Origin: an uncultured Armatimonadetes bacterium | GTDB lineage: Bacteria > Armatimonadota > UBA5829 > DTJY01 | Assembly: GCA_963717145.1 (NCBI GenBank) | Contig: OY970325.1 | Coordinates: 3,904,001 to 3,968,000, forward strand | Direction of reading: 5' to 3' | Length of the DNA: 64,000 nt | Shown here: piece by piece, positions 1 to 64,000 of the stretch | Numbering within the stretch: the first letter of the stretch is position 1 | Layout: each line of letters starts with the position of its first letter | Position numbers and translations under genes: made by a program | Notes under the pieces: generated by a model | Told to the model about the DNA's origin: nothing | Database searches by the model: none | The model's input: only the letters and a program-made list of their open reading frames with translations

Positions 1-48
1 GCTAGGATAGATGCCACCAGAGCACAGCCTAGGCAAGGAGTGTCGATC

Positions 49-648
49 ATGAAAAGATTGATGTTGTTCCTACTGCTGGTTTTCATCACCGTCTTGGCCC
101 TCCCCGGCCCGTCCCACGCCGTGCAGCTTCAGCAGGGATGGTATGCAGAGTTCGCCTACATCGTCCTAGGAGGCTCTGCGTATCCGGACCAATACTGGGA
201 TGTGAGTTGGTACGCGACCAGCCCAACAGGCCAGTTCGGCCCCCTTACAGTTGCGGCGAGTTCTCCAGCAACCTCGTATGGACGCAGGTTGACGATAAGC
301 CAAACGGCCGAGGTGGCAAGCGGCATGATTTTCGAGGACTGGGGCACGTACTCGTCGTCCGCGCCGTACTATGATCAGATACGGTTCAGTTGGCGAACAA
401 ACTACGACGCCCGAGTGCTTCAACTCAGAATGTACCAACACCGGTCCGGTTGGGCAGAAGATCAACTTCTCTGGACCCAATCTCTTTCAGAGGCGGCGGT
501 GAACCGTGAGACACTGTGGACAGGAGTTCAGTCGGGCGATAGCGTTGTGTTCAGACTCGTCGTGGTCCCGGAGCCGTCCGGTCTTTCTCTGATAGCCACG
601 GGACTCTTCCTCATGATGTGTAAGATCAGGAGGAGGCGGCTCGCATGA
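49..648 (+). CDS. PEP-CTERM sorting-domain secreted protein
   Basis: AAGGAG RBS before ATG at 49; signal peptide ending PSHA; C-terminal VPEPS, TM helix and KIRRRR. Confidence 0.85.
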   Translation: MKRLMLFLLLVFITVLALPGPSHAVQLQQGWYAEFAYIVLGGSAYPDQYWDVSWYATSPTGQFGPLTVAASSPATSYGRRLTISQTAEVASGMIFEDWGTYSSSAPYYDQIRFSWRTNYDARVLQLRMYQHRSGWAEDQLLWTQSLSEAAVNRETLWTGVQSGDSVVFRLVVVPEPSGLSLIATGLFLMMCKIRRRRLA

Positions 649-723
649 GGTCATTGCAGAGAGCTGCATTGGTGCTGAAAACCAGGGACAGGCACAGTAT
701 TTACAGTTTGTTCACGATTACTT

Positions 724-870
724 CTACCTGTCGTCATGGATTTTCCTCGGGCGACCGTCTGGACGAAGGATAAGCTCCCTCCCGAGCGGCTTTGAGATCC
801 TCCCCACAAACGCTTCATCCCCGCATGGAAACCCGACCTGTGTCCGAAGTCTGATCCCCTTCTCCTGAAC
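724..870 (-). pseudogene. 3' remnant of a REP-associated tyrosine (RAYT/Y1) transposase
   Basis: Hand translation gives IRLRTQVGFPCGDEAFVGRISKPLGRELILRPDGRPRK..., resembling the RAYT C-terminal tail; a GGGACAGGCAC REP half lies at 685-695; no start codon or catalytic region. Confidence 0.55.
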
Positions 871-872
871 GG

Positions 873-1943
873 CTATTCCTTGGCGCGGTGACCGCGGAGC
901 ACGCCGGCAACGCGGTTTCGCCTGGCCTCGAGTGCCAGGGTGAGCGGTGTCTTCCCCTTGTCATTCCTCGCATTGACATCCGCGCCGCGCTCGATCAGCA
1001 ACTCGGCTGTCCGGTCGTTGCCGTTCGACGCAGCCTCGTGCAGAGGGGTGTTCCTGGTGAAGCGTGTCACAGCGTTGACATCCGCGCCGTGGTCGATGAG
1101 TAGTCCAGCGATGGCCGGATTGTCCTGTCCGGCGGCAATATGGAGTGGGGTATTGCCGAAGTGGTCGGTCGGGTTAGGATTTGCCTTGCGCGCGAGCAGC
1201 AGCGCCACGGCCTGCGCGCTCCGCGACTGGACCGCCTTGTGCAGAGGCTTCTGGCCGGTTACGGAGGGTGGATCTGTCTTCGCGCCGGCATCCAGCAGCA
1301 GCCTCATCATCTGCACGTCGCCATCCGCTGATGCCTCATAGAGTGCGGTGCCGTTGCGTCCGGGGCGATCGACCTTCGCGCCGTGTCTCAGGAGAACGGC
1401 CGCGGCTTCCGCGGAACCATAGTCGGAAGCCACATACAGCGGGGCGTTCCCAACGCCATCGCCTTCGTCCACCTTGGCCCCTGCGCGGATCAGCGCGTCC
1501 ACGGTGGAAGCATGATTCCCCCACGCCGCGAGGTAGAGCGGCGTGTGGCCCAGATAGTCCTTCGCATCCACTTCCGCTCCCCTCTTGATAAGAAGCCTGA
1601 CCATCTCATCGCTGCCCTGAGTCGCAGCGATGTCGAGCGGGGTGCAGTTCGACCGGTCCCTGGCATTCACATGCGCGTTGCGAGCGAGCAGAATCTTCGC
1701 GAGCTGCTGATCACCGTACCGTGCCGCGATATGGAGCGGAGTGCCCTCGCCGCCCTCCCCGGCGTTTGCGAGCCCGGGTCTGGTGCGGAGAATCGCCTCA
1801 ACCCTGACAACATCGCTCCGTTTCGCCGCACCAATGATCGCCGGTTCGCCCGACCCCCAGTACCAGAGACCATACAGTACGGCGAGCACGAGAGCAACCC
1901 GCCATGCTGCGCGAAACCTCCTTCTTGCCGTGGTATCGCTCAC
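873..1943 (-). CDS. Ankyrin-repeat protein with N-terminal TM anchor
   Basis: Multiple G-x-TPLH-x-AA...LL..GA.VN repeats; hydrophobic N-terminus. Confidence 0.9.
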   Translation of the reverse strand: MSDTTARRRFRAAWRVALVLAVLYGLWYWGSGEPAIIGAAKRSDVVRVEAILRTRPGLANAGEGGEGTPLHIAARYGDQQLAKILLARNAHVNARDRSNCTPLDIAATQGSDEMVRLLIKRGAEVDAKDYLGHTPLYLAAWGNHASTVDALIRAGAKVDEGDGVGNAPLYVASDYGSAEAAAVLLRHGAKVDRPGRNGTALYEASADGDVQMMRLLLDAGAKTDPPSVTGQKPLHKAVQSRSAQAVALLLARKANPNPTDHFGNTPLHIAAGQDNPAIAGLLIDHGADVNAVTRFTRNTPLHEAASNGNDRTAELLIERGADVNARNDKGKTPLTLALEARRNRVAGVLRGHRAKE

Positions 1944-3236
1944 TTCTTGCGCTCCTTCGCGCCGTGGCGGAGTAGAAGCTCCTCCACCTCGCGGGTCTCG
2001 CCGACTCCGGACCTGGGATACCTACCTCCGCGCCTGCGGAGGTAGTCCAGCGGCGTCCATCCCGAATCGTCCTGCGCATTGACATCGGCTCCGTGCGCGA
2101 TCAGCTCCTCGACTATCGCTTTCCAGTCCTTCCCGCCGCGCATGATTGCCCGGTGGAGCGTCGAGCCACCCCACGTGCCACGGACATTGGGATCAGCCTT
2201 CAGGTCGAGAAGGACCTTGACTGCGGGCAGTTGTCCCGAACTGACTGCATAGATCAGATTGCCGTCGATATCTTCCGAGTCAGGTCTTCTGGCAGCGATT
2301 GCCTTCATGGCCTTGACGTCGCCGAGTGCCACGGCATCCATCATCTCAAAGCGCGGAGACTGCTTGCCGCCATGCTTGCGGAGGAAGGAGATCATATCGA
2401 GCTGCTTTCTGAGGCACGCGGAATCCATCGGAGTCTTGCCGTCGCCGTTCCTGAGGTTCACATCCACTCCGTGAGCAAGGAGCAGCGCCACCATCTCCTG
2501 CCTGCCGTTCCCGGCTGCGGTGTGCAACGGCGTATCCTCGTAGGCGTCTTCTACTCTGGGATCAGCTCCATGAGCGAGCAGTATGTCCGCAGCCTCCTTG
2601 CCACCGGATACTGCGGCCGCCTTCAGGGGAGTCTGGCCCTGATTGTCAGTGGCATCGACCTCGGCGCCTCGTGCGATCAGGAACTTGACCATACCTGCCT
2701 TGTTGGCTGCCCGCGGCCGAATGCAGGGCGGTTCCCAGATTGGGCGAGGACAAGGTGCTGTTCCTGGCATTCACATCGATGCCGCTATCGAGCAGCATCC
2801 TCACGGTCTCGATGTCTCCGATGCGGGCCGCCCCCTGCAATGCGGCTCCGGGATTTCCGGCGCGCGCATGTCGCTCGATGAGAAGCTTGATAATCTCGGG
2901 ATGAGGCCTGTAGTACCCTCGGCTGAGCGCCATGTCGAGGATGGTCTCTCCGGCCGCATCGGCGGCGTTCACGTTCGCGCCGTGATCGAGGAATACCTTG
3001 ACCGTCTGCACGTCTCCAATCGAGATTGCCGTGCAGATGATCGGCGTGCCGGATGTGCCCCGTTCGTTTGCGCGCTCGGGATTCGCTTTGAGGATTGCGT
3101 TGAGCTTGGCGGTATCACTGTGGAGGACAGCCCGCTGCAGGTCGTTCATCTTGATCCGGTGGGAGCAACCGATCGAAGACACGACGCACAGGACCGTAAG
3201 CACGATTCCCGCCCGAAGCCTGGATGATCCGCTCAT
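1940..3236 (-). CDS. Ankyrin-repeat lipoprotein (one +1 frameshift near 2712)
   Basis: Lipobox-like SSIGC; ORFs 2646-3236 and 1940-2770 join on removing one G (TALHSAAAANKAGMVKFL). Confidence 0.8.
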
Positions 3237-3264
3237 GTAGCGCCTCCAACCGAGATGTGAACGG

Positions 3265-4548
3265 CTATTCCTTCGCGCCGCGGGAGAGGAGCAGCTTCTC
3301 CAGCGGCTGGAACTCGGGCTTCAGGGGGACGCGACCGCCTCCCATCGGCCTGATCGGGGAGAGGAACTTGTACAGATAGGCAAGCGGTGTCAGGCCGTCT
3401 TTGTCCTTCGCATTGACGTGCGCGCCGTGATCGAGCAGGAATCGGGCCAAGTCCTCCTGCCCGGTCGCGACCGCGGAGTGAAGGGGCGTCTGCTTCACTC
3501 CGCCTCGGATGTTCACGTCGACTCCAAGCGCCACGAGCTGCTTGACGGCATCCAGGCGGCCGGTGTAGGCCGCATAGTGCAGAGCGGCGTCCCCGTTGAT
3601 GATCTCAGCGGCAGACGACGGCCTCGACTTGACGATCCTGTCGATCTCCTTCGTCTCGCCGAGTGCGATCGCGTCCCGTAGCGCCCACCGCTCCGAAGGC
3701 TTGCTTCCGAACTTGCGAAGCGCGACGATCGTATCCGGCTTGCTTTGACCGCCCGCGGCAACATCGAAAGGAGTCCGACCATCGAGATTCCTGGGATTGG
3801 GATCCGCGCCGTGGCCCAGCAACGTCTCCGCCATCTTCGTCCGGCCGAACCGCGCTGCTCCGTGCAGAGGAGTGTCGCCCGTCTTTGCCACCGCGTTGAT
3901 CTTGGCGCCGTGGGCGAGCAGCATCTTGCCGATCTGCGTGTAGATCGATTCGGCAGCGATATGGAGCGGCGTGCGCCCGGTGCTGTCGGATGCGTTCGCG
4001 TCGGCCCCGTGAATCAGCAGGAATTCGACCATATCGGGCCTGTTCGCTGCGACAGCCGCATGGAGGGGGGTGCTCCGCTCCTCTCCGCGTTGGGTCTCCG
4101 CCTTGACATTGATCTCGGTGCCGCGTTCGAGCAGGAGTTGAGCGACCTCCACATGCCCGGACCAGGCCGCTCTCCGGAGGAGCATGCGCGGATCCCGCAG
4201 CTTGGCGTGCTTCGCGAGCAGCGTCCTCATGACCGACGCGTATCCCTCATAGGATGCCACCTCGATTGGCGTCTCTCCTCGAGAATTGGTCGCCTCGACA
4301 TCCGCGCCGTATTGGAGCAGGACATTCACGACCTGTTGATCGCCTGCCCGGGCCGCTATGTGCAGCAAGGTGTCACCCTTCGGGTCCCGCTCGTTCACAC
4401 GGTCGGGGTGCGACCTGAGGATCTTCTCGGTTCTGCCGATGTCTCCCGATATGACGGCCTGCCTGATCTGACTCTTGGCGCACCCGATGACCAGCAGGCA
4501 AACGACCAACCCGATCGCGGCGAGGCTCGATGGCCTGAGCAACCTCAT
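3265..4548 (-). CDS. Ankyrin-repeat lipoprotein
   Basis: Lipobox LVIGC; about 10 ankyrin repeats; GGAGG RBS. Confidence 0.9.
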   Translation of the reverse strand: MRLLRPSSLAAIGLVVCLLVIGCAKSQIRQAVISGDIGRTEKILRSHPDRVNERDPKGDTLLHIAARAGDQQVVNVLLQYGADVEATNSRGETPIEVASYEGYASVMRTLLAKHAKLRDPRMLLRRAAWSGHVEVAQLLLERGTEINVKAETQRGEERSTPLHAAVAANRPDMVEFLLIHGADANASDSTGRTPLHIAAESIYTQIGKMLLAHGAKINAVAKTGDTPLHGAARFGRTKMAETLLGHGADPNPRNLDGRTPFDVAAGGQSKPDTIVALRKFGSKPSERWALRDAIALGETKEIDRIVKSRPSSAAEIINGDAALHYAAYTGRLDAVKQLVALGVDVNIRGGVKQTPLHSAVATGQEDLARFLLDHGAHVNAKDKDGLTPLAYLYKFLSPIRPMGGGRVPLKPEFQPLEKLLLSRGAKE

Positions 4549-4626
4549 ACTTTACCTCCGGCGGGCGGAACCGGTCGCATTCTCACGGCTCGCTCCGCAT
4601 CAGTCGCATGTGGGATGTGACACACT

Positions 4627-4655
4627 TTTATACCTCTTTACACGAGGCCTGTCAA
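4627..4655 (-). promoter_or_regulatory. sigma70-type promoter of the ankyrin gene cluster
   Basis: TTGACA-N17-TATAAA on the minus strand. Confidence 0.65.
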
Positions 4656-4716
4656 CACCGGGCCGCCGGATCGCGTGACCAATCCCGGTATAATTACCAG
4701 TTTTTTCAGAATAGCG

Positions 4717-4745
4717 TTGACGGCTGCTACCCGCGGGTGTACACT
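4717..4745 (+). promoter_or_regulatory. sigma70-type promoter of the beta-helix gene
   Basis: TTGACG-N17-TACACT. Confidence 0.6.
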
Positions 4746-4814
4746 AAGAGAGTCTACGACTGCGCCACCAGCAGCCGAGCGGCAGTACCCAATGCCCTCC
4801 AGGAGGTACGAGCA

Positions 4815-7800
4815 ATGAAGCACGGCCCAGCACTGGCAGTTCTCGCTGCACTCACTCTTCTCATCTGCACCGTTCCCTGTTCCGCGGGGACTGTGTACGT
4901 CAAGTGGGACTCCCCCGGTCCGACGTTCGACGGCACGTCATGGGACACGGCGTTCCACACGGTCCAGGAAGGCCTCAATGCGTCTGTCTCAGGCGATGAG
5001 GTCTGGGTCGCCCGCGGCACGTATGTCGAGCGCATAACCATGAAAGCCGGAGTAGTCCTATATGGTGGATATTCAGGCTCAGGAACGGCCAGAGACATGG
5101 GCATTTACCTCACCGCTCTCGAAGGCACGGGGGGCTTTCCGGTGATACTGTGTGGCGCAGGGATTACCACTACTACCGTGATCGATGGGTTCACCATCCG
5201 GTACGCGGATACTACCACTGTCACGAACGCCTATGGGATCTCGTGCAACAGCGGCTCACCGACTATCACTAATAACACGATTGTGGGCATGCCAGGTTAC
5301 GGGATATACGTTGCATCCTCCGCTGTCCCAGTGATCGCGAATAACATGATTCTGGGGAATGCCGGGAATGGGATAGGCGGCGGCGCTGGTGCCTCTCCCA
5401 CCATCACGAACAATATTATTGCGGGGAACGGCAATAATGGGATAGTATGCAGCGGCACTTCAACTGTCACGAATAACACAATTACGGGCAACAATAGCTC
5501 AGGAGTATCCTGCTCCTCAGCCTCGGCAACTGTGTCGAACAACATCGTGGCCTTCAACTGCAAGGGAATCACCAGTCTTGGAGGCATTCCTACTCTTTCG
5601 AACAACTGCGTGTACGGCAACACGAGCTACAACTACTCCGGTCTCTCTGCCGGAGTCGGGGATGTCTCGGTCGACCCTCTGCTGGCGGACAAGGCCTATG
5701 CGAATGCTCATCTCCAGCTCAGTTCGCCGTGCATCAATGCCGGCTCGAATGGCGCGCCCGGGCTTCCTTCGACCGACATGGACGGCCAGTCCAGAGTGCA
5801 GGATGGCACAGCGGACATCGGGGCCGAACGAGTGTGATGCCATTACGGTCTGGCCTGCCGGGCCGAATGCCATCGTGCGGGTCAGCCCATCCGGCAATGA
5901 TGCAAACGACGGCTCGTCCTGGGCACTTGCAAAGAAGACTATACAGGCGGGAATCAATGCGGCCAAGGCGCTGCGCGGCGACGTGTGGGTCAAGGTGGGC
6001 ACCTACGAAGAGCCCATCTTCCTGCAGGCGTATGTATACCTCTACGGGGGCTTTGCCGGAACGGAGACATTGAGATCGCAGAGAGATTGGATCGCAAACC
6101 AGACGGTACTGAATGGTGCATCCGTCACCGCGCGGAGGACGGGCTATCGGGCGAGTACGATAGACGGGTTCCTGATTCAGGGCAACAGCGGGGTGTCCTG
6201 CGCCTACTCATCGCCGATTATTGCCAACAACACGATTTCCACGCGAATGTATGGGATAGATTGCGCGAACTCCTCCTCGCCGATCATAGCAGGCAATAAT
6301 ATCTCATGGAACAAGACAACCGGATTGGGCTGCAACGCTTCTTCTCCGACTGTGACCGGCAACACTATAGCATCGAACCCCAATTATGGCATATACTGCC
6401 AGAACTCCTCCGCACCGACCATAGTCAATAATGCGGTGAAGGGGAACGGCAACTGCGGAATATATGCCACAGCCTCGCCCCTCACGGTCACCAATAACAC
6501 TATAACCGGAAACGGCGACGCCGGGATACGGTGTTCCAGCTCTTCATCTGTGATATCGAATAACATACTTGCATTCAACTTTGGGGGGGTATACAAATCC
6601 GGAGGAACTCCTACCCTTCGGAACAACTGCGTGTACGGCAACACGAGCTACGACTACTCCGGCATATTGGCCGGGGCCGGTGATATCTCGGCCGATCCTC
6701 TCTTCGCAAGCGCGGAGTATCCGAGTGTTCACATCCAGCCAGGATCTCCGTGCAGGAACGCGGGCTGGAACGATGCGCCCGGGATTCCACCCATCGACAT
6801 CGACGACCAGCCGAGGATACAGCCGGCGGGCGGAACAGTGGACATAGGGGCGGACGAGTCGGACGGTACGGTCTGGCCCGCCACTCCCGCCATGATCGTG
6901 CGGGTGAGCCCCTCCGGCGACGACGCGAACGACGGGTTGACCTGGGCTTTTGCCAAGTTGACGATACAGGCAGGGATCGAGGCTGTGAAGACTCTTGGTG
7001 GAGACGTTTGGGTGAAAGCGGGCGTCTACAACGAACGCATCACCTTGAAGACCTATGCGCACGTCTTCGGCGGCTTCGCGGGCTCGGAGACGCTGAGGTC
7101 ACAGAGAGACTGGACTGTCGATCAGACAATACTGGATGGCGGGGCCGGGGGGCCGTTGTTACTGCCAGTGGTCTAGGCCAACAGACGAGCACAATCGACG
7201 GGTTCACGATACGCAACGGCCTCGGTTACCAGGGAGCATCCGGGATAGCCCTTGCCCACGCTTCGCCTGCCATCAGGAACAACATCATCACCGCCAACAA
7301 TGGCTTTGGGGTGAGTTGTGCTTCCTCCAACCCCGTTGTCACGGACAACCTCATCGTGGGGAATACCGGTGCCGGGATTGCCTGCTTCGGTGCCTCGCCG
7401 ACCATCACGAATAACACAATCGTGGCGAACACAACGAATGTCTACGGTAGCGGCGGGATATACATGCTGTGTGAATCGTCGCCGGCTATCTCAAACAACA
7501 TCGTGGCATTCAACTCCGCAGGTATGTTGGGCGAATGCTACCCAGTCGACCCAGAGAGTCCTCCTCCTCCCCTTCCCACACCGAAGCTCAGGAGTAACTG
7601 CGTATATGGCAACACCAGCTACGACTACTCCGGCGTCACCGCCGGACCCGGGGATATCTCGGTTGATCCGCTGTTCGTGAACCGGGTCGGCGGCGATTAC
7701 CACCTGAGCCTGCTCTCACCATGCATCAACTCAGGCTTGAACCACTACGTCAGCAGCACATGGCTTGATATGGATAGAGAGCCGAGGGTACTGCCCATCG

Positions 7801-8453
7801 GTGGCACCGTGGACATCGGCGCTGACGAGTACGGCCTGCACACGGTCTACTCGCCGGACGAAGCTAAGGAGTTGCTGTCCGACGGAAGCGAAGTCTATCT
7901 CTCGGCTAACGGTCCGATGATAGTTACGGCCAGGTTCGGCGGCATGCCGGCATACTATGTCGAGCAGTCGAACAAGGCATCGGGAATGCAGTGTCGCGGA
8001 CTCGCGCTGCTGGATCCGGGCCAGAGTGGAATCATGCACGGCACAATGGACACTATCGACGGCGAACGCACGCTAGTGGACGCGTCCGTAGTCACCGGCT
8101 CCCTGTCCACAAGTCCGATCCCCGATCCGCTCAGCATGCCCAACCGGTCCGTTGGTGGCGGGAGTCTGGGGCTGCAGCAAGGCATCGTGGGTGCGGCGGA
8201 TCTGAACAACATCGGCCTCCGGGTATGGAGCACTGGCAAGGTGACCCACACGGACAGCGGCTTCTTCTACATCGACGACGGCTCGGGCATGGACGACGGT
8301 TCAGGGCATCTCGGAGTGAGGGTCACGACCGAGGGGCTGTCGATGCCTGCCTTCGAGTCCTATGTCAAGGTCACCGGCGCGAGTTCGTGCTACAAGCGTG
8401 ACGGCGATCTCTTCCGGCTCATTCGGGCAACCGAGATCACGCCCGTGCCGTGA
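4815..8453 (+). CDS. Large secreted right-handed beta-helix (pectin-lyase-like/NosD-like) protein, three tandem modules plus shared C-terminal domain; two compensating frameshifts
   Basis: AGGAGG RBS and signal peptide; three modules each starting G.SW..A..TIQ.G, containing P.I.NN.I..N repeats and ending DIGADE; extra A near 5827 and missing G in the G-run near 7147-7152; reconstructs to about 1212 aa. Confidence 0.8.
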
Positions 8454-8483
8454 ACCATCTCGTATCAGGAAGCAGATAGCACA

Positions 8484-8515
8484 AGGGGGCGGAGTCCAAC
8501 TCCGCCCCCAACTTT
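8484..8515. terminator. Intrinsic terminator-like hairpin between convergent genes
   Basis: GGGGGCGGAG-loop-CTCCGCCCCC followed by an A/T run. Confidence 0.6.
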
Positions 8516-8546
8516 ATTAGTCCAATCCGTCTGATTCGTGTTTCCC

Positions 8547-9530
8547 CTACCGCTGGATGCGCGATCCCCCGCCCTTGAGGAGGGTCTCGACCTCCTCGAG
8601 CGTCGCCCAGTTCAGGTCGCCGGGGATCGAGTGCTTGAGCGCGGAGAACGCCGTCCCGTAGTCGACGCCCTTCTGAACGTCGCCGGTCAGATAGCCGTAG
8701 ATGAACCCCGCGGTGAACGAGTCGCCGCCGCCGACGCGGTCGATCAGCTCGCAGGGGTACGTCGCGCTCTCGTAGAGCTGCCCGTTCGAGAGGGCAAAGG
8801 CCGACCAGTTGTTCCTCAGCACTGAGAGGTCTTCCCGCAGGGTGATCGCCACCACCTCGAAGCCGAACCGCTCGTTCAGCTTCACCGCGACCTCCTGGTA
8901 GCTGTCCTCCCGGATACCGAAGACGACGCCCGTGTCCTCCTCGGTCGTGATCAGGATGTCGACGAACTCCATCATCGGGACCTGGCACGCGTTGGCCTCC
9001 TCGGGCGTCCAGAGCTTCTTGCGGTAGTTGACGTCGTAGCTGACCTTCGCACCGGCCGCCTTCGCCGCCTTGATCGCCTCGAGAGTCGCCTCCGCGCACG
9101 ACTTGCTGAGCGCCGGGGTGATCCCGCTGACGTGGAAGAGCTTGCAGCCCTCGAACGCCTTCGCCCAATCGACCTCGCCGGGTGCGAGGGTACTGATCGC
9201 CGAGCCCGCGCGGTCATAGAGGACGCTCGATGCCCGCGGGTTCGCGCCGAACTCGAGGAAGTAGATGCCGACGCGGCCGGACTTGCTCCACACGAGGTTC
9301 GACGTATCGACTCCCTGCTCGCGTGCCTTGTTGCGGACCATACGGCCGATCGGGTTCTCCGGGAGCTTGCTGACCCACGCGCTCTCGAGCCCGAGCCGTG
9401 AGACCCCGACCGCGACATTCAGCTCTCCGCCGCCGACCTTTGCGTCGAACGAGTTCGTCTGCTCCAGCCGATGGAAATCCGGCGGCGACAACCGCAGCAT
9501 TGCTTCTCCAAGGGTAACTACCTCAGTCAT
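8547..9530 (-). CDS. kdgK: 2-dehydro-3-deoxygluconokinase (PfkB family)
   Basis: VVTLGEAMLRLSPP, GGGELNVA, DVNYRKKLW and DRVGGGDSF motifs; eda nearby. Confidence 0.9.
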   Translation of the reverse strand: MTEVVTLGEAMLRLSPPDFHRLEQTNSFDAKVGGGELNVAVGVSRLGLESAWVSKLPENPIGRMVRNKAREQGVDTSNLVWSKSGRVGIYFLEFGANPRASSVLYDRAGSAISTLAPGEVDWAKAFEGCKLFHVSGITPALSKSCAEATLEAIKAAKAAGAKVSYDVNYRKKLWTPEEANACQVPMMEFVDILITTEEDTGVVFGIREDSYQEVAVKLNERFGFEVVAITLREDLSVLRNNWSAFALSNGQLYESATYPCELIDRVGGGDSFTAGFIYGYLTGDVQKGVDYGTAFSALKHSIPGDLNWATLEEVETLLKGGGSRIQR

Positions 9531-9588
9531 TCTCCCCTCCTACTCCTACTCATACTGTGATCCTGCCCCGTTTTCGTGGACAGATCAC

Positions 9589-10458
9589 CTAGGCCGCTCG
9601 TTCGAGAGCGGCCGCCTCGAAATCGGCGGGACTCCGATAGCCGAGGCTCGAGTGGAGTCGCTGTCGATTGTAGAACACTTCGATGTACTCGAAGATATCA
9701 GATCTCGCTTCCTCTCGTGAGGAGTATGTTCGATGATGTATCAGCTCGGCCTTAAGCGTCGCAAAGAAGCTCTCCATCGGGGCGTTGTCATAGCAATCCC
9801 CGGCGCCGCTCATGCTGGCTCGAATTTCGTAGGCTTCGAGAAGCCTACGAAATTCGCCGCTCGCGTACTGACACCCTCGATCCGAATGATGGATGACTTC
9901 ACCGACCGGTCTTCTGTTCTTGTATGCCATCCTGAGCGCCTCACTTGCGAGCACACTCCCAAGCGTCTCTTTCATCGACCAGCCCACTATCTGGCGCGAG
10001 TAAAGATCCATCACCGCCGAAAGATAGAGCCAACCCTCACGGGTATGCACATACGTTATGTCGCTTACCCAGACACTGTTCGGTCTGGCTACCTCGAAGT
10101 TTCTCTTGAGCAGATTCGCCGCCACAGGCTGGTTGTGCCTGGAGTTAGTCGTAACACGGAACTTCCGCTTCTGTCTTGCGCGGATTCCGTTTGCTGTCAT
10201 GAGCCTGGCCACACGGCCTCTGCTGCAGGTCTCACCCGCCTGCCGAAGCCGTATGTGAACCCTCGGGCTACCGTAGGTGTCTCTGCTCTCGGCGTGGACC
10301 TCCCTGATCCGTGTGAGCAGCTTCTCGTTCTTCCTGGCGCGATCGCTTTCGGGACGCCCCTGCCACGCGTAGTAGCCGCTCCGGCTCACACCGAGCACCC
10401 CGCAGATCGTCCCGATCCTGAAGCGACCGTCTTGAGCAGCGATGAAGGCGTACTTCAC
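9589..10458 (-). CDS. IS3 transposase OrfB (DDE/rve)
   Basis: WVSDITY, HHSDRGCQY and DNAPMESFF motifs. Confidence 0.95.
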   Translation of the reverse strand: MKYAFIAAQDGRFRIGTICGVLGVSRSGYYAWQGRPESDRARKNEKLLTRIREVHAESRDTYGSPRVHIRLRQAGETCSRGRVARLMTANGIRARQKRKFRVTTNSRHNQPVAANLLKRNFEVARPNSVWVSDITYVHTREGWLYLSAVMDLYSRQIVGWSMKETLGSVLASEALRMAYKNRRPVGEVIHHSDRGCQYASGEFRRLLEAYEIRASMSGAGDCYDNAPMESFFATLKAELIHHRTYSSREEARSDIFEYIEVFYNRQRLHSSLGYRSPADFEAAALERAA

Positions 10459-10736
10459 TGCTGCTCCCTCGCAAAGTACGCCGCCGCTTTTTTTAATATG
10501 TCTCTCTCCTCTCGGAGGAGATCGTTCTCCTTGCGGAGACGCTTCACTTCGTCCTCAAGGGACTCTCTCTTCCTGGGATCGATCTCTCCCAGGCTCTCCT
10601 TGTACTTCCTGATCCAGGCGTCCAGGCTGTTGATGTTGACTCCCAGTTCCTTTGCGATCCGAGCTTTGCTCGCCCTGCCGGAAAAAGCCAACTTCACCGC
10701 CTCCGCCTTGAAGCTTTCTGAATACTGCCTCTTCAT
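10455..10736 (-). CDS. IS3 transposase OrfA (HTH)
   Basis: YSESFKAEAV...LKKAAAYF; A7G slippery run near 10487-10494; GTGA overlap with orfB. Confidence 0.9.
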   Translation of the reverse strand: MKRQYSESFKAEAVKLAFSGRASKARIAKELGVNINSLDAWIRKYKESLGEIDPRKRESLEDEVKRLRKENDLLREERDILKKAAAYFAREQQ

Positions 10737-10806
10737 CTTGGGTCACCTCATCTCTTATTATCCGGTGCCCACTAATTCGAGGCAAGATCACTGTTCGCCG
10801 AGCCGT

Positions 10807-11688
10807 TCACCTCACCGGCGCCTTGAGTTGCTTGACAGTCGCCGGCGGGATGTCCATCAGATAGAGCTTCACGGGCTCGGTATCCTGATGGTATGGCCCA
10901 CTCCACCAATACTGGCTCATATCTGGCGATACCCTCATAGCGTACGTAGAGTCGGGTAACTTTATGCGCCTCGTCCCCATGGTCGACAAGTCGATCATCT
11001 CCGTAATGACTTCACCGGTGTTGGTCAAATACCAGACATGATAGATAGCAATACGCCGAGAAAGGTAGATGAACTTTGCAGAAGCACGAGGATTTGCCAG
11101 CGAGGCTGATGTGAGCATCCGGTCTGTACCGTCCTTCATCAGATAATGATGGTAATGCTCATGCCGGTCTACATAGATAAAGCCGCTGCCGTCGGCACTC
11201 GTTATGACAGCAACGCTTTCATCTCGGATCTTTGCTACTGACAGGTCTGACGGATTGAGAAGATACATGGAACGATTCTCAGTCCGACCGAATAATCGTG
11301 TGAATACTATCTTGTCCGTAGTTAGCCAGTATACGGCCTGTATCTCGTCAGTCGCGGAGAGCACGCATCTTCTTTGACCGCCCTTCAGATCTGCTATATA
11401 CATGCCTTTGCCACGGCATTGAAAGACTACTGCTTTGCTGTCTGGCGAGAGATCAAATCCCTCTGCTTCCGGCAAGCGGTACATCTGACGCTTCCCGGTA
11501 TTCACGTCATAGCGGCAGATACCGGTTTCGCCTCTAAAGTAGTATAGTGCCTGACTATCTCTCGACCAGACAGCGCTAGTGACATTCTTGTCGACGATGA
11601 TCTCGCCAGGGCGAGTTCCTGAACAGCCTGCGGCAAGTAAAGCCGTGATGCATGCCGCGAATAGCATTCCTAGCTGGCGAGCCTTCAT
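10807..11688 (-). CDS. Lipoprotein with TolB-like beta-propeller
   Basis: GGAGGAG RBS; lipobox LAAGC; WSRDS, LSPDS and VSPDM blade motifs; visibly lower GC than neighbours. Confidence 0.7.
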   Translation of the reverse strand: MKARQLGMLFAACITALLAAGCSGTRPGEIIVDKNVTSAVWSRDSQALYYFRGETGICRYDVNTGKRQMYRLPEAEGFDLSPDSKAVVFQCRGKGMYIADLKGGQRRCVLSATDEIQAVYWLTTDKIVFTRLFGRTENRSMYLLNPSDLSVAKIRDESVAVITSADGSGFIYVDRHEHYHHYLMKDGTDRMLTSASLANPRASAKFIYLSRRIAIYHVWYLTNTGEVITEMIDLSTMGTRRIKLPDSTYAMRVSPDMSQYWWSGPYHQDTEPVKLYLMDIPPATVKQLKAPVR

Positions 11689-11784
11689 GGATTCTCCTCC
11701 TGCGAAAGCCAGGTGCGTTCCAGGGCGAAGCATTGGCGACGAACCTGCCAGGTTGGCACAGAGCGAAGGGCCAATGCTTCTCCC

Positions 11785-12564
11785 CTACAGCCGCAGGTAT
11801 GCTTCTTCCACCGTATCCGCCGTCGTCTCGACCGTGCGGGCGTCGATCACGCGGATATCCGGTCGGGCGAACCCGTTCGGTACGGTGATCCGCTCGACCA
11901 TCTCCTTGCGGAAGGTCACCGGCCGCTCGATCGGCATCGGCCCGATCGAGCCGATCCGCCCGATCGCCTCGCGAGTCTTCTCCTCGATCAGCTTGTGCGC
12001 CACATCGAGCGAGAGCATCCTCGCGCCCTGGCACGACATCCCGACCTTCACCTGGCAGGTGACGACGCCCGGGATCCAGTCGGAGGCCTCCGCGCACGCC
12101 TTGTCGTCGCCGGAGACCATGATCACCGGCTTCCCGAAGTCGGATGCGACCCCGGCGTCGAGCCCGATCTCGCCGACCTTGCGCCCGTTGAGCCAGTAGT
12201 TCTGCACCGTCTTGGACGACATCGTGTGCTCCAGGAGTGCGCCACGAGTGCCCGCCATGGCATGGTAGCCGAGCAGGATGAGCGCGTCGCACTCATCGAT
12301 CCCCGGCAGCCGTCTCGGAGTCGAGCCCTGGATGACCTCCGCGCGCGGGTCGAGTTCGGCGGTGATGAAGTGGTTGCCCGACCCGTGACCGTCGCGCACG
12401 ATGACGCCGTCAGCGCCCGCGTCGAAGCAGGCTCGGATGCAGGCGTTCGCGTCCCAGGTATAGTAGCGCCGTGCATCCTGATAGAGCTTCCCCTCGGACA
12501 GCACGTGATCGCTGCCCGATATCCCGCTGATGCCTTCCATGTCTACGAAAATGAGTATCTTCAC
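11785..12564 (-). CDS. M55 family D-aminopeptidase (DppA-like)
   Basis: MKILIFVDMEGISG, DGHG and GYHAMAG...LEHT motifs. Confidence 0.9.
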   Translation of the reverse strand: MKILIFVDMEGISGISGSDHVLSEGKLYQDARRYYTWDANACIRACFDAGADGVIVRDGHGSGNHFITAELDPRAEVIQGSTPRRLPGIDECDALILLGYHAMAGTRGALLEHTMSSKTVQNYWLNGRKVGEIGLDAGVASDFGKPVIMVSGDDKACAEASDWIPGVVTCQVKVGMSCQGARMLSLDVAHKLIEEKTREAIGRIGSIGPMPIERPVTFRKEMVERITVPNGFARPDIRVIDARTVETTADTVEEAYLRL

Positions 12565-13214
12565 CTGCTGCTCCTGAACTCCTTGACGATCTCACGGAAC
12601 TTCCGAGCCCGGTCGGTGATCTCACCGAAATCACCGGACGCCATCAGCTTCTTGTCGATCAGAGCGCCGCCGACCCCCAGACAGACCGCGCCGGCTTCGA
12701 GCCACGACCGGGCAGTATTCAGATCGACGCCGCCGGTCGGCATGAACGGTATGTCGGGGAACGGTCCGTGCAGGTCCTTGAAGTAGCTCGGTCCCATCAC
12801 GTTCGCCGGGAATATCTTGATGATATCGCCGCCCGCCTGCCAAGCCGTGATCACCTCGGTCGGAGTGAGCGCGCCCGGAAAGACCGGGACATGTCTCGAC
12901 TTCGCCATCTCGATCGTCGCGAGGTTCGTGCTCGGGCTCACGATGAACTGAGCGCCGGCATCCACCGCACTCGATGCCATCTCGGGTGTCAGGACGGTCC
13001 CCGCGCCGAGGATCACATCGTCGCTCAGCCTCGATGCCAGCGCCTCAATGATCCACAGGGGGTTCGGGACTGTGAATGTCACTTCGATCACGTTCACGCC
13101 GCCCTGAAGTGCGGTTTCGATCGCCTTCAGTATCTGCTCCTCCGATTCGCCGCGCACCACTGCCGCGATCCCGCACTCGAGTATGCCGTCGAGGATATGC
13201 TTCTTGTCCTTCAT
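12561..13214 (-). CDS. eda: KDPG/KHG aldolase
   Basis: IEVTFTVP, GAGTVL, FIVSP, PGALTPTE, KIFPA and PTGGV motifs. Confidence 0.9.
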   Translation of the reverse strand: MKDKKHILDGILECGIAAVVRGESEEQILKAIETALQGGVNVIEVTFTVPNPLWIIEALASRLSDDVILGAGTVLTPEMASSAVDAGAQFIVSPSTNLATIEMAKSRHVPVFPGALTPTEVITAWQAGGDIIKIFPANVMGPSYFKDLHGPFPDIPFMPTGGVDLNTARSWLEAGAVCLGVGGALIDKKLMASGDFGEITDRARKFREIVKEFRSSR

Positions 13215-13275
13215 TGTTCTCCCTCCAAGCCATGGTAAGCGTATCATCCATCCCGCCGATGAGTCAACAAAGCAT

Positions 13276-14751
13276 GTAACAGTTCAGGCTTGTGGATCAT
13301 TTTGCGAGAGCAGTGAGAGTTTTTCCGACATTGTCGGCTTGCAATAGGAAGGACCCTTGGCCGGGCGGGTGGAACATGCCTGTGTGGAAGAGTTCGACGG
13401 TCTGACAAGAGAAGAATTGGTGGGCATTGTCCTGGAGCAGCGGGAGATGATCCAGCGTCTCGTCAAGGAACTGGAGGATCTCAAGGCAAAGCTCTCGGGT
13501 GGCGGCAGTTCCACCCCCATACCTGACTGGGTCAAGCCGAACCGCAAAGAGCGCCGGGCAGCCGAACGAAAGAAGCGCCAGAAGTCGTTCGTTCGCAGGC
13601 GGGAGACCCCCACCCGTGTAGTCGAGCATGCGCACTCGAAGTGTCCGGACTGCGGTCGGGCACTCACGGAGGGCACGGTAAAGAGAGTCCGCCAGGTTAT
13701 TGATATACCGATCGTGCCTGTGGACATAGTCGAGCACAGATTCATCGCCAGAAGATGCGGATACTGTGGCAAGGCGCATGTGCCGAAGGTTGACCTGTCG
13801 AGCCAGGTTGTAGGCAAGCATCGAGTAGGCGTGAACCTGATGAGCCTGATATCGTATCTTTCGACAGTAGGCCGTATGACAAAGCGAACGATACAGGGGT
13901 TGCTGAAGGCTCTGTATCGTCTTCATCTCTCTGTGGGAGAGATAAGCGAGATATTGCACACGGTGGCAGGCTGTGGCAGAGGCGAGATGAAGGGACTTCT
14001 ATCGCTTGTACGCGGAAGTCCATACATAAACGCAGACGAGACGGGCTGGAGAGAGGACGGGCTCAACGGATACATCTGGACCTTCTCCACTAAGAACGTG
14101 CGATACTTCATCTACCGGCGGAGTCGGAGCGGAGAGATACCTAAGGAAACGATAGGCGGCGACTACGAAGGGGTGGTGGTAACGGATTGCTACGCCGGAT
14201 ACAACCCCGTAGTTGCAGACCGTCAGATATGCTGGGCACATCTGGCCAGGGAACTGCACAAACTGAAGGAGAAGAACGCCGATAACCCGGACGTCATATC
14301 ATGGGCGGATGCGGTGAAGGGTGTTTACGATCAGGCAAAGAAGTTCCGGAGCAAGAAGGCGGAGGTTCGCAAGTGGAAGCGAGTGCTCTTCGAGGAAGAG
14401 GTAGAGACGCTCTCAGGTCCGTATGTCGGCTTAGAGGTTCCACAGCAGGTGCTGGCAAAGAGATTGACGGATCGCTTGCATGAGTTGTTCATGTTCGTAG
14501 AGTACCCGGAAGTACCGTCGGACAACAATGGCGCAGAACGAGCGCTGAGGCCGTGTGTGATCGCCCGCAAGGTATGCGGAGGCACACGAAGCGCGAAGGG
14601 TTCCGAGACAAAGATGACGCTCATGAGTCTGTTTGGCACATGGCACGTCCGAGGGCTGGACATGCTCGAGTCCTGCAGGCAACTGCTCGCAGGCAAGTCT
14701 GTCCTCTTCCCCGCCTGATCAAACTCGTTATCCCCAAGCGTGAACTGTTAC
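13276..14751 (+). mobile_element. IS66-family element, single-ORF ISBst12-like (1476 bp)
   Basis: IRs GTAACAGTTCAGGCTTGTGGAT and GTAACAGTTCACGCTTGGGGAT; 8-bp TSD CAAAGCAT at 13268-75 and 14752-59. Confidence 0.95.
13357..14718 (+). CDS. IS66 transposase (start possibly GTG 13384)
   Basis: CPDCG zinc finger, ADETGW, QICWAHL and DNNGAERALR motifs. Confidence 0.95.
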   Translation: MAGRVEHACVEEFDGLTREELVGIVLEQREMIQRLVKELEDLKAKLSGGGSSTPIPDWVKPNRKERRAAERKKRQKSFVRRRETPTRVVEHAHSKCPDCGRALTEGTVKRVRQVIDIPIVPVDIVEHRFIARRCGYCGKAHVPKVDLSSQVVGKHRVGVNLMSLISYLSTVGRMTKRTIQGLLKALYRLHLSVGEISEILHTVAGCGRGEMKGLLSLVRGSPYINADETGWREDGLNGYIWTFSTKNVRYFIYRRSRSGEIPKETIGGDYEGVVVTDCYAGYNPVVADRQICWAHLARELHKLKEKNADNPDVISWADAVKGVYDQAKKFRSKKAEVRKWKRVLFEEEVETLSGPYVGLEVPQQVLAKRLTDRLHELFMFVEYPEVPSDNNGAERALRPCVIARKVCGGTRSAKGSETKMTLMSLFGTWHVRGLDMLESCRQLLAGKSVLFPA

Positions 14752-14846
14752 CAAAGCATACCCAAAGAGCGCAAAACGTGCTAGAATGGGGCACGTCTGA
14801 GGCGGCCTCGCCCGCCTCCCACAGAAGTAAGGAGTGACCCATCATC

Positions 14847-16022
14847 ATGACATCAAGACTTGCCGTGACAGCGATCCTGCTGATTGCCCTCGCTGCCGGG
14901 ACCGCAAACGCCGCCGCGCCGGAGTTCCGAGCCATCCAGATCCACCATTGGATTGACGGAGGGCTCAGCCCGGAACAGATCGACGAGACGATCAAGTGGG
15001 CCAAGCAGGCCAACATCAACGTTCTCCAGTTCCAGGTCAGACGCGTTGGTGACGCCTACTATGACTCGGCCCATGAGCCTCGCGCGTCCAACATCAGGGG
15101 CGATGCCGACTTCGATCCCCTCGGATATGTGATCAAGAAGGGCCACGCGAACGGCATGCAGGTCCATGCCTGGATCAACACCTATCGCACGTGGACCGGC
15201 AAGAACGCCCCGGCCAATCCGAAGCACGTCGTCAACCAGCATCCCGAGTGGCTGAGCAAGAGCCTCGACGGTGCGTCCTCCAATGGCGAGGGCACCTACC
15301 TCGATCCGGGAGCGCCGGGCGTCCGCGAGCATCTGGTCAAGCTCGTCACCGATATACTGTCCAAGTACGATGTCGATGGCGTCATGCTCGACTACGTTCG
15401 GTACCCCGGACGCCAATGGGGTTACAGTGATGCTGCTGTAAGCGCTTTCAACGCCAAGAACGGCTCCACAGGCAAGCCGGCTGAGACTGATGAGAAGTGG
15501 TGTCAGTGGCGGCGAGACCAGGTGACGGCGACCGTTAGAGCAATCAACAAAGAGATCAACCGCCTCAAGCCGTGGGTGACGCTCTCCGCTGCGACGATTC
15601 CCTGGGGCGCCTGCCCGGAGGATTTCAAGAAGACCGACGCGTATGGTTACGTCTTCCAGGACTGGCGGGCCTGGATGGAGGAGGGGATCATCGACATCAA
15701 CCTGCCGATGAACTACAAGGATCCGGCGAACGAGAAGCACGTTCCGATGTACACCGGCTGGCTCGACGGGATGAAGAGGTGGTCCTACGAGCGGATGGCC
15801 GCTTCGACTATCTCGGTGGCCAAGGGGAACACAGACGGAGCTGTCAAGCAGGTGCTGGAGACCCGCAAGAAAGGCCTCGGGATCGTCGGATTTGCATTCA
15901 GCCAGGGTCCCACGAAAGCCGATCTCGCCGCAAAGCTCCGGGCATCCGTCTTCACTGAGCCCGTTCCCGTGCCGAAGCTCTCTTGGAAGCCCGAACGCAA
16001 GGCGACTGAGCCGGCGAAGTAG
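14847..16022 (+). CDS. Glycoside hydrolase-like family 10 (GHL10/YddW-like) secreted protein
   Basis: Signal peptide; EFRA, QVRRVGDAYY, FDPL, VHAW, YDVDGVMLDYVRYP and QDWRAW motifs. Confidence 0.85.
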   Translation: MTSRLAVTAILLIALAAGTANAAAPEFRAIQIHHWIDGGLSPEQIDETIKWAKQANINVLQFQVRRVGDAYYDSAHEPRASNIRGDADFDPLGYVIKKGHANGMQVHAWINTYRTWTGKNAPANPKHVVNQHPEWLSKSLDGASSNGEGTYLDPGAPGVREHLVKLVTDILSKYDVDGVMLDYVRYPGRQWGYSDAAVSAFNAKNGSTGKPAETDEKWCQWRRDQVTATVRAINKEINRLKPWVTLSAATIPWGACPEDFKKTDAYGYVFQDWRAWMEEGIIDINLPMNYKDPANEKHVPMYTGWLDGMKRWSYERMAASTISVAKGNTDGAVKQVLETRKKGLGIVGFAFSQGPTKADLAAKLRASVFTEPVPVPKLSWKPERKATEPAK

Positions 16023-16079
16023 GGGCGGTGCTTCAATGCCCGCCCGGAGGAACGGGAGGCCGTTGAAGGCCTCCCCTAC
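16019..16079. repeat. GTAG-type REP pair
   Basis: GTAGGGGCGG...GGGAGGCCGTTGAAGGCCTCCCCTAC, overlapping the upstream stop codon. Confidence 0.6.
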
Positions 16080-16083
16080 AGCT

Positions 16084-16806
16084 ATGAGCGCTTCTCCAGG
16101 AGAGATACTGTCTTGCGGAGCCGCCGAACTGGGTATCACCCTGGATGACAACCAGTTGCAGCGGTTCGAATCGTTTACCAGGTTGCTGACCGAGTGGAAC
16201 AGCAGGGTGAATCTCACCCGCATCATTGATCCCTGTGAGATCGCGGTCAAGCACTACCTGGATTCGCTCAGTCTGCTGTCGGTAATCGAGATGCCGGTCG
16301 GGTCCCGCGTCATGGATGTGGGATCCGGCGCGGGGTTGCCGGGGATTCCGTTGAAGATCGCTCGCCCGGACCTGAAGGTGACGATGCTCGATTCGGTCCG
16401 TAAGCGGCTGGTGTTCATAGAGGCTGCTCTGCGGGAACTTGGGATAGAGGACGCCGAGTTGGTCCACGCGCGAGCCGAAGATGCCGCCCGTGATCCGGCA
16501 TACCGTGAGAGCTTCGACTTCACGGTATCACGCGCGGTTTCCCGATTGGCGGTCCTGTCCGAGCTGTGCATTCCCTTCTGCAGAGTCGGCGGATGGTTTG
16601 TCGCGTACAAAGGTCCGGACCCGTCCGAAGAGATCTCCGCGGCCGAGAACGCGATCGGCAAGCTCGGAGGAACGATGGCCCGTGCGGCATCCCTGTCGAT
16701 CCCGCGCGGCGATGCACGACGAACACTGGTCTTGATCCGAAAGGAGCGCCGGACGGGTGCCGCCTATCCGCGAAAAGCCGGCGTACCGGAACGGGAGCCC
16801 CTCTAG
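16084..16806 (+). CDS. rsmG: 16S rRNA m7G527 methyltransferase
   Basis: WNSRVNLT, KHYLDSL, DVGSGAGLPGIPL, RAE, SRAV and YPRKAGVP motifs. Confidence 0.95.
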   Translation: MSASPGEILSCGAAELGITLDDNQLQRFESFTRLLTEWNSRVNLTRIIDPCEIAVKHYLDSLSLLSVIEMPVGSRVMDVGSGAGLPGIPLKIARPDLKVTMLDSVRKRLVFIEAALRELGIEDAELVHARAEDAARDPAYRESFDFTVSRAVSRLAVLSELCIPFCRVGGWFVAYKGPDPSEEISAAENAIGKLGGTMARAASLSIPRGDARRTLVLIRKERRTGAAYPRKAGVPEREPL

Positions 16807-16839
16807 GAGCGGATTTCAGTCCGCGAAAGGAGATACAAG

Positions 16840-17358
16840 ATGGCCCAAGTTCGCAAGCTGATAGGCCTGCTGCTGGTCATGGCAGCTATCATCGGTGTAC
16901 CTGTGGCGTACCACGTCTTCAGTTCGGCGACCGATCGCATTCTAGCGTTTTCGTCGCTGCCTTCACCGCCGCTCGATGTATACCCTTTCCTCGCTGCTTT
17001 CTTCATGGTGATCGGGCTCTTCTGGGTCTTCTGGGCATACTCCTACCTGCACTTCGTGGGGCTCGGCTCTCCCGTTGAAGTATTCCGAGTCGCGCTGCAT
17101 CCAACGGAGCTGCTGGTGACGACGGGCCCTTATGCCTACACGAGGAATCCCATGTTTCTGGGGCTGCTATTCGTGCTGCTCGCGGTCGCTCTGTATGGCA
17201 AGTCTATTACCGGATTGGCGCTGCTGCCGATCATCGCCATCGCCGGCCTGGAGTATCTGCGCGTGTACGAAGAGCCTGTCTTGAAGGAGCGATTCGGTCA
17301 GGAGTACAGCAGTTACCGGAAGTCCGTTCCCGCTCTGTTTCCGAGGAACAGACGGTGA
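16840..17358 (+). CDS. Isoprenylcysteine carboxylmethyltransferase/PEMT-family membrane protein
   Basis: LVTTGPYAYTRNPM and EE..L..RFG..Y..Y...VP motifs. Confidence 0.85.
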   Translation: MAQVRKLIGLLLVMAAIIGVPVAYHVFSSATDRILAFSSLPSPPLDVYPFLAAFFMVIGLFWVFWAYSYLHFVGLGSPVEVFRVALHPTELLVTTGPYAYTRNPMFLGLLFVLLAVALYGKSITGLALLPIIAIAGLEYLRVYEEPVLKERFGQEYSSYRKSVPALFPRNRR

Positions 17359-17363
17359 GAGTA

Positions 17364-17419
17364 TTGCATTCCGGGGCGCGCTGTGTTATTGTATGGCAAA
17401 ATCGTGAATAACTGCACAA
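17364..17419 (+). promoter_or_regulatory. rex promoter with downstream Rex-type operator
   Basis: TTGCAT-N17-TATTGT; TCGTGAATAACTGCACAA at 17402-17419 has 2 mismatches to TTGTGAAnnnnTTCACAA. Confidence 0.65.
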
Positions 17420-17446
17420 TACTGCCACACAAGGGAGAGTGAGACT

Positions 17447-18073
17447 ATGGGGGCTCGGCAGACCAAGGTACCGATTCCGACGCTGGAGCGACTGGCAACT
17501 TACCTTCGCTACCTCAATGACCTCGAAGCAACCGGAGTGGATACGATCTCATCCGCTGAGATGGAGGAAGCCACCGGCATTCATGCTGCCCAGTTTCGGA
17601 AGGATCTGTCGTATTTCGGGGAGTTCGGGAGACCGGGGATTGGATACAATGTCTACGACCTGCAAGCTCGTCTGGCGAAGATCCTGAAAGTGGAGAAAGA
17701 GCAGCCTGTGATCATGGTCGGCGCGGGCAACCTCGGATCGGCGCTGGTCGGGTTCCCCGCTCTGCGTCGCCACAACTTTCATATCGTCGCTGTGTTCGAC
17801 AACAATCGCAGCAAGATCGGCAAGCGGCTCTGGGACCTCGAAATACTGGATATCCGGAAGCTCGCAGAGGCAAACGCAAGTTTGGGAGCAAGCATTGCCA
17901 TAATAGCCGTTCCCGCCATTGCTGCTCAGACAGTCACGGACCAACTGGTGGATGCCGGTGTCAAGGTCATCCTGAATTTCGCGCCAACGACTATCCGCGT
18001 TCCTGAGCACGTCGTTGTACGTAACGTTTGCTTCATCCAGGAACTCGCCGTCCTTTCGTACCACCTCACATGA
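17447..18073 (+). CDS. rex: Redox-sensing transcriptional repressor Rex
   Basis: RLATYLRYL, RKDLSYFGEFGRPGIGY, GAGNLGSAL and ILNFAP motifs. Confidence 0.97.
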   Translation: MGARQTKVPIPTLERLATYLRYLNDLEATGVDTISSAEMEEATGIHAAQFRKDLSYFGEFGRPGIGYNVYDLQARLAKILKVEKEQPVIMVGAGNLGSALVGFPALRRHNFHIVAVFDNNRSKIGKRLWDLEILDIRKLAEANASLGASIAIIAVPAIAAQTVTDQLVDAGVKVILNFAPTTIRVPEHVVVRNVCFIQELAVLSYHLT

Positions 18074-18109
18074 GCCTTCGCGGCCACTGAAGCCCTCCCT
18101 GGACTCAAT

Positions 18110-18146
18110 GAAAAACGGCCTGCCCTGTATAGGGCAGGCCGTTCAA
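18110..18146. terminator. Bidirectional terminator hairpin
   Basis: AAAAACGGCCTGCCCT-gtat-AGGGCAGGCCGTT between convergent genes. Confidence 0.75.
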
Positions 18147-18174
18147 TTCGCGTCCTTGCAGTCGGTATGGAAGT

Positions 18175-18843
18175 CTAAGTTGAGGCTGCCGGCACGATCA
18201 GCGCCAGGTTATCCCTCAGGCTATTTACCCAGTAGCCATGCCACGGTTCGAGCATCACAGAGTCGCCCCAGTCGTCATCGAGGCCCATGCTCATCAGGCT
18301 CTGGGAACTGCTGTCGTACCAGAAGGTGAAGGTTCTGAGCCAGCTGTTGTCCCGAGCATAGGACAGAGGAACGGTAGCTGTGCCGTCGGTGATCTCGACC
18401 GTATTCCAGTTCACCGGATAGGAGAATGGGCAGCCGATGATACTCCAGCCGGTCTTGGGCAGGCTGATCCACATGTCCGTGTCATCGTTGTCGGTTATGC
18501 CCTCGAAAGAGATCACATTGGTGTCGCTGCCGGTCAACTGCAGCCAGTATCCGTCCGTCAGAAGCATGTTACCGAAGGCGTCCGGAGTGTACTGGTCATA
18601 CAATAGGATCGACTGCGTGGCTGCATCATAGCGGTAGAGTCCCCCTGCAAGAGCATTGGGACACCCAGGGAATACCAACTGAGGATCAGGCGAAGTTGGT
18701 ATCGCCGGAAGCGAGATCAGGTTCCAGCCCATGTTGATCGGTCCGGGGTCCCCAGAACTCACTGTTTCGATCGCTGCGCCGGCGGGCACACAAAGCATCA
18801 CGATAACCAGCAGACTCAGCACCATCATTGCAGATCTTCTCAT
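18175..18843 (-). CDS. Secreted protein of unknown function with two GW(N/S)xIxxP...GYW repeats
   Basis: Signal peptide ending AGA; internal repeat GWNLISLP/GWSIIGCP; GAGGTG RBS. Confidence 0.75.
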   Translation of the reverse strand: MRRSAMMVLSLLVIVMLCVPAGAAIETVSSGDPGPINMGWNLISLPAIPTSPDPQLVFPGCPNALAGGLYRYDAATQSILLYDQYTPDAFGNMLLTDGYWLQLTGSDTNVISFEGITDNDDTDMWISLPKTGWSIIGCPFSYPVNWNTVEITDGTATVPLSYARDNSWLRTFTFWYDSSSQSLMSMGLDDDWGDSVMLEPWHGYWVNSLRDNLALIVPAAST

Positions 18844-18929
18844 TTTGGCCTCACCTCGTTTAAGAATGTCTGGCAGAAGACAAAAACCGTGTGACAGGTC
18901 GTACGCGAATCACCTGCTGAACCGGAAAA

Positions 18930-18958
18930 AGTATACCCAATTGCCGAGAACCTGTCAA
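18930..18958 (-). promoter_or_regulatory. sigma70-type promoter
   Basis: TTGACA-N17-TATACT on the minus strand. Confidence 0.65.
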
Positions 18959-19310
18959 TGACGCAAGAACATTACACGCGCTACGGCGGAACAGGCAGCA
19001 CCGCCAGTAAGCTCTATACTCTAGAGAGTGTAACGCTTTTTCCGCCGCGAGTCAACTGGTAAAAATACCAGAATCAGGTTATAACGGTTGAAATGCGCCG
19101 GATTCCGGTATACTTACTTGCGGCAGGATGCGCCCAAGTGTTAGACAACTCCTGGTGGACTATAGTTCCACGCGCAACCATAACGTGCTACGCTTCAGTC
19201 TGTTTATACCCAATCCGGCAACGTTCAAACCGGTGGATTGATGAGTTTGTGGGCAAGCGAGTATGCGCACGTGTATTGCGCAGTGTACACTTGGCTGTGA
19301 AGCGGGAGAA

Positions 19311-19385
19311 TGGTGGGCCCACTCGGATTCGAACCAAGAACCAACCGGTTATGAGCCGGTCGCTCTGCCATTGAGCTATGGGCCC
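19311..19385 (-). tRNA. tRNA with CAT anticodon, most likely tRNA-Ile2 (lysidine)
   Basis: GGGCCCATAGCTCAATGGCAGAGCGACCGGCTCATAACCGGTTGGTTCTTGGTTCGAATCCGAGTGGGCCCACCA; paired first base excludes fMet; promoter TTGACT-N17-TATCCT just upstream. Confidence 0.92.
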
Positions 19386-19485
19386 GCTGCTGCCGGAGCA
19401 AAGCCATCGAGCACCGATAGGATACCCGAATTCGGCCTTTCAGTCAAGCTCATCCGGGCATCCGATAGATGAGGCAGAGCAACGC

Positions 19486-19513
19486 GAAACTTTTTGATGT
19501 GCCAATCCGTCTA
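19486..19513 (+). promoter_or_regulatory. ECF-sigma-like promoter
   Basis: GAAACT-N16-CGTCTA upstream of the PEP-CTERM gene. Confidence 0.5.
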
Positions 19514-19594
19514 GTAACTGAGCCGAATCGCAAGCAGACCACCGCATGCCGATTGTTAACGAGGGCAAACCCGGCTCCAGCAGAGGGGAATGAG

Positions 19595-20380
19595 ATGGGC
19601 AAGCGTTTTATCTTTGTGACCTTGGTTGCGTTGTCAGTGCTTCTGCCGCGTTGCCTGTGGGCCGCGGCCAATGATTGGAGGACGAGTATCACGGCCGACA
19701 ATGGTTTTGGCGGGGGCAGTGGGGTCAGTGCGCAGATGGGAGTGACTCCCACCTCTGTGGATGGGCCTCGCTCTGTGGACAGCCCTCGTGAGGAACGTAC
19801 TGCAAGAGAGGATATGCAAGCGTACTACTTCCTCGATGTTCCTCAGCAAGGTCGGTATGTCGCGGCTATCATACCTGGCGATGCATGGACATGGACGAAG
19901 GATATCATGTCCCCGGCGAGCCCCGCATCGTATCCGAATTCGATCAAGAGCTGGGAACTTCGGCTAGGAGCCATGCCACATGCGACCAGCGATCCCATGA
20001 GGATAGGTTTCTATGCCCTCAGTGCGGGGATGCTGCCCCCTTCGATGGTCGGCGGGCTCGCGGTGGCATACAGGCTGATCATGGTCGACAACAAGGGCAT
20101 GCCCGGTGCTCCCCAGAACGGAAAGGTATGGGACCTGCCTACACCAACGACCCATTCCTCGAGTCCCTACTGGACCCTCCCGCAAGCTGACTGGCTTCCC
20201 ATCTTGAAACTGAGCGCGGGGAGTCACCAGGCAATGATCTCCGAAGGCTACCAGATGCGGTTCGAGCAGTACCAGTTCAACGTGCCCGCTCAAGAGGTCG
20301 TTCCCGAGCCGGCCGGTCTGTCGGTGCTGGGGATCGGCGTTGTCGGCCTGGTGGGCTTGGCGATGCGCAGGCGGAGATAA
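19595..20380 (+). CDS. PEP-CTERM secreted protein
   Basis: Signal peptide; C-terminal VPEPAG, TM helix and RRRR. Confidence 0.85.
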   Translation: MGKRFIFVTLVALSVLLPRCLWAAANDWRTSITADNGFGGGSGVSAQMGVTPTSVDGPRSVDSPREERTAREDMQAYYFLDVPQQGRYVAAIIPGDAWTWTKDIMSPASPASYPNSIKSWELRLGAMPHATSDPMRIGFYALSAGMLPPSMVGGLAVAYRLIMVDNKGMPGAPQNGKVWDLPTPTTHSSSPYWTLPQADWLPILKLSAGSHQAMISEGYQMRFEQYQFNVPAQEVVPEPAGLSVLGIGVVGLVGLAMRRRR

Positions 20381-20384
20381 GCAA

Positions 20385-20408
20385 GAAGGGCGGCTTTCGC
20401 CGCCCTTC
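20385..20408. terminator. Terminator hairpin between convergent genes
   Basis: GAAGGGCGGC-tttc-GCCGCCCTTC. Confidence 0.65.
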
Positions 20409-20411
20409 ATA

Positions 20412-21534
<1,123 letters not shown>

Positions 21535-21545
<11 letters not shown>

Positions 21546-23370
21546 TAGCGTTCATCCCCTCATGGGCACTCTCATCCGAGACTTTTCCCGATTCCTTCAG
21601 AAACGCCCTGAATCGCTTCATAGATTCGTCACCCGGACCCTCTACGGGATCGATGACTCCATTCTTGATGCGCGGCTCGAGAAAATCATGTGTTCGCAAG
21701 CTCTTCAGGCGCGCTTTCTTTACGGCCGACGCACACCCGCGCAGCCACTCCTCCGTCAGCGGAGGCCCCTCGCCGGATACCGCAAGCTCGGCGATGATCT
21801 TGCCGGCAGCGGGACCGACCGTTTCCAGGAGGCTTGGCACGTTGACCGAACCCTCTTTGGCGATCATCTCGAGCACTGCGGCACATGCTTCGCGCCCTGC
21901 CTCGGTGGCAAAATCATCAGCGGATACGGTCTCGACCAGGACTCCGGTCCATTCGCTGCCCTGAATCAGGGCCAGGAGCACGCTCTTCTCAGCGCTCCCG
22001 AGCCTGACATGTTCCTGCGATGGACCTGCGGGGGCTGCGTCTCTGTGAGCGCCTGGCCGACCGGATGCGGCGCTCCGTTGAAGAAGCCGATCGATCTCCT
22101 GCCGTATGTCGTTCTCCGCGATCCGTCCGGTCTCCCAGTTCGGGTGGTTCCGGCCGACCGCGAGGCTCTTTATGTATCTTTCCCGTTCCAGAGTCGAAGG
22201 AATCTCCGCCAGGATGTGGACGGCGTCATTCAGCAGGGCACTCCGTCCGGCGGCCGTCGATAAGTCGTGTTCCTCGGCCAGCAGATGCAGCCGGTAGTCT
22301 ATGATCGGCAGCGCATCCGACGTGGCCGATGCAAACGCGGCCGTCTCTCCCCTGCGAAGAAGGCTGTCCGGGTCGTCACCTTTCGGCAGCCGAGCTATGC
22401 GCACGTCGAATTCGGCATCCATGAACATCGCCGCTCCTCGAAGAGCGGCCTTCATCCCGGCGGAATCCGCGTCGTAGGCCAGCACTATCTTCTTGGTATA
22501 GCGCGAGAGAACTCTTGTGTGCTCCAGTGTCAGCGCCGTGCCGAGCGTCGCCACGCAGTTGCCGAATCCCGCCTGGTGGGCGGCGATGACGTCCGTGTAG
22601 CCCTCGACGACCAGAGCAGACTCGTCGGACGCGATCTTCTTTCTGGCAACGTTGAGGCCGTAGAGCGCCTTGGTCTTGCTGAAGAGCGGCGTCTCCGGCG
22701 AGTTCAGATACTTCGGCTGGTCATCGGGGTCGATCGCTCGGCCGCCGAAGCCGATGACTCGTTCCTGAATGTCAAGGATCGGGAAGACTATTCTGTGTCT
22801 GAACCGGTCGTAGTAGCCGCGATCGCCTTTGATCAGCAGGCCGGCCTGAGCCGCATCGTCCGGGCTCACCTTCTTCTCGGCAAGGAAACGGGTCAGCCCG
22901 TCCCATGCGGGGGCCGCGTAGCCCAATCGGAATTCATCGATTGTCTGATCGGCCAGTCCGCGTCCGCTGAGATACGCTGTCGCAATCTGCGTGCGCTTCA
23001 GCAGGGCGGCGTAATAAACCGCAGCGAGACTATTGATTCTACTCAGAAGCTCCCTGCGGCTTGTTTGGCGATCGCTAGAGCGTGTCAGCTCTACTCCGGT
23101 TTTCTTTGCGAGCCGTTCCAGAACTTCGGCGAAGGTCAGGTTCTCGATCTTCATCAGGAACGAGAACACATCACCGTGTTCTCCGCACCCGAAGCAGTGC
23201 CAGGACTGGAACTCCTCGCTTACGTTAAAGGATGAAGTTTTCTCGGCATGAAACGGACAGAGGCCCTTGTAGCTCTTGCCGGCGCGTTTGAGCGTTACGT
23301 ACTCGGATATGATATCGAGTATGTTGATCCGGCTTCGGATCTCTTCGACTGAATCCCGCGAGTCGACCAC
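21535..23370 (-). CDS. dnaG: DNA primase
   Basis: CPFH...CFGC zinc finger, [15 protein letters not shown] and YDADSAG Toprim motifs. Confidence 0.97.
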
Positions 23371-23383
23371 ACGGAGTCACCCG

Positions 23384-24016
23384 TTAATCCATGAATGCGA
23401 TAGTGATACCCACTACCTGATTGCCGACCAGTGTGAACGCGACTCGGTCCGAGTTGGCGTATCTCAGCACCATGTTTATCCCCGATATCGAGTGCGATTC
23501 CGGGAACCCGTAGGCCAGAATGACCTCTTTGTAGGTGTCGCCGAGAGTTATCCCTTTGGCGGTCTTCATCCCGGACCACTCTACTCCAAACGCAGCGATC
23601 TGCAGCACCAGGCCCTTGCTATCCAGTATGAACTCGAGCGTCTTGTTCTTGGCGAAATTGTAGACCCAGATGACCTCTCTGCCACCGGCCTGGGTCTGCT
23701 GGGGCATTCCCATATTCGGCCCGAATCCCGGGGGCGGCTGCATGCCCATCCCCGGCGGGGGAGTCTCTATGGGCGTCCCCATTCCTGGCGGGGGCGTCTC
23801 CATGCCGAACGGCGAACCGTTCATCGGGCCCATAGCCGGACCGCCGCCACCGCCGGGTCTCACTTCGGAGGGGTCGCCATACTTCTGGATAATGCTGAAC
23901 GCAGATCTGGCCAGCTTGATGCCGCCTAACTGGATCTCCGCCGCCGATGCAGCAGTTGTGACCACAAGGAACGCCGCGACGAAAATGATAATTGCGATGC
24001 TAGACTTCCGAGACAC
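23384..24016 (-). CDS. Secreted hypothetical protein with Pro/Gly/Met-rich linker
   Basis: Signal peptide; (E/Q)xPPPG repeats; duplicated YG.P motifs. Confidence 0.7.
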   Translation of the reverse strand: MSRKSSIAIIIFVAAFLVVTTAASAAEIQLGGIKLARSAFSIIQKYGDPSEVRPGGGGGPAMGPMNGSPFGMETPPPGMGTPIETPPPGMGMQPPPGFGPNMGMPQQTQAGGREVIWVYNFAKNKTLEFILDSKGLVLQIAAFGVEWSGMKTAKGITLGDTYKEVILAYGFPESHSISGINMVLRYANSDRVAFTLVGNQVVGITIAFMD

Positions 24017-24323
24017 GAGTTACCCTCGCTTTCCGCTTCCATTCAAGTAGGAAGCTTCAACGGTATGCGCAGAATCTCCTTCTTTGCACGGTGAAATATT
24101 TGCCTCGATCAGCCAGTCGTGCAACAGCGTCGCCCCACGCTGGAGCTTTGCGCGCGATTGACCAATCATACTAATATGACGAGCTTCGTCGCGCTATAGT
24201 TCCGACGGTGAGGGAACGAGGCAAAAGGTTGACCGTGAGTTGTCCGCCATGCTATAATATGCGAGCACGACAAAGGCCTGATGGATTGCCCCCCACTCGG
24301 ACTGAAAGGTAGTTTTAGCAGTT

Positions 24324-26045
24324 ATGGTTGAGCACGAGGCCCTGGCACTGCTCCAGAAGGAAATCGAGGAGAAGACTCGGTATATCACAGCTCTGGAGAA
24401 GGCCAATAAAGAGCTTGAACAGAGGATCCGCAGCTCCTCCGAAGCGGGCGAGCCCGCACCGATTACTGAACTCGATGAGACCCTGAAGCGGTTCGTTGCT
24501 AAGACGGCCGCGATCTTGCAGGCCGAGAAATGCGTCTTCATGCTCCTCGACAAGGACAAGGGCGAACTGGTCGCCACGAGGCCCGCGTACGGCCTGAGTG
24601 ACGACGACGTGAGGAAGTTCAGGATCCGCGCAACCGATGGCGTTTCGGGAGAGGTCTTCCGAGAGGGCAAGCCGGTCATTCTCTACGATGCCGTCGCCGA
24701 TGAGCGCACCATGAAGGAAAACGTGACGCTCCTGGACGTGCGCAACGGCGTCTGCGTCCCCCTGGTCGTCGAGAAACGCGACGATGAGAACCGCGTGATC
24801 GAGACGAACACCATCGGCGTTCTCCACGTCTTCAACAAACGCTATGGTAATATCTTCATCGAGGAAGACGTCCGTCTCCTCGAACGCCTCGCTCGAAATG
24901 CTACCGCCGTCATCCAGAACGCTCAGATGTTCCGTGAGGTCGTCGAGGAGAAAGAAGAACTCGAGCACATCATCGAGAGCGTCTATGCCGGTCTGCTAAT
25001 GGTGAACCGAGAGGGCCGGATAATGCAGGCGAACGCGTCGGCCCGCGAGATGCTCGGCATCCAGAGCAAGGATATCAGCAGGCTCTACTACGAGATCATC
25101 GAGGATGCAAAGGCCAAGGAGATCGTGTCCAGCGCCCTCGAGTCCGGCGAAGAGACCGCCGGTGAGGTCTCGCTTATCCGCCCTGATGAAGAAGAGGAGC
25201 ACATCTACCAGGTCCAGACTGCTCTGGTCAGGGGCGAGGACGCATCCGTCATGGGTGCAGTCGCAATCTTTAACGATATTACCGAGCTTCGCAACATCGA
25301 GCGCATGAAAACCGCGTTCGTCTCCACGGTTTCGCACGAACTCAGGACTCCCCTGACCTCGATCAAGGGGTTCGTCTCCACACTGCTGGCTGATGCCGAC
25401 GGTTACTACGACCTGGAGACCCAGCGTGAGTTCTACACGATCATCGACATGGAATGCGACCGTCTGACCAGGCTGATCAGCGACCTCCTGAACGTGTCGA
25501 GGATCGAGGCCGGACGCGCGCTCGATCTCAACCCGAAGTCCGTGGACCTGTACACCCTGTCCGAAAAGGTCATCAGCGTCCAGAGGTCCTACACCAACAA
25601 GCATGAACTGATACTGAGCCTGTCGGAGGGCATCCCATCCATTATTGCCGACGAGGACAAGGTCGATCAGATCCTGACCAACCTGATCAGCAACGCCATC
25701 AAATACTCTCCCAAGGGCGGCGATGTCACGATCACCGGCGGCTTCTCCGACGGCTTGGTGACCATGAGCGTATCCGACCAGGGCATGGGCATCCCCAAGG
25801 AGCACATGGGCAAGGTGTTCGAGAGGTTCCATCGAGTCGATAACAGGGATACCAGGCAGGTCGGCGGAACAGGCATCGGGCTCTACCTGGTCAAGCACCT
25901 GGTGGAGGCACATGGCGGCAAGATCTGGATCGAAAGCGAAGTTGGCAAGGGCTCGAGCTTCATCTTCACTCTTCCACTGAAGCCTCCCTGCGTGGTGGAA
26001 GAGGAGAAGGAGGCCCAAGAGGCCGCGGCCGCCGGCGCTCCCTAG
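24324..26045 (+). CDS. Cytoplasmic GAF-PAS sensor histidine kinase
   Basis: [13 protein letters not shown]-box; [14 protein letters not shown] and GGTGIGL boxes; N-terminal GAF and PAS; no adjacent response regulator. Confidence 0.92.
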
Positions 26046-26075
26046 CGCACCACATAGCTATTCCAATCAGAAACC

Positions 26076-26190
26076 ACCGTCAGTCCTGAGTGCGCCGGTG
26101 AATGACGGCGTGTATCGAAGGACGGCATTGCTGCACCGAGCCGTCCTTCGATACACGCCGTCATTCACCGGCGCACTCAGGACTGACGGT
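26076..26190. repeat. Long perfect palindromic element, copy 1
   Basis: 51-bp perfect inverted arms and 13-nt loop; related copy at 53559-53668. Confidence 0.9.
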
Positions 26191-26232
26191 ATGGGCTTGC
26201 TTAGGAGCGAAGGACGTAACGGCCACTACCCG

Positions 26233-26691
26233 ATGATGACTCGTGAAACCGTCAGAATCCTCGTTCAGAGAGTGCCGGGGGCCGAAGACCTCCCACTGCC
26301 CGACTACGCGACCTCCGGCTCGGCCGGAATGGATCTCCTCGCCGCAGTAGACTCGGATGTCGTTCTCCAACCCGGCGAGCGCGGGCTCGTCTCCACCGGA
26401 ATACGCGCCGCGATCCCCGAAGGCTTCGAAGGCCAGGTGCGACCGAGGAGCGGACTCGCGCTTCGGAACGGCATCAGCATGGTCAATTCCCCCGGAACCA
26501 TCGACTCAGACTACCGAGGCATCATCCAGGTGATAATGATCGACCACGGCGACGAGCCGTTCATCGTACGCAGAGGTGATCGAATCGCCCAACTGATCTT
26601 CGCCCCGGTCGCCCGCGCGGTTCTCGTCGAGAGCGGCGAACTCCCCGATACCTCCAGGAACGACGGCGGCTTCGGCCACACCGGAGTGTAA
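26233..26691 (+). CDS. dut: dUTP diphosphatase
   Basis: [31 protein letters not shown] and GGFGHTG motifs. Confidence 0.97.
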
Positions 26692-26757
26692 GGAGTATGG
26701 GGGTGTGGGAGTATGGGCGATCCGGACACTCCCATACTCCCACACCCTCGCACTCCG
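26692..26757. repeat. Inverted clusters of GGAGT(A/G)TG octamer-like repeats
   Basis: GGAGTATGG/GGGTGTGG units mirrored by CCCATACTCC/CACACCC; same unit at 29352-29392. Confidence 0.7.
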
Positions 26758-26761
26758 CATG

Positions 26762-28261
26762 GTAAGAGTTCACGATCATTGATAATCTGAGGAAGGTACC
26801 CCAGGATCGGCTGTCGAATGGTAGGTTGTGAACGATCTCGGCAACCTATCAAGAGAAGAACTGATCGGCATCGTCTTGGAGCAGCACCAGGCGATCCGAG
26901 AGCAGCATCAGGCCGTCCTGGAGTTGCGTGAAGGTGTAGACACCCTGACCGAACGCGTCCGAGCGCTTGAGAAGGAGAATGAAGAACTCCGGTCCAAGCT
27001 CGGTGGCGGCGGCAGGACGATACCTGCCTTTGTGAAGGCAAACCGGCCCGAGCGCAAGAAGAAGGATCGCAAGAAGCGGCAGAAGTCGTTTGCCCGCTTG
27101 AGGGAGACCCCCACGGAGATCGTGGAGCACGCGCTCGACACCTGTCCCGACTGCGGCAGGAAGCTCTCCGGCGGCACGATGCATCACAGCCGGCAGGTGA
27201 TCGAGATACCGGTGATGCCGGTCAGGATCATCGAGCACCTGGTGATCGGACGGTACTGCGGAGTCTGCCACAAGATACACGTGCCGAAGCTCGACCTCTC
27301 CGAAGAGGTGGTCGGGACACACCGGGTGGGCATCCGGCTGATGAGCCTGGTGAGCTATCTCCACACGGTCGGTAGAATGCCGGTCGAGCGTGTGCAGAAG
27401 CTTCTGGAATCACTCTACGGTCTGCATCTCGGGCGCGGAGAGATCACAAAGATACTACATACGGTAGCATCCATGGGGAAGTCGGAGGTAGAGAAGCTTC
27501 TTCATGCGGTGCGGGGAAGCCCTGCGGTGAACGCGGATGAGACCGGCTGGCGGGAAGACGGGAGGAACGGATACATCTGGAGCTTCTCGACGCCACGCGT
27601 GCGCTACTTCATCCGAGACAAGAGTCGGAGCGGAGAGGTCGCAAAGGATGTGCTGGGAGAGGACTACGGCGGTGTAGTCGTAAGCGACTTCTACTGCGGT
27701 TACAACGTGCTCTTGGGGCGGCATCAGCGGTGCTGGGTGCACTACCTGCGGGACTTGCGAACGCTCGTCGAGGCGAACCCTGACAAGAGAGGGGTAGCAG
27801 TCTGGGTCGGCAAGGTCAAGGCCGTTTACAGACGCGCGAAGAGATATTCGAACGAGGAGTCGAAGGCTCGGCACGAGCAGCGGATCGCATTCGAGGAAGA
27901 GTTGCTTCGACTCGCCAGACCATATGTGAAGCGGGATGTTCCGCAGAGGATACTCGCTGAGCGGATCGAGAGATTCCTGCCGGAGCTGTTTGTCTTCGTA
28001 GAATGTCCGGAAGTACCAAGCGAGAACAACGCGGCCGAGCGAGCGATCCGGCCTGCGGTAACGGCTCGCAAGATCAGCGGCGGCACACGGTCGGCCAAGG
28101 GATCTGAGACCCGCATGGCGCTGATGAGTCTATTCGGGACCTGGCACTTGCGTGGTGAAGATGCGATGGAGTCATGCCGGCGGATGCTCATGGGCGTTCC
28201 TCAGACACCCGCGACCGATCCAGCCTGACAAACTTCACTATCAACGATCGTGAACTCTTTC
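26762..28261 (+). mobile_element. IS66-family element, single-ORF ISBst12-like (1500 bp), distinct from the first
   Basis: IRs GTAAGAGTTCACGATCATTGATA and GAAAGAGTTCACGATCGTTGATA; 8-bp TSD TCCGCATG at 26754-61 and 28262-69. Confidence 0.95.
26828..28228 (+). CDS. IS66 transposase
   Basis: CPDCG, ADETGW, HQRCWVHY and ENNAAERAIR motifs. Confidence 0.95.
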   Translation: MNDLGNLSREELIGIVLEQHQAIREQHQAVLELREGVDTLTERVRALEKENEELRSKLGGGGRTIPAFVKANRPERKKKDRKKRQKSFARLRETPTEIVEHALDTCPDCGRKLSGGTMHHSRQVIEIPVMPVRIIEHLVIGRYCGVCHKIHVPKLDLSEEVVGTHRVGIRLMSLVSYLHTVGRMPVERVQKLLESLYGLHLGRGEITKILHTVASMGKSEVEKLLHAVRGSPAVNADETGWREDGRNGYIWSFSTPRVRYFIRDKSRSGEVAKDVLGEDYGGVVVSDFYCGYNVLLGRHQRCWVHYLRDLRTLVEANPDKRGVAVWVGKVKAVYRRAKRYSNEESKARHEQRIAFEEELLRLARPYVKRDVPQRILAERIERFLPELFVFVECPEVPSENNAAERAIRPAVTARKISGGTRSAKGSETRMALMSLFGTWHLRGEDAMESCRRMLMGVPQTPATDPA

Positions 28262-28336
28262 TCCGCATGCAGGGTATTGACGCACAAGCCGAGAAGCAGT
28301 AATCTGGTACTGGATCTCCGAGCTTGGAACGATACC

Positions 28337-29353
28337 ATGTCCACTTGCCCGAAATGCACAGCGCCCATACCGCCCGACGCCAAGTTCTGCACCGAGTGCG
28401 GGACGCCCATGCCTGCGGCTGAACCGCCGGAGACCGTCGATCCGTGCCTCGATGAGGCGCATACCGCCCTCGCCGCCGCCAATCTCCTGAAGCTGAGAGG
28501 CGAGTGGCAGGGCGCCATCGACAAATGCATGCTCGTCCTCTCCCTGGATGAGGATGATGCGGCCGCTTACTCGCTCCTCGGCGACATCTATCGGGATCAG
28601 GGGCAGTTCGGCGAGGCGATGCATTGGTACAGGCTGGCTCTCGATCTCAATCCCGACAGCCCCGCCAACAAGACAAAGCTCGAACAGACCATGGCCAGTT
28701 CCCTGACGGAACGGGCGCCGAAACGCGACAGGAAGGCGGAGGCGATCCTGACCGCCAAACGAGTGCTCGCCGAATCGGCGCTGGCGATAGGGCTACTGCT
28801 CATCATAACCACCATCTGGCCGATGATATTCCGTCCGAAGATCGGCTCTGAGACGCCTCCTGACCGGCAGTCCGAGGTGCCGCAGAGGTACCGGCTGCCG
28901 ATGATCACCGACAACGGAGAAGCCACGCAGACTCCCGCGAATCCGGCCGCCGAAGTGTCCATGTCGAAGCGCGAGGACGCGCTCTTCCAGGCGCTCAACG
29001 CGTCGCCGGTATTGATACAGCGTAATCTGCTGGTACGAAGCATTCTGATAGATCCGAGAAACCGTTCGGCGGTGATCACTGTGCTCTGCCCTCAGACTGT
29101 TCAGGGGACCGCAACCGAAGCTCTCGTTCGCAGCAGCCTGATCGTGCTGCGAGAGGCGTGCTTCAAGGAGCACGGCCTCGATCGCTTCACCGTGAGGGCC
29201 ATGTACGATGGATCGGGCAGCAGGCCGGCGGAGATCCGGTTCGTGGCCGATGCCGAGCGCAACTCGGTGCTGTCGATCGGCCCTGAGTCCGCCGAGTACG
29301 CTCAGCTCGTAGGGGTGCTGCAGAACCCGTGGTGGGCCGCGGGGGACAAATAG
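28337..29353 (+). CDS. Zinc-ribbon + TPR + TM membrane protein
   Basis: CPKC...FCTECG zinc ribbon; TPR (AYSLLGDIY...ALDLNP); central TM helix. Confidence 0.8.
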   Translation: MSTCPKCTAPIPPDAKFCTECGTPMPAAEPPETVDPCLDEAHTALAAANLLKLRGEWQGAIDKCMLVLSLDEDDAAAYSLLGDIYRDQGQFGEAMHWYRLALDLNPDSPANKTKLEQTMASSLTERAPKRDRKAEAILTAKRVLAESALAIGLLLIITTIWPMIFRPKIGSETPPDRQSEVPQRYRLPMITDNGEATQTPANPAAEVSMSKREDALFQALNASPVLIQRNLLVRSILIDPRNRSAVITVLCPQTVQGTATEALVRSSLIVLREACFKEHGLDRFTVRAMYDGSGSRPAEIRFVADAERNSVLSIGPESAEYAQLVGVLQNPWWAAGDK

Positions 29354-29394
29354 TGTGGGAGTATGGGAGTATGGGAGTATCGGAGTGTGGAGGC

Positions 29395-30654
29395 ATGATT
29401 GAGCCGAGAGATCGTATGATCCGCGTCCTCTCCGGCGAACGAGTCGATCCGCCACCGGTCGTGCTCCACAGTTGGGGCGACTACAAGGTCGAACTCGCCG
29501 GCCACGATCCGAAGTTCCAGTACTATCAGGGCGGGCGGGAGCTTGCTGAGATCGAGCGGACCTTCTACGAGCGGTTCCGGCCCGATTGGATGCACCTCGG
29601 TTCGGCGGGCTGGAAGGGATTCTGGGATCGCGCGCGTAAGGTCGAGGACGGCAAGGTATTCCTCGCGAGCGCCGACGGGAGTCGCTGGATCGAGGTCAGA
29701 GCCGACTACGGTCTCTCCGACTACAGCGATGTTCCCTGGTGGGGCAAGGGCCCGACCCTCAAGCTCGAATCGAAGGCCGAGATCGACGAATTCTTCGCCG
29801 CCATCGCCACCACCGAGCAGGGCATCATCGAGTCCGGCCGCTTCGATCACATGAGGATGCTTGCTATGGAGTGCGGAAGCGGAGTCTGCGGAGCTTCCGC
29901 TTTCGATCCGCCGGAGACCACGACAAATGGGGACAGGCACGATTTCCGCTCAGTTTCCGAACGGGGAAATGAAACAGATCCTGAGCGGAAATCGTGCCTG
30001 TCCCCATTTTTCCCATTTTTCCTCGCCATCAACGACGGCGCGCCGGGATCGTGGATCCACGGCTGGTCGTTCGAGGACACCGCCATCGCCTGCATCGACA
30101 AGCCCGACCTGGTGGCGTACTGCATATATAAGGACTGCGAGCGGTTCCTGACCGACGTCCGAGCCGCCAAGTCATGCGGCGCGGACGCCTACATCTTCTC
30201 CGAGGGATTCCCCGGGAGCCTCGACAACATCTCACCCGCGATGCACGAGCGGCTCGAAGGTGATACGAAGCGGTGGTTCTACGCCGAGGTCCGGAAGATC
30301 GGCCTGCTCCCGATCGGCTACTGGCTCGGCGACGTGCGCCCGAACATGCGGCTGATCAACAGCCTCGACATGGCCGGGTTGATGATCGAGGAGAGCAAGA
30401 AGACCTTTGTGCTTGATCCAGTGGAGATCCGCCGCATGCTTCGCCCGGAGGTCTGCCTCTTCGGAAACGTGGACAGCACGCTCCTCCGCCGTGGGAAGCC
30501 GGACGATATCCGCACGGAGGTCCGCCGGCAGTTCCGTACCGCCGAGCACGGTCCCTTCATTCTCGCGAACGGCAGCCCGATCGTCCCCGGCACCCCACCC
30601 GAGAACCTCGATGCCTACATGGATGAGGCCAGACTGCACACCACGGGCCGCTGA
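29395..30654 (+). CDS. Uroporphyrinogen decarboxylase/MtaA-like family protein with in-frame REP insertion
   Basis: LFGNVD and FILANG..I.PGTPPENL motifs; non-native segment at about 29860-30020. Confidence 0.8.
   Translation: MIEPRDRMIRVLSGERVDPPPVVLHSWGDYKVELAGHDPKFQYYQGGRELAEIERTFYERFRPDWMHLGSAGWKGFWDRARKVEDGKVFLASADGSRWIEVRADYGLSDYSDVPWWGKGPTLKLESKAEIDEFFAAIATTEQGIIESGRFDHMRMLAMECGSGVCGASAFDPPETTTNGDRHDFRSVSERGNETDPERKSCLSPFFPFFLAINDGAPGSWIHGWSFEDTAIACIDKPDLVAYCIYKDCERFLTDVRAAKSCGADAYIFSEGFPGSLDNISPAMHERLEGDTKRWFYAEVRKIGLLPIGYWLGDVRPNMRLINSLDMAGLMIEESKKTFVLDPVEIRRMLRPEVCLFGNVDSTLLRRGKPDDIRTEVRRQFRTAEHGPFILANGSPIVPGTPPENLDAYMDEARLHTTGR
29925..30009. repeat. GGGGACAGGCAC-type REP palindrome inside a CDS
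   Basis: 29-bp perfect IR AAATGGGGACAGGCACGATTTCCGCTCAG with a 27-nt loop. Confidence 0.9.
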
Positions 30655-30685
30655 CTGCCGGTCGGAAGCACGACGCATGATTGTC

Positions 30686-30826
30686 CCCCGTAAGAAGGGG
30701 GACCGGCCTCTGGGCCGAGGGGGTCTTGTCCTGCGAACCTCCCCCGGCCTGCTGGCCGGCCCCTCCTTCGTAAGGAGGGGCGCAGACGCAGACCACGAAA
30801 AAGAGGGCGAGGTTGCCCTCGCCCCA
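30686..30826. repeat. Intergenic palindromic repeat cluster and terminator-like hairpin
   Basis: CCCCTCCTTCGTAAGGAGGGG and GGGCGAGG-ttgc-CCTCGCCC hairpins between convergent genes. Confidence 0.55.
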
Positions 30827-30894
30827 CGTGAGGAGGTTCGATGTCCGGATCTCCCACGAAACCCGGACACCTTGTGCGCTGGTCAGGGATATGT

Positions 30895-32776
30895 CTAGAA
30901 GCCTGTCGACCAGGCGAGACGCCAGAGGTTGAACATGCCGTCGTTGTTCGGGTCGATCTCGTCATTCCAGTCCGACAGCGAATATTCGATGAGGACGCGC
31001 TCCCTTTCGGTCAGGTTGCGGGTGAACCCGATCGTCCATCGGTTGTCTCTCACCTCGACGGGATTCCAGACCCTCAGGAAGAGTCGGATCGCCCGGTACG
31101 AGCACGCCGACGTTCATCCTGCCCGTGGATTTCGACGTCAGGAATCGCCAGTACAACTGGGATTTCGGCGACGTCGCATAGTTCAGGCCGACCGAGAATT
31201 GCCTGTTCCGTGCATTATACGGAACGTCTGCGGTCGAGACAGGATCGAGAGCATGAGGAGCGAGTTCCCAGAGCGTGGTCGCATCGATCCGCGCAGCGGA
31301 AGCAAGAACATCGAGGGTCAGCTTGCCATTGATGCCATACCATGCTCCCAACATAGTATCGGTGAACTTGCTGTCGAGCCCCGCGTCATCCCGCTTCTCG
31401 TCATGCAGGCGGTGGTAGTCGCCGTAGAAGACAAGTCGGTCGTTGTATAGATACGTGGCATTCAAGCTCGCCTTTTTCCGACCGCCGGGAGAGCTCTTGA
31501 AGGCGGCATTGTCGATGTTCCAGTCCTCCATCTTGCCTGAGAGGCTCAGCTTCCAGTTCGGATTGTAGCGGAAACTGGCGCGCCAGATGTTCGAGGTAGT
31601 CGTCGCATTCATCAACTCGTCGAGGTCCGGGTCATCCGGGAAACCGTTTGCCAACGTCCGCTCGGTCTTCTTGCCCTCGTATCCGACGCGGATGAGAGCC
31701 TTACGTATCCCCGTATAGCCGGATTCAACCTCCACGGACCGTTCTCTTCGACTGAGCGCTATGTTCGTCGGCGGATCTCCTGGGGCATCAATCACCGGGC
31801 CCATGTGGTTGTCCAGCTCGTAGTCCCGGTATCTTCCGGTAAGCGTGAGCGCTCCAGTAGCCAGAAAAGTGAGGGCGGCATTGGTCGAGTTCAGATCGAC
31901 GCTCCTGCCATTTACGAGGCTCTCGGTCTTGTTCGTTCTCTCACGCTGGATATGCACGCCCGTGAAGTACAGACGGTCTGACAGACGGCTCCTCGCTCGA
32001 ATCACATTGGATGTGGTCTTGATGCTCGGGATTATTACCGTGCTCGGACGGTCTGCCGCAATCGACGACCGTCCTCCGTCCTCGAAGCTGTGATTCTCGT
32101 AGCTGTAGGTGACGGCGGTGCCGCTTCCCAGCCGCAAGTCGAGCCCCAGCGTTCCCTGATCGCTACTCCGATCGATCCCGAAGTCCACACTCTCCATTCG
32201 ACTCGGACCGGAGCCGCGGTAGTTGAACTGCATGACGCCATTCTCGGACTCCTGCCACCAGTTGGCCCTGTAGGCAATCCTTCCCGTGTTCGGGGTCAGC
32301 CGGAAGCCGATCTCATTCACTCGCCGGTTTATCTCGAGCGGGTTGCCCGGCGTAAGATCCACGACGAGCCCTCCCGTGATGCCCAGAGGCGACAGATACG
32401 GATCGACCCCGGGTATGCGCACGAGCCTGTGCAGCATGGAACTGGTCTTGGCGCTCAGGGAAAACTCATTCCGGACGCCCATCTTGAATGATATGTCCTC
32501 GTCACCGACTATCAGGTCCCGTGCATCGAGCCAGTACTGAAAGTCTCCACCGTAGCCGTATGAGTCGATCGATTCGATCCCCCAGAGGTCGAACCTTCGG
32601 CCGTCATACTCGCGCACTGTGTCCTGATTGCCGCTCTGGTCGTGGGTATACAGGCCGATTCCCACCTCAGTGCGCTCGTCCTGGCCTTTCAGCAGATCCG
32701 ACTGTCCGAGAGCGGGGACACATATGATCACTGCAACAAACAGCACTATCGCTATCGTTCTGCAACAAAAGTTCAT
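30895..32776 (-). CDS. mtrB: MtrB/PioB-like outer-membrane beta-barrel (one frameshift near 31070)
   Basis: Directly follows the decaheme gene; signal peptide; alternating beta-strand pattern; shifting frame near 31070 gives ...NLWRLAWSTGF*, a BAM-type terminal Phe. Confidence 0.75.
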
Positions 32777-32806
32777 CTGCTTTCCTCCTCTTCTCACTCC
32801 CATTCG

Positions 32807-33853
32807 CTACTCGAAGAGCGCCTCGTGGGTATCCGAACCGTGTATCTGCGTGTGGCAGTTCGTACACGTGGCGTAGCGCTGTGCGAATCTGCCGATATCT
32901 CCTCTCGGCGAGTGTGTTCCCGTGTGGCACTTCATGCACAGGAACGGCTCGTTCTGGAGTTGCAGCTTGTTGTTGACCGAGCCGTGCGGGTTGTGGCAAT
33001 TGGTGCATTCCTCGGTTACCGCGGGATGCTCGAACACGAACGGACCGACCTTCTCTGCATGGCATTGTCTGCACGTCTCGTCCACGTTCTCTTGTTTCAG
33101 CATGCCGTTTGGCCCGCCATGAGGGTTGTGGCAGTCCGTGCACTTAACCTTGCCCTCCGCGATCGGATGATGCGAAGGCATCCTGCTCTGGACTTCCTGC
33201 TGCTTGTGGCAGTCAAAGCAGACATACGGTTCGATGCTTCGTCGGTAAGCGGTTTCGGCCCCCTTGAGCTGCTTTCGAGCCTCCTCGAGTTCGGCCGTGA
33301 GTTCCTTGACCTTCTTGTTGGCCGCAAGCTTGTCTTCGCTGCCCGCGGGAGCGACGTTCGATCCCACATCCGTCTGCTTGATCGCTCGAGTGAGTCCTTG
33401 TACGGAGAGCTTGGCGTTTTCCACGTCGCTCAGCAGCTTCTTTTCGCCTTCGCTGTGCAGATCATGGCACTTGATGCAGCTCACCTTGGCTCGAGCATGG
33501 ACGCTCGTCTGCCACTGGGTGACATGCTCTCCGGAGTGGCACTTTAGGCAGGTATCCGCCAACTTGTTCGGTGGCAACTCCTGCGGCCTGATGATCTTCT
33601 TGATGTCGCCGCCGCCTTCGACATGCGCTCCACCCGGCCCGTGGCATGCCTCGCATCCGTTCTGCGAAGGCTCCTTGTTGAAGAGCATTCGTCTGTGAAC
33701 GGTGTGAGACCACGTCTTGACCGTGTCCGCGTGACACGTGGAGCATACCTCACTGCCAATGTACTTGGGCTCGTCCTGTGCTTGGCCCGTGTAGAACCAG
33801 ACCAATCCCAGAACCAGGCAGAACACAAGGGTAAATGCAAGTTTCTTGACCAT
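32807..33853 (-). CDS. mtrA: MtrA/DmsE-family decaheme cytochrome c
   Basis: Signal peptide; 10 CxxCH; CEACHGPG, SHHP...CTDCHNPHG, GPFVFEHP and CHTQIHGS motifs. Confidence 0.9.
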   Translation of the reverse strand: MVKKLAFTLVFCLVLGLVWFYTGQAQDEPKYIGSEVCSTCHADTVKTWSHTVHRRMLFNKEPSQNGCEACHGPGGAHVEGGGDIKKIIRPQELPPNKLADTCLKCHSGEHVTQWQTSVHARAKVSCIKCHDLHSEGEKKLLSDVENAKLSVQGLTRAIKQTDVGSNVAPAGSEDKLAANKKVKELTAELEEARKQLKGAETAYRRSIEPYVCFDCHKQQEVQSRMPSHHPIAEGKVKCTDCHNPHGGPNGMLKQENVDETCRQCHAEKVGPFVFEHPAVTEECTNCHNPHGSVNNKLQLQNEPFLCMKCHTGTHSPRGDIGRFAQRYATCTNCHTQIHGSDTHEALFE

Positions 33854-33968
33854 CGCCTGGCACACGCCTCCTTGATGTTGATTTTGCTTCGCGCTTTCGG
33901 TCACCATCCGGGCCGTCTCCCGAGGGAGCGCCTGCCCTTTGAGCGTTCTGACGGCGCGAGATACTACA

Positions 33969-33990
33969 TTTCGTGTTATTTTGAACGAAA
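33969..33990. promoter_or_regulatory. Palindromic operator-like site (Rex-like) upstream of mtrA
   Basis: TTTCGTGTTATTTTGAACGAAA, next to a minus-strand TAGTAT -10-like hexamer. Confidence 0.4.
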
Positions 33991-34092
33991 CAGCGGAGTG
34001 TTCCTTCCTGCGTGGAAAAAAAAGACGCCTGAACGAGGTTGATTGCCGATTCTCATGTTGTGAGAGCGATCTCCTGGCATAGGAATGCTGCT

Positions 34093-34139
34093 GCAATCAA
34101 GGTGGGACCGGCTTCGCCGGCCGCTCCCGCCTTGATTGC
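34093..34139. terminator. Hairpin after the 26-heme gene
   Basis: GCAATCAAGG...CCTTGATTGC with an internal GC stem. Confidence 0.5.
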
Positions 34140-34148
34140 GTGCGCGCT

Positions 34149-35939
34149 CTAAGGGTTCGGATGACACATGGCGCAGTACTCCTGCTTATGGCACTTGAAG
34201 CAGGGCGAACCCTGCGCCAGGCTCGCACCATGCTTCTTATGATCCATTACCCAATTTTCGGGGTGCGGCATCTCTGTTTTGTGGCAATTCATGCAGTTTT
34301 TGCTGTCATGGCAGTTCAGACAGCTCTTGTTGCCTGCTTTCGCGGTCTTGCCGTGTGCCTTCAGCCACTCGCCTTTATGAGAGGACGGCATCAGATTCGA
34401 GTGACACGCATCGCAGAAGCTCTTGGTATGGCAGGTCGTGCAAGTCGTCGATCGGGACTGGCCGCCATGATTCTTCATCCACGCAGGCGACGAGCTGTGG
34501 CTCGCAGGTTTCGTCCCCCGGTGGCAGGCCACACAGAAGCTCTCCTCGTGGCACTTCTTGCATGCCGCCCTGTTCTGTTTCGCCACCGGTCGGTGCGCCG
34601 TCTTCCAGTTCGACGGGTGAGGCATCGTCATGCCGTGACAACTGCTGCAGAAATCCCTGGTGTGACACGTGTTGCACAGCTTGCTGTTGATCGCCGCCTG
34701 CGCGGGATGCTGCTTTGTCCAGTTTGCGGCGTGCGAAGCCGGTTTCTGCGTCTTGTGGCACTTCATGCAGAATTCCGACTTGTGGCATGTCGTGCAGTTC
34801 GCGCTCGACTGCTGGGCGGGATGTCCGTGAGTCCGCAGCCAGGTGGCATTCGCGTGCGAAGCCGGGGTCTTACCCTGGTGACACCCGATGCAGAACTGCT
34901 CCTGGTGGCAATTCTTGCAGGAATCGGCCTTCTGTTTTGCCTGTCCGGGATGCATCTGCAGCCAGTTCTTCGGATGAGTCTGATAGCGCTGATGGCAATC
35001 CGAACAGAAGAGGCGCTCGTGGCACTGGTCGCATGTCCCGGGAGATCGGCGGAACTCCTGAGGGTGCTTGGACAGCCAGTCGAGTTCGTGAGCCCTCTTC
35101 ACTGAGTGGCAGTCTGTGCAGAAACTCTTGGCATGACAGACCTCGCAACTCTGGGGTTTCTTCCGGAACTCTGCCGGGTGAGAGTTCCGCCAACCCGGCG
35201 CGTGCGGGGTCGCCATTCGGTGGCAGTTCTTGCAGAAGTCCTCCTGGTGGCACCGCTTGCAGGAGTCTCGATCGTTCTTGACCTCCTGTTTGTGGCCCTC
35301 GACCCACTCGGGAGTGAACACGCTGGGTTGTCGCATGCCTAATGTTTCATGGCATAGCCCGCACGTATTGGGAGCCTTCTTGCCGTCGTGACACTTGAAG
35401 CAGGTGTCCATCTTCGGCGTATTCTTGGTGGCAGCGTTCGGGCCGTGGACTACGTTGTCGTGGCAGAATGTGCAGGAAATCCCGCGGTCCCAGTGCTTCT
35501 TGTGCGTAATCTTCAGTCCATGGTAGACGACCAGGTCTCGGGTTTCGGGATGGCATTTCTTGCAGTTTGCATCCGGGACATGCCCCTGGATGGCTCCCGG
35601 GTCAACGCCACCCTTCACGTGCTTATACACCTGGCGCATTGCCGAGAACTTGCTCTTCGCCATGTTCGTGAGGCCGGGCATGAGGTGGCATTCCTCACAC
35701 TGGACATCCTTATGCGAAGACTCACCCCATGTCGCATAGTGGACGTCCATTTCGTGGCAGGAGGAGCAGAAGATCGACCTGTTTGTGGCGGCTACTCCGC
35801 TGACCAGCGCGATGCCGAGAATCCCGAAGGCAATCAGGAGCATGCCCCAGCTTATGGTCCAGCGCACTATCGGTATAGTGATTCTGGTCTTCAGCAGGCG
35901 GATACAGGCCTCTCTGGAAACGAAACTAGGGGCTCTCAA
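34149..35939 (-). CDS. Membrane-anchored NapC/NirT-like multiheme cytochrome c, 26 CxxCH
   Basis: N-terminal TM then FCSSCHEM...W..SSH...CEECH (NapC-like); ten tandem diheme repeats. Confidence 0.9.
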   Translation of the reverse strand: MRAPSFVSREACIRLLKTRITIPIVRWTISWGMLLIAFGILGIALVSGVAATNRSIFCSSCHEMDVHYATWGESSHKDVQCEECHLMPGLTNMAKSKFSAMRQVYKHVKGGVDPGAIQGHVPDANCKKCHPETRDLVVYHGLKITHKKHWDRGISCTFCHDNVVHGPNAATKNTPKMDTCFKCHDGKKAPNTCGLCHETLGMRQPSVFTPEWVEGHKQEVKNDRDSCKRCHQEDFCKNCHRMATPHAPGWRNSHPAEFRKKPQSCEVCHAKSFCTDCHSVKRAHELDWLSKHPQEFRRSPGTCDQCHERLFCSDCHQRYQTHPKNWLQMHPGQAKQKADSCKNCHQEQFCIGCHQGKTPASHANATWLRTHGHPAQQSSANCTTCHKSEFCMKCHKTQKPASHAANWTKQHPAQAAINSKLCNTCHTRDFCSSCHGMTMPHPSNWKTAHRPVAKQNRAACKKCHEESFCVACHRGTKPASHSSSPAWMKNHGGQSRSTTCTTCHTKSFCDACHSNLMPSSHKGEWLKAHGKTAKAGNKSCLNCHDSKNCMNCHKTEMPHPENWVMDHKKHGASLAQGSPCFKCHKQEYCAMCHPNP

Positions 35940-36898
35940 CTCTTGTACCCCCCGTCGTCCGTCGCATCATGCTTCCCGCCGCCGTTGTTTCTGAGCTTCT
36001 CGCGCTCCGCTATGATCTTCTCGTATTCCAGCGGATGATGATGCATGATGTTCTCCTTGGATATCTTGCCGGTCAGCCACGTCCAACTCATGGGGAAGTT
36101 GTCCGGATTAAAATGCACGTTGTAGAAATGCCATATGATGATTGCCAATGTGGCGAGGAGCGCCTCATCGCTGTGAGCCTCATGAGCCATGTCCAGCGCA
36201 AACTTGGGCAGGAGCGCCATCGTCGTGTCCTGGAACCAGAGCATCAGCCCTGATGTGATCATGACGACCATTCCCCAGTATACTGCCCAATAATCGAATT
36301 TCTCAATGTAGCTGAACCTGCCGAACCTCGCTCCGATCTTCGAAAAGCCCAGAAAATACTTGACGTTTCTGTAGACGTCGGCAACATCCTTGAACTTCGG
36401 AAGCCACTCCATGATGTTGTGGCGTCCTTCCCTCATGGCTATGATGTAGAACACATGGAATGTGCCAACTGCCATGAGGCCGACCGCGCCGATCCTGTGG
36501 ATCAGGCCGCTCTGCGCGACGCCGCCGATAAGGCGGAAGAAAGCGCCCGCCCAGTCAGTGTTCGGGAATTTCAGAGGAATGCCCGTCACGATCAGTATGA
36601 TGCAACTTGTGAAGAGCGCCATGTGCTGCAATCGGAATACGATGCTGAACCGCTCGAATTCCTCTTCGTCGCCGAGCTTCGAGACTGCCGGAGCCTTCCG
36701 CCGGCGAGTCTTCTCTTTCGCGGCTACCTCGAGCCTGTCACGGAGTTCGCGCCGGAGCTGTTCCCGCACTTCATCTTTGGCCCGTGCCAGCGTTTCGGCA
36801 TCGAGTTTGGACCCAAGCTGCTCTGCAGCGGCATCCAACTCACTGTCTATGCTTTCATCGGAGATATGTTTATCGGTTATCGGTCTGTCTCCAGCCAT
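35936..36898 (-). CDS. Cytochrome b subunit (FdnI/CbcL-type)
   Basis: QH..., IHRIGA, YIEKFDYWAVYWG, AHSDEALLA and WHFYNVH motifs; charged N-terminal extension. Confidence 0.88.
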   Translation of the reverse strand: MAGDRPITDKHISDESIDSELDAAAEQLGSKLDAETLARAKDEVREQLRRELRDRLEVAAKEKTRRRKAPAVSKLGDEEEFERFSIVFRLQHMALFTSCIILIVTGIPLKFPNTDWAGAFFRLIGGVAQSGLIHRIGAVGLMAVGTFHVFYIIAMREGRHNIMEWLPKFKDVADVYRNVKYFLGFSKIGARFGRFSYIEKFDYWAVYWGMVVMITSGLMLWFQDTTMALLPKFALDMAHEAHSDEALLATLAIIIWHFYNVHFNPDNFPMSWTWLTGKISKENIMHHHPLEYEKIIAEREKLRNNGGGKHDATDDGGYKS

Positions 36899-36899
36899 G

Positions 36900-37634
36900 T
36901 TATCGTTCCGTTTCGATTAGCTCTCTGTCGTCGGCCTTCCGCTCATTGCCCACGATGCGCTCGTACTCCAGGGGATGATGCTCTTTCATCTCGTGTTCGG
37001 AGATCTCACCGGTGAGCCAAATCCTGCTCATCGGGAATACCTCCGGGTTGAGATGAACGTGATAGAAGTGCCAGATGATGATCGCGAGGAATGCGAGCAC
37101 GGCCTCGTAGCTGTGTACCACCAGGCCGATGTCCAGTGACCACTTGGGCAGCACCAGCATCGCTTGTTCCTCGAACCAGAGGATAAGGCCGGTGAGGATC
37201 ATGACCGCCGATCCCCACGCCAGCGCCAGATACTCGAACTTCTCGATGAAGTTGAAGCGATCGAACTTCGGTTTGTCCCGCTTCAGACCGAAGTAGTATC
37301 CGAGCATGTGGATCACGTCGAACAGGTCCTTCGGCTTCGGAATGAGTGCCATGAGTTCGCGGTGACCCCTGTTCGTGAACACGGTCCAACCAACGTGGTA
37401 AGTGCACACCAACATCAGGATGACGGCCGAGATGCGATGAAGCACCGATCTCGCCGTGAAGCCGCCCAGGAATCCTATCAGGTGATGCGCCCAGGCGGCG
37501 TCATCGTACCGGAGCGGCAAGCCGGTCAGCACCAGCAGGAAGAAGCTGATCATCATGAATATATGCTGCGTGCGCTGGCTGCGCGAAAGCCTCTCGAAAC
37601 GGCGCTCGCCCGTGAGAATGGATGAATCGGTCAT
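36900..37634 (-). CDS. Cytochrome b subunit (FdnI/CbcL-type)
   Basis: QHIF, LHRISA, FIEKFEYLALAWG, VHSYEAVLA and WHFYHVH motifs; TAATG coupling to the upstream gene. Confidence 0.88.
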   Translation of the reverse strand: MTDSSILTGERRFERLSRSQRTQHIFMMISFFLLVLTGLPLRYDDAAWAHHLIGFLGGFTARSVLHRISAVILMLVCTYHVGWTVFTNRGHRELMALIPKPKDLFDVIHMLGYYFGLKRDKPKFDRFNFIEKFEYLALAWGSAVMILTGLILWFEEQAMLVLPKWSLDIGLVVHSYEAVLAFLAIIIWHFYHVHLNPEVFPMSRIWLTGEISEHEMKEHHPLEYERIVGNERKADDRELIETER

Positions 37635-38932
37635 TACTTGCCATACCCCCTGCTGCCATTCCGGGAACGACGACGCCACCGCGAGATCAGATCCAGCGCG
37701 ATATAGGCGCAGAACGAGCCTATCAGCAGTATTATGAACCCGGTGTAGAAAATGCGCACCCAGTATACGCCCTTGTCCTTCTTGCTCGATGGGAGAACAT
37801 GCACCGACCCTTCAGCAAAGTTCTTACTGGCGCCGGGATGGCATACTCCGCAGGTCTTGGGCATGTTCGTCTTGTTGATCGATGACTTGGGGTCGCTCGC
37901 CGGCCTTATGTCGTGCGCTCCGTGACATGTCGCGCAGTTGGCGACGGTGATGTCGCCATACTTGTTGGCAACTCCGTGATAGCTCTCGATGTACGTACTC
38001 AGACGGTTGGCCGGCAACCCGTACTTGCGCTCGATTCTCATGTCCTCGTGGCACTTGGAGCAAGTGGCCACGACATGAGTCGGATAGACGGAGGAACGCT
38101 CCTCCGAAGGCTTGGCGATGGTATGCTCACCATGACAATCGGTGCAGGAGGGGGCATCCTTGATCCCGCTTCTCAGGGCCTGCCCGTGGATGCTTTCCTC
38201 GTAGGTCTTGTATATCTTCTGGTGGCATTTCCCGCAGGTCGCCGGTATGTGAGGCTTGCTGACGGTCGAGCCCTTCTCCTTCGCGGCCTCTATATTGTGG
38301 ATGCCATGGCAGTCGGTGCACGTCGCGGCAGCCAGTAGACCCTGCTTGTCGACTGCCTTGCCGTGAACGCTGTCCCGGTACAGCCGGATCGTCGCCGGAC
38401 CGGGAATATTGTGCCGCTCTGTCATGGCGGTATCGGAGTGGCACTTGCCACACGTGTGCGCGATTCTCGATCTGTATGTGCTGGACTTCGGATCGCTCGG
38501 CGCCTTGATGCCATGTGTGCCGTGACAGTCTTTGCAGTTGGGAGCGTCCTTGTCCATTCTCTTCACGGCCTGACCGTGTACGCTGTCCGCATATTCCGTC
38601 ATGGGACTCAGATTCGGCGCGCCGACCGTATTGTCTATCTTGTGACACCGGCTGCAATTCACGGGGTCCGCGTTCTGCTTGTGGGGAAAAGACTGGCCCG
38701 CGAGATCTGTGTGACAGTCCTCACATTTCCTGCCCGCATGCACCGATTGCTGGAGTTCGCTTGCTTCGACATGCAGGGACATCTGCTTGCCGCCTATGGT
38801 CTTGCTCAATCCCTTGGCACTGTGGCACATGAGGCACTTGCCGGAGTCCACCATGGTGGCCGGCGTGGCCGGAGATGCGAGCGCAATAGCGACAACCGCC
38901 ATCAAGCAGGATAGTATCGATCTTCTGAGCAT
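37634..38932 (-). CDS. CbcL-like multiheme cytochrome c, 11 CxxCH, C-terminal TM anchor
   Basis: Signal peptide; repeated Y..S(V/I)HG...CxDCHG.H.I; C-terminal TM and Arg-rich tail. Confidence 0.88.
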   Translation of the reverse strand: MLRRSILSCLMAVVAIALASPATPATMVDSGKCLMCHSAKGLSKTIGGKQMSLHVEASELQQSVHAGRKCEDCHTDLAGQSFPHKQNADPVNCSRCHKIDNTVGAPNLSPMTEYADSVHGQAVKRMDKDAPNCKDCHGTHGIKAPSDPKSSTYRSRIAHTCGKCHSDTAMTERHNIPGPATIRLYRDSVHGKAVDKQGLLAAATCTDCHGIHNIEAAKEKGSTVSKPHIPATCGKCHQKIYKTYEESIHGQALRSGIKDAPSCTDCHGEHTIAKPSEERSSVYPTHVVATCSKCHEDMRIERKYGLPANRLSTYIESYHGVANKYGDITVANCATCHGAHDIRPASDPKSSINKTNMPKTCGVCHPGASKNFAEGSVHVLPSSKKDKGVYWVRIFYTGFIILLIGSFCAYIALDLISRWRRRSRNGSRGYGK

Positions 38933-38959
38933 AGAGTGTTCCCCCTGAGACCTGTCGAG

Positions 38960-40027
38960 CTACCGTGAAGCCCTTCGCCGCCGGCGCTTTGCGTACAGAT
39001 CGAGCAGTATGTGACCGATCAGAGCCACCATCGTGCATATCGTCAGCCACTTGAACGCGGTGCTTACGTAGTATAGCACTGACTGTTCTCCGTGTGAGAT
39101 TATGACGTGTATCTTTCCTTTGGCAAAGTTCTCGTTTGACCCCGTATGGCACTTACCGCACGTCTTGGGCAAATTCGCCTTGCTGACACTCGACTTGGGA
39201 TCGCTGGACGGGCGTATGTTGTGCGCGCTGTGACAGCTTGCACAATTCGCCACGGCCGGATTTCCAAACTTGTTCGCCACACCGTGATAGCTCTCACGGT
39301 ATGTCGCGTATCGTTCCTTGGGAATTCCGTACTTCTTCTCGATAAGCAGGCTGTCATGGCACTTCGAGCAGGTCTCCGGTATGGTGGTCGCATATACGGA
39401 GGAAGCTGGATCCTTCGGCGACTGGATGGCGTGCTCTCCGTGGCAGGTCGTGCATACCGGAACGTCGGGGTTGCCATGCAACAGAGCTTGTCCGTGAATG
39501 CTCTCGCGGTAGTCGCTGTATATGTCGATATGGCATCGGCCGCACATCTTCGGAACCTCTGCCTTGTTGACGCGCGACTTCGGGTCCGACGGTTTCCTGA
39601 TGTCGTGTCTGCCATGGCAATCCTGGCAGGTCGGGGCGCTCGTATTGCCGGATGCAAGGGCGCGCTTGTGGATGCTTTCACGGTATTCGGCGGGTTTCTT
39701 CGGCATTTTGATGCCCTGGATCTTCTCCACGTAGTGGCACCGCCCGCAGTTCACCTTTTCGATGTGATCCAGGCCGTGAGGAATCCGTTTGATGTCGTTA
39801 TGGCAATCGGTGCAAGCGCGTTGGGAGTGGACCGTCTTGGCGAACTCCGCGCCGTCCACGTACAGCGAGATCGTTCTGCCGTCAGCCATGGTCTTCTTGA
39901 GCTTCGGATCGTCATGGCAGCCCAGACACACGCCGTTATCCCTGGATGACTCCAGGTTCACGGGTATCGATGCGGCAGACGCGCTCGGACCCGCAAGCCT
40001 GAACAGAAGTGCCAGGCAGGCGGTCAT
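38960..40027 (-). CDS. CbcL-like multiheme cytochrome c, 9 CxxCH, C-terminal TM anchor (start uncertain)
   Basis: Paralog of the adjacent gene; 9 CxxCH; C-terminal TM and RRRRR. Confidence 0.85.
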   Translation of the reverse strand: MTACLALLFRLAGPSASAASIPVNLESSRDNGVCLGCHDDPKLKKTMADGRTISLYVDGAEFAKTVHSQRACTDCHNDIKRIPHGLDHIEKVNCGRCHYVEKIQGIKMPKKPAEYRESIHKRALASGNTSAPTCQDCHGRHDIRKPSDPKSRVNKAEVPKMCGRCHIDIYSDYRESIHGQALLHGNPDVPVCTTCHGEHAIQSPKDPASSVYATTIPETCSKCHDSLLIEKKYGIPKERYATYRESYHGVANKFGNPAVANCASCHSAHNIRPSSDPKSSVSKANLPKTCGKCHTGSNENFAKGKIHVIISHGEQSVLYYVSTAFKWLTICTMVALIGHILLDLYAKRRRRRASR

Positions 40028-40166
40028 GTGGAATACTCTGACGTTTTGAACTATTGTACCTTTTTTCACTAATTTGCCCCGGACACTGTAGTATATCACA
40101 CAATGCCCTGATCTAGTCAAGAGGAAATTCGTAAAAACGGGTACGTGAGGAGGAGGAAATTCGGGG

Positions 40167-40240
40167 CTCCGTAGTGGCCGTGCCTCTGTGCCGGCCAAGT
40201 GACCTGGCATGGCCGGCACAGATGTACGGCAACTACGGAG
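40167..40240. repeat. GTAG-type REP doublet, copy 1
   Basis: GTAGTGGCCG.GCCTCTGTGCCGGCC...GGCCGGCACAGA...CTAC; near-identical copy at 44045-44113. Confidence 0.85.
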
Positions 40241-40298
40241 CTTCCGTCTAGCCCGCATTATTCATGACCTGCTGAAGTCAGCACATGAATAATGTGGG

Positions 40299-43253
40299 CT
40301 AGAAAGGCGGAGGGGGCGGTACGCCGCCGACCGGCTCGATATCGGTCGAGCGGATCACTCGGATGATCTTGTCGCCGCTCGTCTCGGAACCGGAGATGCC
40401 GGTGACCTCGAGGTATGTCGATCCGGGCGCCGTCCCGTACACCTTGACGCCCGTGCGCCCCGGATCCGTCGGAACGTTCGATCCGTCATCGAGATAGAAG
40501 AAGCCGGTCTCGGAGTACGTCACCCTGCCCCAGACCTTCACCCGCAGCCCGATGTTGTACGGACCTGATGCGCCGGTGACTGTGCAGTAGCCCGGGGTCG
40601 GCCCGATGCCGCCCAGATCCTCGATGACCAGTCCGAGCGGTCGGGGGATCGGGTTGCCCGTGCCCAACACTTGGGCCGTCGATGCATCGATCAGGGTCTC
40701 GCCGTTGATCTTTTTCAGCCGTCCGGTGAAAGTCACCATCGAACCCGCCGCGCAATCTTCGAGCGACTTCACGCCGATTCCGAACGTCCTGAGATACTGC
40801 ACGTAGAATCGGTCGCCGGGGAACCCGGCGGAGACCACCCGGTTCGGAATGGTAATGTACGCGCCCTCGTAGAGCCCTCTCAACTCACCAAGCCCGGTCA
40901 GGCTGAGCTGGTTGTCGATGTAGAGCCCCTTGGCGCGGGTGCTCTGGTAGGGCCGGTCATCGTAGCTAGCGTAGGCTGCGAGGATGCGCCCAGTTGGACC
41001 GGCGCACATCGTTCCGCCGATCTCCGAGGTCGAGCTGCTGAGCACGTTCACCCCGTTGATGCCGATGAGCTGGTTATTCGAGCTGATCCGCGTGAACTGC
41101 AGGTCGGACTGCATGGCGGCCCCGCATGCAGGGTCCGGGTTGGCGATCGTCCACGTGAGCACATAATCGAGGCCGTCCCAGAAGAAGTTCATGTTCTCCT
41201 GAACCGTAGCGTTTGCCGTCACCACAAGGGGGACGGGAGGCACACCGGGAGACGTACCGAACCATTTGTACACGGAGTCCCACCCGCCGTATGAATGAAT
41301 CTCCGATCCCCGTGAGATCAGCCGCAAGGTCTGGCCATTCCAGACCAGGTGGAACTCGGATGGGCTGGAGGCGTCGGTAAACTGCCGTGTAGTACCCAGT
41401 GCCCCAGCCTGGGTTATCGTAGTATAGGCTATGGCATTGGACGTGGTCGGATGCTTCCAGACCAGCACATAGTACTGCCCCGCCCAGCATGCGGCGATTT
41501 CGCCGCTATAGCCGCTGGATCCCATGTATACTCCAATATCCGAGACCAATGAGCAATCACGCCGGATAAGCGCCGCCCGGTATTTGCTGGTGCTGATCCT
41601 GTATGCGATCAGGCACTTCTCGCCGTCGGTCGTGATCGACCAGCCGGTCGGGGCGCCGTTCGTCGATACGACGATGCTGATCGGCGCCGGATCGAGCACC
41701 GTGCCTGACGGGGATATTCGCAGGGCTTTGAGAGTGGAGCCATCGACCCACACGAGGATGAAGTTCTCGCCGTTCCATATCGCGCGTGGACCGATGCCGG
41801 CGTCCGGGATGGGCATGATCTCGAATGGCGTGGATGCGATCGGCTGACCGGTGTTCGGATCGGCCAACGCGCCCTTCAGCGTCCGGCCGGCCTCGGTCCA
41901 TTCCTCCCAGCAGACGAGGAACCTCTGTCCGTTGTAAGCCGAGCACAATGGCTTGTGCTGGGACGCCGACTCCGCAAGACGGCGCTCCGTCCCGACGCTC
42001 GGCGTACCTTCGGCGACGTTGACGACGGCCTCGACGACCTGCGTGCCGAATCCGACCATGGTCGGGCCCCTGTCATCCGTCCAGCAGATCAGTACGGAGT
42101 CCTGGAGCGTCTCGTCGCTCATGAGCGCCACACTCGTCCTGGCTTGCCGTCCGTCTGCCGAGCAGACGGCGAACCCATTGCCATCGAGGGCCGTGCCTGC
42201 AGCGCCAAGCCTCCCGGCATAGATGTCGGCCCCGTCGGTTACCCTCCGGGTCCACGTCACTATGCAGTTGTGGCCGTTGTAGGCGATCTGAGGATCGAAC
42301 TGCCGCTCGGTTACTGAGCTGACGGTCCAGGGCTCTGTATCAAGGAGAGCGCCGTTCTGATCGAAGCGCATGCCCTTGATCTCGCGTCCGGCCGGTTCAC
42401 CGTCGGCCCACACGGCCTTGAAGTGATCGCCCGCCCAGCAGCAGTCGGGCGTGTCCTGGGAGGTGGTCCCGGCGTATACCGGCACGCCGGAGGTGTTGAC
42501 GACTCCCGTGTCTCCGACCAGTTCTGCTGCCCAGAGATCGTTCGATGTTCCGTTCGACACGGAGTTCCTGCACCAGACGATGAGGCTGCGGCCTGTGGGA
42601 GTCGATGCGACTGCGGGATTGGTCGCCGCAAAGCCGTCCCAGGTCGGGCTGCCGGGCGCAATGTTGATAGGCGCGCTGTCGAGGACCGTGCCGGTCGGGG
42701 TCAAGCGCACCGCGTATACGCCGAGCAAGCCTTGCGGGCCGTCGCCCGACCAGATGACGATCCAGTTTGCGCCGTCCCACGACACTCGGGGCGCGCACTC
42801 GCTGTGGTAGGATGAGATCACAATCGGCTGCTGGGACAGAATTGCCCCATCCGCCGAGAGTCGGATACCATAGATCAGGTTGCCCACAGCGCCGACGGCA
42901 TTCGCGTAGACGACAAAGTACTCCTGGCCGTTGAAGCAGATGTCGGGCCTGCCGAGGACGCACGCATGGTTCGTCAGCCGGATGTTCCCCGGATCGAGCA
43001 CCGTTCCAGTCGGGCCGATGTGAGCGGCGAACAGATCGGCTATGTTGCCGGCGTCTCTCATGTCGACCCAGACGGCCATGAATGAATCGGTCTCTCCCGC
43101 GACGACCGGATTGGTCTGGAGGCGGCCGGTGGACTGCTTCACGACCTCGGAGTCGAAGGAGGCCGGCTGCCCAACTGCGTATGCTCCGAAGCATGTGCCG
43201 CAGATCGACAGGATGAGGACAGCGACGATAGTGTATGTGCGTATGGTTTTCAT
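40299..43253 (-). CDS. Large secreted protein, about 14 beta-propeller-like repeats plus shared C-terminal domain
   Basis: AGGAG RBS and signal peptide; P.(V/I).W.G..(Y/F).V.W repeats; ends GGVPPPPPF. Confidence 0.85.
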   Translation of the reverse strand: MKTIRTYTIVAVLILSICGTCFGAYAVGQPASFDSEVVKQSTGRLQTNPVVAGETDSFMAVWVDMRDAGNIADLFAAHIGPTGTVLDPGNIRLTNHACVLGRPDICFNGQEYFVVYANAVGAVGNLIYGIRLSADGAILSQQPIVISSYHSECAPRVSWDGANWIVIWSGDGPQGLLGVYAVRLTPTGTVLDSAPINIAPGSPTWDGFAATNPAVASTPTGRSLIVWCRNSVSNGTSNDLWAAELVGDTGVVNTSGVPVYAGTTSQDTPDCCWAGDHFKAVWADGEPAGREIKGMRFDQNGALLDTEPWTVSSVTERQFDPQIAYNGHNCIVTWTRRVTDGADIYAGRLGAAGTALDGNGFAVCSADGRQARTSVALMSDETLQDSVLICWTDDRGPTMVGFGTQVVEAVVNVAEGTPSVGTERRLAESASQHKPLCSAYNGQRFLVCWEEWTEAGRTLKGALADPNTGQPIASTPFEIMPIPDAGIGPRAIWNGENFILVWVDGSTLKALRISPSGTVLDPAPISIVVSTNGAPTGWSITTDGEKCLIAYRISTSKYRAALIRRDCSLVSDIGVYMGSSGYSGEIAACWAGQYYVLVWKHPTTSNAIAYTTITQAGALGTTRQFTDASSPSEFHLVWNGQTLRLISRGSEIHSYGGWDSVYKWFGTSPGVPPVPLVVTANATVQENMNFFWDGLDYVLTWTIANPDPACGAAMQSDLQFTRISSNNQLIGINGVNVLSSSTSEIGGTMCAGPTGRILAAYASYDDRPYQSTRAKGLYIDNQLSLTGLGELRGLYEGAYITIPNRVVSAGFPGDRFYVQYLRTFGIGVKSLEDCAAGSMVTFTGRLKKINGETLIDASTAQVLGTGNPIPRPLGLVIEDLGGIGPTPGYCTVTGASGPYNIGLRVKVWGRVTYSETGFFYLDDGSNVPTDPGRTGVKVYGTAPGSTYLEVTGISGSETSGDKIIRVIRSTDIEPVGGVPPPPPF

Positions 43254-43267
43254 GTCCACTCTCCTCC

Positions 43268-43963
43268 TCAGTTGCTCACCGCAGGCTTGGGCGCTTCGAG
43301 CCGCAACCAGATCTGCCCCTGGTATGGTCCGTTGTCCCGCAGGTTGTACTGGTCGATTGTCATTGACGACACGTGCCCATCGATCCACAGCACATTGCCT
43401 GTGCTGTTGTGCCTGGTCGCAAAACGACGGCAGGTCGGATCGCCTGGGACGTATTCCACTGGAAGTGCGGCAAAGATGGTTCCTCCCGCACTTCCAGGCC
43501 ACTGCGTCTCGGCGATGCGAATCGTGGATGCCGGGTACCTGACCGACTTGAGTTGAACCACGACCGGAGTGCTACCCTCAGACATCCATCCACCGCACTT
43601 CATGTTCATCCCGTAGCTGCGCCCGGCGCTAAAGCTCTCCTGCCCGGACAGACCGGGTAACGGGCACTTGAATGGGTTGCCCTGACTGCTACTCGAATGG
43701 CCAATATACCGGTTTAGCAAGTCAGGCCACATCGTCCCACCCCATGCGAACGGCGCGCCGTAGGGTACCAGGACGTCATCGAAGTCGGCCTGGTACATGT
43801 CGGACGCCACTCCGAGGGCCTTCAGGTTCTCGGCGCAGGCGACCTGGCTGCTCAATGCGCGAGCATGCCTCAGCCCCACAGCAAGTATCGGCGCGAGCAC
43901 GAGAATGACGGCCACGATCGCCGCCAGGTCCTTCACTCCAAACCGCTGGTGTTTCCTTTTCAC
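43268..43963 (-). CDS. H-X9-DG pilin-like protein (degenerate prepilin N-terminus)
   Basis: N-terminal TM, C..NLK.LG.A..MY..D, SYGMN and RHNSTGNVLWIDGHV motifs. Confidence 0.85.
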   Translation of the reverse strand: MKRKHQRFGVKDLAAIVAVILVLAPILAVGLRHARALSSQVACAENLKALGVASDMYQADFDDVLVPYGAPFAWGGTMWPDLLNRYIGHSSSSQGNPFKCPLPGLSGQESFSAGRSYGMNMKCGGWMSEGSTPVVVQLKSVRYPASTIRIAETQWPGSAGGTIFAALPVEYVPGDPTCRRFATRHNSTGNVLWIDGHVSSMTIDQYNLRDNGPYQGQIWLRLEAPKPAVSN

Positions 43964-44044
43964 TGGCACTACCTCCCGTCGGTTTTCCAATGAAGTCACT
44001 AACTCATATGACACGCGAAATCGGCCCAGGTTGCACGGTGGGGT

Positions 44045-44113
44045 CCGTAGTGGCCGCGCCTCTGTGCCGGCCTTCCGACGTTACATGGCCGGCACAGAGG
44101 CGCGGCCACTACA
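44045..44113. repeat. GTAG-type REP doublet, copy 2
   Basis: Same arms as 40167-40240. Confidence 0.85.
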
Positions 44114-44122
44114 GAGCTTCCC

Positions 44123-44520
44123 CTAGATTGGCGGTGGCGGTGGGTCATCTCCTATCGGCTGGATATCCGTCGAGCGGATCACGCGGATGATCTTGTCGCC
44201 GCTCGTCTCCGTACCGGAGATGCCGGTGACCTCGACATATATATCTTCGGCGGCGGTCCCGTATACCTTGACGCCCATGCGCCCCGGATCTGTCGGAACG
44301 TTCGATCCGTCGTCGAGATAGAAGAAGCCGCTCTCGGCGTGCGTCACCCTGCCCCAGACCTTCACCCGCAGGCCGACGTTGTACAGGCCGAGCGCGCCAT
44401 CGACGCTGCTGAACGCCGAGTTCCGACCGACGCCGCCGAGTTTTCGGATCGCCATGCCCACCGGATCGGGATCGGGTTCATGAACTCACGATATCAGCGT
44501 CTGGCAGTTGATCTCCCGTT
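44123..44520 (-). pseudogene. Orphan C-terminal fragment of a third large secreted paralog
   Basis: YNVGLRVKVWGRVT...DDGSNVPTDPG...PPPPPI* is nearly identical to the end of 40299-43253; 5' part degraded, no signal peptide. Confidence 0.8.
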
Positions 44521-44537
44521 CTGATTCGCGGTCACGA

Positions 44538-47500
44538 CTACTCGGGCGCGGAATCGATCGCCGACCATCCGGTCGCTCTGATGATCCTATGTACGCCTAC
44601 CGTGCCGTACATGTACCGGGAACTGATCCCGGTCACCTTGATGAAGCTGCCTTCGGCAGGGAGGTTCTGAGGGTCTGCAAAGACCATCACACCAGGAGTC
44701 CATTCGTTGTCCATCGTGCCCACGCCGTCGTCAAGGAAGAAATGATCGCCGCCAACGTTGGTAACCTTGCCGATTACCCTCACCCGGAGACCGGTATTAT
44801 AGAGACCTGACAAATTTTCGATGGTGTTGAAGTACGGACTGGCGGCGACGCCGCCGAGATTGCGACAGATCATGCCGATCGGGTCCGGCAAGGGATTCGA
44901 TGTGCTGATGATATTAACGTCGGATGATTCTATAGTGACCTCGCCGTCGAGCCTCCTCAGTCTGCCGCTGAAGGAGACTGCATTACCGGGAACCGGCGAA
45001 CCTTCGCTGCGGGGAGACTTTACCCCTATGCCGAACGAGCGGCCTTCCTGAATGTAGAAGTAGTCGTACAGACGGGGTCGGCCGTCGGAATCACGGTAGT
45101 ATCTTGGCCACAGTGCGGTCACCACCTCGCCGGGAACGTTGACGTGGGCGCCTTCGTAGAGCTGACCGATCTGCCCGACGCTGCTCACCGTCAGCCAGGC
45201 GTCGAGGAAGAGCCCCTTCGCCCGCGTGGACTGGTACGGCGGGCCGTCCGAGTTCGAATATGCGAGGAAGGCGCGGCTCGGAGGTCCGGCGCACATCGAG
45301 CCGCCGAGTTCCGACAAGGGAGTATCAGTAACGGAGATGGGCACGATGTCAACGAGTTGGTTGAAGTAGCTGACCCGGGCGGCCATCATGTCGTCCTGCC
45401 AACTCTGAGCGCTCGCAGCGTCCTCTTTGCCGGACAGCCATGTAAGGATGTAGTCCGCGCCGTTCCACGCCACGTTCACGCAGTCGGCGCCGGCGGATTG
45501 CGGGATGATCAGAGGCGTCGTATCCAGCAGATTGCCGGCCAGAGAAAACCTCCTGGTGACGATCTGCGGACCGTATGCCGCCAGGAGGACGTTCTGCCCG
45601 TTGCAGGCGAGCCTGAAGTAGTCGGGGTACGTTTCGTCGGTGATCCTCTTCAGGATGGAGAGCCCCCCGCCGTCCGCATTCACGGTCTTGTAGTCAATGC
45701 CGCCTTTCACCAGAACGCCTCCCGACGTGCTGTAAGCTTGCTTCCAAGCTATGAAGTAGCTTTGGCCGGTCCAGCAGACGGCCACACCCTCGTGGACCGC
45801 ATTGCTCTTCGATGCGCCGATGACGATGGAGGAAGATACCGTGCCGTCACGGGAGAGCAGCTTCCCGTTGACGTTGCTCCCCATCCTGAGCACGACTAGA
45901 CATCGATTGCCGTCCGAAGCGATCGCCGGTTGGACGTAGATGGGGCTCGTGACCCCATCATAGACGATGATGCCCTCCGAATCGAGCACCGTACCGGTGG
46001 GAGTCACTCTGGCGGCCATCACTTTCTTGTGAGCGATCACCCCGGACCCGGGGTATAGGTCAGCGCCGCCGAGCCACGTCACGACGAAGCTCTCGCCGTT
46101 CCAGGCCGCGCTCGGGAACGGGTTCTCGATCAGCAGCGGAGAGATCACAAACGGCTCGGACGTGACCGGCTCGCCGGTGTAGGCGTCGATCAGCTCCCCA
46201 TAGAGATTCCGCGCGCCGTCCCGCCACTCATCGAAGCAGACGAGGAACTGCCGGCCGTTGTAGGCCGAGCACGATATCTTGTGCTGAGGCGCGGACTGCG
46301 TAAGCGGGAACTCCTCTCCGGCCAGGATCCCGGTGGAGTAGATCCGCCTGCCCCGGACCTGGAAGCCGAGGTTCGGCACGGTCGGGCCGACATCGCTCCT
46401 CGAATCCATCCAGCAGACCAGGAAGTTCACGCCGAGCGATCCCACGCACGGCTTGATCTGCCGGTCGTCCGCGGTGCACACGGGGAAGCCCGACCCGTCG
46501 AGGAGCGTTCCGTCCGAATACACGCGCCCGGCGTAGATATCGAGCTGACCCGCCGCCGAGCCCTTCCGCGTCCAGGTCACCAGGGAGTTCGTGCCGTTCC
46601 ATGCGACCTGTGCATCGGATTGCTTCTCCGTGACCGAGCTGATGTTCAGGACCGCCGGATCGAGTAGACCACCGTCTGTCCCGATGCGCCTGCCCCGTAT
46701 GCTCCGAGACTGATCGCCGTCCTGCCACACGACCATGAACTGACCGCCGGCCCAGCACACGTCCGGCATGTCCTCGGCATTGGCAGTGGCGGAGATCGGA
46801 ATGGGAACCATCTGAGCGCCCGGCGCGTAGTCGAGAATCGCACCATAGACGTCCGAAGATGTGCCGGCCACATCGGGCTGCGACCAGACCACGAGCGTAT
46901 CGCCGTCGGGCGAGGATGCCACATCCGGATCACTGCCGGCAGCAACACCGGTGGGCTCCGTGCCAACCGGGACGCCGCCCGCGCTCACACGGCGAGCCAT
47001 TATCACGTCGATGAGCTTGCAGGGAACCCAGATGCAGTTCTCCACGGTGTCTTCATACACCACCACGTGATTCTCGCCGTCCCATGATACGCAAGGCTTG
47101 CGAGCAGTCCCTGTATCGCATATCACGGCGGGAGCCTCGTCCACAATCACGCCGTCGGGCGAGACCCTGAGGCCGAGTATCTCCGTGCCGACGACTCCCG
47201 TGTTGTTCGCATACACGACGAAGAAGTTCTGACCGTTCCAGCAGACATCCGGCTTGCCGGTGACGGATGCGTGGGTGGTGAGTCTGATGCCGAGGGGATC
47301 AAGGACCGTACCGTCCGCCGCGATGCGGGTGGCATAGAGGTCCGACCCGCGTCCGGCGTCCCTCATATCGACCCAGACCGCCAGGTAGATGCTCCCTGAA
47401 CTCGTGATCACGGGGTTGGACTGGAACCAGCCCGTCGAGCCGGCCACGATCGCCCCGGTATCGAGTGGGACCGGCTGCCCGAGGGTGTAGTCAGCGTAAC

Positions 47501-47561
47501 ATGTGCCGCAGATGGATGAAAGAATAAGTGCAATGATAAGGCACAACCGCATGTTTCTCAT
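44538..47561 (-). CDS. Large secreted beta-propeller-repeat protein plus C-terminal domain (paralog of 40299-43253)
   Basis: AAGGAGG RBS; signal peptide; collinear repeats with the paralog. Confidence 0.85.
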   Translation of the reverse strand: MRNMRLCLIIALILSSICGTCYADYTLGQPVPLDTGAIVAGSTGWFQSNPVITSSGSIYLAVWVDMRDAGRGSDLYATRIAADGTVLDPLGIRLTTHASVTGKPDVCWNGQNFFVVYANNTGVVGTEILGLRVSPDGVIVDEAPAVICDTGTARKPCVSWDGENHVVVYEDTVENCIWVPCKLIDVIMARRVSAGGVPVGTEPTGVAAGSDPDVASSPDGDTLVVWSQPDVAGTSSDVYGAILDYAPGAQMVPIPISATANAEDMPDVCWAGGQFMVVWQDGDQSRSIRGRRIGTDGGLLDPAVLNISSVTEKQSDAQVAWNGTNSLVTWTRKGSAAGQLDIYAGRVYSDGTLLDGSGFPVCTADDRQIKPCVGSLGVNFLVCWMDSRSDVGPTVPNLGFQVRGRRIYSTGILAGEEFPLTQSAPQHKISCSAYNGRQFLVCFDEWRDGARNLYGELIDAYTGEPVTSEPFVISPLLIENPFPSAAWNGESFVVTWLGGADLYPGSGVIAHKKVMAARVTPTGTVLDSEGIIVYDGVTSPIYVQPAIASDGNRCLVVLRMGSNVNGKLLSRDGTVSSSIVIGASKSNAVHEGVAVCWTGQSYFIAWKQAYSTSGGVLVKGGIDYKTVNADGGGLSILKRITDETYPDYFRLACNGQNVLLAAYGPQIVTRRFSLAGNLLDTTPLIIPQSAGADCVNVAWNGADYILTWLSGKEDAASAQSWQDDMMAARVSYFNQLVDIVPISVTDTPLSELGGSMCAGPPSRAFLAYSNSDGPPYQSTRAKGLFLDAWLTVSSVGQIGQLYEGAHVNVPGEVVTALWPRYYRDSDGRPRLYDYFYIQEGRSFGIGVKSPRSEGSPVPGNAVSFSGRLRRLDGEVTIESSDVNIISTSNPLPDPIGMICRNLGGVAASPYFNTIENLSGLYNTGLRVRVIGKVTNVGGDHFFLDDGVGTMDNEWTPGVMVFADPQNLPAEGSFIKVTGISSRYMYGTVGVHRIIRATGWSAIDSAPE

Positions 47562-47578
47562 GTCGATCCTCCTTTCGC

Positions 47579-48293
47579 TTAGTTTGCTGGTACCGCCGGC
47601 TTCGGACCTGTGAGCCGGAGCCAGATGTTGCGATTCGCCTGAGCGTCCATCATGTTGTACTGCGCGAGGGTCATCGCGGATACGTGGCCGTCGATCCACA
47701 GCACATTGCCCTTTCCGCTGTGCCGCTCTGGCAACTGCTTGGAGTATGGGCTGCCGTCGTACTCGATAGGCAGTGCGGCGAACAAACTGCCGCCGCTGTT
47801 TCCCCGCCAGGTCACTTCGGCGATCCTGATCGTGGCATGTGGATATCTGATCTCGGATACGGGAACAACATCAGCCGTGCCTTGATCTATCTGAGACTGA
47901 CTCATCGCGCCACCGCAGTAGATGTTCATGCCATAGGTCCGCTCATCCATATACCCTATATCAGGTCGGCTTGGGCACTGGTATTCAGGGGATAGATTGG
48001 CCCCGCTCATCCTTCCACCGGGTATCTTGTGGATATATGCGTCCAACAACTCGGGCCACATGTGGCCCGTCCAGGCGAACGGCATGCCATAGGGGACGAG
48101 GACATCGTCCCAGATCCGCCTGGTACATGTCGCACGCGACGCCCAGGCGCTTGAGGTTCTCGGTGCACCTCTGCTGCTCGGATGCCACCCTGGCACGGTG
48201 AACTGTGCAGGCGAGGACGGGAAGAAGAATGAGTATGGCTGCGATGATCGGCAGCAGGTCGTGCAAGTAACCGGTGTTCTTACTCTTATGCAT
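47579..48293 (-). CDS. H-X9-DG pilin-like protein (one frameshift near 48113)
   Basis: MHKSKN...CTENLKRLGVACDMYQAD joins WDDVLVPYG...RHSGKGNVLWIDGHV on removing one base. Confidence 0.8.
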
Positions 48294-48314
48294 TCGAACC
48301 ACCTCCTCATTACA

Positions 48315-48342
48315 AAGACGAGTTTCGACGACAGAAGGTTTC
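48315..48342 (-). promoter_or_regulatory. ECF-sigma-like promoter
   Basis: GAAACC-N16-CGTCTT, the same motif as 19486-19513. Confidence 0.5.
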
Positions 48343-48509
48343 GGGGGTAGGCGCAATATAACTATACCCAGTTCGGATGCCTGCGCCATCTACCAGCTTA
48401 CTCCTCGATTGCCTGGAAGTCAATGTTTTCAACGCATAAACAGGTATTATTACCAGGTCGAGGCCGCAAGAGAGCGTATGGCACGAATCATGCACTACTG
48501 CTCTCCGGG

Positions 48510-49133
48510 ATGAAACGATCCATGCGAGGAATTGTGGGATGCATACTGGCGCTTATCGTCGCGGCGCCTGCATTGGGTGACTGGCTGTACGACGGCTACC
48601 CGATCTACAACGTCGGCATCGCGATCGGCAAGGGGAGGCCGACCGAGATGGTGGCCCAGCCATTCAGCCTGCCTCGTGCGGGGGAGATCGACCAGATCGG
48701 GGTCGCGATCGCCCGCGCTCAGGATCCGAACAACGTCGGCTTCCGGGTCACGCTGGCTCAGGACTACCGCGACCTGGCCAAGACGACCCTCGCATCGTGG
48801 AATGTCCTCCCGATCTACGGCCCGACCCTCATGTTCGCCTACTTCACCGTCAAGCCGATCCCGATCGATGCCGGAACATACTACCTCGTGCTCGCGCCGG
48901 GCGATTCGGAGTTCTCCGGCGCGGTGGCCTACGCGAGTCGAGGAAACCTCGCCCTCAAGACGAACGACGACGGCGCGACCTGGCAGGACATCCCTCAGCT
49001 CGGCGTGCGCGTCGGCGGAACGATGGTCCCCGAGCCGTCGGGCCTCCTGGCGCTCGCCGGCGGGGTTCTGGGTGTTGGGTGTTCGGTGTTGGGGATCCGG
49101 AGTCGGACCCGTCGGTCAACGCCCAAACCGTAG
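48510..49133 (+). CDS. PEP-CTERM secreted protein
   Basis: Signal peptide; VPEPSG, TM helix and RSRTRR. Confidence 0.82.
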   Translation: MKRSMRGIVGCILALIVAAPALGDWLYDGYPIYNVGIAIGKGRPTEMVAQPFSLPRAGEIDQIGVAIARAQDPNNVGFRVTLAQDYRDLAKTTLASWNVLPIYGPTLMFAYFTVKPIPIDAGTYYLVLAPGDSEFSGAVAYASRGNLALKTNDDGATWQDIPQLGVRVGGTMVPEPSGLLALAGGVLGVGCSVLGIRSRTRRSTPKP

Positions 49134-49207
49134 CCGCTATCCGCTATCCCCATTGAAGGACTAGACCGTCTCCTTAGCGAACAGGCAGTCAAACGCATCA
49201 AGGAGGC

Positions 49208-50113
49208 ATGCTAGTGAAGAGAGCTACCCTGCTGTCAATCCTGGCGCTGTTGCTGCTTGCGGGCGCACGTACGCAGGCGGACCTCACCGAAGCCATCTCC
49301 GGGAAGCTGATACCACTCATAGTGAAGATGAGCGACCTCGATGGCGAATGGAGGCGGTTCACTGTAGGACCAGAGGCGTCTGGTCCCTCGGCCTACGTGG
49401 ATGCCTCGATCATCATGAGGGCACAAGAGACCGGCGTTCCCCCGACCAGCGTGTATTATACCAGGGGATGGACCCAGGGTTCTGGCGACGAGACATACCT
49501 TGTCGCCTACCAGACCAAGTCGATGCTCACGACCATCGCCATGATGATGCTAACGGGTGAGGAGGACACCAGGAAGTTGGTACTGACCCCGGAGAGCGAA
49601 CTGACAATGTCGCTTCTCAACCTGCGCACCATGGGCAGCATGAAGGACATCCGGGCGGTCAACCTCGGGGAGGAGATCGCCGAGAGCAAGGCCCTCTTCG
49701 GCGCGGAGGAGCCTGCGGCGAGGGAACCGGTTACTGATCAGTCTTTCCAGAACCTCAGAGTGATCGGGCAGTCGCTGTCTGTGTATATACAGGCCTGGGA
49801 TGACAAGCTCCCGCCGATGAAGAGCCCCGAACAGGTGAAGAAACTGCTCCAACCCTATGCAAGCCAGATTCGCCCCGGTGCGGAGAGCCATGAGCTATTC
49901 ACCGATCCCCGGACTGGCGAACTCTACCCGGTGAACACCGTCCTGTCGGAACATAAGCTGGCGCACATCCAATTTCCACAGGATATGGCCGTATATTACG
50001 AGGCGGTCCCGAGTGAAGATGGGACCAGGGCGGTGCTCTTTCTGGATGGGCATATCAAGCGCGCGTCACCCGAAGGGTGGGCGATCATCAAGCGGAAGTC
50101 GAAGATACCGTAG
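49208..50113 (+). CDS. Secreted hypothetical protein with C-terminal H-X9-DG-like domain
   Basis: Signal peptide; QNLR.IG.....Y......LPP and RAVLFLDGHI motifs. Confidence 0.65.
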   Translation: MLVKRATLLSILALLLLAGARTQADLTEAISGKLIPLIVKMSDLDGEWRRFTVGPEASGPSAYVDASIIMRAQETGVPPTSVYYTRGWTQGSGDETYLVAYQTKSMLTTIAMMMLTGEEDTRKLVLTPESELTMSLLNLRTMGSMKDIRAVNLGEEIAESKALFGAEEPAAREPVTDQSFQNLRVIGQSLSVYIQAWDDKLPPMKSPEQVKKLLQPYASQIRPGAESHELFTDPRTGELYPVNTVLSEHKLAHIQFPQDMAVYYEAVPSEDGTRAVLFLDGHIKRASPEGWAIIKRKSKIP

Positions 50114-50147
50114 GCGGATCGAGTACGATTACGATTGGGAGGAAAAC

Positions 50148-51393
50148 ATGACGATGAACTGGGTTTTCGGGCTCGGCGGCGGCACTGATATTCGCGGCCG
50201 GCTCATGTGGGGCGGATGTCCCCGGAGCTGTGGGTGATGGGAAGACCGACGACTCGGCGGCGATCCAGAAGGCGCTCGATCAGGCCTCGGCGACCGGCGC
50301 GACCGTCAAGCTCCCCGTCGGGAAGTACCGCCTCGACAAGCCGATCACCATCCCCGAGGGCGTGACCCTCGAGGGCGAGTGGAAAGCGCCGCACCACGCT
50401 CAACTCGACAAGGGCACGGTCATCCTCGCCTATGCGGGCAAGGGCAAGGAGACCGATCCGGCGCTCATCAGCCTCACCCCGAGCAGCGGCATCAAGGGGC
50501 TGACGATCTTCTACCCGGAGCAGCGCGTCCCCGGCACGATCGCCTATCCGTGGACGATCCAGGGCAGCGGAATGCACTGCAGCGTCAAGGATGTCACCCT
50601 CGTGAACCCGTACAAGGGCATCGACTTCGGCACGAATTCCAACGAGCTGCACTTTATCCGCAACGTCTTCGGCTGCCCGCTGAAGATCGGGGTCTTCGTC
50701 GACAAGTGCACCGACATCGGCCGGATCGAGAACGTCCACTTCAACCCGCACTACTGGCTGCGATCGGACGCTGAGGGCATGCCGTCCTGGCCGGACATCA
50801 TCAAATATCTCTTCGAGAACACCACCGCGTTCGAGTTCGCTCGCAGCGACTGGGAGTACGTGTTCAACACCTTCTCCTACGGCTGCAAGGTCGGGATGCG
50901 GTTCTTCGCCAATAAGGATGGCGCGTGCAACGGCAACTTCCTCGGCAACGGGATCGACTGGGCGCAGACGGCTATCCTGATCGAGCAGACCCAGGAGCCG
51001 GGCCTCCTCTTCACCAACGGCGAGTTCGTCGGCGGCACGGGCGCTGAGACTGAGATCGAGATCGTGGCGAGCCACACCGGCGTCGCTCAGTTCTCCAACT
51101 GCGCATTCTGGGGGCCGTCGAAGCGGGTCGCCCGGGTTGCGGGCGGATCGGCGAGCTTCGTTCAGTGCAATTTCGTCAACTGGGATGCCGGCCTCTATGC
51201 GATCGAGGGGATCGACGGCGACGTGACGGTCCAGAACTGCCGGTTCTCCCACGGCACGAACCACGTCACGCTCGGCCCGGACGTGAAGACGGCGGTGATC
51301 ATGGGCAACACGATGCTCGGCGGCCCGGTCAAGATCGACAACCGCAGCAAGGGCGACGTGCAAATCCTGGCGAATGTGAGCAGAGCAAAATGA
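50148..51393 (+). CDS. Pectate-lyase-superfamily (GH28-related) beta-helix protein (frameshift near 50175)
   Basis: GDGKTDDSAAIQKAL motif; removing one G restores the signal peptide MTMNWVFGLAAALIFAAGSCGA after GGAGG. Confidence 0.78.
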
Positions 51394-51480
51394 ATGGTTA
51401 ATGGGGAATGGTTGATGGTTGATGGGGACCAGTCCCGAATCCCCCATTAGCCATTAACCATGAACCATCAACCATTTCCC
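51392..51480. repeat. Inverted heptamer repeat cluster (ATGGTTG/CAACCAT)
   Basis: Tandem ATGGTT(A/G) units mirrored by CCAT(T/C)AA units. Confidence 0.7.
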
Positions 51481-51496
51481 TGACAGGAGACACGAC

Positions 51497-52555
51497 ATGA
51501 ACTCACGCGAGCGCATTCTGACAACACTCACCGGCGGCATCCCCGATCGGATCGGCCGCTCGGACAGCATATGGAGCGAGACGTTCGCCCGCTGGAAGAC
51601 CGAGGGCCTTGAGGAGGGCCAGGACATCGGCGAGCTGTTCGGCTTCGACTTCCATGGGATCTGGGGGCACAACAACAGCCTCATGCTCCCCGGCGAGGTC
51701 TTCGAGGACACCGACGAGTACATCATCCAGAAGGATGCCAACGGTGTCACACGCAAGGACATGAAGGGCGAATCCGGCCATACTCCTCACTGGCTCGACC
51801 ATACCATCAATACCGGCAAGGACTGGTTTGCGTACAAGGACCGCCTGACTCCGGACGATTCGCGGCTGCCCGCGGACCTGCTTGAGGCATTCGAAGGCGC
51901 GCGGAAGACCGGCAAGTTCGTGCACTTCACGTCGGTCGAGGCATACGAATCAGCCTGGCCGGTCTTCGGACAGGTGAACATCTTCACGCTGCTGATGGAC
52001 GAGCCGGAGGTCGCGAAGGATGTCTTCGAGACATACACCGACCTGATCGTCGGGATGGCGCAGAAGTACCTCGACATGGGCGTGGATTTCGACGGCGCGT
52101 GGTTCTTCGGCGACCTCGGGTACCGGAACTCGACGCTCTTCTCGCCGGCCTGCTACGAGGAACTTCTCTGGCCGGCGCACAGGCGGATGTGCGACTTCTT
52201 CAACTCGCGCGGCAAGCCGGTGATCCTCCACTCGTGCGGGAAGATCGAGTCGCTGATCCCGAAGTTCATCGAGGCGGGGTTCGCCGCGATCCAGCCGCTC
52301 GAGGCGAAGTGCGGGCAGGACGTTCGGGTGCTCAAGGAGCGGTTCGGCAACAAGATCACGTTCTTCGGCAACATCGACATCCGGAAGCTCTCCGGCACGA
52401 GGGCGGATATCGAAGAAGAGATCAGCAGTAAGCTCCCCATAGCGATGAAGGGTGGGGGATACATCTTCCACTCCGACCATTCCGTCCCGCCGACGGTCTC
52501 GTTCGACAACTACCGATACGCGATCGAGCTGATTGAGAAGTATGGGAAGTACTAA
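51497..52555 (+). CDS. Uroporphyrinogen decarboxylase/MtaA-like family protein
   Basis: MNSRER, GDLG, LHSCG, FFGNID and GGYIFHSDHSVP motifs. Confidence 0.88.
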   Translation: MNSRERILTTLTGGIPDRIGRSDSIWSETFARWKTEGLEEGQDIGELFGFDFHGIWGHNNSLMLPGEVFEDTDEYIIQKDANGVTRKDMKGESGHTPHWLDHTINTGKDWFAYKDRLTPDDSRLPADLLEAFEGARKTGKFVHFTSVEAYESAWPVFGQVNIFTLLMDEPEVAKDVFETYTDLIVGMAQKYLDMGVDFDGAWFFGDLGYRNSTLFSPACYEELLWPAHRRMCDFFNSRGKPVILHSCGKIESLIPKFIEAGFAAIQPLEAKCGQDVRVLKERFGNKITFFGNIDIRKLSGTRADIEEEISSKLPIAMKGGGYIFHSDHSVPPTVSFDNYRYAIELIEKYGKY

Positions 52556-52565
52556 GGGTGCTATC

Positions 52566-52636
52566 AACGGATTGGGAAACGGATGAACGGATGGAGTGTG
52601 CCGGACCCATCCGTTTATCCGTTTCTCATCCGTTGA
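52566..52636. repeat. Inverted AACGGAT repeat cluster
   Basis: Three AACGGAT then three ATCCGTT; same family at 56725-56807. Confidence 0.75.
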
Positions 52637-53522
52637 CCGCCACAAATCCGCATTTCGCGCCGGACTTGAGCCGAATTCCGCCGTCCTGCGCGCGGTACTC
52701 CACCTCGACGCCGAGCGCTTCCCCGACAAACCTCAGCGGCACGTAGACCCGCCCGCCGACCATCTGAGCCGGCGCATCGAGTCCAACACCCTTGCTACCC
52801 ACCAGCGCTCTGCGGCTCCCGACCGCGATCTCGATGCGTTTCGAACCTCTGCTCGCGGTCACCGTCCGCGTCTTCTCGTTCCACGTCACACTTGCTCCGA
52901 GCCACTGAAGAATCCCGCGCATCGGGACCAGGATTCGGCCCGATGACCACATCGGCGGGGAATCGAGCTTGATCGGCTCGCACATGTTCGACGGGGATTT
53001 CGGCTTCGAATGGGACGTGGCGACCGAACCGCCCCGGAGGAGCTTGTCGATCGCTGTAGTGATCTCCTTCTCGGGGAAATCACCGATGTATCTGCGCGCG
53101 ATCATGCCGTTCCGGTCGATCAGGACCATCACAGGAATGGCGTAGACGCCGTAGCTCTTGGATACCTTGGCGTAGGAGTCGTGCAGAGTGCGGAGCTTGT
53201 ACCCCTTCTGCTTCAGATACCGCGTCGCCAGCTCGGAAAGCTGAGGATTCACGCCCAGGATGACCGCGCCCTTGCTCCTGTAGGCGTCGCTGAGACGCTG
53301 CATCGTCGGGAATGATTCATCACAGGTCGGGCAGTAAGTCGCCCAGAAGAAGAGGCCGACGACCTTGCCCTTGAGGCCGTCGAGGGATACGTTCGCGCCG
53401 TCGAGGTCGGTGAGACTGAAGCTCGGGGCCTTCTGCTCGGCGGCACTGAGAGCGCTTGCTGAGAGAAGAATCGAGAGGACGATCAGGCTGATGACACAGT
53501 ATCGGATGGCATGCATTCTCAT
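52626..53522 (-). CDS. TlpA-like thioredoxin fused to a copper-amine-oxidase N-terminal (stalk) domain
   Basis: APSFSL.DLDG, FWATYCPTC and IP..VLID motifs; C-terminal GRILVPMR...VYVPLRFVGEALG. Confidence 0.85.
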   Translation of the reverse strand: MRMHAIRYCVISLIVLSILLSASALSAAEQKAPSFSLTDLDGANVSLDGLKGKVVGLFFWATYCPTCDESFPTMQRLSDAYRSKGAVILGVNPQLSELATRYLKQKGYKLRTLHDSYAKVSKSYGVYAIPVMVLIDRNGMIARRYIGDFPEKEITTAIDKLLRGGSVATSHSKPKSPSNMCEPIKLDSPPMWSSGRILVPMRGILQWLGASVTWNEKTRTVTASRGSKRIEIAVGSRRALVGSKGVGLDAPAQMVGGRVYVPLRFVGEALGVEVEYRAQDGGIRLKSGAKCGFVAVNG

Positions 53523-53558
53523 CGCCCCCCACTGTCTTTCAGTGAACAGTGAGCATCA

Positions 53559-53668
53559 GGAACCGTCAGTCCTGAGTGCGCCTCTGGGCGTGTATCGAAG
53601 GACGGTGGGACCTGCACAAGGCCGTCCTTCGATACACGCCCAGAGGCGCACTCAGGACTGACGGTTCC
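53559..53668. repeat. Long perfect palindromic element, copy 2
   Basis: 47-bp perfect arms sharing ACCGTCAGTCCTGAGTGCGCC...GGCGTGTATCGAAGGACGG with 26076-26190. Confidence 0.9.
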
Positions 53669-53698
53669 CGTTTCATTACCGTTCCTACAGTCCGCTGT

Positions 53699-54562
53699 TC
53701 ACTGTTCACCGTGCCCGCACTGATCCCTGAAGAACCCTGACGCCACGGATGCCAGTGCCTCAGGGTACTCCGAATCGGTATCGCGGGCGATCTGCGGTCC
53801 GTGGCGCTCCATCATCTCGATCAGCTTCCCGAGGGTCGCCGCCATCTCCATGCGCTCGGCCTCCGAGACCGTGTCCGAAAGCTCGCGGTTCAGCGCCGGA
53901 TCGAGGTCTCTCCGCACCACGCCCCAGACGATGAACGACATGTCGGTCGCCTCGTCGGGATGGTTCCACAGCCAGAGCACCTGCGCGAGCGTGCCTCGGA
54001 TCGCGTTGACCATCCCCGCCGCATACCAGTATTCTTCCCTCTTTATGAACCTTACAGCCGAATAGACGCATATCCAGAAGAAAATAGTTTTCCGGCGCAC
54101 GATATCGCCCACGGGAGGCGCGAGGCTGTCCTCCGGCTGGCCGACAATCCGCGGCTGATCGAGCAGTCCCCGGCGGTCGAAGACCGTCAGCATCGGCTCG
54201 GAGGCAGGGAGGCTCGCGATCCGTGAGGCTCGATACACCTTCACGTCGAGGAAATTGCAGTCGGAGTAGAATGCGGTGAACCCCGCGCCGTTGACGTCCT
54301 TCGGGCTGTCCCACGCGACGACGCACTCGCTCGACCCGCAGGCCCGATCGCGCGCGCTCTGGAAGCCGTAGTGGAACTGCTCGTCGTCGACTGCGATGGC
54401 GAGGTCGATGTCGGAATACTGGTCGCACGTACCCTTGGCAAACGAGCCCCGAAGCCAGCATGCCAGAATCCGCTCATCCTGAGCGAACGCGCCGGCGAGG
54501 TCGTTTATGAGGTGCGACTGAGCTCCGGGCCCTCGATTCGGGAAACGTCCACTTGATTCCAC
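53699..54562 (-). CDS. Nucleotidyltransferase (Pol-beta superfamily; aminoglycoside adenylyltransferase-like architecture)
   Basis: GSFAKG.CDQYSDIDL motif plus a helical C-terminal domain. Confidence 0.75.
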   Translation of the reverse strand: MESSGRFPNRGPGAQSHLINDLAGAFAQDERILACWLRGSFAKGTCDQYSDIDLAIAVDDEQFHYGFQSARDRACGSSECVVAWDSPKDVNGAGFTAFYSDCNFLDVKVYRASRIASLPASEPMLTVFDRRGLLDQPRIVGQPEDSLAPPVGDIVRRKTIFFWICVYSAVRFIKREEYWYAAGMVNAIRGTLAQVLWLWNHPDEATDMSFIVWGVVRRDLDPALNRELSDTVSEAERMEMAATLGKLIEMMERHGPQIARDTDSEYPEALASVASGFFRDQCGHGEQ

Positions 54563-54730
54563 TTCTTGCGCAGGGCATTACCCGGCGGACTCCTTCCACC
54601 GGGAGAGGAAATTCACGTACCGCTACCTCAGCTATTATTCCACATCCGCGCGTTTCCCTTCATCGTCCGCCCTGCAGGACCGTATCATCGCACGAACCGT
54701 TCGCCACAGAGCCGCACTAATACCTGGTGT

Positions 54731-54910
54731 GGGGTGCATTCGAGTTGAGTGGGTGGCGACCGTCTCTCGTTATGGTTTCCAGAGAAACCTACTCGAGACT
54801 AGACGGTTGGGGCTTGGGACCCTGGCAGACCAGACCACCCAACCGATCTCCTCGAGTAGCCACTCTGGTGGCATAACGAGAGGCTGACTCACTCTGCGGA
54901 AATGCACCCC
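54731..54910. other. 180-nt rod-like imperfect hairpin (candidate structured RNA or MITE)
   Basis: Nested complementary blocks GGGGTGCATT/AATGCACCCC, CTCTCGTTATG/CATAACGAGAG, CTACTCGAG/CTCGAGTAG and CGGTTGGG/CCCAACCG. Confidence 0.6.
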
Positions 54911-54926
54911 CTTGTGTGAGCCGTCA

Positions 54927-54955
54927 TTGACGGGCTGTTGTCTTCAGTGTACAAT
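54927..54955 (+). promoter_or_regulatory. sigma70-type promoter of the TA-like pair
   Basis: TTGACG-N17-TACAAT. Confidence 0.65.
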
Positions 54956-55063
54956 GAAATCGCGCATCGTGAAGCTGGTTTGCAGGCATAGCGTATGTGG
55001 GCAAAGATTCCGATAATTACGTTGTGCGGCAGAGGCAGCAGTTTATCCGAAAGGGAGCGTGTT

Positions 55064-55420
55064 ATGGCGCGGCAGGCCACATCGACTGATTTCTCACTAC
55101 ACCTCAACGTTATAGTCCAGCGGAAGGAAACCGCTCGCTATGAGGCTCACTGCCTCGAATTGGACTTGGTCGCAGAGGGTCCCACAACTGCTGCTGCTGT
55201 CGAGGAAGTACTCAATCTTGTCGATGTCCAGGTTCGCACCTGCATCGAGACAGATAATCTCGAGAATCTGTTCTGCCCTGCGCCCAAGGCCGCCTGGGAC
55301 AAGCTCGCACAGATAAGATACTCAACGAATCAGTGCAAACATGAGAGGTCCCAACGGCCGTTATCTGTCCCGCTGAATTCTTTCCGCAGCCTTGAGGTGG
55401 ACCAGTACTGCTATGCCTAA
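55064..55420 (+). CDS. HicB-like antitoxin
   Basis: YEAHCLELDLVAEGPT..AAVEEV, a HicB N-terminal-like motif. Confidence 0.65.
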   Translation: MARQATSTDFSLHLNVIVQRKETARYEAHCLELDLVAEGPTTAAAVEEVLNLVDVQVRTCIETDNLENLFCPAPKAAWDKLAQIRYSTNQCKHERSQRPLSVPLNSFRSLEVDQYCYA

Positions 55421-55664
55421 GACGCTGAAACTGCGGGAGCTTCTGAAGCGGCTGGCAGACTACGGCGTGGTGGAGCATCCCAAACCATCCAGGGGCAATG
55501 GCAGCGAACTGCTTGTCTACAAACCGAATGCCCCTGGGTCTCTCAAGGGTCCCATATTCCCCCTCACTAACCACAGCAAGGGAAGAGATGTCCCCGAAGG
55601 GCAGTTGTCCGCCTGTCTCCGCAGGTTCGGGATCGACAAGCTTGACTTCTTCGACGGTCTCTGA
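55413..55664 (+). CDS. HicA-like toxin
   Basis: 83 aa; LRELLKRL..YG...RGNGSE...H..G.DV..G.L...LRRFGI; overlaps the upstream gene. Confidence 0.6.
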   Translation: MPKTLKLRELLKRLADYGVVEHPKPSRGNGSELLVYKPNAPGSLKGPIFPLTNHSKGRDVPEGQLSACLRRFGIDKLDFFDGL

Positions 55665-55733
55665 TTGTCACCTCGGCGCCGTCTCGACCCAGCCATGCAG
55701 GACCACATCATCGCCCGCAACTAATGCCGAATC

Positions 55734-56669
55734 TTAGTACGACACAATCCTCGGCGGGTGGACGCCCTCGATGCACGCCTCGATCAGGTCATCCACATGA
55801 GCGGTCGCGAGGCCGATGACGGTGTCCGCCGCCCCGTAGTAGACCTTCAGCTCGCCGTCCGGTTCGAGGATCGCCCCGTTCGAGAACACCACGTTCGGGA
55901 CCTCACCGCACCGCTCGTAGTCCTCCCTCGGCGTCAGGATGAACTCCGGGCACTGGCCGATCACCTGCGTTGGGTCCTCCAGGTCGAGCAGCACCACTCC
56001 GAGCCGGTAGACGACATTGCACGCGAACCACACGCCGTGGATGATCTGCAGCCAGCCCTTGTCGGTCCGGATCGGCGTCGGGCCGATGCCCCACTTCTCG
56101 CGCATCCAGGTCTCGACCTGCAGGTTGATCGGCTGCCAGTCGCCCCAGTGGACGAGGTCCGGCGAATAGGCGATGAACGTGACCGCGTCGTTCCCGCTCA
56201 TCGGGCGTTCGAGGCGCGCGTACCGGCCGTTGATCTTCTCCGGGAAGAGCGCGCAGTTGCGGCTCCAGGGCTGGGTGATGTGGGGCATGCGCTCGAAGGT
56301 CACGAAGTCGGTCGTGCGGGTGAGGCCGATTCGGACGGTCTCCTGCATCGTCTGGGCGCAGTAGGCGATGTAGTACGCGCCCTCGAGGAAGGTCACGCGC
56401 GGGTCGTATCGGTGCTTCTCCCAGACCAACTGCTCGGGCGCGCCGGGGATCTCGATCGGCTCGGGGTTGACCGTGAAGTGGATGCCGTCGTCGCTCATGG
56501 CGACATGGAGGTGGTTGTCGCGCCGTCCGTCCTCGACGCGCGGGATCAGGACGTACTTGTCGCCGAGCTTCGTCGCCCCGCAGTTGTATATGGCGTTGAT
56601 GTGGTAAGGCAGATCCTTGTACGTCAGGATCGGATTTCCGGGGTACCGCTTGAGAAGCTCTTCCTTCAT
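55734..56669 (-). CDS. Glycoside hydrolase family 130 (mannoside phosphorylase/hydrolase)
   Basis: RYPGNPIL, YDPRV, RNCALFPEKING, GEVPNVVF and YYGAADT motifs. Confidence 0.9.
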   Translation of the reverse strand: MKEELLKRYPGNPILTYKDLPYHINAIYNCGATKLGDKYVLIPRVEDGRRDNHLHVAMSDDGIHFTVNPEPIEIPGAPEQLVWEKHRYDPRVTFLEGAYYIAYCAQTMQETVRIGLTRTTDFVTFERMPHITQPWSRNCALFPEKINGRYARLERPMSGNDAVTFIAYSPDLVHWGDWQPINLQVETWMREKWGIGPTPIRTDKGWLQIIHGVWFACNVVYRLGVVLLDLEDPTQVIGQCPEFILTPREDYERCGEVPNVVFSNGAILEPDGELKVYYGAADTVIGLATAHVDDLIEACIEGVHPPRIVSY

Positions 56670-56966
56670 GTTCGTACTCCTAATCGTGAATCCTACTCGT
56701 ACTCGTACTCGAAATCCGGGCGTTGTCAACGGATCACGAACGGATAAACGGATAGGCTGATCGCGGACCGACAAGCTATCCGTTGATCCGTTTCCGTATC
56801 CGTTGATCGGCCCATTGTAGTCATGCGGAGGAGGCAGCGTCAAGTTCGATCGCGGGCATTGTGTAGGGGCGAAGCATTGGCAGGTCGGATCGCATCTTCA
56901 TCGGGAGTTGATTGCCAACGCTTCGCCCGGATTCGAGTACGATTACGATTAGGAGTACGAGTACGA
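56670..56966. repeat. Hexamer (GAGTAC/GATTAC) and AACGGAT repeat clusters around the GH130 promoter
   Basis: TACTCG tract at 56670-56712 is inverted relative to the GAGTAC tract at 56932-56966; promoter TTGACG-N18-TACAAT at 56814-56843 on the minus strand. Confidence 0.65.
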
Positions 56967-57054
56967 AGAGGAGGAGGGGGAAACGCAAAGAGCGCCGGGG
57001 TATAAGCCCCACACTCATACCCCGACGCCCGGGACCAACGTCCCATTCTGCCCT

Positions 57055-57103
57055 GTAGCCTAGGGCCTTGTGCCCGTTCGACGCCCACAAGGGGCTAGGC
57101 TAC
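57055..57103. repeat. GTAG-type REP hairpin
   Basis: GTAGCCTAG...CTAGGCTAC. Confidence 0.55.
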
Positions 57104-57115
57104 GGAACTTAATGC

Positions 57116-57697
57116 TTAGTCTGTCTTGGCGAGGAACATCTGAGTCACGTAGTACTGGCCGCTCGCAGCCCTGTACTCCCCGACGCCGATCCGCTCGTAC
57201 CGGGGCTCGAGGATGTTCGCCCGGTGGCCTTCGCTGTTCATCAAGGCGTTATGCCCACGGTCCACGTCCACTATCGAGCAGTAGAAGAGGTTCTCGCCGA
57301 TCAGCGCCCACGACGGCCTCGGCGCCATCGCCAGATACCGATCGAGCGGCGACTTCAACCCGGAGGTCGGAGACGTGTGCGAGAAGTACTTCTTGTCGCC
57401 CATCTCCCTGCTGTGCGCCCGTCCGACCCTCACCAGCATCGGATCGATCGTCAGCTTGCTGAGCCCGCGACCGGCACGTTCCTTGTTCACCAGATCGACG
57501 AACTTCAGTTCCTCGGCGGTCATGGTGATGCCGTTCTGTCGAGCGACGGCATAGCCCGCGTCCGCAGGGAATGTGACGGTCGCCGGCATGGTCATCGCAC
57601 TCGGGGCGACGGCCATATCGGGAGTGACATTTGTCTTGGCCGGTGTGAAACTGCTAACGGTCATCAGCAGACCGAAGAACAGCGATAAACTTGTCAT
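57116..57697 (-). CDS. CAP/SCP-domain secreted protein
   Basis: LVNKER, HSREM...YFSH, GENL and SEGHRANIL motifs. Confidence 0.9.
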   Translation of the reverse strand: MTSLSLFFGLLMTVSSFTPAKTNVTPDMAVAPSAMTMPATVTFPADAGYAVARQNGITMTAEELKFVDLVNKERAGRGLSKLTIDPMLVRVGRAHSREMGDKKYFSHTSPTSGLKSPLDRYLAMAPRPSWALIGENLFYCSIVDVDRGHNALMNSEGHRANILEPRYERIGVGEYRAASGQYYVTQMFLAKTD

Positions 57698-57791
57698 TCA
57701 GCCCCTCCTCCAGTACCAATCGAGTCATTCCATGAATGGGGCCCGATCCTGGTATGGAATCTTGCGCGGCTTTCTCTCGAAGAGGTGCCTC

Positions 57792-57820
57792 ATTATAGAG
57801 AGTCGCCGCCCGAGTGTCAA
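57792..57820 (-). promoter_or_regulatory. Consensus sigma70 promoter
   Basis: TTGACA-N17-TATAAT on the minus strand. Confidence 0.75.
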
Positions 57821-58057
57821 CCTGTTGTACCACAATCATTCGATATTATGGGGACTTACCGACAGGACAGCTAGCTGGCAATTATACCTGTTTTCGCTTC
57901 GCAGGATTCACGCCGCCTGCAGAGAACATGGGGGATATGTGGGCGCACGAGGGTGAACTCCTACCCTTTATACGGCATCCGGTCCGGAAATGTTCGCATG
58001 AGCTTGATACAACGGAGGCCTGATGTGCCCCGTGCAGGAGTGAGAAGGAGCACAACC

Positions 58058-59335
58058 ATGACATCATTTGCAGGTATGCTGATCATCCTGGCGCTGGTTG
58101 CCGGCGTCTCATATTCGGCGGTACTGCCCCTCGACAAGCCGACGATGGGCGTCAGGGTCGAGGCCGGGAGGTATATCGTCCGGGGGAAGACTATCGAGGT
58201 CCCGGTGGCCGTCGAACTGGCGGTCGAGCCGGCGAGCAGGGTTGTCGTCGAAAACGAGGAGCATGTGTTGGGTGACGAGCAGTCGGGCACTTGGCACCTG
58301 GGTACCTCGCTGGCGAAGACCCTCGGGCCGGTCGATACGGGTACGAGGATGCCTTATGCCATCGATCCCGGATCGGTCAAGGTACATGCAGACGGCAAGG
58401 TCTATCAGGAGGGCAAAGACTACCTCCTCGATCACGATTGGGGCGGCATCAGTCGCACGCCTGCCGGCCCGAAAGAGAAAGTCATGATCGACTACGCGGT
58501 CTTTCTGGAGCGGGTGGATACCGTCCAGGTCTCGAAGGACGGCATGGTCTCGATCAAGACCGGCAAGCCGGTCCCCGTATTGGCCCGCGCGCCGAGAGCC
58601 GATCAGGGATGCGCCTCGATCGCAAGCATCTACGTCCCATATCGGACTACGCAGATCACCGCCGACAACATCTATCCAATGCCCGAGAAGGACATCTCCT
58701 GGCGCAACTTCATCAGGGTGAGCGGACGGGAGTACCTGTCGAACACGCTCGGCCTGCTTAGAAGTGGGAAGCCGGTCACCGTCGTCTGCTGGGGCGACAG
58801 CGTGACCGACGGAGGCTCTCCGAGTTCCCACGACAAGTGCTACGTCGAGCTGTTCCGCCAACGCCTCAAGAAAGCCTGGCCGAAGACGCCGATCAACCTG
58901 ATCAACGCGGGGATCGGCGGCTCGAACACTGACTCCCGGCGCGCCGGCTACGAAAAGGAAGTGCTCGATCTGAATCCCGACCTGATCACCGTCGAGTACG
59001 TCAACGACTCCGGCATGTCCGCCGAGAAGATCGCCGCCAACTACGCGGAGTTCATCAACAAGGCACGGGCGAAGAATCCCAAAGTCGAGTTCATCATCAT
59101 CACGCCTCACCACATCATGCCTCAGTGGATGGGCAACTTCGGGGTTTCGATCCCGGCGATGAGGAAGGCGGCGGCGGACAACAGAGTCGCGCTGGCGGAC
59201 GCGTCGAACATCTGGGAGAACCTGCGGGTGGTCGGCATCCCGTACATGACGCTCGAGGCGAACGGGATCAACCACCCCGACGACCTCGGCCATGAATTCT
59301 TCGCCGCCTGCCTGATGAGGTTGATGTCGCCCTGA
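58058..59335 (+). CDS. Secreted SGNH/GDSL hydrolase with N-terminal accessory domain
   Basis: WGDSVT, NAGIGG, EYVND and NHPDDLGH motifs. Confidence 0.88.
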   Translation: MTSFAGMLIILALVAGVSYSAVLPLDKPTMGVRVEAGRYIVRGKTIEVPVAVELAVEPASRVVVENEEHVLGDEQSGTWHLGTSLAKTLGPVDTGTRMPYAIDPGSVKVHADGKVYQEGKDYLLDHDWGGISRTPAGPKEKVMIDYAVFLERVDTVQVSKDGMVSIKTGKPVPVLARAPRADQGCASIASIYVPYRTTQITADNIYPMPEKDISWRNFIRVSGREYLSNTLGLLRSGKPVTVVCWGDSVTDGGSPSSHDKCYVELFRQRLKKAWPKTPINLINAGIGGSNTDSRRAGYEKEVLDLNPDLITVEYVNDSGMSAEKIAANYAEFINKARAKNPKVEFIIITPHHIMPQWMGNFGVSIPAMRKAAADNRVALADASNIWENLRVVGIPYMTLEANGINHPDDLGHEFFAACLMRLMSP

Positions 59336-59336
59336 G

Positions 59337-59535
59337 GGAAATTCGAAATCCGAAGCTCGAAATTCGAAACAATATCGAATAACCGAAAAGGCAAATTCGA
59401 AACTCGAAGCTCGAAATTCGAGACAACTCCGAATAACCGAATAGGGCAAAGGAGCAACCGGACTCCGCTGTCTTGATGTTTGCTTTTTTCCGGATTTGCC
59501 GTTTGTTTCGAGTTTCGAATTTCGTGCTTCGAGTT
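59337..59535. repeat. Inverted TCGAAAT/TCGAAGC heptamer repeat cluster
   Basis: Two direct ~53-bp blocks of TCGAAA-type units and an inverted block at 59505-59535. Confidence 0.75.
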
Positions 59536-59554
59536 TCCTACGCAAGGAGGAACC

Positions 59555-60382
59555 ATGTCCGAGAAGATACGCCTCGGAGTCATCACGGGCCTCGGAAAGG
59601 GCGCGGATGAGGAGTTGCGGAAGGTCCGGGAGATCGGGCTGCCGACCTGCCAGGTTTCCCTTTGGGATCCGGCGACCTATACCGACGAAAACGTCCGGGC
59701 GCTCAGGGATGCCTGCGCGAAGCACGATGTGGAGGTCACGTCGATCTGGACCGGCTACCCCGGGCCTTCGGTCTGGAACTTCACCGAGGGGCCGTCCACC
59801 ATCGGCTTCGTCCCGCCGGAGTACCGCGAGATGCGCGTCGATGCGCTCAAGAGGGGCGCACAATTCGCCGCCAGGTGCGGAGTCGCCTCGATCACCACGC
59901 ACGCCGGGTTCATCCCCGAGAACCCCGCCGATCCGCTCTACGCCGGCACGGTCGAGGCGCTTACGGCGATAGCCCGCCGATGCAAGGAACTGGGCATCTG
60001 GTTCTGCTTCGAGACCGGCCAGGAGACGCCGATCACTCTGCTTCGGGTGTTCCGCGACATCGGTACGGACAACCTCGGTGTCAACCTCGATCCGGCGAAC
60101 CTGCTGATGTACGGCAAGGCGAACCCGGTCGATGCGCTCGACATCCTTGGGCCTTACGTGAAGGGCGTCCACGCCAAGGACGGCGAGTACCCGACCGACC
60201 CCGGCAAGCTCGGCGTCGAGAAACCGCTCGGCGAGGGGCGCGTGAACTTCCCGGTGCTGATTCCCAAGCTCAAGTCATTCGGCTTCACCGGCGCATTGAC
60301 CATCGAGCGCGAGATCAGCGGCGACCAGCAGGTCACAGACATCAAACGAGCTATGGAGATCCTGGAACCATTGACAAAGTAG
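59555..60382 (+). CDS. Sugar phosphate isomerase/epimerase (xylose-isomerase-like TIM barrel)
   Basis: FETGQE, NLDPAN, HAKDG, GEG.V.F and IERE motifs. Confidence 0.88.
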   Translation: MSEKIRLGVITGLGKGADEELRKVREIGLPTCQVSLWDPATYTDENVRALRDACAKHDVEVTSIWTGYPGPSVWNFTEGPSTIGFVPPEYREMRVDALKRGAQFAARCGVASITTHAGFIPENPADPLYAGTVEALTAIARRCKELGIWFCFETGQETPITLLRVFRDIGTDNLGVNLDPANLLMYGKANPVDALDILGPYVKGVHAKDGEYPTDPGKLGVEKPLGEGRVNFPVLIPKLKSFGFTGALTIEREISGDQQVTDIKRAMEILEPLTK

Positions 60383-60399
60383 GCTGTTTTTGCTATAAT
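60371..60399 (+). promoter_or_regulatory. Consensus sigma70 promoter of the leader-efflux operon
   Basis: TTGACA-N17-TATAAT with extended TG. Confidence 0.8.
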
Positions 60400-60407
60400 T
60401 GGCTCAA

Positions 60408-60683
60408 ATGTACCACCTCGCCGCAGAGACACACAGCCTCAGGATGGTCATGCTGCTGGCAGCCGTAGTGATGCTCGCCGGCTGGATGACGGTCCTGTGC
60501 GAAACTCACGAAGAGGAATGCGACGCCTGCTGCATATGTGCACTTCCATGCTGCCAGGCGGCCGTTCTGAGTAGCGACGTGATGGACATCGCTTGCCTCG
60601 AGCTAACCGGCATGCTGCCGACTGCTTCTCTCTCAGTGTATTCCCAATCCACCGATCCGCTCTTCCGCCCCCCACAGGCCTAG
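60408..60683 (+). CDS. Small Cys/His-rich leader protein ending RPP (DUF2946/CruR/CutF/CzcI-like)
   Basis: Hydrophobic segment, HEEECDACCIC..PCC, C-terminal LFRPPQA; lies between the promoter and the TolC gene. Confidence 0.7.
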   Translation: MYHLAAETHSLRMVMLLAAVVMLAGWMTVLCETHEEECDACCICALPCCQAAVLSSDVMDIACLELTGMLPTASLSVYSQSTDPLFRPPQA

Positions 60684-60820
60684 CTCCATTCCATCTGTAA
60701 CCAAGCCATCGTTTCCGCACGTCAAATCGTGGCCCATCGGATTACCGGTCCAGTGACCGGAGAATCCTCCTACGGGGGACAATGGTGGCCGAATGAGCGA
60801 ATCCTTGGAGGTAGGCACAC

Positions 60821-62092
60821 ATGCGCCTGATCACAGCAACACTGGCACTCATCGTGTCAATGTCCGCCGCTATTGCGGCTTCCGATACAACGAGCCTCGG
60901 TCTTCAGGAGGCCATAGACATCGCGCTACGCCAGAACCCGAATCTGTTGGCGTCTCGGAGCGACGTTGACGCCGCTCGGGCCAATGAGCGCTCGGCGGGC
61001 ACTCTGACGAACCCCGAACTCGTCGTGTCCCCGACGATCGCGGGCACAGCGGGCTCCGACTCGGCTGTACTCATCGTTCAGCCGCTCGAGATCAACGGCT
61101 CGCGCGCGATCCGCACAAGAATTGCCCGGGCGGAGAAAGACGCCACCCAGGCTGCGCACCTATCAGTCGAGCGCGACGTGGTACGGTCGGTCAAGCAGGC
61201 ATACTGGGAGGTCGCCCAGATCGCCAACGTGGTCGATCTGAACAGGCAAAGCGCCGATGTGGCCGAGTCGATCTATCAGGCGGCCAAACGTCAGCTCGAT
61301 GTCGGATCTGCTCCCGGGGCACAGGCGATCAAGGCGCAGGTGGAATCGTCCCGCGCCCGTCAGGACCTCGCGCGCACCGAGTCCGATCTCCTCCAGGCGA
61401 AGTCGTCGTTGAACACGCTTCTCGGTCGTCCGGCGGACACCCCATTCGACCTTGCCGACGAGTTGGCGTTCAGCCCGACGGAGATCGATGAGAACAAGCT
61501 GAGGTCCGCCGCCGAGGAGGCCCGTCCCGAGCTGGCGGAGGCGCGGTCGATACTCGCCGCTCGGAAGGCGGAGATCCAGGCGGTCGATGCACGGAGGCGT
61601 CCCGATCTGACACTCCAGGCGCGTCAGGAGACATTCGGAGGCGATGCCGGATTGGCGATCGGAGTCACCCTGCCGATCATCGACTGGGGCTCGAACAGGC
61701 ATGACAGGAAACGCGCCGAAGCTTCCGCCGATGCCCAGTCGAAGCGCGTCGATGCCGTGAGGAATGGCGTCGTGCTCGACGTGGATTCCGCGCTCCGTGA
61801 AGTCAGAGTGAGTCGGAAGCTGATCGAGGAGTACGAGCAGGGAGTGATCGGGCAGGCCGAGCAACTCGCGGACATGGCTCAAAAAGGCTACAAGGCGGGC
61901 GCCACCAACTACCTGGAAGTGCTCGAAGCACAGAGGACACTGAAGGCTGTCCGAACCGAGTACTATGCCGCGCTCGCGGATTACCACAAGTCGCTGGCTC
62001 AACTCGAATGGGCCACCGGAGTAAGCCTGTCGCCAACACAAACCGTAGGGGCCGCGGCTCAGTCCCGGCCCGCTAAGGAGGAAACCAAATGA
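60821..62092 (+). CDS. TolC/CzcC-family outer-membrane efflux protein
   Basis: Signal peptide; AL.QNP.L, LNTLLG and Y.AG...LEVL.AQR motifs. Confidence 0.9.
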   Translation: MRLITATLALIVSMSAAIAASDTTSLGLQEAIDIALRQNPNLLASRSDVDAARANERSAGTLTNPELVVSPTIAGTAGSDSAVLIVQPLEINGSRAIRTRIARAEKDATQAAHLSVERDVVRSVKQAYWEVAQIANVVDLNRQSADVAESIYQAAKRQLDVGSAPGAQAIKAQVESSRARQDLARTESDLLQAKSSLNTLLGRPADTPFDLADELAFSPTEIDENKLRSAAEEARPELAEARSILAARKAEIQAVDARRRPDLTLQARQETFGGDAGLAIGVTLPIIDWGSNRHDRKRAEASADAQSKRVDAVRNGVVLDVDSALREVRVSRKLIEEYEQGVIGQAEQLADMAQKGYKAGATNYLEVLEAQRTLKAVRTEYYAALADYHKSLAQLEWATGVSLSPTQTVGAAAQSRPAKEETK

Positions 62093-63612
62093 AGAGGTCC
62101 ATCATACTGATAATCGTCGTGGCGCTGCTGTTGGCGTCGCTGACATATGCATTGGTGAGAAGCAAGCCTGTGGCTGCCACGACTCCGGCGGTACCGGAGA
62201 GTGCGGGAGCACTCAGCGGCCTCAAGCTCGTGACCGAGCCCGCCGTCGCAGGCGAGTCATGGCAGCAGATCACCGCCACCGGGAAGGTCGGCCCGAACGT
62301 CAACAAGGTCGTCAAAGTCGGCCCACGTATCGCCGGCAAGATCGTAAGCGTCTATGCCAATGTCGGGGACACCGTGCGTCAGGGCCAGGTGCTCGCGACT
62401 CTGTCGAGCGTCGAACTCGCGCAGGCTCGTGCGGCATACCGTCAGGCCTCAGCCGGGGTCAAGGCGGCGAAAGAGTCATACGACCGTCAGGTGAGATTTG
62501 CCAGGCTCGGAGCTTTCTCCAGCCGTCCCGTCGAGGAGGCGCGCTCGGAGTTCAACTCCGCGCAGGGGGACCTCGCACAGGCAAGGAGCGAACTTGCGGA
62601 GAACAAGAGCGAACTAGTCCGAGTCGAGAGCGAACTGGCGCAGTGCGTGGCGAGACTCGAGCGGGCGAAGGAATTGTACAAGGATCAGATCGTCTCGCGC
62701 AACGACCTCGAAGGCGCCGAAGCCGAGTTCAAGCGTGACAGCGCGGATGTCGAGTCGGCAAAGGCGCGAATCCACCAGACCGAGGCGAAGATCCAGCAGG
62801 CCGAGGCGCGCGTCGGGATCGCGAAGACCTACCTGAACCGCGAGGAGAAGGTCCTCGGCGGCGACCTCCTCGCCTCGAAGGAACTCCAGGCCGCCAAGTC
62901 CGATCTGACCTCTGCCGAACTCGAACTCCGTGCCGCCGCCGACACGATCCGAGTCCTTGGCGCGTCTCCGGGCGGCTCGGGCGATACGATTTCCATCACC
63001 TCCCCGATCTCAGGCCGGGTCGTCTCGCGGTCGGTGAACCTCGGCGAGATGGCCGATCCATCCGGCACGCTCTTCACGGTCATGAACCTCGCGGATGTCT
63101 GGGTCGAGGCCAACGTCTACGAGAAGGACCTCGCGCGGATCCGTAAGGGCCAGGTCGCCGAGATACGGGTCAGCAGCTATCCGGACAGGGTCTTCTCCGG
63201 CAGGGTCACGCACATCAGCGACGTGCTCGACCCCGATTCCCGGACGGCCACGATCCGATGCGCCGTTGTCAATTCCACGGGTCTCCTCAAGCCTGAGATG
63301 TTCGCCACGGTGAGCATCATCACGGCGAAGAACGGCGGTGCGGTGCTCATCCCGACGGCGGCGGTCCTCGATGACGCTGGCAAGAAGATCGTCTTCACGC
63401 CCTGCCTCGAATGCCCTGAGGACGTGAAGGCCGGTACGAACGCCTGCGGCGCCTACGACAAGATCGAGGTTGCACTCGGTCCGGCACACGGCAGCAAGAT
63501 CGAGGCGCTTTCCGGCCTCGAGCCGGGAGTGCTCGTAGTCACCGAGGGCGCGTACCAGCTCAAGACGGCGCTCGGCTCCGGCCAGCTCGAAGCCGGATGC
63601 ACGGACCACTGA
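62089..63612 (+). CDS. RND periplasmic adaptor (CzcB/CusB-like)
   Basis: VGD.V..GQ.L, SPISG.V, VWVEANVYEKDL and LKPEMFA motifs; Cys-rich C-terminal loop. Confidence 0.9.
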   Translation: MKRSIILIIVVALLLASLTYALVRSKPVAATTPAVPESAGALSGLKLVTEPAVAGESWQQITATGKVGPNVNKVVKVGPRIAGKIVSVYANVGDTVRQGQVLATLSSVELAQARAAYRQASAGVKAAKESYDRQVRFARLGAFSSRPVEEARSEFNSAQGDLAQARSELAENKSELVRVESELAQCVARLERAKELYKDQIVSRNDLEGAEAEFKRDSADVESAKARIHQTEAKIQQAEARVGIAKTYLNREEKVLGGDLLASKELQAAKSDLTSAELELRAAADTIRVLGASPGGSGDTISITSPISGRVVSRSVNLGEMADPSGTLFTVMNLADVWVEANVYEKDLARIRKGQVAEIRVSSYPDRVFSGRVTHISDVLDPDSRTATIRCAVVNSTGLLKPEMFATVSIITAKNGGAVLIPTAAVLDDAGKKIVFTPCLECPEDVKAGTNACGAYDKIEVALGPAHGSKIEALSGLEPGVLVVTEGAYQLKTALGSGQLEAGCTDH

Positions 63613-63622
63613 GGAGGATCAC

Positions 63623-64000
63623 ATGGACCAGTCACACGGCAGTCTAATCGACCGGATCATCCACGCCTCCTTCAAGCAGCAGGCGATCGTCGTGATGCTC
63701 GTCGCGCTGGCGCTGGTGTTCGGCATCGTCGGCCTACCAGCAGATGCCCCGGAACGTCTATCCCGACATCACGATCCCGGTCTTCACCATCGTCACCGAG
63801 AACGAGGCGATGGCCCCGGAGGAGATCGAGATGATGATCACGCGCCCGATGGAGTCGGCGATGAACGGCCTCCCGGGCGTGCGCAGGATCCGATCGCAGA
63901 CGACTCAGGGGCTCTCGTCGGTCGTCGTCGAGTTCGACATCGAGACCGAGTTCTGGCGGGCCAGGCAGTTCGTCACCGAGCGGATGGCGCAGGTGGCGGC
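63623..64000 (+). CDS. Heavy-metal RND permease (CzcA/CusA-like), 5' part, frameshift near 63731, truncated by window edge
   Basis: GAGGAGG RBS; removing one G gives MPRNVYPDIT.P...APEEIE...TRPMES.MNGLPGV..IRS....GLS.V.VEF. Confidence 0.85.
   Translation, partial: MDQSHGSLIDRIIHASFKQQAIVVMLVALALVFGIVGLPADAPERLSRHHDPGLHHRHRERGDGPGGDRDDDHAPDGVGDERPPGRAQDPIADDSGALVGRRRVRHRDRVLAGQAVRHRADGAGGG

Follow-up and report, generated by a model that had tools for sequence, protein, structure and literature searches.

How could electrons of a bacterium of the Armatimonadota travel from the quinone pool to the cell exterior? The question is raised by seven co-oriented genes (g1–g7) which occupy ~9.1 kb of the minus strand in the window, that is, the whole stretch of 64,000 nucleotides that was analysed. 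In the translated frames these genes encode 9, 11, 0, 0, 26, 10 and 0 CxxCH motifs, and the counts on all seven genes agree with the gene order and the total of 56 c-type hemes of the initial annotation. As only 19 of the 46,177 six-frame open reading frames of the genome contain at least three such motifs and four of these 19 are found here, a clustering of heme genes by chance is excluded. The initial annotation also described one locus that leads from the quinone pool to the surface. All three envelope layers are represented, but the porin gene is frameshifted; likewise the genes share one orientation but do not form a single tight operon, as g5 and g6 are separated by a 295 bp spacer (33854–34148, no strand) that carries an inverted repeat along with a weak Rex-like site. 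The cluster consists of two modules which are often separate in relatives. Module A (g1–g5) comprises two split CbcL-like c/b quinone oxidoreductases in the nested order g1[g2 g3]g4 and the membrane-anchored 26-heme protein g5, and module B comprises the MtrA/DmsE decaheme cytochrome g6 and the MtrB-fold porin g7. The start positions 40258, 37679, 34096 and 32803 given by the ORF finder were rejected in favor of shorter starts which suit the signal peptides and the relatives; public gene calls agree with the shorter starts for g1, g6 and g7.

On balance, we favor the view that g1–g7 provide an anaerobic respiratory electron exit from menaquinol to the cell exterior. Menaquinol would be oxidized by two paralogous CbcL-like units, g1+g4 and g2+g3, each pairing a 4-helix cytochrome b with a multiheme cytochrome c that is encoded separately and whose C-terminal helix would complete the membrane domain, and the two units may cover different redox ranges. 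The electrons would then be handed to the membrane-anchored g5, which would conduct them across the periplasm either by itself or with the help of small soluble cytochromes. Through the decaheme g6, lodged in the porin g7 according to the model of a relative, they would finally reach Fe(III)/Mn(IV) oxides, humics or partner cells. Rex repression would probably be lifted as NADH builds up.

The first four genes form the two units. The gene g1 (38960–40027, minus strand) encodes an exported 9-heme cytochrome c of 355 aa with a His in its C-terminal membrane helix, and g2 (37634–38932, minus strand) an exported 11-heme cytochrome c of 432 aa in which Tyr replaces this His. The products of g3 (36900–37634, minus strand, 244 aa, ATG overlapping the g2 stop) and g4 (35936–36898, minus strand, 320 aa, stop overlapping the g5 start) are FdnI/HydC-type cytochromes b with 45–46% identity to each other; both match PF01292, as expected from the two cytochromes b annotated initially. 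Each has four or more candidate His, located in g3 in helix 1, helix 2 (two) and helix 4. We take g1 to be the c part of a CbcL-like protein split into two genes, with g4 as its cognate, and g2 to be the cognate of g3. Among the single-pair loci with the helix sequence shown, the type of the linker helix predicts the type of the cytochrome b in 22 of 22 cases (nine loci were unscored), and 13 of 40 loci with homologs encode the c and b parts as a single fused protein. Taken together, g1 and g4 fit the CbcL His pattern (as in bioRxiv 2021.04.15.440034); in g2+g3 the first His of this pattern is absent. The likeness to CbcL lies in the nine hemes of g1 and the His pattern of g1+g4 and is set by pattern and domains; of the 2130 homologs, the 120 listed include no named CbcL, and the PDB sequences contain none either. 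In the PDB, the best match of the c-domain profile was 28PB chain A (E 7e-14), which is possibly CbcA, as a review gives CbcA as ‘2BPB’.

According to PMC6295460, CbcL/MtoC/MtrH genes lie beside mtrAB/mtoAB in Rhodoferax ferrireducens, Dechloromonas aromatica RCB and Gallionella ES-2, and these loci share with ours a multiheme c and an FdnI-type b clustered with a decaheme–porin pair. In CbcL/MtoC/MtrH, however, c and b are parts of one polypeptide, whereas here they are separate genes duplicated in nested order, the second pair carries Tyr in place of the linker-helix His, and a long candidate wire is coupled to the oxidoreductases. The phylum table of PMC6295460 has no row named Armatimonadetes. 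Geobacter CbcBA likewise combines a 4-helix cytochrome b with a c subunit of its own, whose C-terminal anchor helix can carry a His. Filing the units as CbcBA was rejected because CbcB has three own His ligands compared to at least four candidate His each in g3 and g4, and because CbcBA has seven hemes and not 9 and 11.

The gene g5 (34149–35939, minus strand) encodes the candidate periplasmic wire, a reading that draws on motifs, head and repeat analysis and a model. The protein has a membrane helix (31–53), an NrfH-like head, a c7-like segment and ten two-heme repeats of 38–41 aa with the pattern H-x-W-x-H...CxxCH-x4-CxxCH. The NapC-like character stated in the initial annotation holds for the head, which folds like NrfH (Z 7.3, rmsd 3.8, 131 aligned); the membrane anchor, the CxxCHxM motif and the quinol-site Lys are present, CxxCHxM being the first heme motif in 66/66 homologs and the Lys being conserved in 65/66. 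The acidic quinol-site residue is absent. At the position aligned to the Asp which we take to be the quinol-site residue of NrfH, the 66 homologs have Gln (29), Leu (19) or Glu (8), with Gln in g5, and one turn past this position 63 of the 66 carry an extra His. With 45.7 against a cut-off of 134 the protein is below the threshold of TIGR03153. In the close relatives G001 and G006 the wire protein is short (14 and 10 hemes, respectively) and has a lipobox-like signal, and its gene lies directly before the decaheme gene. Since the head is devoid of the NrfH quinol-site Asp and close relatives use a lipoprotein anchor, the g5 head is, as far as its sequence tells, probably not a CymA-type quinol oxidase, and the protein appears to be mainly a repeat wire rather than the quinone link originally envisaged. 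Classification as a plain CymA/ImcH was rejected, as the Asp is missing and the repeats dominate: the family shares the membrane helix, CxxCHxM, the Lys and the head fold with NrfH/CymA/ImcH (NapC/NirT) but has 20 further hemes in repeats, and in relatives a lipid anchor replaces the head. The model of g5 has a pTM of 0.42 and does not establish a linear wire. None of the 35 Foldseek rows for this model reached E 0.001, and a wide fold search, which used mainly residues 1–56 and barely covered the repeat fold, gave NrfH alone above Z 5. In these PDB searches neither the sequence nor the fold of the repeat was matched.

As described in PMC5566968, the PCC3 clusters resemble the present cluster in having a porin, an inner-membrane b-heme protein and a repeat-rich periplasmic cytochrome of ~21 hemes, for which a span across the periplasm has been proposed; this is a likeness by description. 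They differ in their non-Mtr porin, their large extracellular cytochrome and their 5-helix ferric-reductase-like membrane protein with two HX13H motifs, whereas here the porin pair is of the Mtr type and the wire is membrane-anchored. Assignment to PCC3 was rejected, as the cluster has no giant extracellular cytochrome gene and its membrane proteins belong to PF01292.

Module B is closest to the Mtr systems. The 348 aa protein g6 (32807–33853, minus strand) has a signal peptide and ten CxxCH motifs, scores 243 bits with TIGR03508 (cut-off 192), as expected for MtrA/DmsE/MtoA and in line with its annotation as MtrA-like, and matches MtrA with E 7e-40. A lineage-specific insert of ~64 aa between hemes 4 and 5 is present in 10/10 aligned decahemes of the class. 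The barrel g7 (30895–32776, minus strand, frameshifted) is over the cut-off of PF11854 (26.2 against 23) and far below that of TIGR03509 (18.9 against 240); it scores better with the Geobacter GSU2204 model, also below the cut-off, and is 14% identical to MtrB. In two of three intact barrels scanned from family relatives the Pfam match is missing. Structure was modelled on the intact, 61% identical barrel of G006, which shows 26 strand elements (pLDDT 71). The best Foldseek match of this barrel is MtrB (6R2Q chain B, E 3e-15; next 5.9e-7), as it is in structural alignment (Z 19.4, rmsd 10.9, 532 aligned; next Z 16.5). Co-folding of the G006 decaheme–porin pair scored 0.90 (best of three controls 0.00) with at least 84% contact agreement between runs and a partner pLDDT of at least 76, the threshold being attained by 116 out of 157 solved complexes and by 2 out of 215 mismatched pairs; as MtrAB is already solved, this result signifies likeness only. 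In the co-fold the relative's barrel houses the decaheme; the window's own barrel is frameshifted. Of the three conditions that the initial annotation named as refuting, two, a barrel that does not model as a porin around the decaheme and a genome devoid of cytochrome c maturation, did not apply. MtrAB/MtoAB/PioAB (Shewanella, PDB 6R2Q) share the TIGR03508-passing decaheme, a barrel of 26 strand elements (as modelled for the relative) and the gene order decaheme then porin; the pair here differs by the insert, the divergent porin, the lack of a detected MtrC and the fused decaheme–porin forms in the phylum. In agreement with the initial annotation no MtrC-like gene is found in the cluster, and TIGR03507, used with no positive control, detected an MtrC-family decaheme in 0 of 53 class genomes. 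Filing as MtrCAB was rejected as there is no adjacent MtrC-family gene.

A promoter-like −35/extended −10 sequence lies at 40090–40120 (minus strand) in the g1 leader, which resembles the leader of the G001 ortholog; a consensus sigma-70 scan found seven sites versus 3.1 expected and none at this leader. A terminator-like hairpin with a T tract follows the barrel gene (30804–30825, minus strand). A degenerate Rex-type palindrome lies 27–44 bp 5′ of g1 (40054–40071, minus strand); its score of 7.3 corresponds to about the 95th percentile of 1451 leaders of this genome (G000), and G001 has a strong site at the same place. The spacer site 5′ of g6 (score 4.4) is not above background, and the window's own Rex sites are weak. 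At the 95th-percentile score, Rex-type sites precede 16 of 36 multiheme genes versus 16 of 150 others, and both rex genes are preceded by such sites. One rex gene lies in the window outside the cluster (17447–18073, plus strand; with its palindrome at 17402–17419, 17402–18073), and its product is probably the regulator of the cluster.

Is this conduit complete in the strain at hand? The reading frame of g7 from the ATG at 32776 is lost at ~31069 and ends in a non-homologous tail at a stop at 30962. The Phe-ending C-terminus (stop 30895) lies in a different frame; the annotated barrel is thus present, but its Phe end belongs to another frame, a break that had been passed over silently, and the assembly holds no intact aromatic-ending frame for g7. 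Owing to an extra base near 31069, the C-terminal 57 residues, which comprise three predicted strands as well as the terminal Phe, are not read in the frame of the rest. Accordingly the G006 barrel maps to the window in two frames (residues 41–622, then 623–679), as does that of L163, the closest relative with the same layout (residues 1–569, then 570–626), each with one extra base between. This base is outside any homopolymer and an IS66 transposase lies 2.7 kb from g7, as would suit a true pseudogene whose outer step is dead here though working in relatives. We consider this improbable. Barrels of relatives at 61–72% identity are intact, including the 626 aa barrel of L163, the other six cluster genes are unbroken, and 7 of 81 other tested loci of G000 are split as well, in a survey larger than the first, where a single locus besides the barrel was broken. 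This amounts to roughly one split in 14 kb, at which rate one break in a 9.1 kb cluster has a chance of ~50%. In G000, ResB, acetyl-CoA synthase, CooS and Fhs seem to be split as well. Intact relatives and split loci elsewhere make an assembly error the likely explanation, judged from sequence comparison. The frameshifted 604 aa product is a singleton in the public protein set, which therefore holds no intact 90% relative. A metagenome scan with the barrel gave no confirmed relative; one with the repeat and the decaheme gave 21 loci with L163 as the only close one. A different objection is that the modules are functionally separate, g1–g5 linking the quinone pool to periplasmic partners (a TAT-exported NiFe hydrogenase, an octaheme, other conduits) or storing electrons, and the adjacency of g6–g7 being mere heme-gene clustering. 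The spacer, the clustering of heme and maturation genes at such loci and a periplasmic NiFe hydrogenase locus without a cytochrome b gene fit this view, and so do 6 of 18 class genomes (five at least 97% complete) in which the wire is present but no decaheme exceeds the cut-off. On the other hand the wire is found in 12 of 14 class genomes with a decaheme, the two exceptions being 60–68% complete. In G006 wire and decaheme genes are ~20 bp apart, and linkage recurs in distant families under differing gene orders. We therefore regard separate functions as unlikely. In 401 sampled phylum genomes, whose kin are not independent, an over-cut-off decaheme occurs in 54 and the wire in 88, including 45 of these 54. 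The wire gene directly follows the cytochrome b gene in 26 of 29 loci having both (17 with a 4-nt overlap), the decaheme shares the locus in 12 of 45 loci scored, and four loci have a fused decaheme–porin beside ResB, a CbcL-like unit and the wire. In G032, G037, G009 and G007 the two modules lie on different contigs. Synteny in relatives shows linkage as well as modules apart; the same parts turn up throughout the phylum, in many cases linked or fused.

The lack of a detected MtrC and the lipobox-like wire proteins encoded directly 5′ of the decaheme gene in G001 and G006 could also mean that the repeat cytochrome, at least in its lipoprotein form, is a surface-exposed stand-in for MtrC rather than a periplasmic bridge. 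This is very doubtful given the NrfH-like inner-membrane anchor of the window's form, the same slot right after cytochrome b for both forms and the fusions of the repeat to cytochrome b6/bc subunits. FdnI/HydC-type cytochromes b natively reduce quinone. The same hardware might hence run inward (MtoAB/MtoC type), with Fe(II), Fe(0), reduced humics or partner-cell electrons reducing menaquinone and ending in NO reduction or Wood–Ljungdahl CO2 fixation. G000 does carry a Wood–Ljungdahl cluster, a possible sink for incoming electrons, and as sole heme-copper enzyme a qNor-type one. MtrC-less pairs are typical of oxidizers according to PMC5566968, and a published tree places an Armatimonadota decaheme nearer to PioA/MtoA (PMC9671151); the same paper interprets the MtoAB of its Armatimonadota MAG in terms of a possible oxidation of Fe(II). 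According to PMC6295460, CbcL/MtoC sequences do not tell the direction. Nevertheless, we think an inward flow has little likelihood. Of the 14 class genomes with a decaheme, just two (G000 and G038) gave an acetyl-CoA synthase, no O2 reductase is found in 11 family genomes, and Rex-type operators imply induction under electron excess (PMC7306483). G000 has no bd oxidase and no RuBisCO, none of its three molybdopterin proteins scanned is a NarG/NapA over cut-off, and four same-family relatives with the decaheme–porin pair (95–100% complete) gave no match to heme-copper oxidase, bd oxidase or acetyl-CoA synthase. As there is no O2 reductase and Rex-type operators are present, electron export is favored, and the direction of flow, formerly given as unknown, leans to export by genome context. 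The window is, as annotated, free of c-maturation genes; G000 encodes type II cytochrome c maturation elsewhere, which the conduit would require, along with BamA and a futalosine menaquinone gene.

The initial annotation knew of no described extracellular electron transfer in this lineage, yet MtoAB-like genes and iron redox potential were reported earlier in an Armatimonadota MAG (PMC9671151), and clusters of CbcL-type/MtoC plus MtrAB are published as well (PMC6295460). No prior description of the cluster or the repeat was found in the literature, although Table S6/Fig S7 of PMC9671151 and Table S2 of PMC6295460 may list members; ‘Armatimonad’ does not occur in the main texts of PMC8805035, PMC10654088, PMC7399161 and PMC11475568 or in three supplements of the last. 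Three features are new here: the wire, whose sequences range from 10 to 32 hemes and whose NapC, lipid and cytochrome b anchors are exchangeable, the pairing of split oxidoreductases, and their spread over the phylum. The way in which electrons traverse the periplasm has been worked out for shuttle-based systems alone, Geobacter PpcA being an example (PMC13591261). Tentatively, and with more doubt than confidence, we suggest that in anaerobic Armatimonadota a fixed wire of adjustable length, built from a structurally unsolved two-heme repeat, with these anchors joins paired quinol oxidases to the porin–cytochrome without a diffusing shuttle and under Rex/NADH control. The natural length series with various anchors makes this idea directly testable, and if true, it would turn the phylum into a group of mineral or partner breathers that has been overlooked. 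Because over-cut-off decahemes occur in 54 of 401 genomes and the porins mostly miss the MtrB HMM, our results suggest that surveys relying on markers count too few of the electroactive Armatimonadota that live in anoxic sediments and reactors. Elsewhere G000 encodes four OmcS-like hexahemes, a gene type that just 4 of the 53 class genomes carry. A 10-row hexaheme profile matched OmcS in the PDB, and one hexaheme sequence used alone matched nothing.

The seven-gene cluster g1–g7 of the source genome G000, a single contig of 5.37 Mb with 98% completeness, is a real and conserved variant of a cross-envelope conduit of an already known kind; the window that holds it is G000:C1:3904001-3968000. 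New features are an anchored repeat protein of variable length (the wire), two split oxidoreductase pairs, an insert and fusions of the decaheme, probable control by Rex and occurrence across the phylum. The initial annotation had counted seven co-oriented genes with 56 c-hemes, and indeed all genes lie on the minus strand and their CxxCH motifs add up to 56: g1 (38960–40027, 9 motifs), g2 (37634–38932, 11), g3 (36900–37634, none), g4 (35936–36898, none), g5 (34149–35939, 26), g6 (32807–33853, 10) and g7 (30895–32776, none). Among the 46,177 six-frame ORFs of the whole genome, 19 have at least three such motifs. A spacer of 295 bp separates module A (g1–g5) from module B (g6 and g7).

The genome is tentatively assigned to Armatimonadota by the names of close homologs; 5 of 115 listed bear this name, among them a full-length one with 59% identity. 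The initial annotation knew of no described extracellular electron transfer in this lineage, which it took to be probably Armatimonadota. MtoAB-like genes and multiheme cytochromes are already reported in MAGs of this phylum in the accessible part of PMC9671151. From similar excerpts, looser mentions are found in PMC11788075 and PMC13055281 and no relevant statement in PMC6137239, and a long periplasm-spanning cytochrome was already proposed for PCC3 (PMC5566968). A prior description of the cluster, the repeat or the fusion was not found in a literature search covering few subscription papers and not every relevant supplement.

In module B, the proposed MtrA-like nature of g6 is borne out by a score above the TIGR03508 cut-off and a match to MtrA with an E value of 7e-40. 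Unlike MtrA, g6 carries ~64 extra residues between its fourth and fifth hemes, an insert shared by all 10 decahemes of the class that were aligned. The porin g7 narrowly passed PF11854 and failed TIGR03509. The suggested modelling of an MtrAB-like conduit was carried out on the orthologs of the relative G006. The predicted barrel (pLDDT 71) has 26 strand elements, MtrB being given as 26-stranded in the available text of PMC12133095, and is likest to MtrB, the top match in both Foldseek and VIA-align. Barrel and decaheme are predicted to co-fold with a score of 0.90 versus 0.00 for the best control; the mark for this score is reached by 116 of 157 solved complexes and 2 of 215 mismatched pairs. 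The contacts involve alternating residues along many strands, with at least 84% agreement between runs and a partner pLDDT of at least 76. Because the MtrAB structure is solved, this result indicates likeness to MtrAB and not binding of the G000 copy. In other genomes a DmsE-type decaheme and the porin form one gene of ~1000 aa (L112:792-3890, L115:1323-4328, L119:16850-19777, L120:901-4008). Multiheme genes with 6–9 motifs lie directly 3′ of the porin in other families (L114:4405-6363, L116:13377-14966, L146:6293-7366), two of the three with lipobox-like starts; they are candidate surface partners.

The barrel had been described as ending in Phe. A Phe-ending tail is present, but in a different frame from the barrel ORF, whose own tail, up to the stop at 30962, is non-homologous. 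Alignment of the intact barrels of G006 (61% identity) and locus L163 (72%) to g7 is split over two frames by a single additional base near 31069, and three strands of the G006 model lie beyond the point matching the break. The porin of G000 is broken as assembled, probably by an assembly error. When 482 proteins of relatives were mapped onto the genome, filtering left 82 distinct loci (99.8 kb). Eight of them, the barrel included, were split, no ORF in G000 spanning the break in any of the 8. With splits this frequent, the chance that a 9-kb cluster has one break is about a half, which favours an assembly error, whereas the position of the extra base outside any homopolymer counts against it. 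The genes for ResB, acetyl-CoA synthase, CooS and Fhs likewise look split, and genome-wide there is ~1 apparent frameshift per 12–14 kb. This frequency calls for caution with other broken genes in the assembly.

In module A, the multiheme proteins g1 and g2 are exported and each have a C-terminal membrane helix, and g3 and g4, correctly assigned as cytochromes b, are both of FdnI/HydC type. The c and b parts are fused in 13 of 40 homologous loci; a single c-b fusion is the CbcL architecture according to excerpts of PMC9129911 and bioRxiv 2021.04.15.440034, and g1 plus g4 fits the five-His pattern described for CbcL in the latter. The linker helix is of two types, with His (g1) or with Tyr or another residue (g2). 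Among the single-pair loci whose helix was scored (9 loci were left unscored), the His type is paired with a g4-like b subunit in 6/6; where the helix is of the non-His type, the b subunit is g3-like in 16/16, two of these by one-point margins. Therefore, the gene order is nested, g1[g2 g3]g4. Both pairs also co-occur in G032, G037, G296 and G284.

The protein g5 had been called NapC-like. This applies to its NrfH-like head, which follows a membrane helix and precedes a c7-like stretch: CxxCHxM is kept in all of the top 66 homologs and Lys in 65. It does not apply to the ten two-heme repeats that follow, nor to the quinol-site Asp of NrfH, replaced by Gln, Leu or Glu in these homologs. The homologs have 18–32 motifs each and 63 of the 66 an extra His; g5 itself, with its 26 hemes, has 29 His in addition to those of the motifs. 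In G001, G006, G004, G009 and G007 the place of this gene is taken by a headless 10–14-heme version with a lipobox-like start, and other loci have fusions of the two-heme repeat with cytochrome b6-type subunits. The wire gene follows immediately after a cytochrome b in 26 of 29 loci with both, overlapping it by 4 nt in 17. We infer that g5 is an anchor plus wire fed by CbcL-like units. Genes joining a cytochrome b6/bc subunit, a monoheme domain and two-heme repeats (13–17 motifs) were observed at L119:6863-8986, L137:1148-3478, L139:1013-3112 and L147:6196-8403.

With ~1 nm per heme, as for GSU1996 (12 hemes, 12 nm; a reference title in PMC13591261), the 26 hemes of g5 could cross the periplasm if arranged linearly. 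Linearity is not evident from the model (pTM 0.42), and structural searches with g5 matched at the NrfH-like head only. A soluble 6–7-heme cytochrome recurs in clusters of this kind, and in G000 it is found next to ccsA; therefore, a periplasmic shuttle instead of a fixed wire is possible. As to the direction, export to an extracellular acceptor seems rather likely, given a working conduit. The available text of PMC6295460 states that direction has no sequence mark and that mtrH/mtoC clustered with mtrAB/mtoAB are known in ~10 species. G000 carries hydrogenases, formate dehydrogenase and a Wood–Ljungdahl cluster, its sole heme-copper family member is qNor-like, and searches for bd oxidase and RuBisCO gave no hit in it. 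The four family relatives with module B were likewise without matches to acetyl-CoA synthase, bd oxidase and heme-copper oxidase. This speaks against a general role in the aerobic oxidation of Fe(II) or in autotrophic electron uptake. A lack of cytochrome c maturation had also been considered, and the type II system is present (two CcsB-family genes above cut-off, two ResB loci). BamA and a futalosine-pathway gene were found as well.

The decaheme scores above cut-off in 14/53 class and 54/401 phylum genomes, and the wire is matched in 18/53 and 88/401. Genomes with the decaheme also have the wire in 12/14 and 45/54 cases, related genomes not being independent. Both lie in one fetched locus in 12 of 45 scored, many of which end at contig ends, and in four loci the decaheme–porin fusion adjoins ResB, a CbcL-like unit and a wire of 28 hemes. 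Evidence against an obligate link is that the decaheme is missing from 6 of the 18 class genomes with the wire and that several relatives have the two modules in separate places.

The cluster is probably under Rex control. According to excerpts of PMC7306483, NADH releases Rex, and multiheme genes of Calderihabitans have Rex motifs in front of them. G000 has two rex paralogs (17402–18073 of the window and G000:C1:3713613-3714615), and Rex-type palindromes lie in front of both. With a matrix built from 13 palindromes of G000 that are not part of the cytochrome clusters, 16/36 multiheme leaders scored above the 95th percentile, versus 16/150 of the others; some of these other 16 are divergent leaders shared with cytochrome or rex genes. 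The site before g1 is borderline and placed where G001 has a strong one. Strong sites also occur in a second cytochrome cluster 1.1 Mb away (L034, G000:C1:5036001-5056000) with ResB, 4-heme, 16-heme and NHL proteins, four OmcS-like hexahemes (profile against OmcS, 6EF8, E 2e-18), a 9-heme protein and a possible barrel. Similar clusters exist in G026, G032 and G037, OmcS-like genes in just 4/53 class genomes, and the literature search found no paper mentioning both Armatimonad- and OmcS. A perfect Rex-type site lies at 121627, ~1 kb from a FeFe-hydrogenase match.

Upstream of g1 (40299–47699), two paralogous exported proteins of ~1050 aa each, without matches in Pfam and NCBIfam scans, flank a prepilin-like gene. 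At 26828–28228 an IS66 transposase, not seen at the corresponding place in G006 or G001, is inserted between dUTPase-like and TPR genes. A TAT-exported NiFe hydrogenase is encoded at L157:8538-11129, with no cytochrome b gene seen within this locus. The Wood–Ljungdahl genes lie at L162 (G000:C1:3212001-3232000); acetyl-CoA synthase is matched in 13/53 class genomes, often as open frames of 1100–1250 aa. Finally, G000, in which no O2 reductase was found, has a Rieske/cytochrome b complex whose c subunit carries 9 hemes (L035:7875-11078), an alternative complex III-like operon (L038) and an octaheme protein (L036:5453-6763).

Follow-up and report, generated by a model that had tools for sequence, protein, structure and literature searches.

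The gene at positions 34149-35939 (-) of the window (the whole stretch of 64,000 nucleotides that was analysed) encodes a protein in which an NrfH-like heme base with a predicted membrane anchor is followed by ten tandem diheme repeats. We give somewhat better than even chances to its being a tethered wire, in which electrons would pass from a Cbc-like cytochrome b/c quinol oxidase encoded next to it through the repeats to a partner at the C-terminal tip, here probably the MtrA-like decaheme. The protein is called the rod below. Docking of the rod on MtrA and a role of the rod as a length ruler are conjectural.

The rod operon

The genes and protein segments discussed are the following.

38960-40258 (-), nine-heme cytochrome c with a C-terminal hydrophobic helix and CbcA-like architecture; the true start is probably later than the ORF start
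37634-38932 (-), 11-heme cytochrome c with a C-terminal hydrophobic helix and CbcA-like architecture
36900-37679 (-), membrane cytochrome b 1 (PF01292, FdnI-like)
35936-36898 (-), membrane cytochrome b 2 (PF01292), its stop overlapping the rod start
34149-35939 (-), rod gene, 26-heme protein of 596 amino acids (ORF call and CxxCH count)
35784-35849 (-), predicted transmembrane helix of the rod, residues about 31-52 (hydrophobic sequence; helix H31-52 in the model)
35436-35783 (-), NrfH/NapC-like tetraheme domain of residues 53-168, in which heme 1 has a CxxCHxM motif and Lys97 is conserved (sequence and structure match)
35343-35540 (-), c7-like triheme (hemes 4-6), residues 134-199; heme 4 is common to the NrfH part
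34161-35348 (-), ten diheme repeats H-x3-6-W-x3-H-x9-12-CxxCH-x4-CxxCH, residues 198-593
34161-34280 (-), terminal repeat, its last heme likely without a distal His of its own
32807-33853 (-), DmsE/MtrA-family decaheme, 348 amino acids as called (TIGR03508, 243.1 bits, cut-off 192.2)
30895-32803 (-), MtrB-like outer-membrane barrel gene (PF11854, 26.2 bits, cut-off 23; tblastn)
30804-30825 (-), terminator-like hairpin past the barrel gene (matched by consensus alone; such hairpins numbered 10, compared with 7.4 in shuffled sequences)

The genes abut in a single minus-strand run in the order CbcA-like (two), cytochrome b (two), rod, MtrA-like, MtrB-like. The rod gene starts with TTG, which overlaps the stop codon of the upstream gene. 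The MtrA-like decaheme carries an insertion of ~80 amino acids between hemes 4 and 5, which is predicted from sequence to be helical and is conserved among its close relatives. The MtrB-like barrel scored 18.9 with TIGR03509 (cut-off 240), and its gene shifts frame near 31069, so that the last 57 residues are in another frame, through an assembly error or a real lesion; the public contigs do not span this site. No MtrC-type or other evident extracellular multiheme protein was found in the rod operon. The host genome encodes Omp85, and the host is therefore diderm.

Just past the operon, at ~30680-30790, lies a short element that was matched by many contigs at very high depth and is probably a multicopy repeat. 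Elsewhere in the window an IS66-family transposase is encoded at 26828-28228 (+), and two related secreted-looking proteins of ~1060 amino acids with internal repeats at 40299-43502 and 44538-47699 (-); the former had no Pfam or NCBIfam match. A second multiheme cluster (L115, G000:C1 5.04-5.05 Mb) comprises genes for 4-, 16- and 9-heme proteins, for four hexahemes and for a pair of NHL propellers, and a similar cluster is present in genome G026. The propellers had at first been read as porins. One of the hexahemes was compared with the PDB and gave no support for an OmcS-like identity at E 0.01 or better.

Diheme repeats of the rod

Of the 26 CxxCH motifs, six lie within residues 58-197 and the others form ten pairs, as originally predicted. 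The spacing within the pairs is always four residues and the unit length varies from 38 to 43 amino acids. A regular expression close to the motif of the original prediction matched nine of the ten repeats (repeat 8 differs by its W-to-H offset) and had no match in 2000 shuffled versions of the protein. The claim that nearly all repeats supply two extra His, enough for bis-His ligation of both hemes, agrees with the count: repeat 1 has one extra His and repeats 2-10 have two, with three in two of them. This makes 21 non-motif His for 20 hemes, 19 of them at the two canonical positions because repeat 1 has just one. The heme density, given earlier as about 19 amino acids per heme, was calculated as 19.8 for the repeat region and as 22.9 for the entire protein.

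At the DNA level no tandem repeat was found in the rod gene. The duplications are therefore old, and recent tandem expansion can be ruled out. DNA contigs of a relative ~94-95% alike span the gene, with no indels other than compensating ones, and the closest rod homologues are 596-600 amino acids long.

Searches with the repeats against NCBIfam matched no model, Pfam returned weak matches to generic heme models only, and a sequence search of the PDB gave no convincing match. With the apo model of the repeats (pTM 0.46), Foldseek found nothing at E 10 or better and structure comparison found none of 48161 PDB chains at Z 2 or more; for such a model the absence of matches would neither show a new fold nor exclude a known one. 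AlphaFold2 gave pLDDT 79 and pTM 0.41 for the whole rod, and pLDDT 80 with the above pTM for four repeats. The rod models display a regular helix/CxxCH pattern along the repeats, which fits a string of locally folded helical units and gives no length. Covariation in 569 three-repeat windows was dominated by a lineage signal between the Trp residues and did not separate a rod from a solenoid. Apart from this signal, 22 of the top 40 pairs fell within one repeat (a weak tendency). In the ESM Atlas the top cluster was an Armatimonadota cluster labelled c7. A c7 polymer was ruled out, as the rod has a single c7-like unit and its repeats are diheme with a different motif.

The predicted membrane-anchored base

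The base of the rod combines an NrfH-like tetraheme with a c7-like triheme that overlaps it. Together with the predicted N-terminal helix this upholds the NapC-like anchor of the original prediction. In a phmmer search the base matched 2j7a with E 4.8e-8 (rod residues 38-165), the model of the base aligned with 2j7a_C over 130 residues (Z 6.0, rmsd 4.0), and PF03264 scored 57.3 bits (cut-off 24.1). As a whole the rod missed the NCBIfam cut-offs (TIGR03153, 45.7 against 134.2; TIGR02161, 26.4 against 310.6).

Residues of the putative quinol site were compared in the target and its 80 best hits. The NrfH-type features CxxCHxM at heme 1 and the quinol-site Lys97 are well preserved: Met64 of the motif was kept in 81/81 sequences and Lys97 in 78/81. 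An acidic residue at the position of the NrfH Asp, likewise part of that site, is mostly absent from the rod family: position 103 is Gln in 34, Leu in 19 and Glu in 16 of the 81 aligned sequences. One turn further, His107 is present in 76 of them. NrfA was not found in the host genome, and PF02335 stayed below cut-off in all five rod genomes searched. As there was neither a CxxCK multiheme protein nor a PF02335 match over cut-off, a role as the NrfH of an NrfA was ruled out.

Proposed chaining of the hemes and the C-terminal tip

Long and short forms of the protein differ by a His swap at the junction between base and repeats. All 79 long forms that could be parsed have His140 and lack the first His of repeat 1, whereas all 68 parsed short forms show the opposite pattern, with that first His but without His140. 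These counts omit the rows that did not parse, and they represent one swap between two groups, essentially a single evolutionary event. The simplest reading, which the swap suggests, is that every repeat uses its first His to ligate the last heme of the preceding unit. A point of caution is that repeat-only lipoproteins keep the first His despite having no preceding heme.

With such chaining the last heme of the chain would be left without a His of its own, and no His follows this heme in any of 80 homologues. Among 15 homologues of the same length the mean conservation of the terminal repeat was 0.39, compared with 0.22-0.37 for repeats 2-9 and 0.51 for repeat 1. The tip repeat was most conserved in genomes G005 and G010 (0.70 identity against 0.26-0.48 for internal repeats). 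As no MtrA was found in these two genomes, tip conservation does not point to MtrA. The tip type seems to track the MtrAB type, a relation confounded with kinship.

Genes associated with the rod

The constant partner of the rod is a Cbc-like cytochrome b, which had been overlooked in the original prediction. A cytochrome b gene lies within 1.5 kb of the rod gene in 30 of 31 loci, and the minimal conserved unit across loci consists of CbcA-like protein, cytochrome b and rod.

A full MtrA-like gene was present within the fetched stretch in 10 of the 31 loci, many of which are short contigs. In five of these ten it is an MtrA-barrel fusion of ~1000 amino acids encoded 5-7 kb upstream of the rod (L020:1-2634, L023:1339-4455, L031:1768-4713, L096:733-3891 and L099:797-3829), in which a DmsE/MtrA decaheme is joined to a barrel-like domain of ~450 amino acids with Phe at the end. 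When whole genomes were searched, 20 of the 27 with a rod had a DmsE/MtrA decaheme (G132 is ambiguous). It was not found in G004, G005, G010, G011 and G026, which are 97-100% complete, or in G021 (69%). TIGR03508 exceeded its cut-off in 14/19 rod genomes and in 28/232 others, in a sample of one phylum whose related members are not independent. The supposition that the rod works with MtrA is favoured by the neighbouring MtrAB-like genes and by this enrichment, and it is weakened by the five near-complete genomes; the refuting case named in the original prediction, homologues lacking porin-cytochrome genes, occurs in a minority of genomes.

Gene order rod-MtrA-MtrB is retained in G001 and G006, where the rods are lipoproteins with 7 and 5 repeats and linkers of 44 and 43 residues, respectively. 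Close relatives pair lipoproteins of 5-7 repeats (40-44-residue linkers) with the same MtrAB, and this speaks against repeat number as a strict ruler. Of the proposal that repeat number sets the length of the protein, the variation in copy number held and the strict dependence was weakened.

A heptaheme with a signal peptide was encoded in 22/26 rod genomes and in 10/24 genomes without rod. This soluble-looking protein is often found in the rod locus, so that bridging without a soluble shuttle, as in the original prediction, is no more than a possibility. It is also often found beside cytochrome maturation genes; ResB, CcsA-like and HemA-like genes are frequent neighbours (e.g. of L118:17023-17979 in G000). 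One homologue (L023) weakly resembles OcwA and c554.

Repeat number and distribution of the module

The survey of repeat number, as had been proposed, covered the target and its 80 best hits (n=81, a few of the hits being fragments). Repeat number varied from 4 to 13 with a mode of 11, mostly in Armatimonadota forms, and was exactly 10, 11, 12 or 13 in 68 of the 81. No relative of 1044-2980 amino acids scored (a weak test). The named rod relatives are mostly Armatimonadota. A base-domain tree placed the long forms in one group with their kin of 4-6 repeats, apart from the ImdcA/PdcA type, with support 92/97, just under the threshold of the tool.

Judged from its sequence matches, the diheme repeat is a portable module that varies in copy number and in the base that carries it. 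A four-repeat profile matched 1856 representatives at E 1e-10 or better. Among the best 150 of these, the bases preceding the repeats were NrfH-c7, lipoprotein signals and FdnI-type (P0127, P0159, P0177, P0189) or bc-type cytochrome b. The bc-type cytochrome b together with a monoheme c is fused to 6-9 diheme repeats (P0082, P0084, P0085, L020:13778-15001, L031:12517-14700), and this fusion is sometimes encoded two genes downstream of the rod. Further fusions join a half-MtrA domain to two repeats that end with the same tip type (L025:11814-12776, L113:11090-12211, L103:4302-5216), and are encoded beside or near the rod gene. Short forms of Bacillota and Actinomycetota consist of the six-heme base and two to three repeats; one form has none. 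Among loci L032-L042 and L045-L094, Actinomycetota clusters encode as many as six short cytochromes with repeats along with cytochromes b, and many Neobacillus/Bacillus genomes have a conserved pair of 10- and 12-heme proteins.

Proposed mechanism and alternatives

In the tethered-wire reading the cytochrome b pair would oxidise quinol, perhaps together with the NrfH-like heme 1. The hemes would be bis-His ligated and the units chained head to tail by the first repeat His, with the sixth ligand of the terminal heme open or supplied by the partner. From the tip, electrons would be handed to MtrA and flow outward. In MtrA and GSU1996 one heme accounts for about 8-10 Å. At this spacing the 20 hemes of the repeats would make an extended, probably hinged rod of roughly 160-200 Å. 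This estimate is comparable to the 170 Å quoted for the periplasm in the available text of PMC11492766.

The tethered wire is favoured by the operon order, by cytochrome b in 30/31 loci and its fusions to the repeats, and by MtrA in 20/27 genomes, as well as by the His swap, the absence of His past the last heme and the 68/81 forms with 10-13 repeats. It is weakened by the genomes in which MtrA was not found, the short lipoproteins, the soluble-looking heptaheme, the frameshifted barrel and the Gln/Leu at the quinol site. As the main alternative, the rod could be a CbcC-like storage and distribution arm of a CbcBA-like quinol oxidase, holding ~20 electrons and making transient contacts with several acceptors, including soluble cytochromes such as the heptaheme, instead of docking on MtrA across the full periplasm. 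We regard this alternative as rather unlikely. It is favoured by G004, G005, G010 and G011, in which CbcA-like protein, cytochrome b and rod stand alone with few other multihemes. The range of 4 to 13 repeats agrees with it, as does the transfer of electrons by weak contacts from Geobacter CbcA to CbcC and PpcA-family proteins (available text of PMC13591261). The clustering of anchored forms at 10-13 repeats, and the MtrAB genes or MtrA-barrel fusions nearby in several families, fit a span better.

The same wire might also run inward and supply the quinone pool with electrons that an MtoAB/PioAB-like conduit takes up from Fe(II), humics or partner cells. NapC-type proteins can work in both directions, and the operon is without an MtrC-type outer cytochrome. 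In an Armatimonadota UBA5829 MAG the MtrA homologue clusters with those of the MtoA and PioA type (PMC9671151, available part). Against this, the best-studied relatives, ImdcA/PdcA and CbcBA, act outward in Fe(III) reducers in the portions of PMC7911101 and PMC13591261 available, and we consider inward flow improbable. It appears to us slightly less probable again that the repeats form a compact multiheme domain, superhelical or folded back, that serves the cytochrome b complex locally and stops short of the outer membrane. At the pTM values given, the models do not fix the relative placement of the repeats, and conservation of the tip where MtrA is absent would suit a structural cap or a contact back on the complex; yet the free gain and loss of single repeats and their grafting onto many anchors fit an open-ended chain, as do, weakly, the strongest covariation pairs, which apart from the Trp signal are mostly within one repeat.

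Around the tethered wire a wider proposition can be built, which we put forward tentatively and hold for possible rather than probable. The H-W-H diheme unit would be a hitherto unrecognised, self-chaining wire module that bacteria lengthen by single repeats (0-13 copies) and graft onto NrfH, FdnI- or bc-type cytochrome b, lipoprotein and half-MtrA. In Armatimonadota 10-13 copies would turn an ImdcA-type quinol dehydrogenase into a single polypeptide through which the quinone pool is wired directly to the outer-membrane conduit. No diffusing carrier would take part, and the polypeptide would dock via its open terminal heme.

The NrfH-like base, the short forms and the idea of periplasm-spanning multihemes are of kinds already known. 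For the repeat as a portable unit, and for the long NrfH-anchored form with a Cbc-MtrAB operon in Armatimonadota, no description was found in the accessible part of the literature searched, subscription journals being outside its scope. Single-chain periplasm-spanning cytochromes have so far been proposed from models (PCC3, Desulfuromonadia), and a direct demonstration was not found in the available text of those sources. With 0 to 13 repeats on the same conserved base, the rod family is a natural length series, in which the spanning idea can be tested by relating length and electron-transfer rate to repeat number. The rod also suggests an architecture for ImdcA and PdcA, and the repeat could serve as a diheme building block of 38-40 amino acids for engineered wires. 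The operon suggests that Armatimonadota possess machinery for extracellular electron transfer, a subject on which this phylum has to our knowledge barely been studied.

Comparison with known systems

Like the rod, GSU1996, with its four c7 units, is a wire of tandem heme modules. The similarity is confined to hemes 4-6, and the unit of GSU1996 is a c7, whereas the rod repeat is a diheme helix unit. Single-chain spans of the periplasm have been proposed for the periplasmic multiheme of PCC3 (21-27 hemes; PMC9900912, PMC5566968) and for predicted wire cytochromes of Desulfuromonadia (PMC11492766); the available parts of these papers do not describe them as NrfH-anchored. PCC3 combines a porin with extracellular and periplasmic multihemes and a membrane protein of five helices, where the genes of the rod operon are for PF01292 cytochromes b, a DmsE decaheme and an MtrB-like barrel.

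The operon as a whole resembles Geobacter CbcBA/Cbc5 in architecture, with a C-terminally anchored multiheme, a cytochrome b and a further multiheme (PMC13591261, available text). Unlike CbcC, a dodecaheme in the same source, as third member, the rod is anchored, has an NrfH-like domain of its own and 26 hemes, and lies next to MtrAB-like genes. With NrfH, NapC and CymA the rod shares the N-terminal helix, the tetraheme in register, CxxCHxM and the conserved Lys. It differs from them by 22 extra hemes, by a site residue that is mostly Gln or Leu and by the lack of NrfA in the genome.

The closest counterparts are ImdcA (Tfer_0070) and PdcA (Tfer_1887), decahemes of Thermincola ferriacetica, a likeness that the original prediction had missed. 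According to the available part of PMC7911101 both are low-spin multihemes for which an outward relay of electrons from the quinone pool has been proposed, and modelling of their structures did not succeed. The comparison was made through proxies matched to primers of that paper. The PdcA primer in the available supplement of PMC7911101 encodes H-x3-W-x3-H-P; L141 matches (by eye) this peptide and a second primer peptide, and the C-terminus of L043 matches the peptide encoded by the ImdcA primer. L141 is 25% identical to the target rod over 344 columns (E 2e-17). The proxies have, like the rod, the six-heme base followed by H-W-H diheme repeats, two in number, and ImdcA and PdcA would then be built likewise. 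These decahemes carry 10 hemes with 13-28 residues inside the heme pair, compared with 26 hemes and 4 residues in the rod. Hosts of this type are monoderm, and the Bacillota forms have no cytochrome b or MtrAB nearby, whereas the rod host is diderm. Judged from the proxy sequences, the rod looks like an elongated ImdcA/PdcA.
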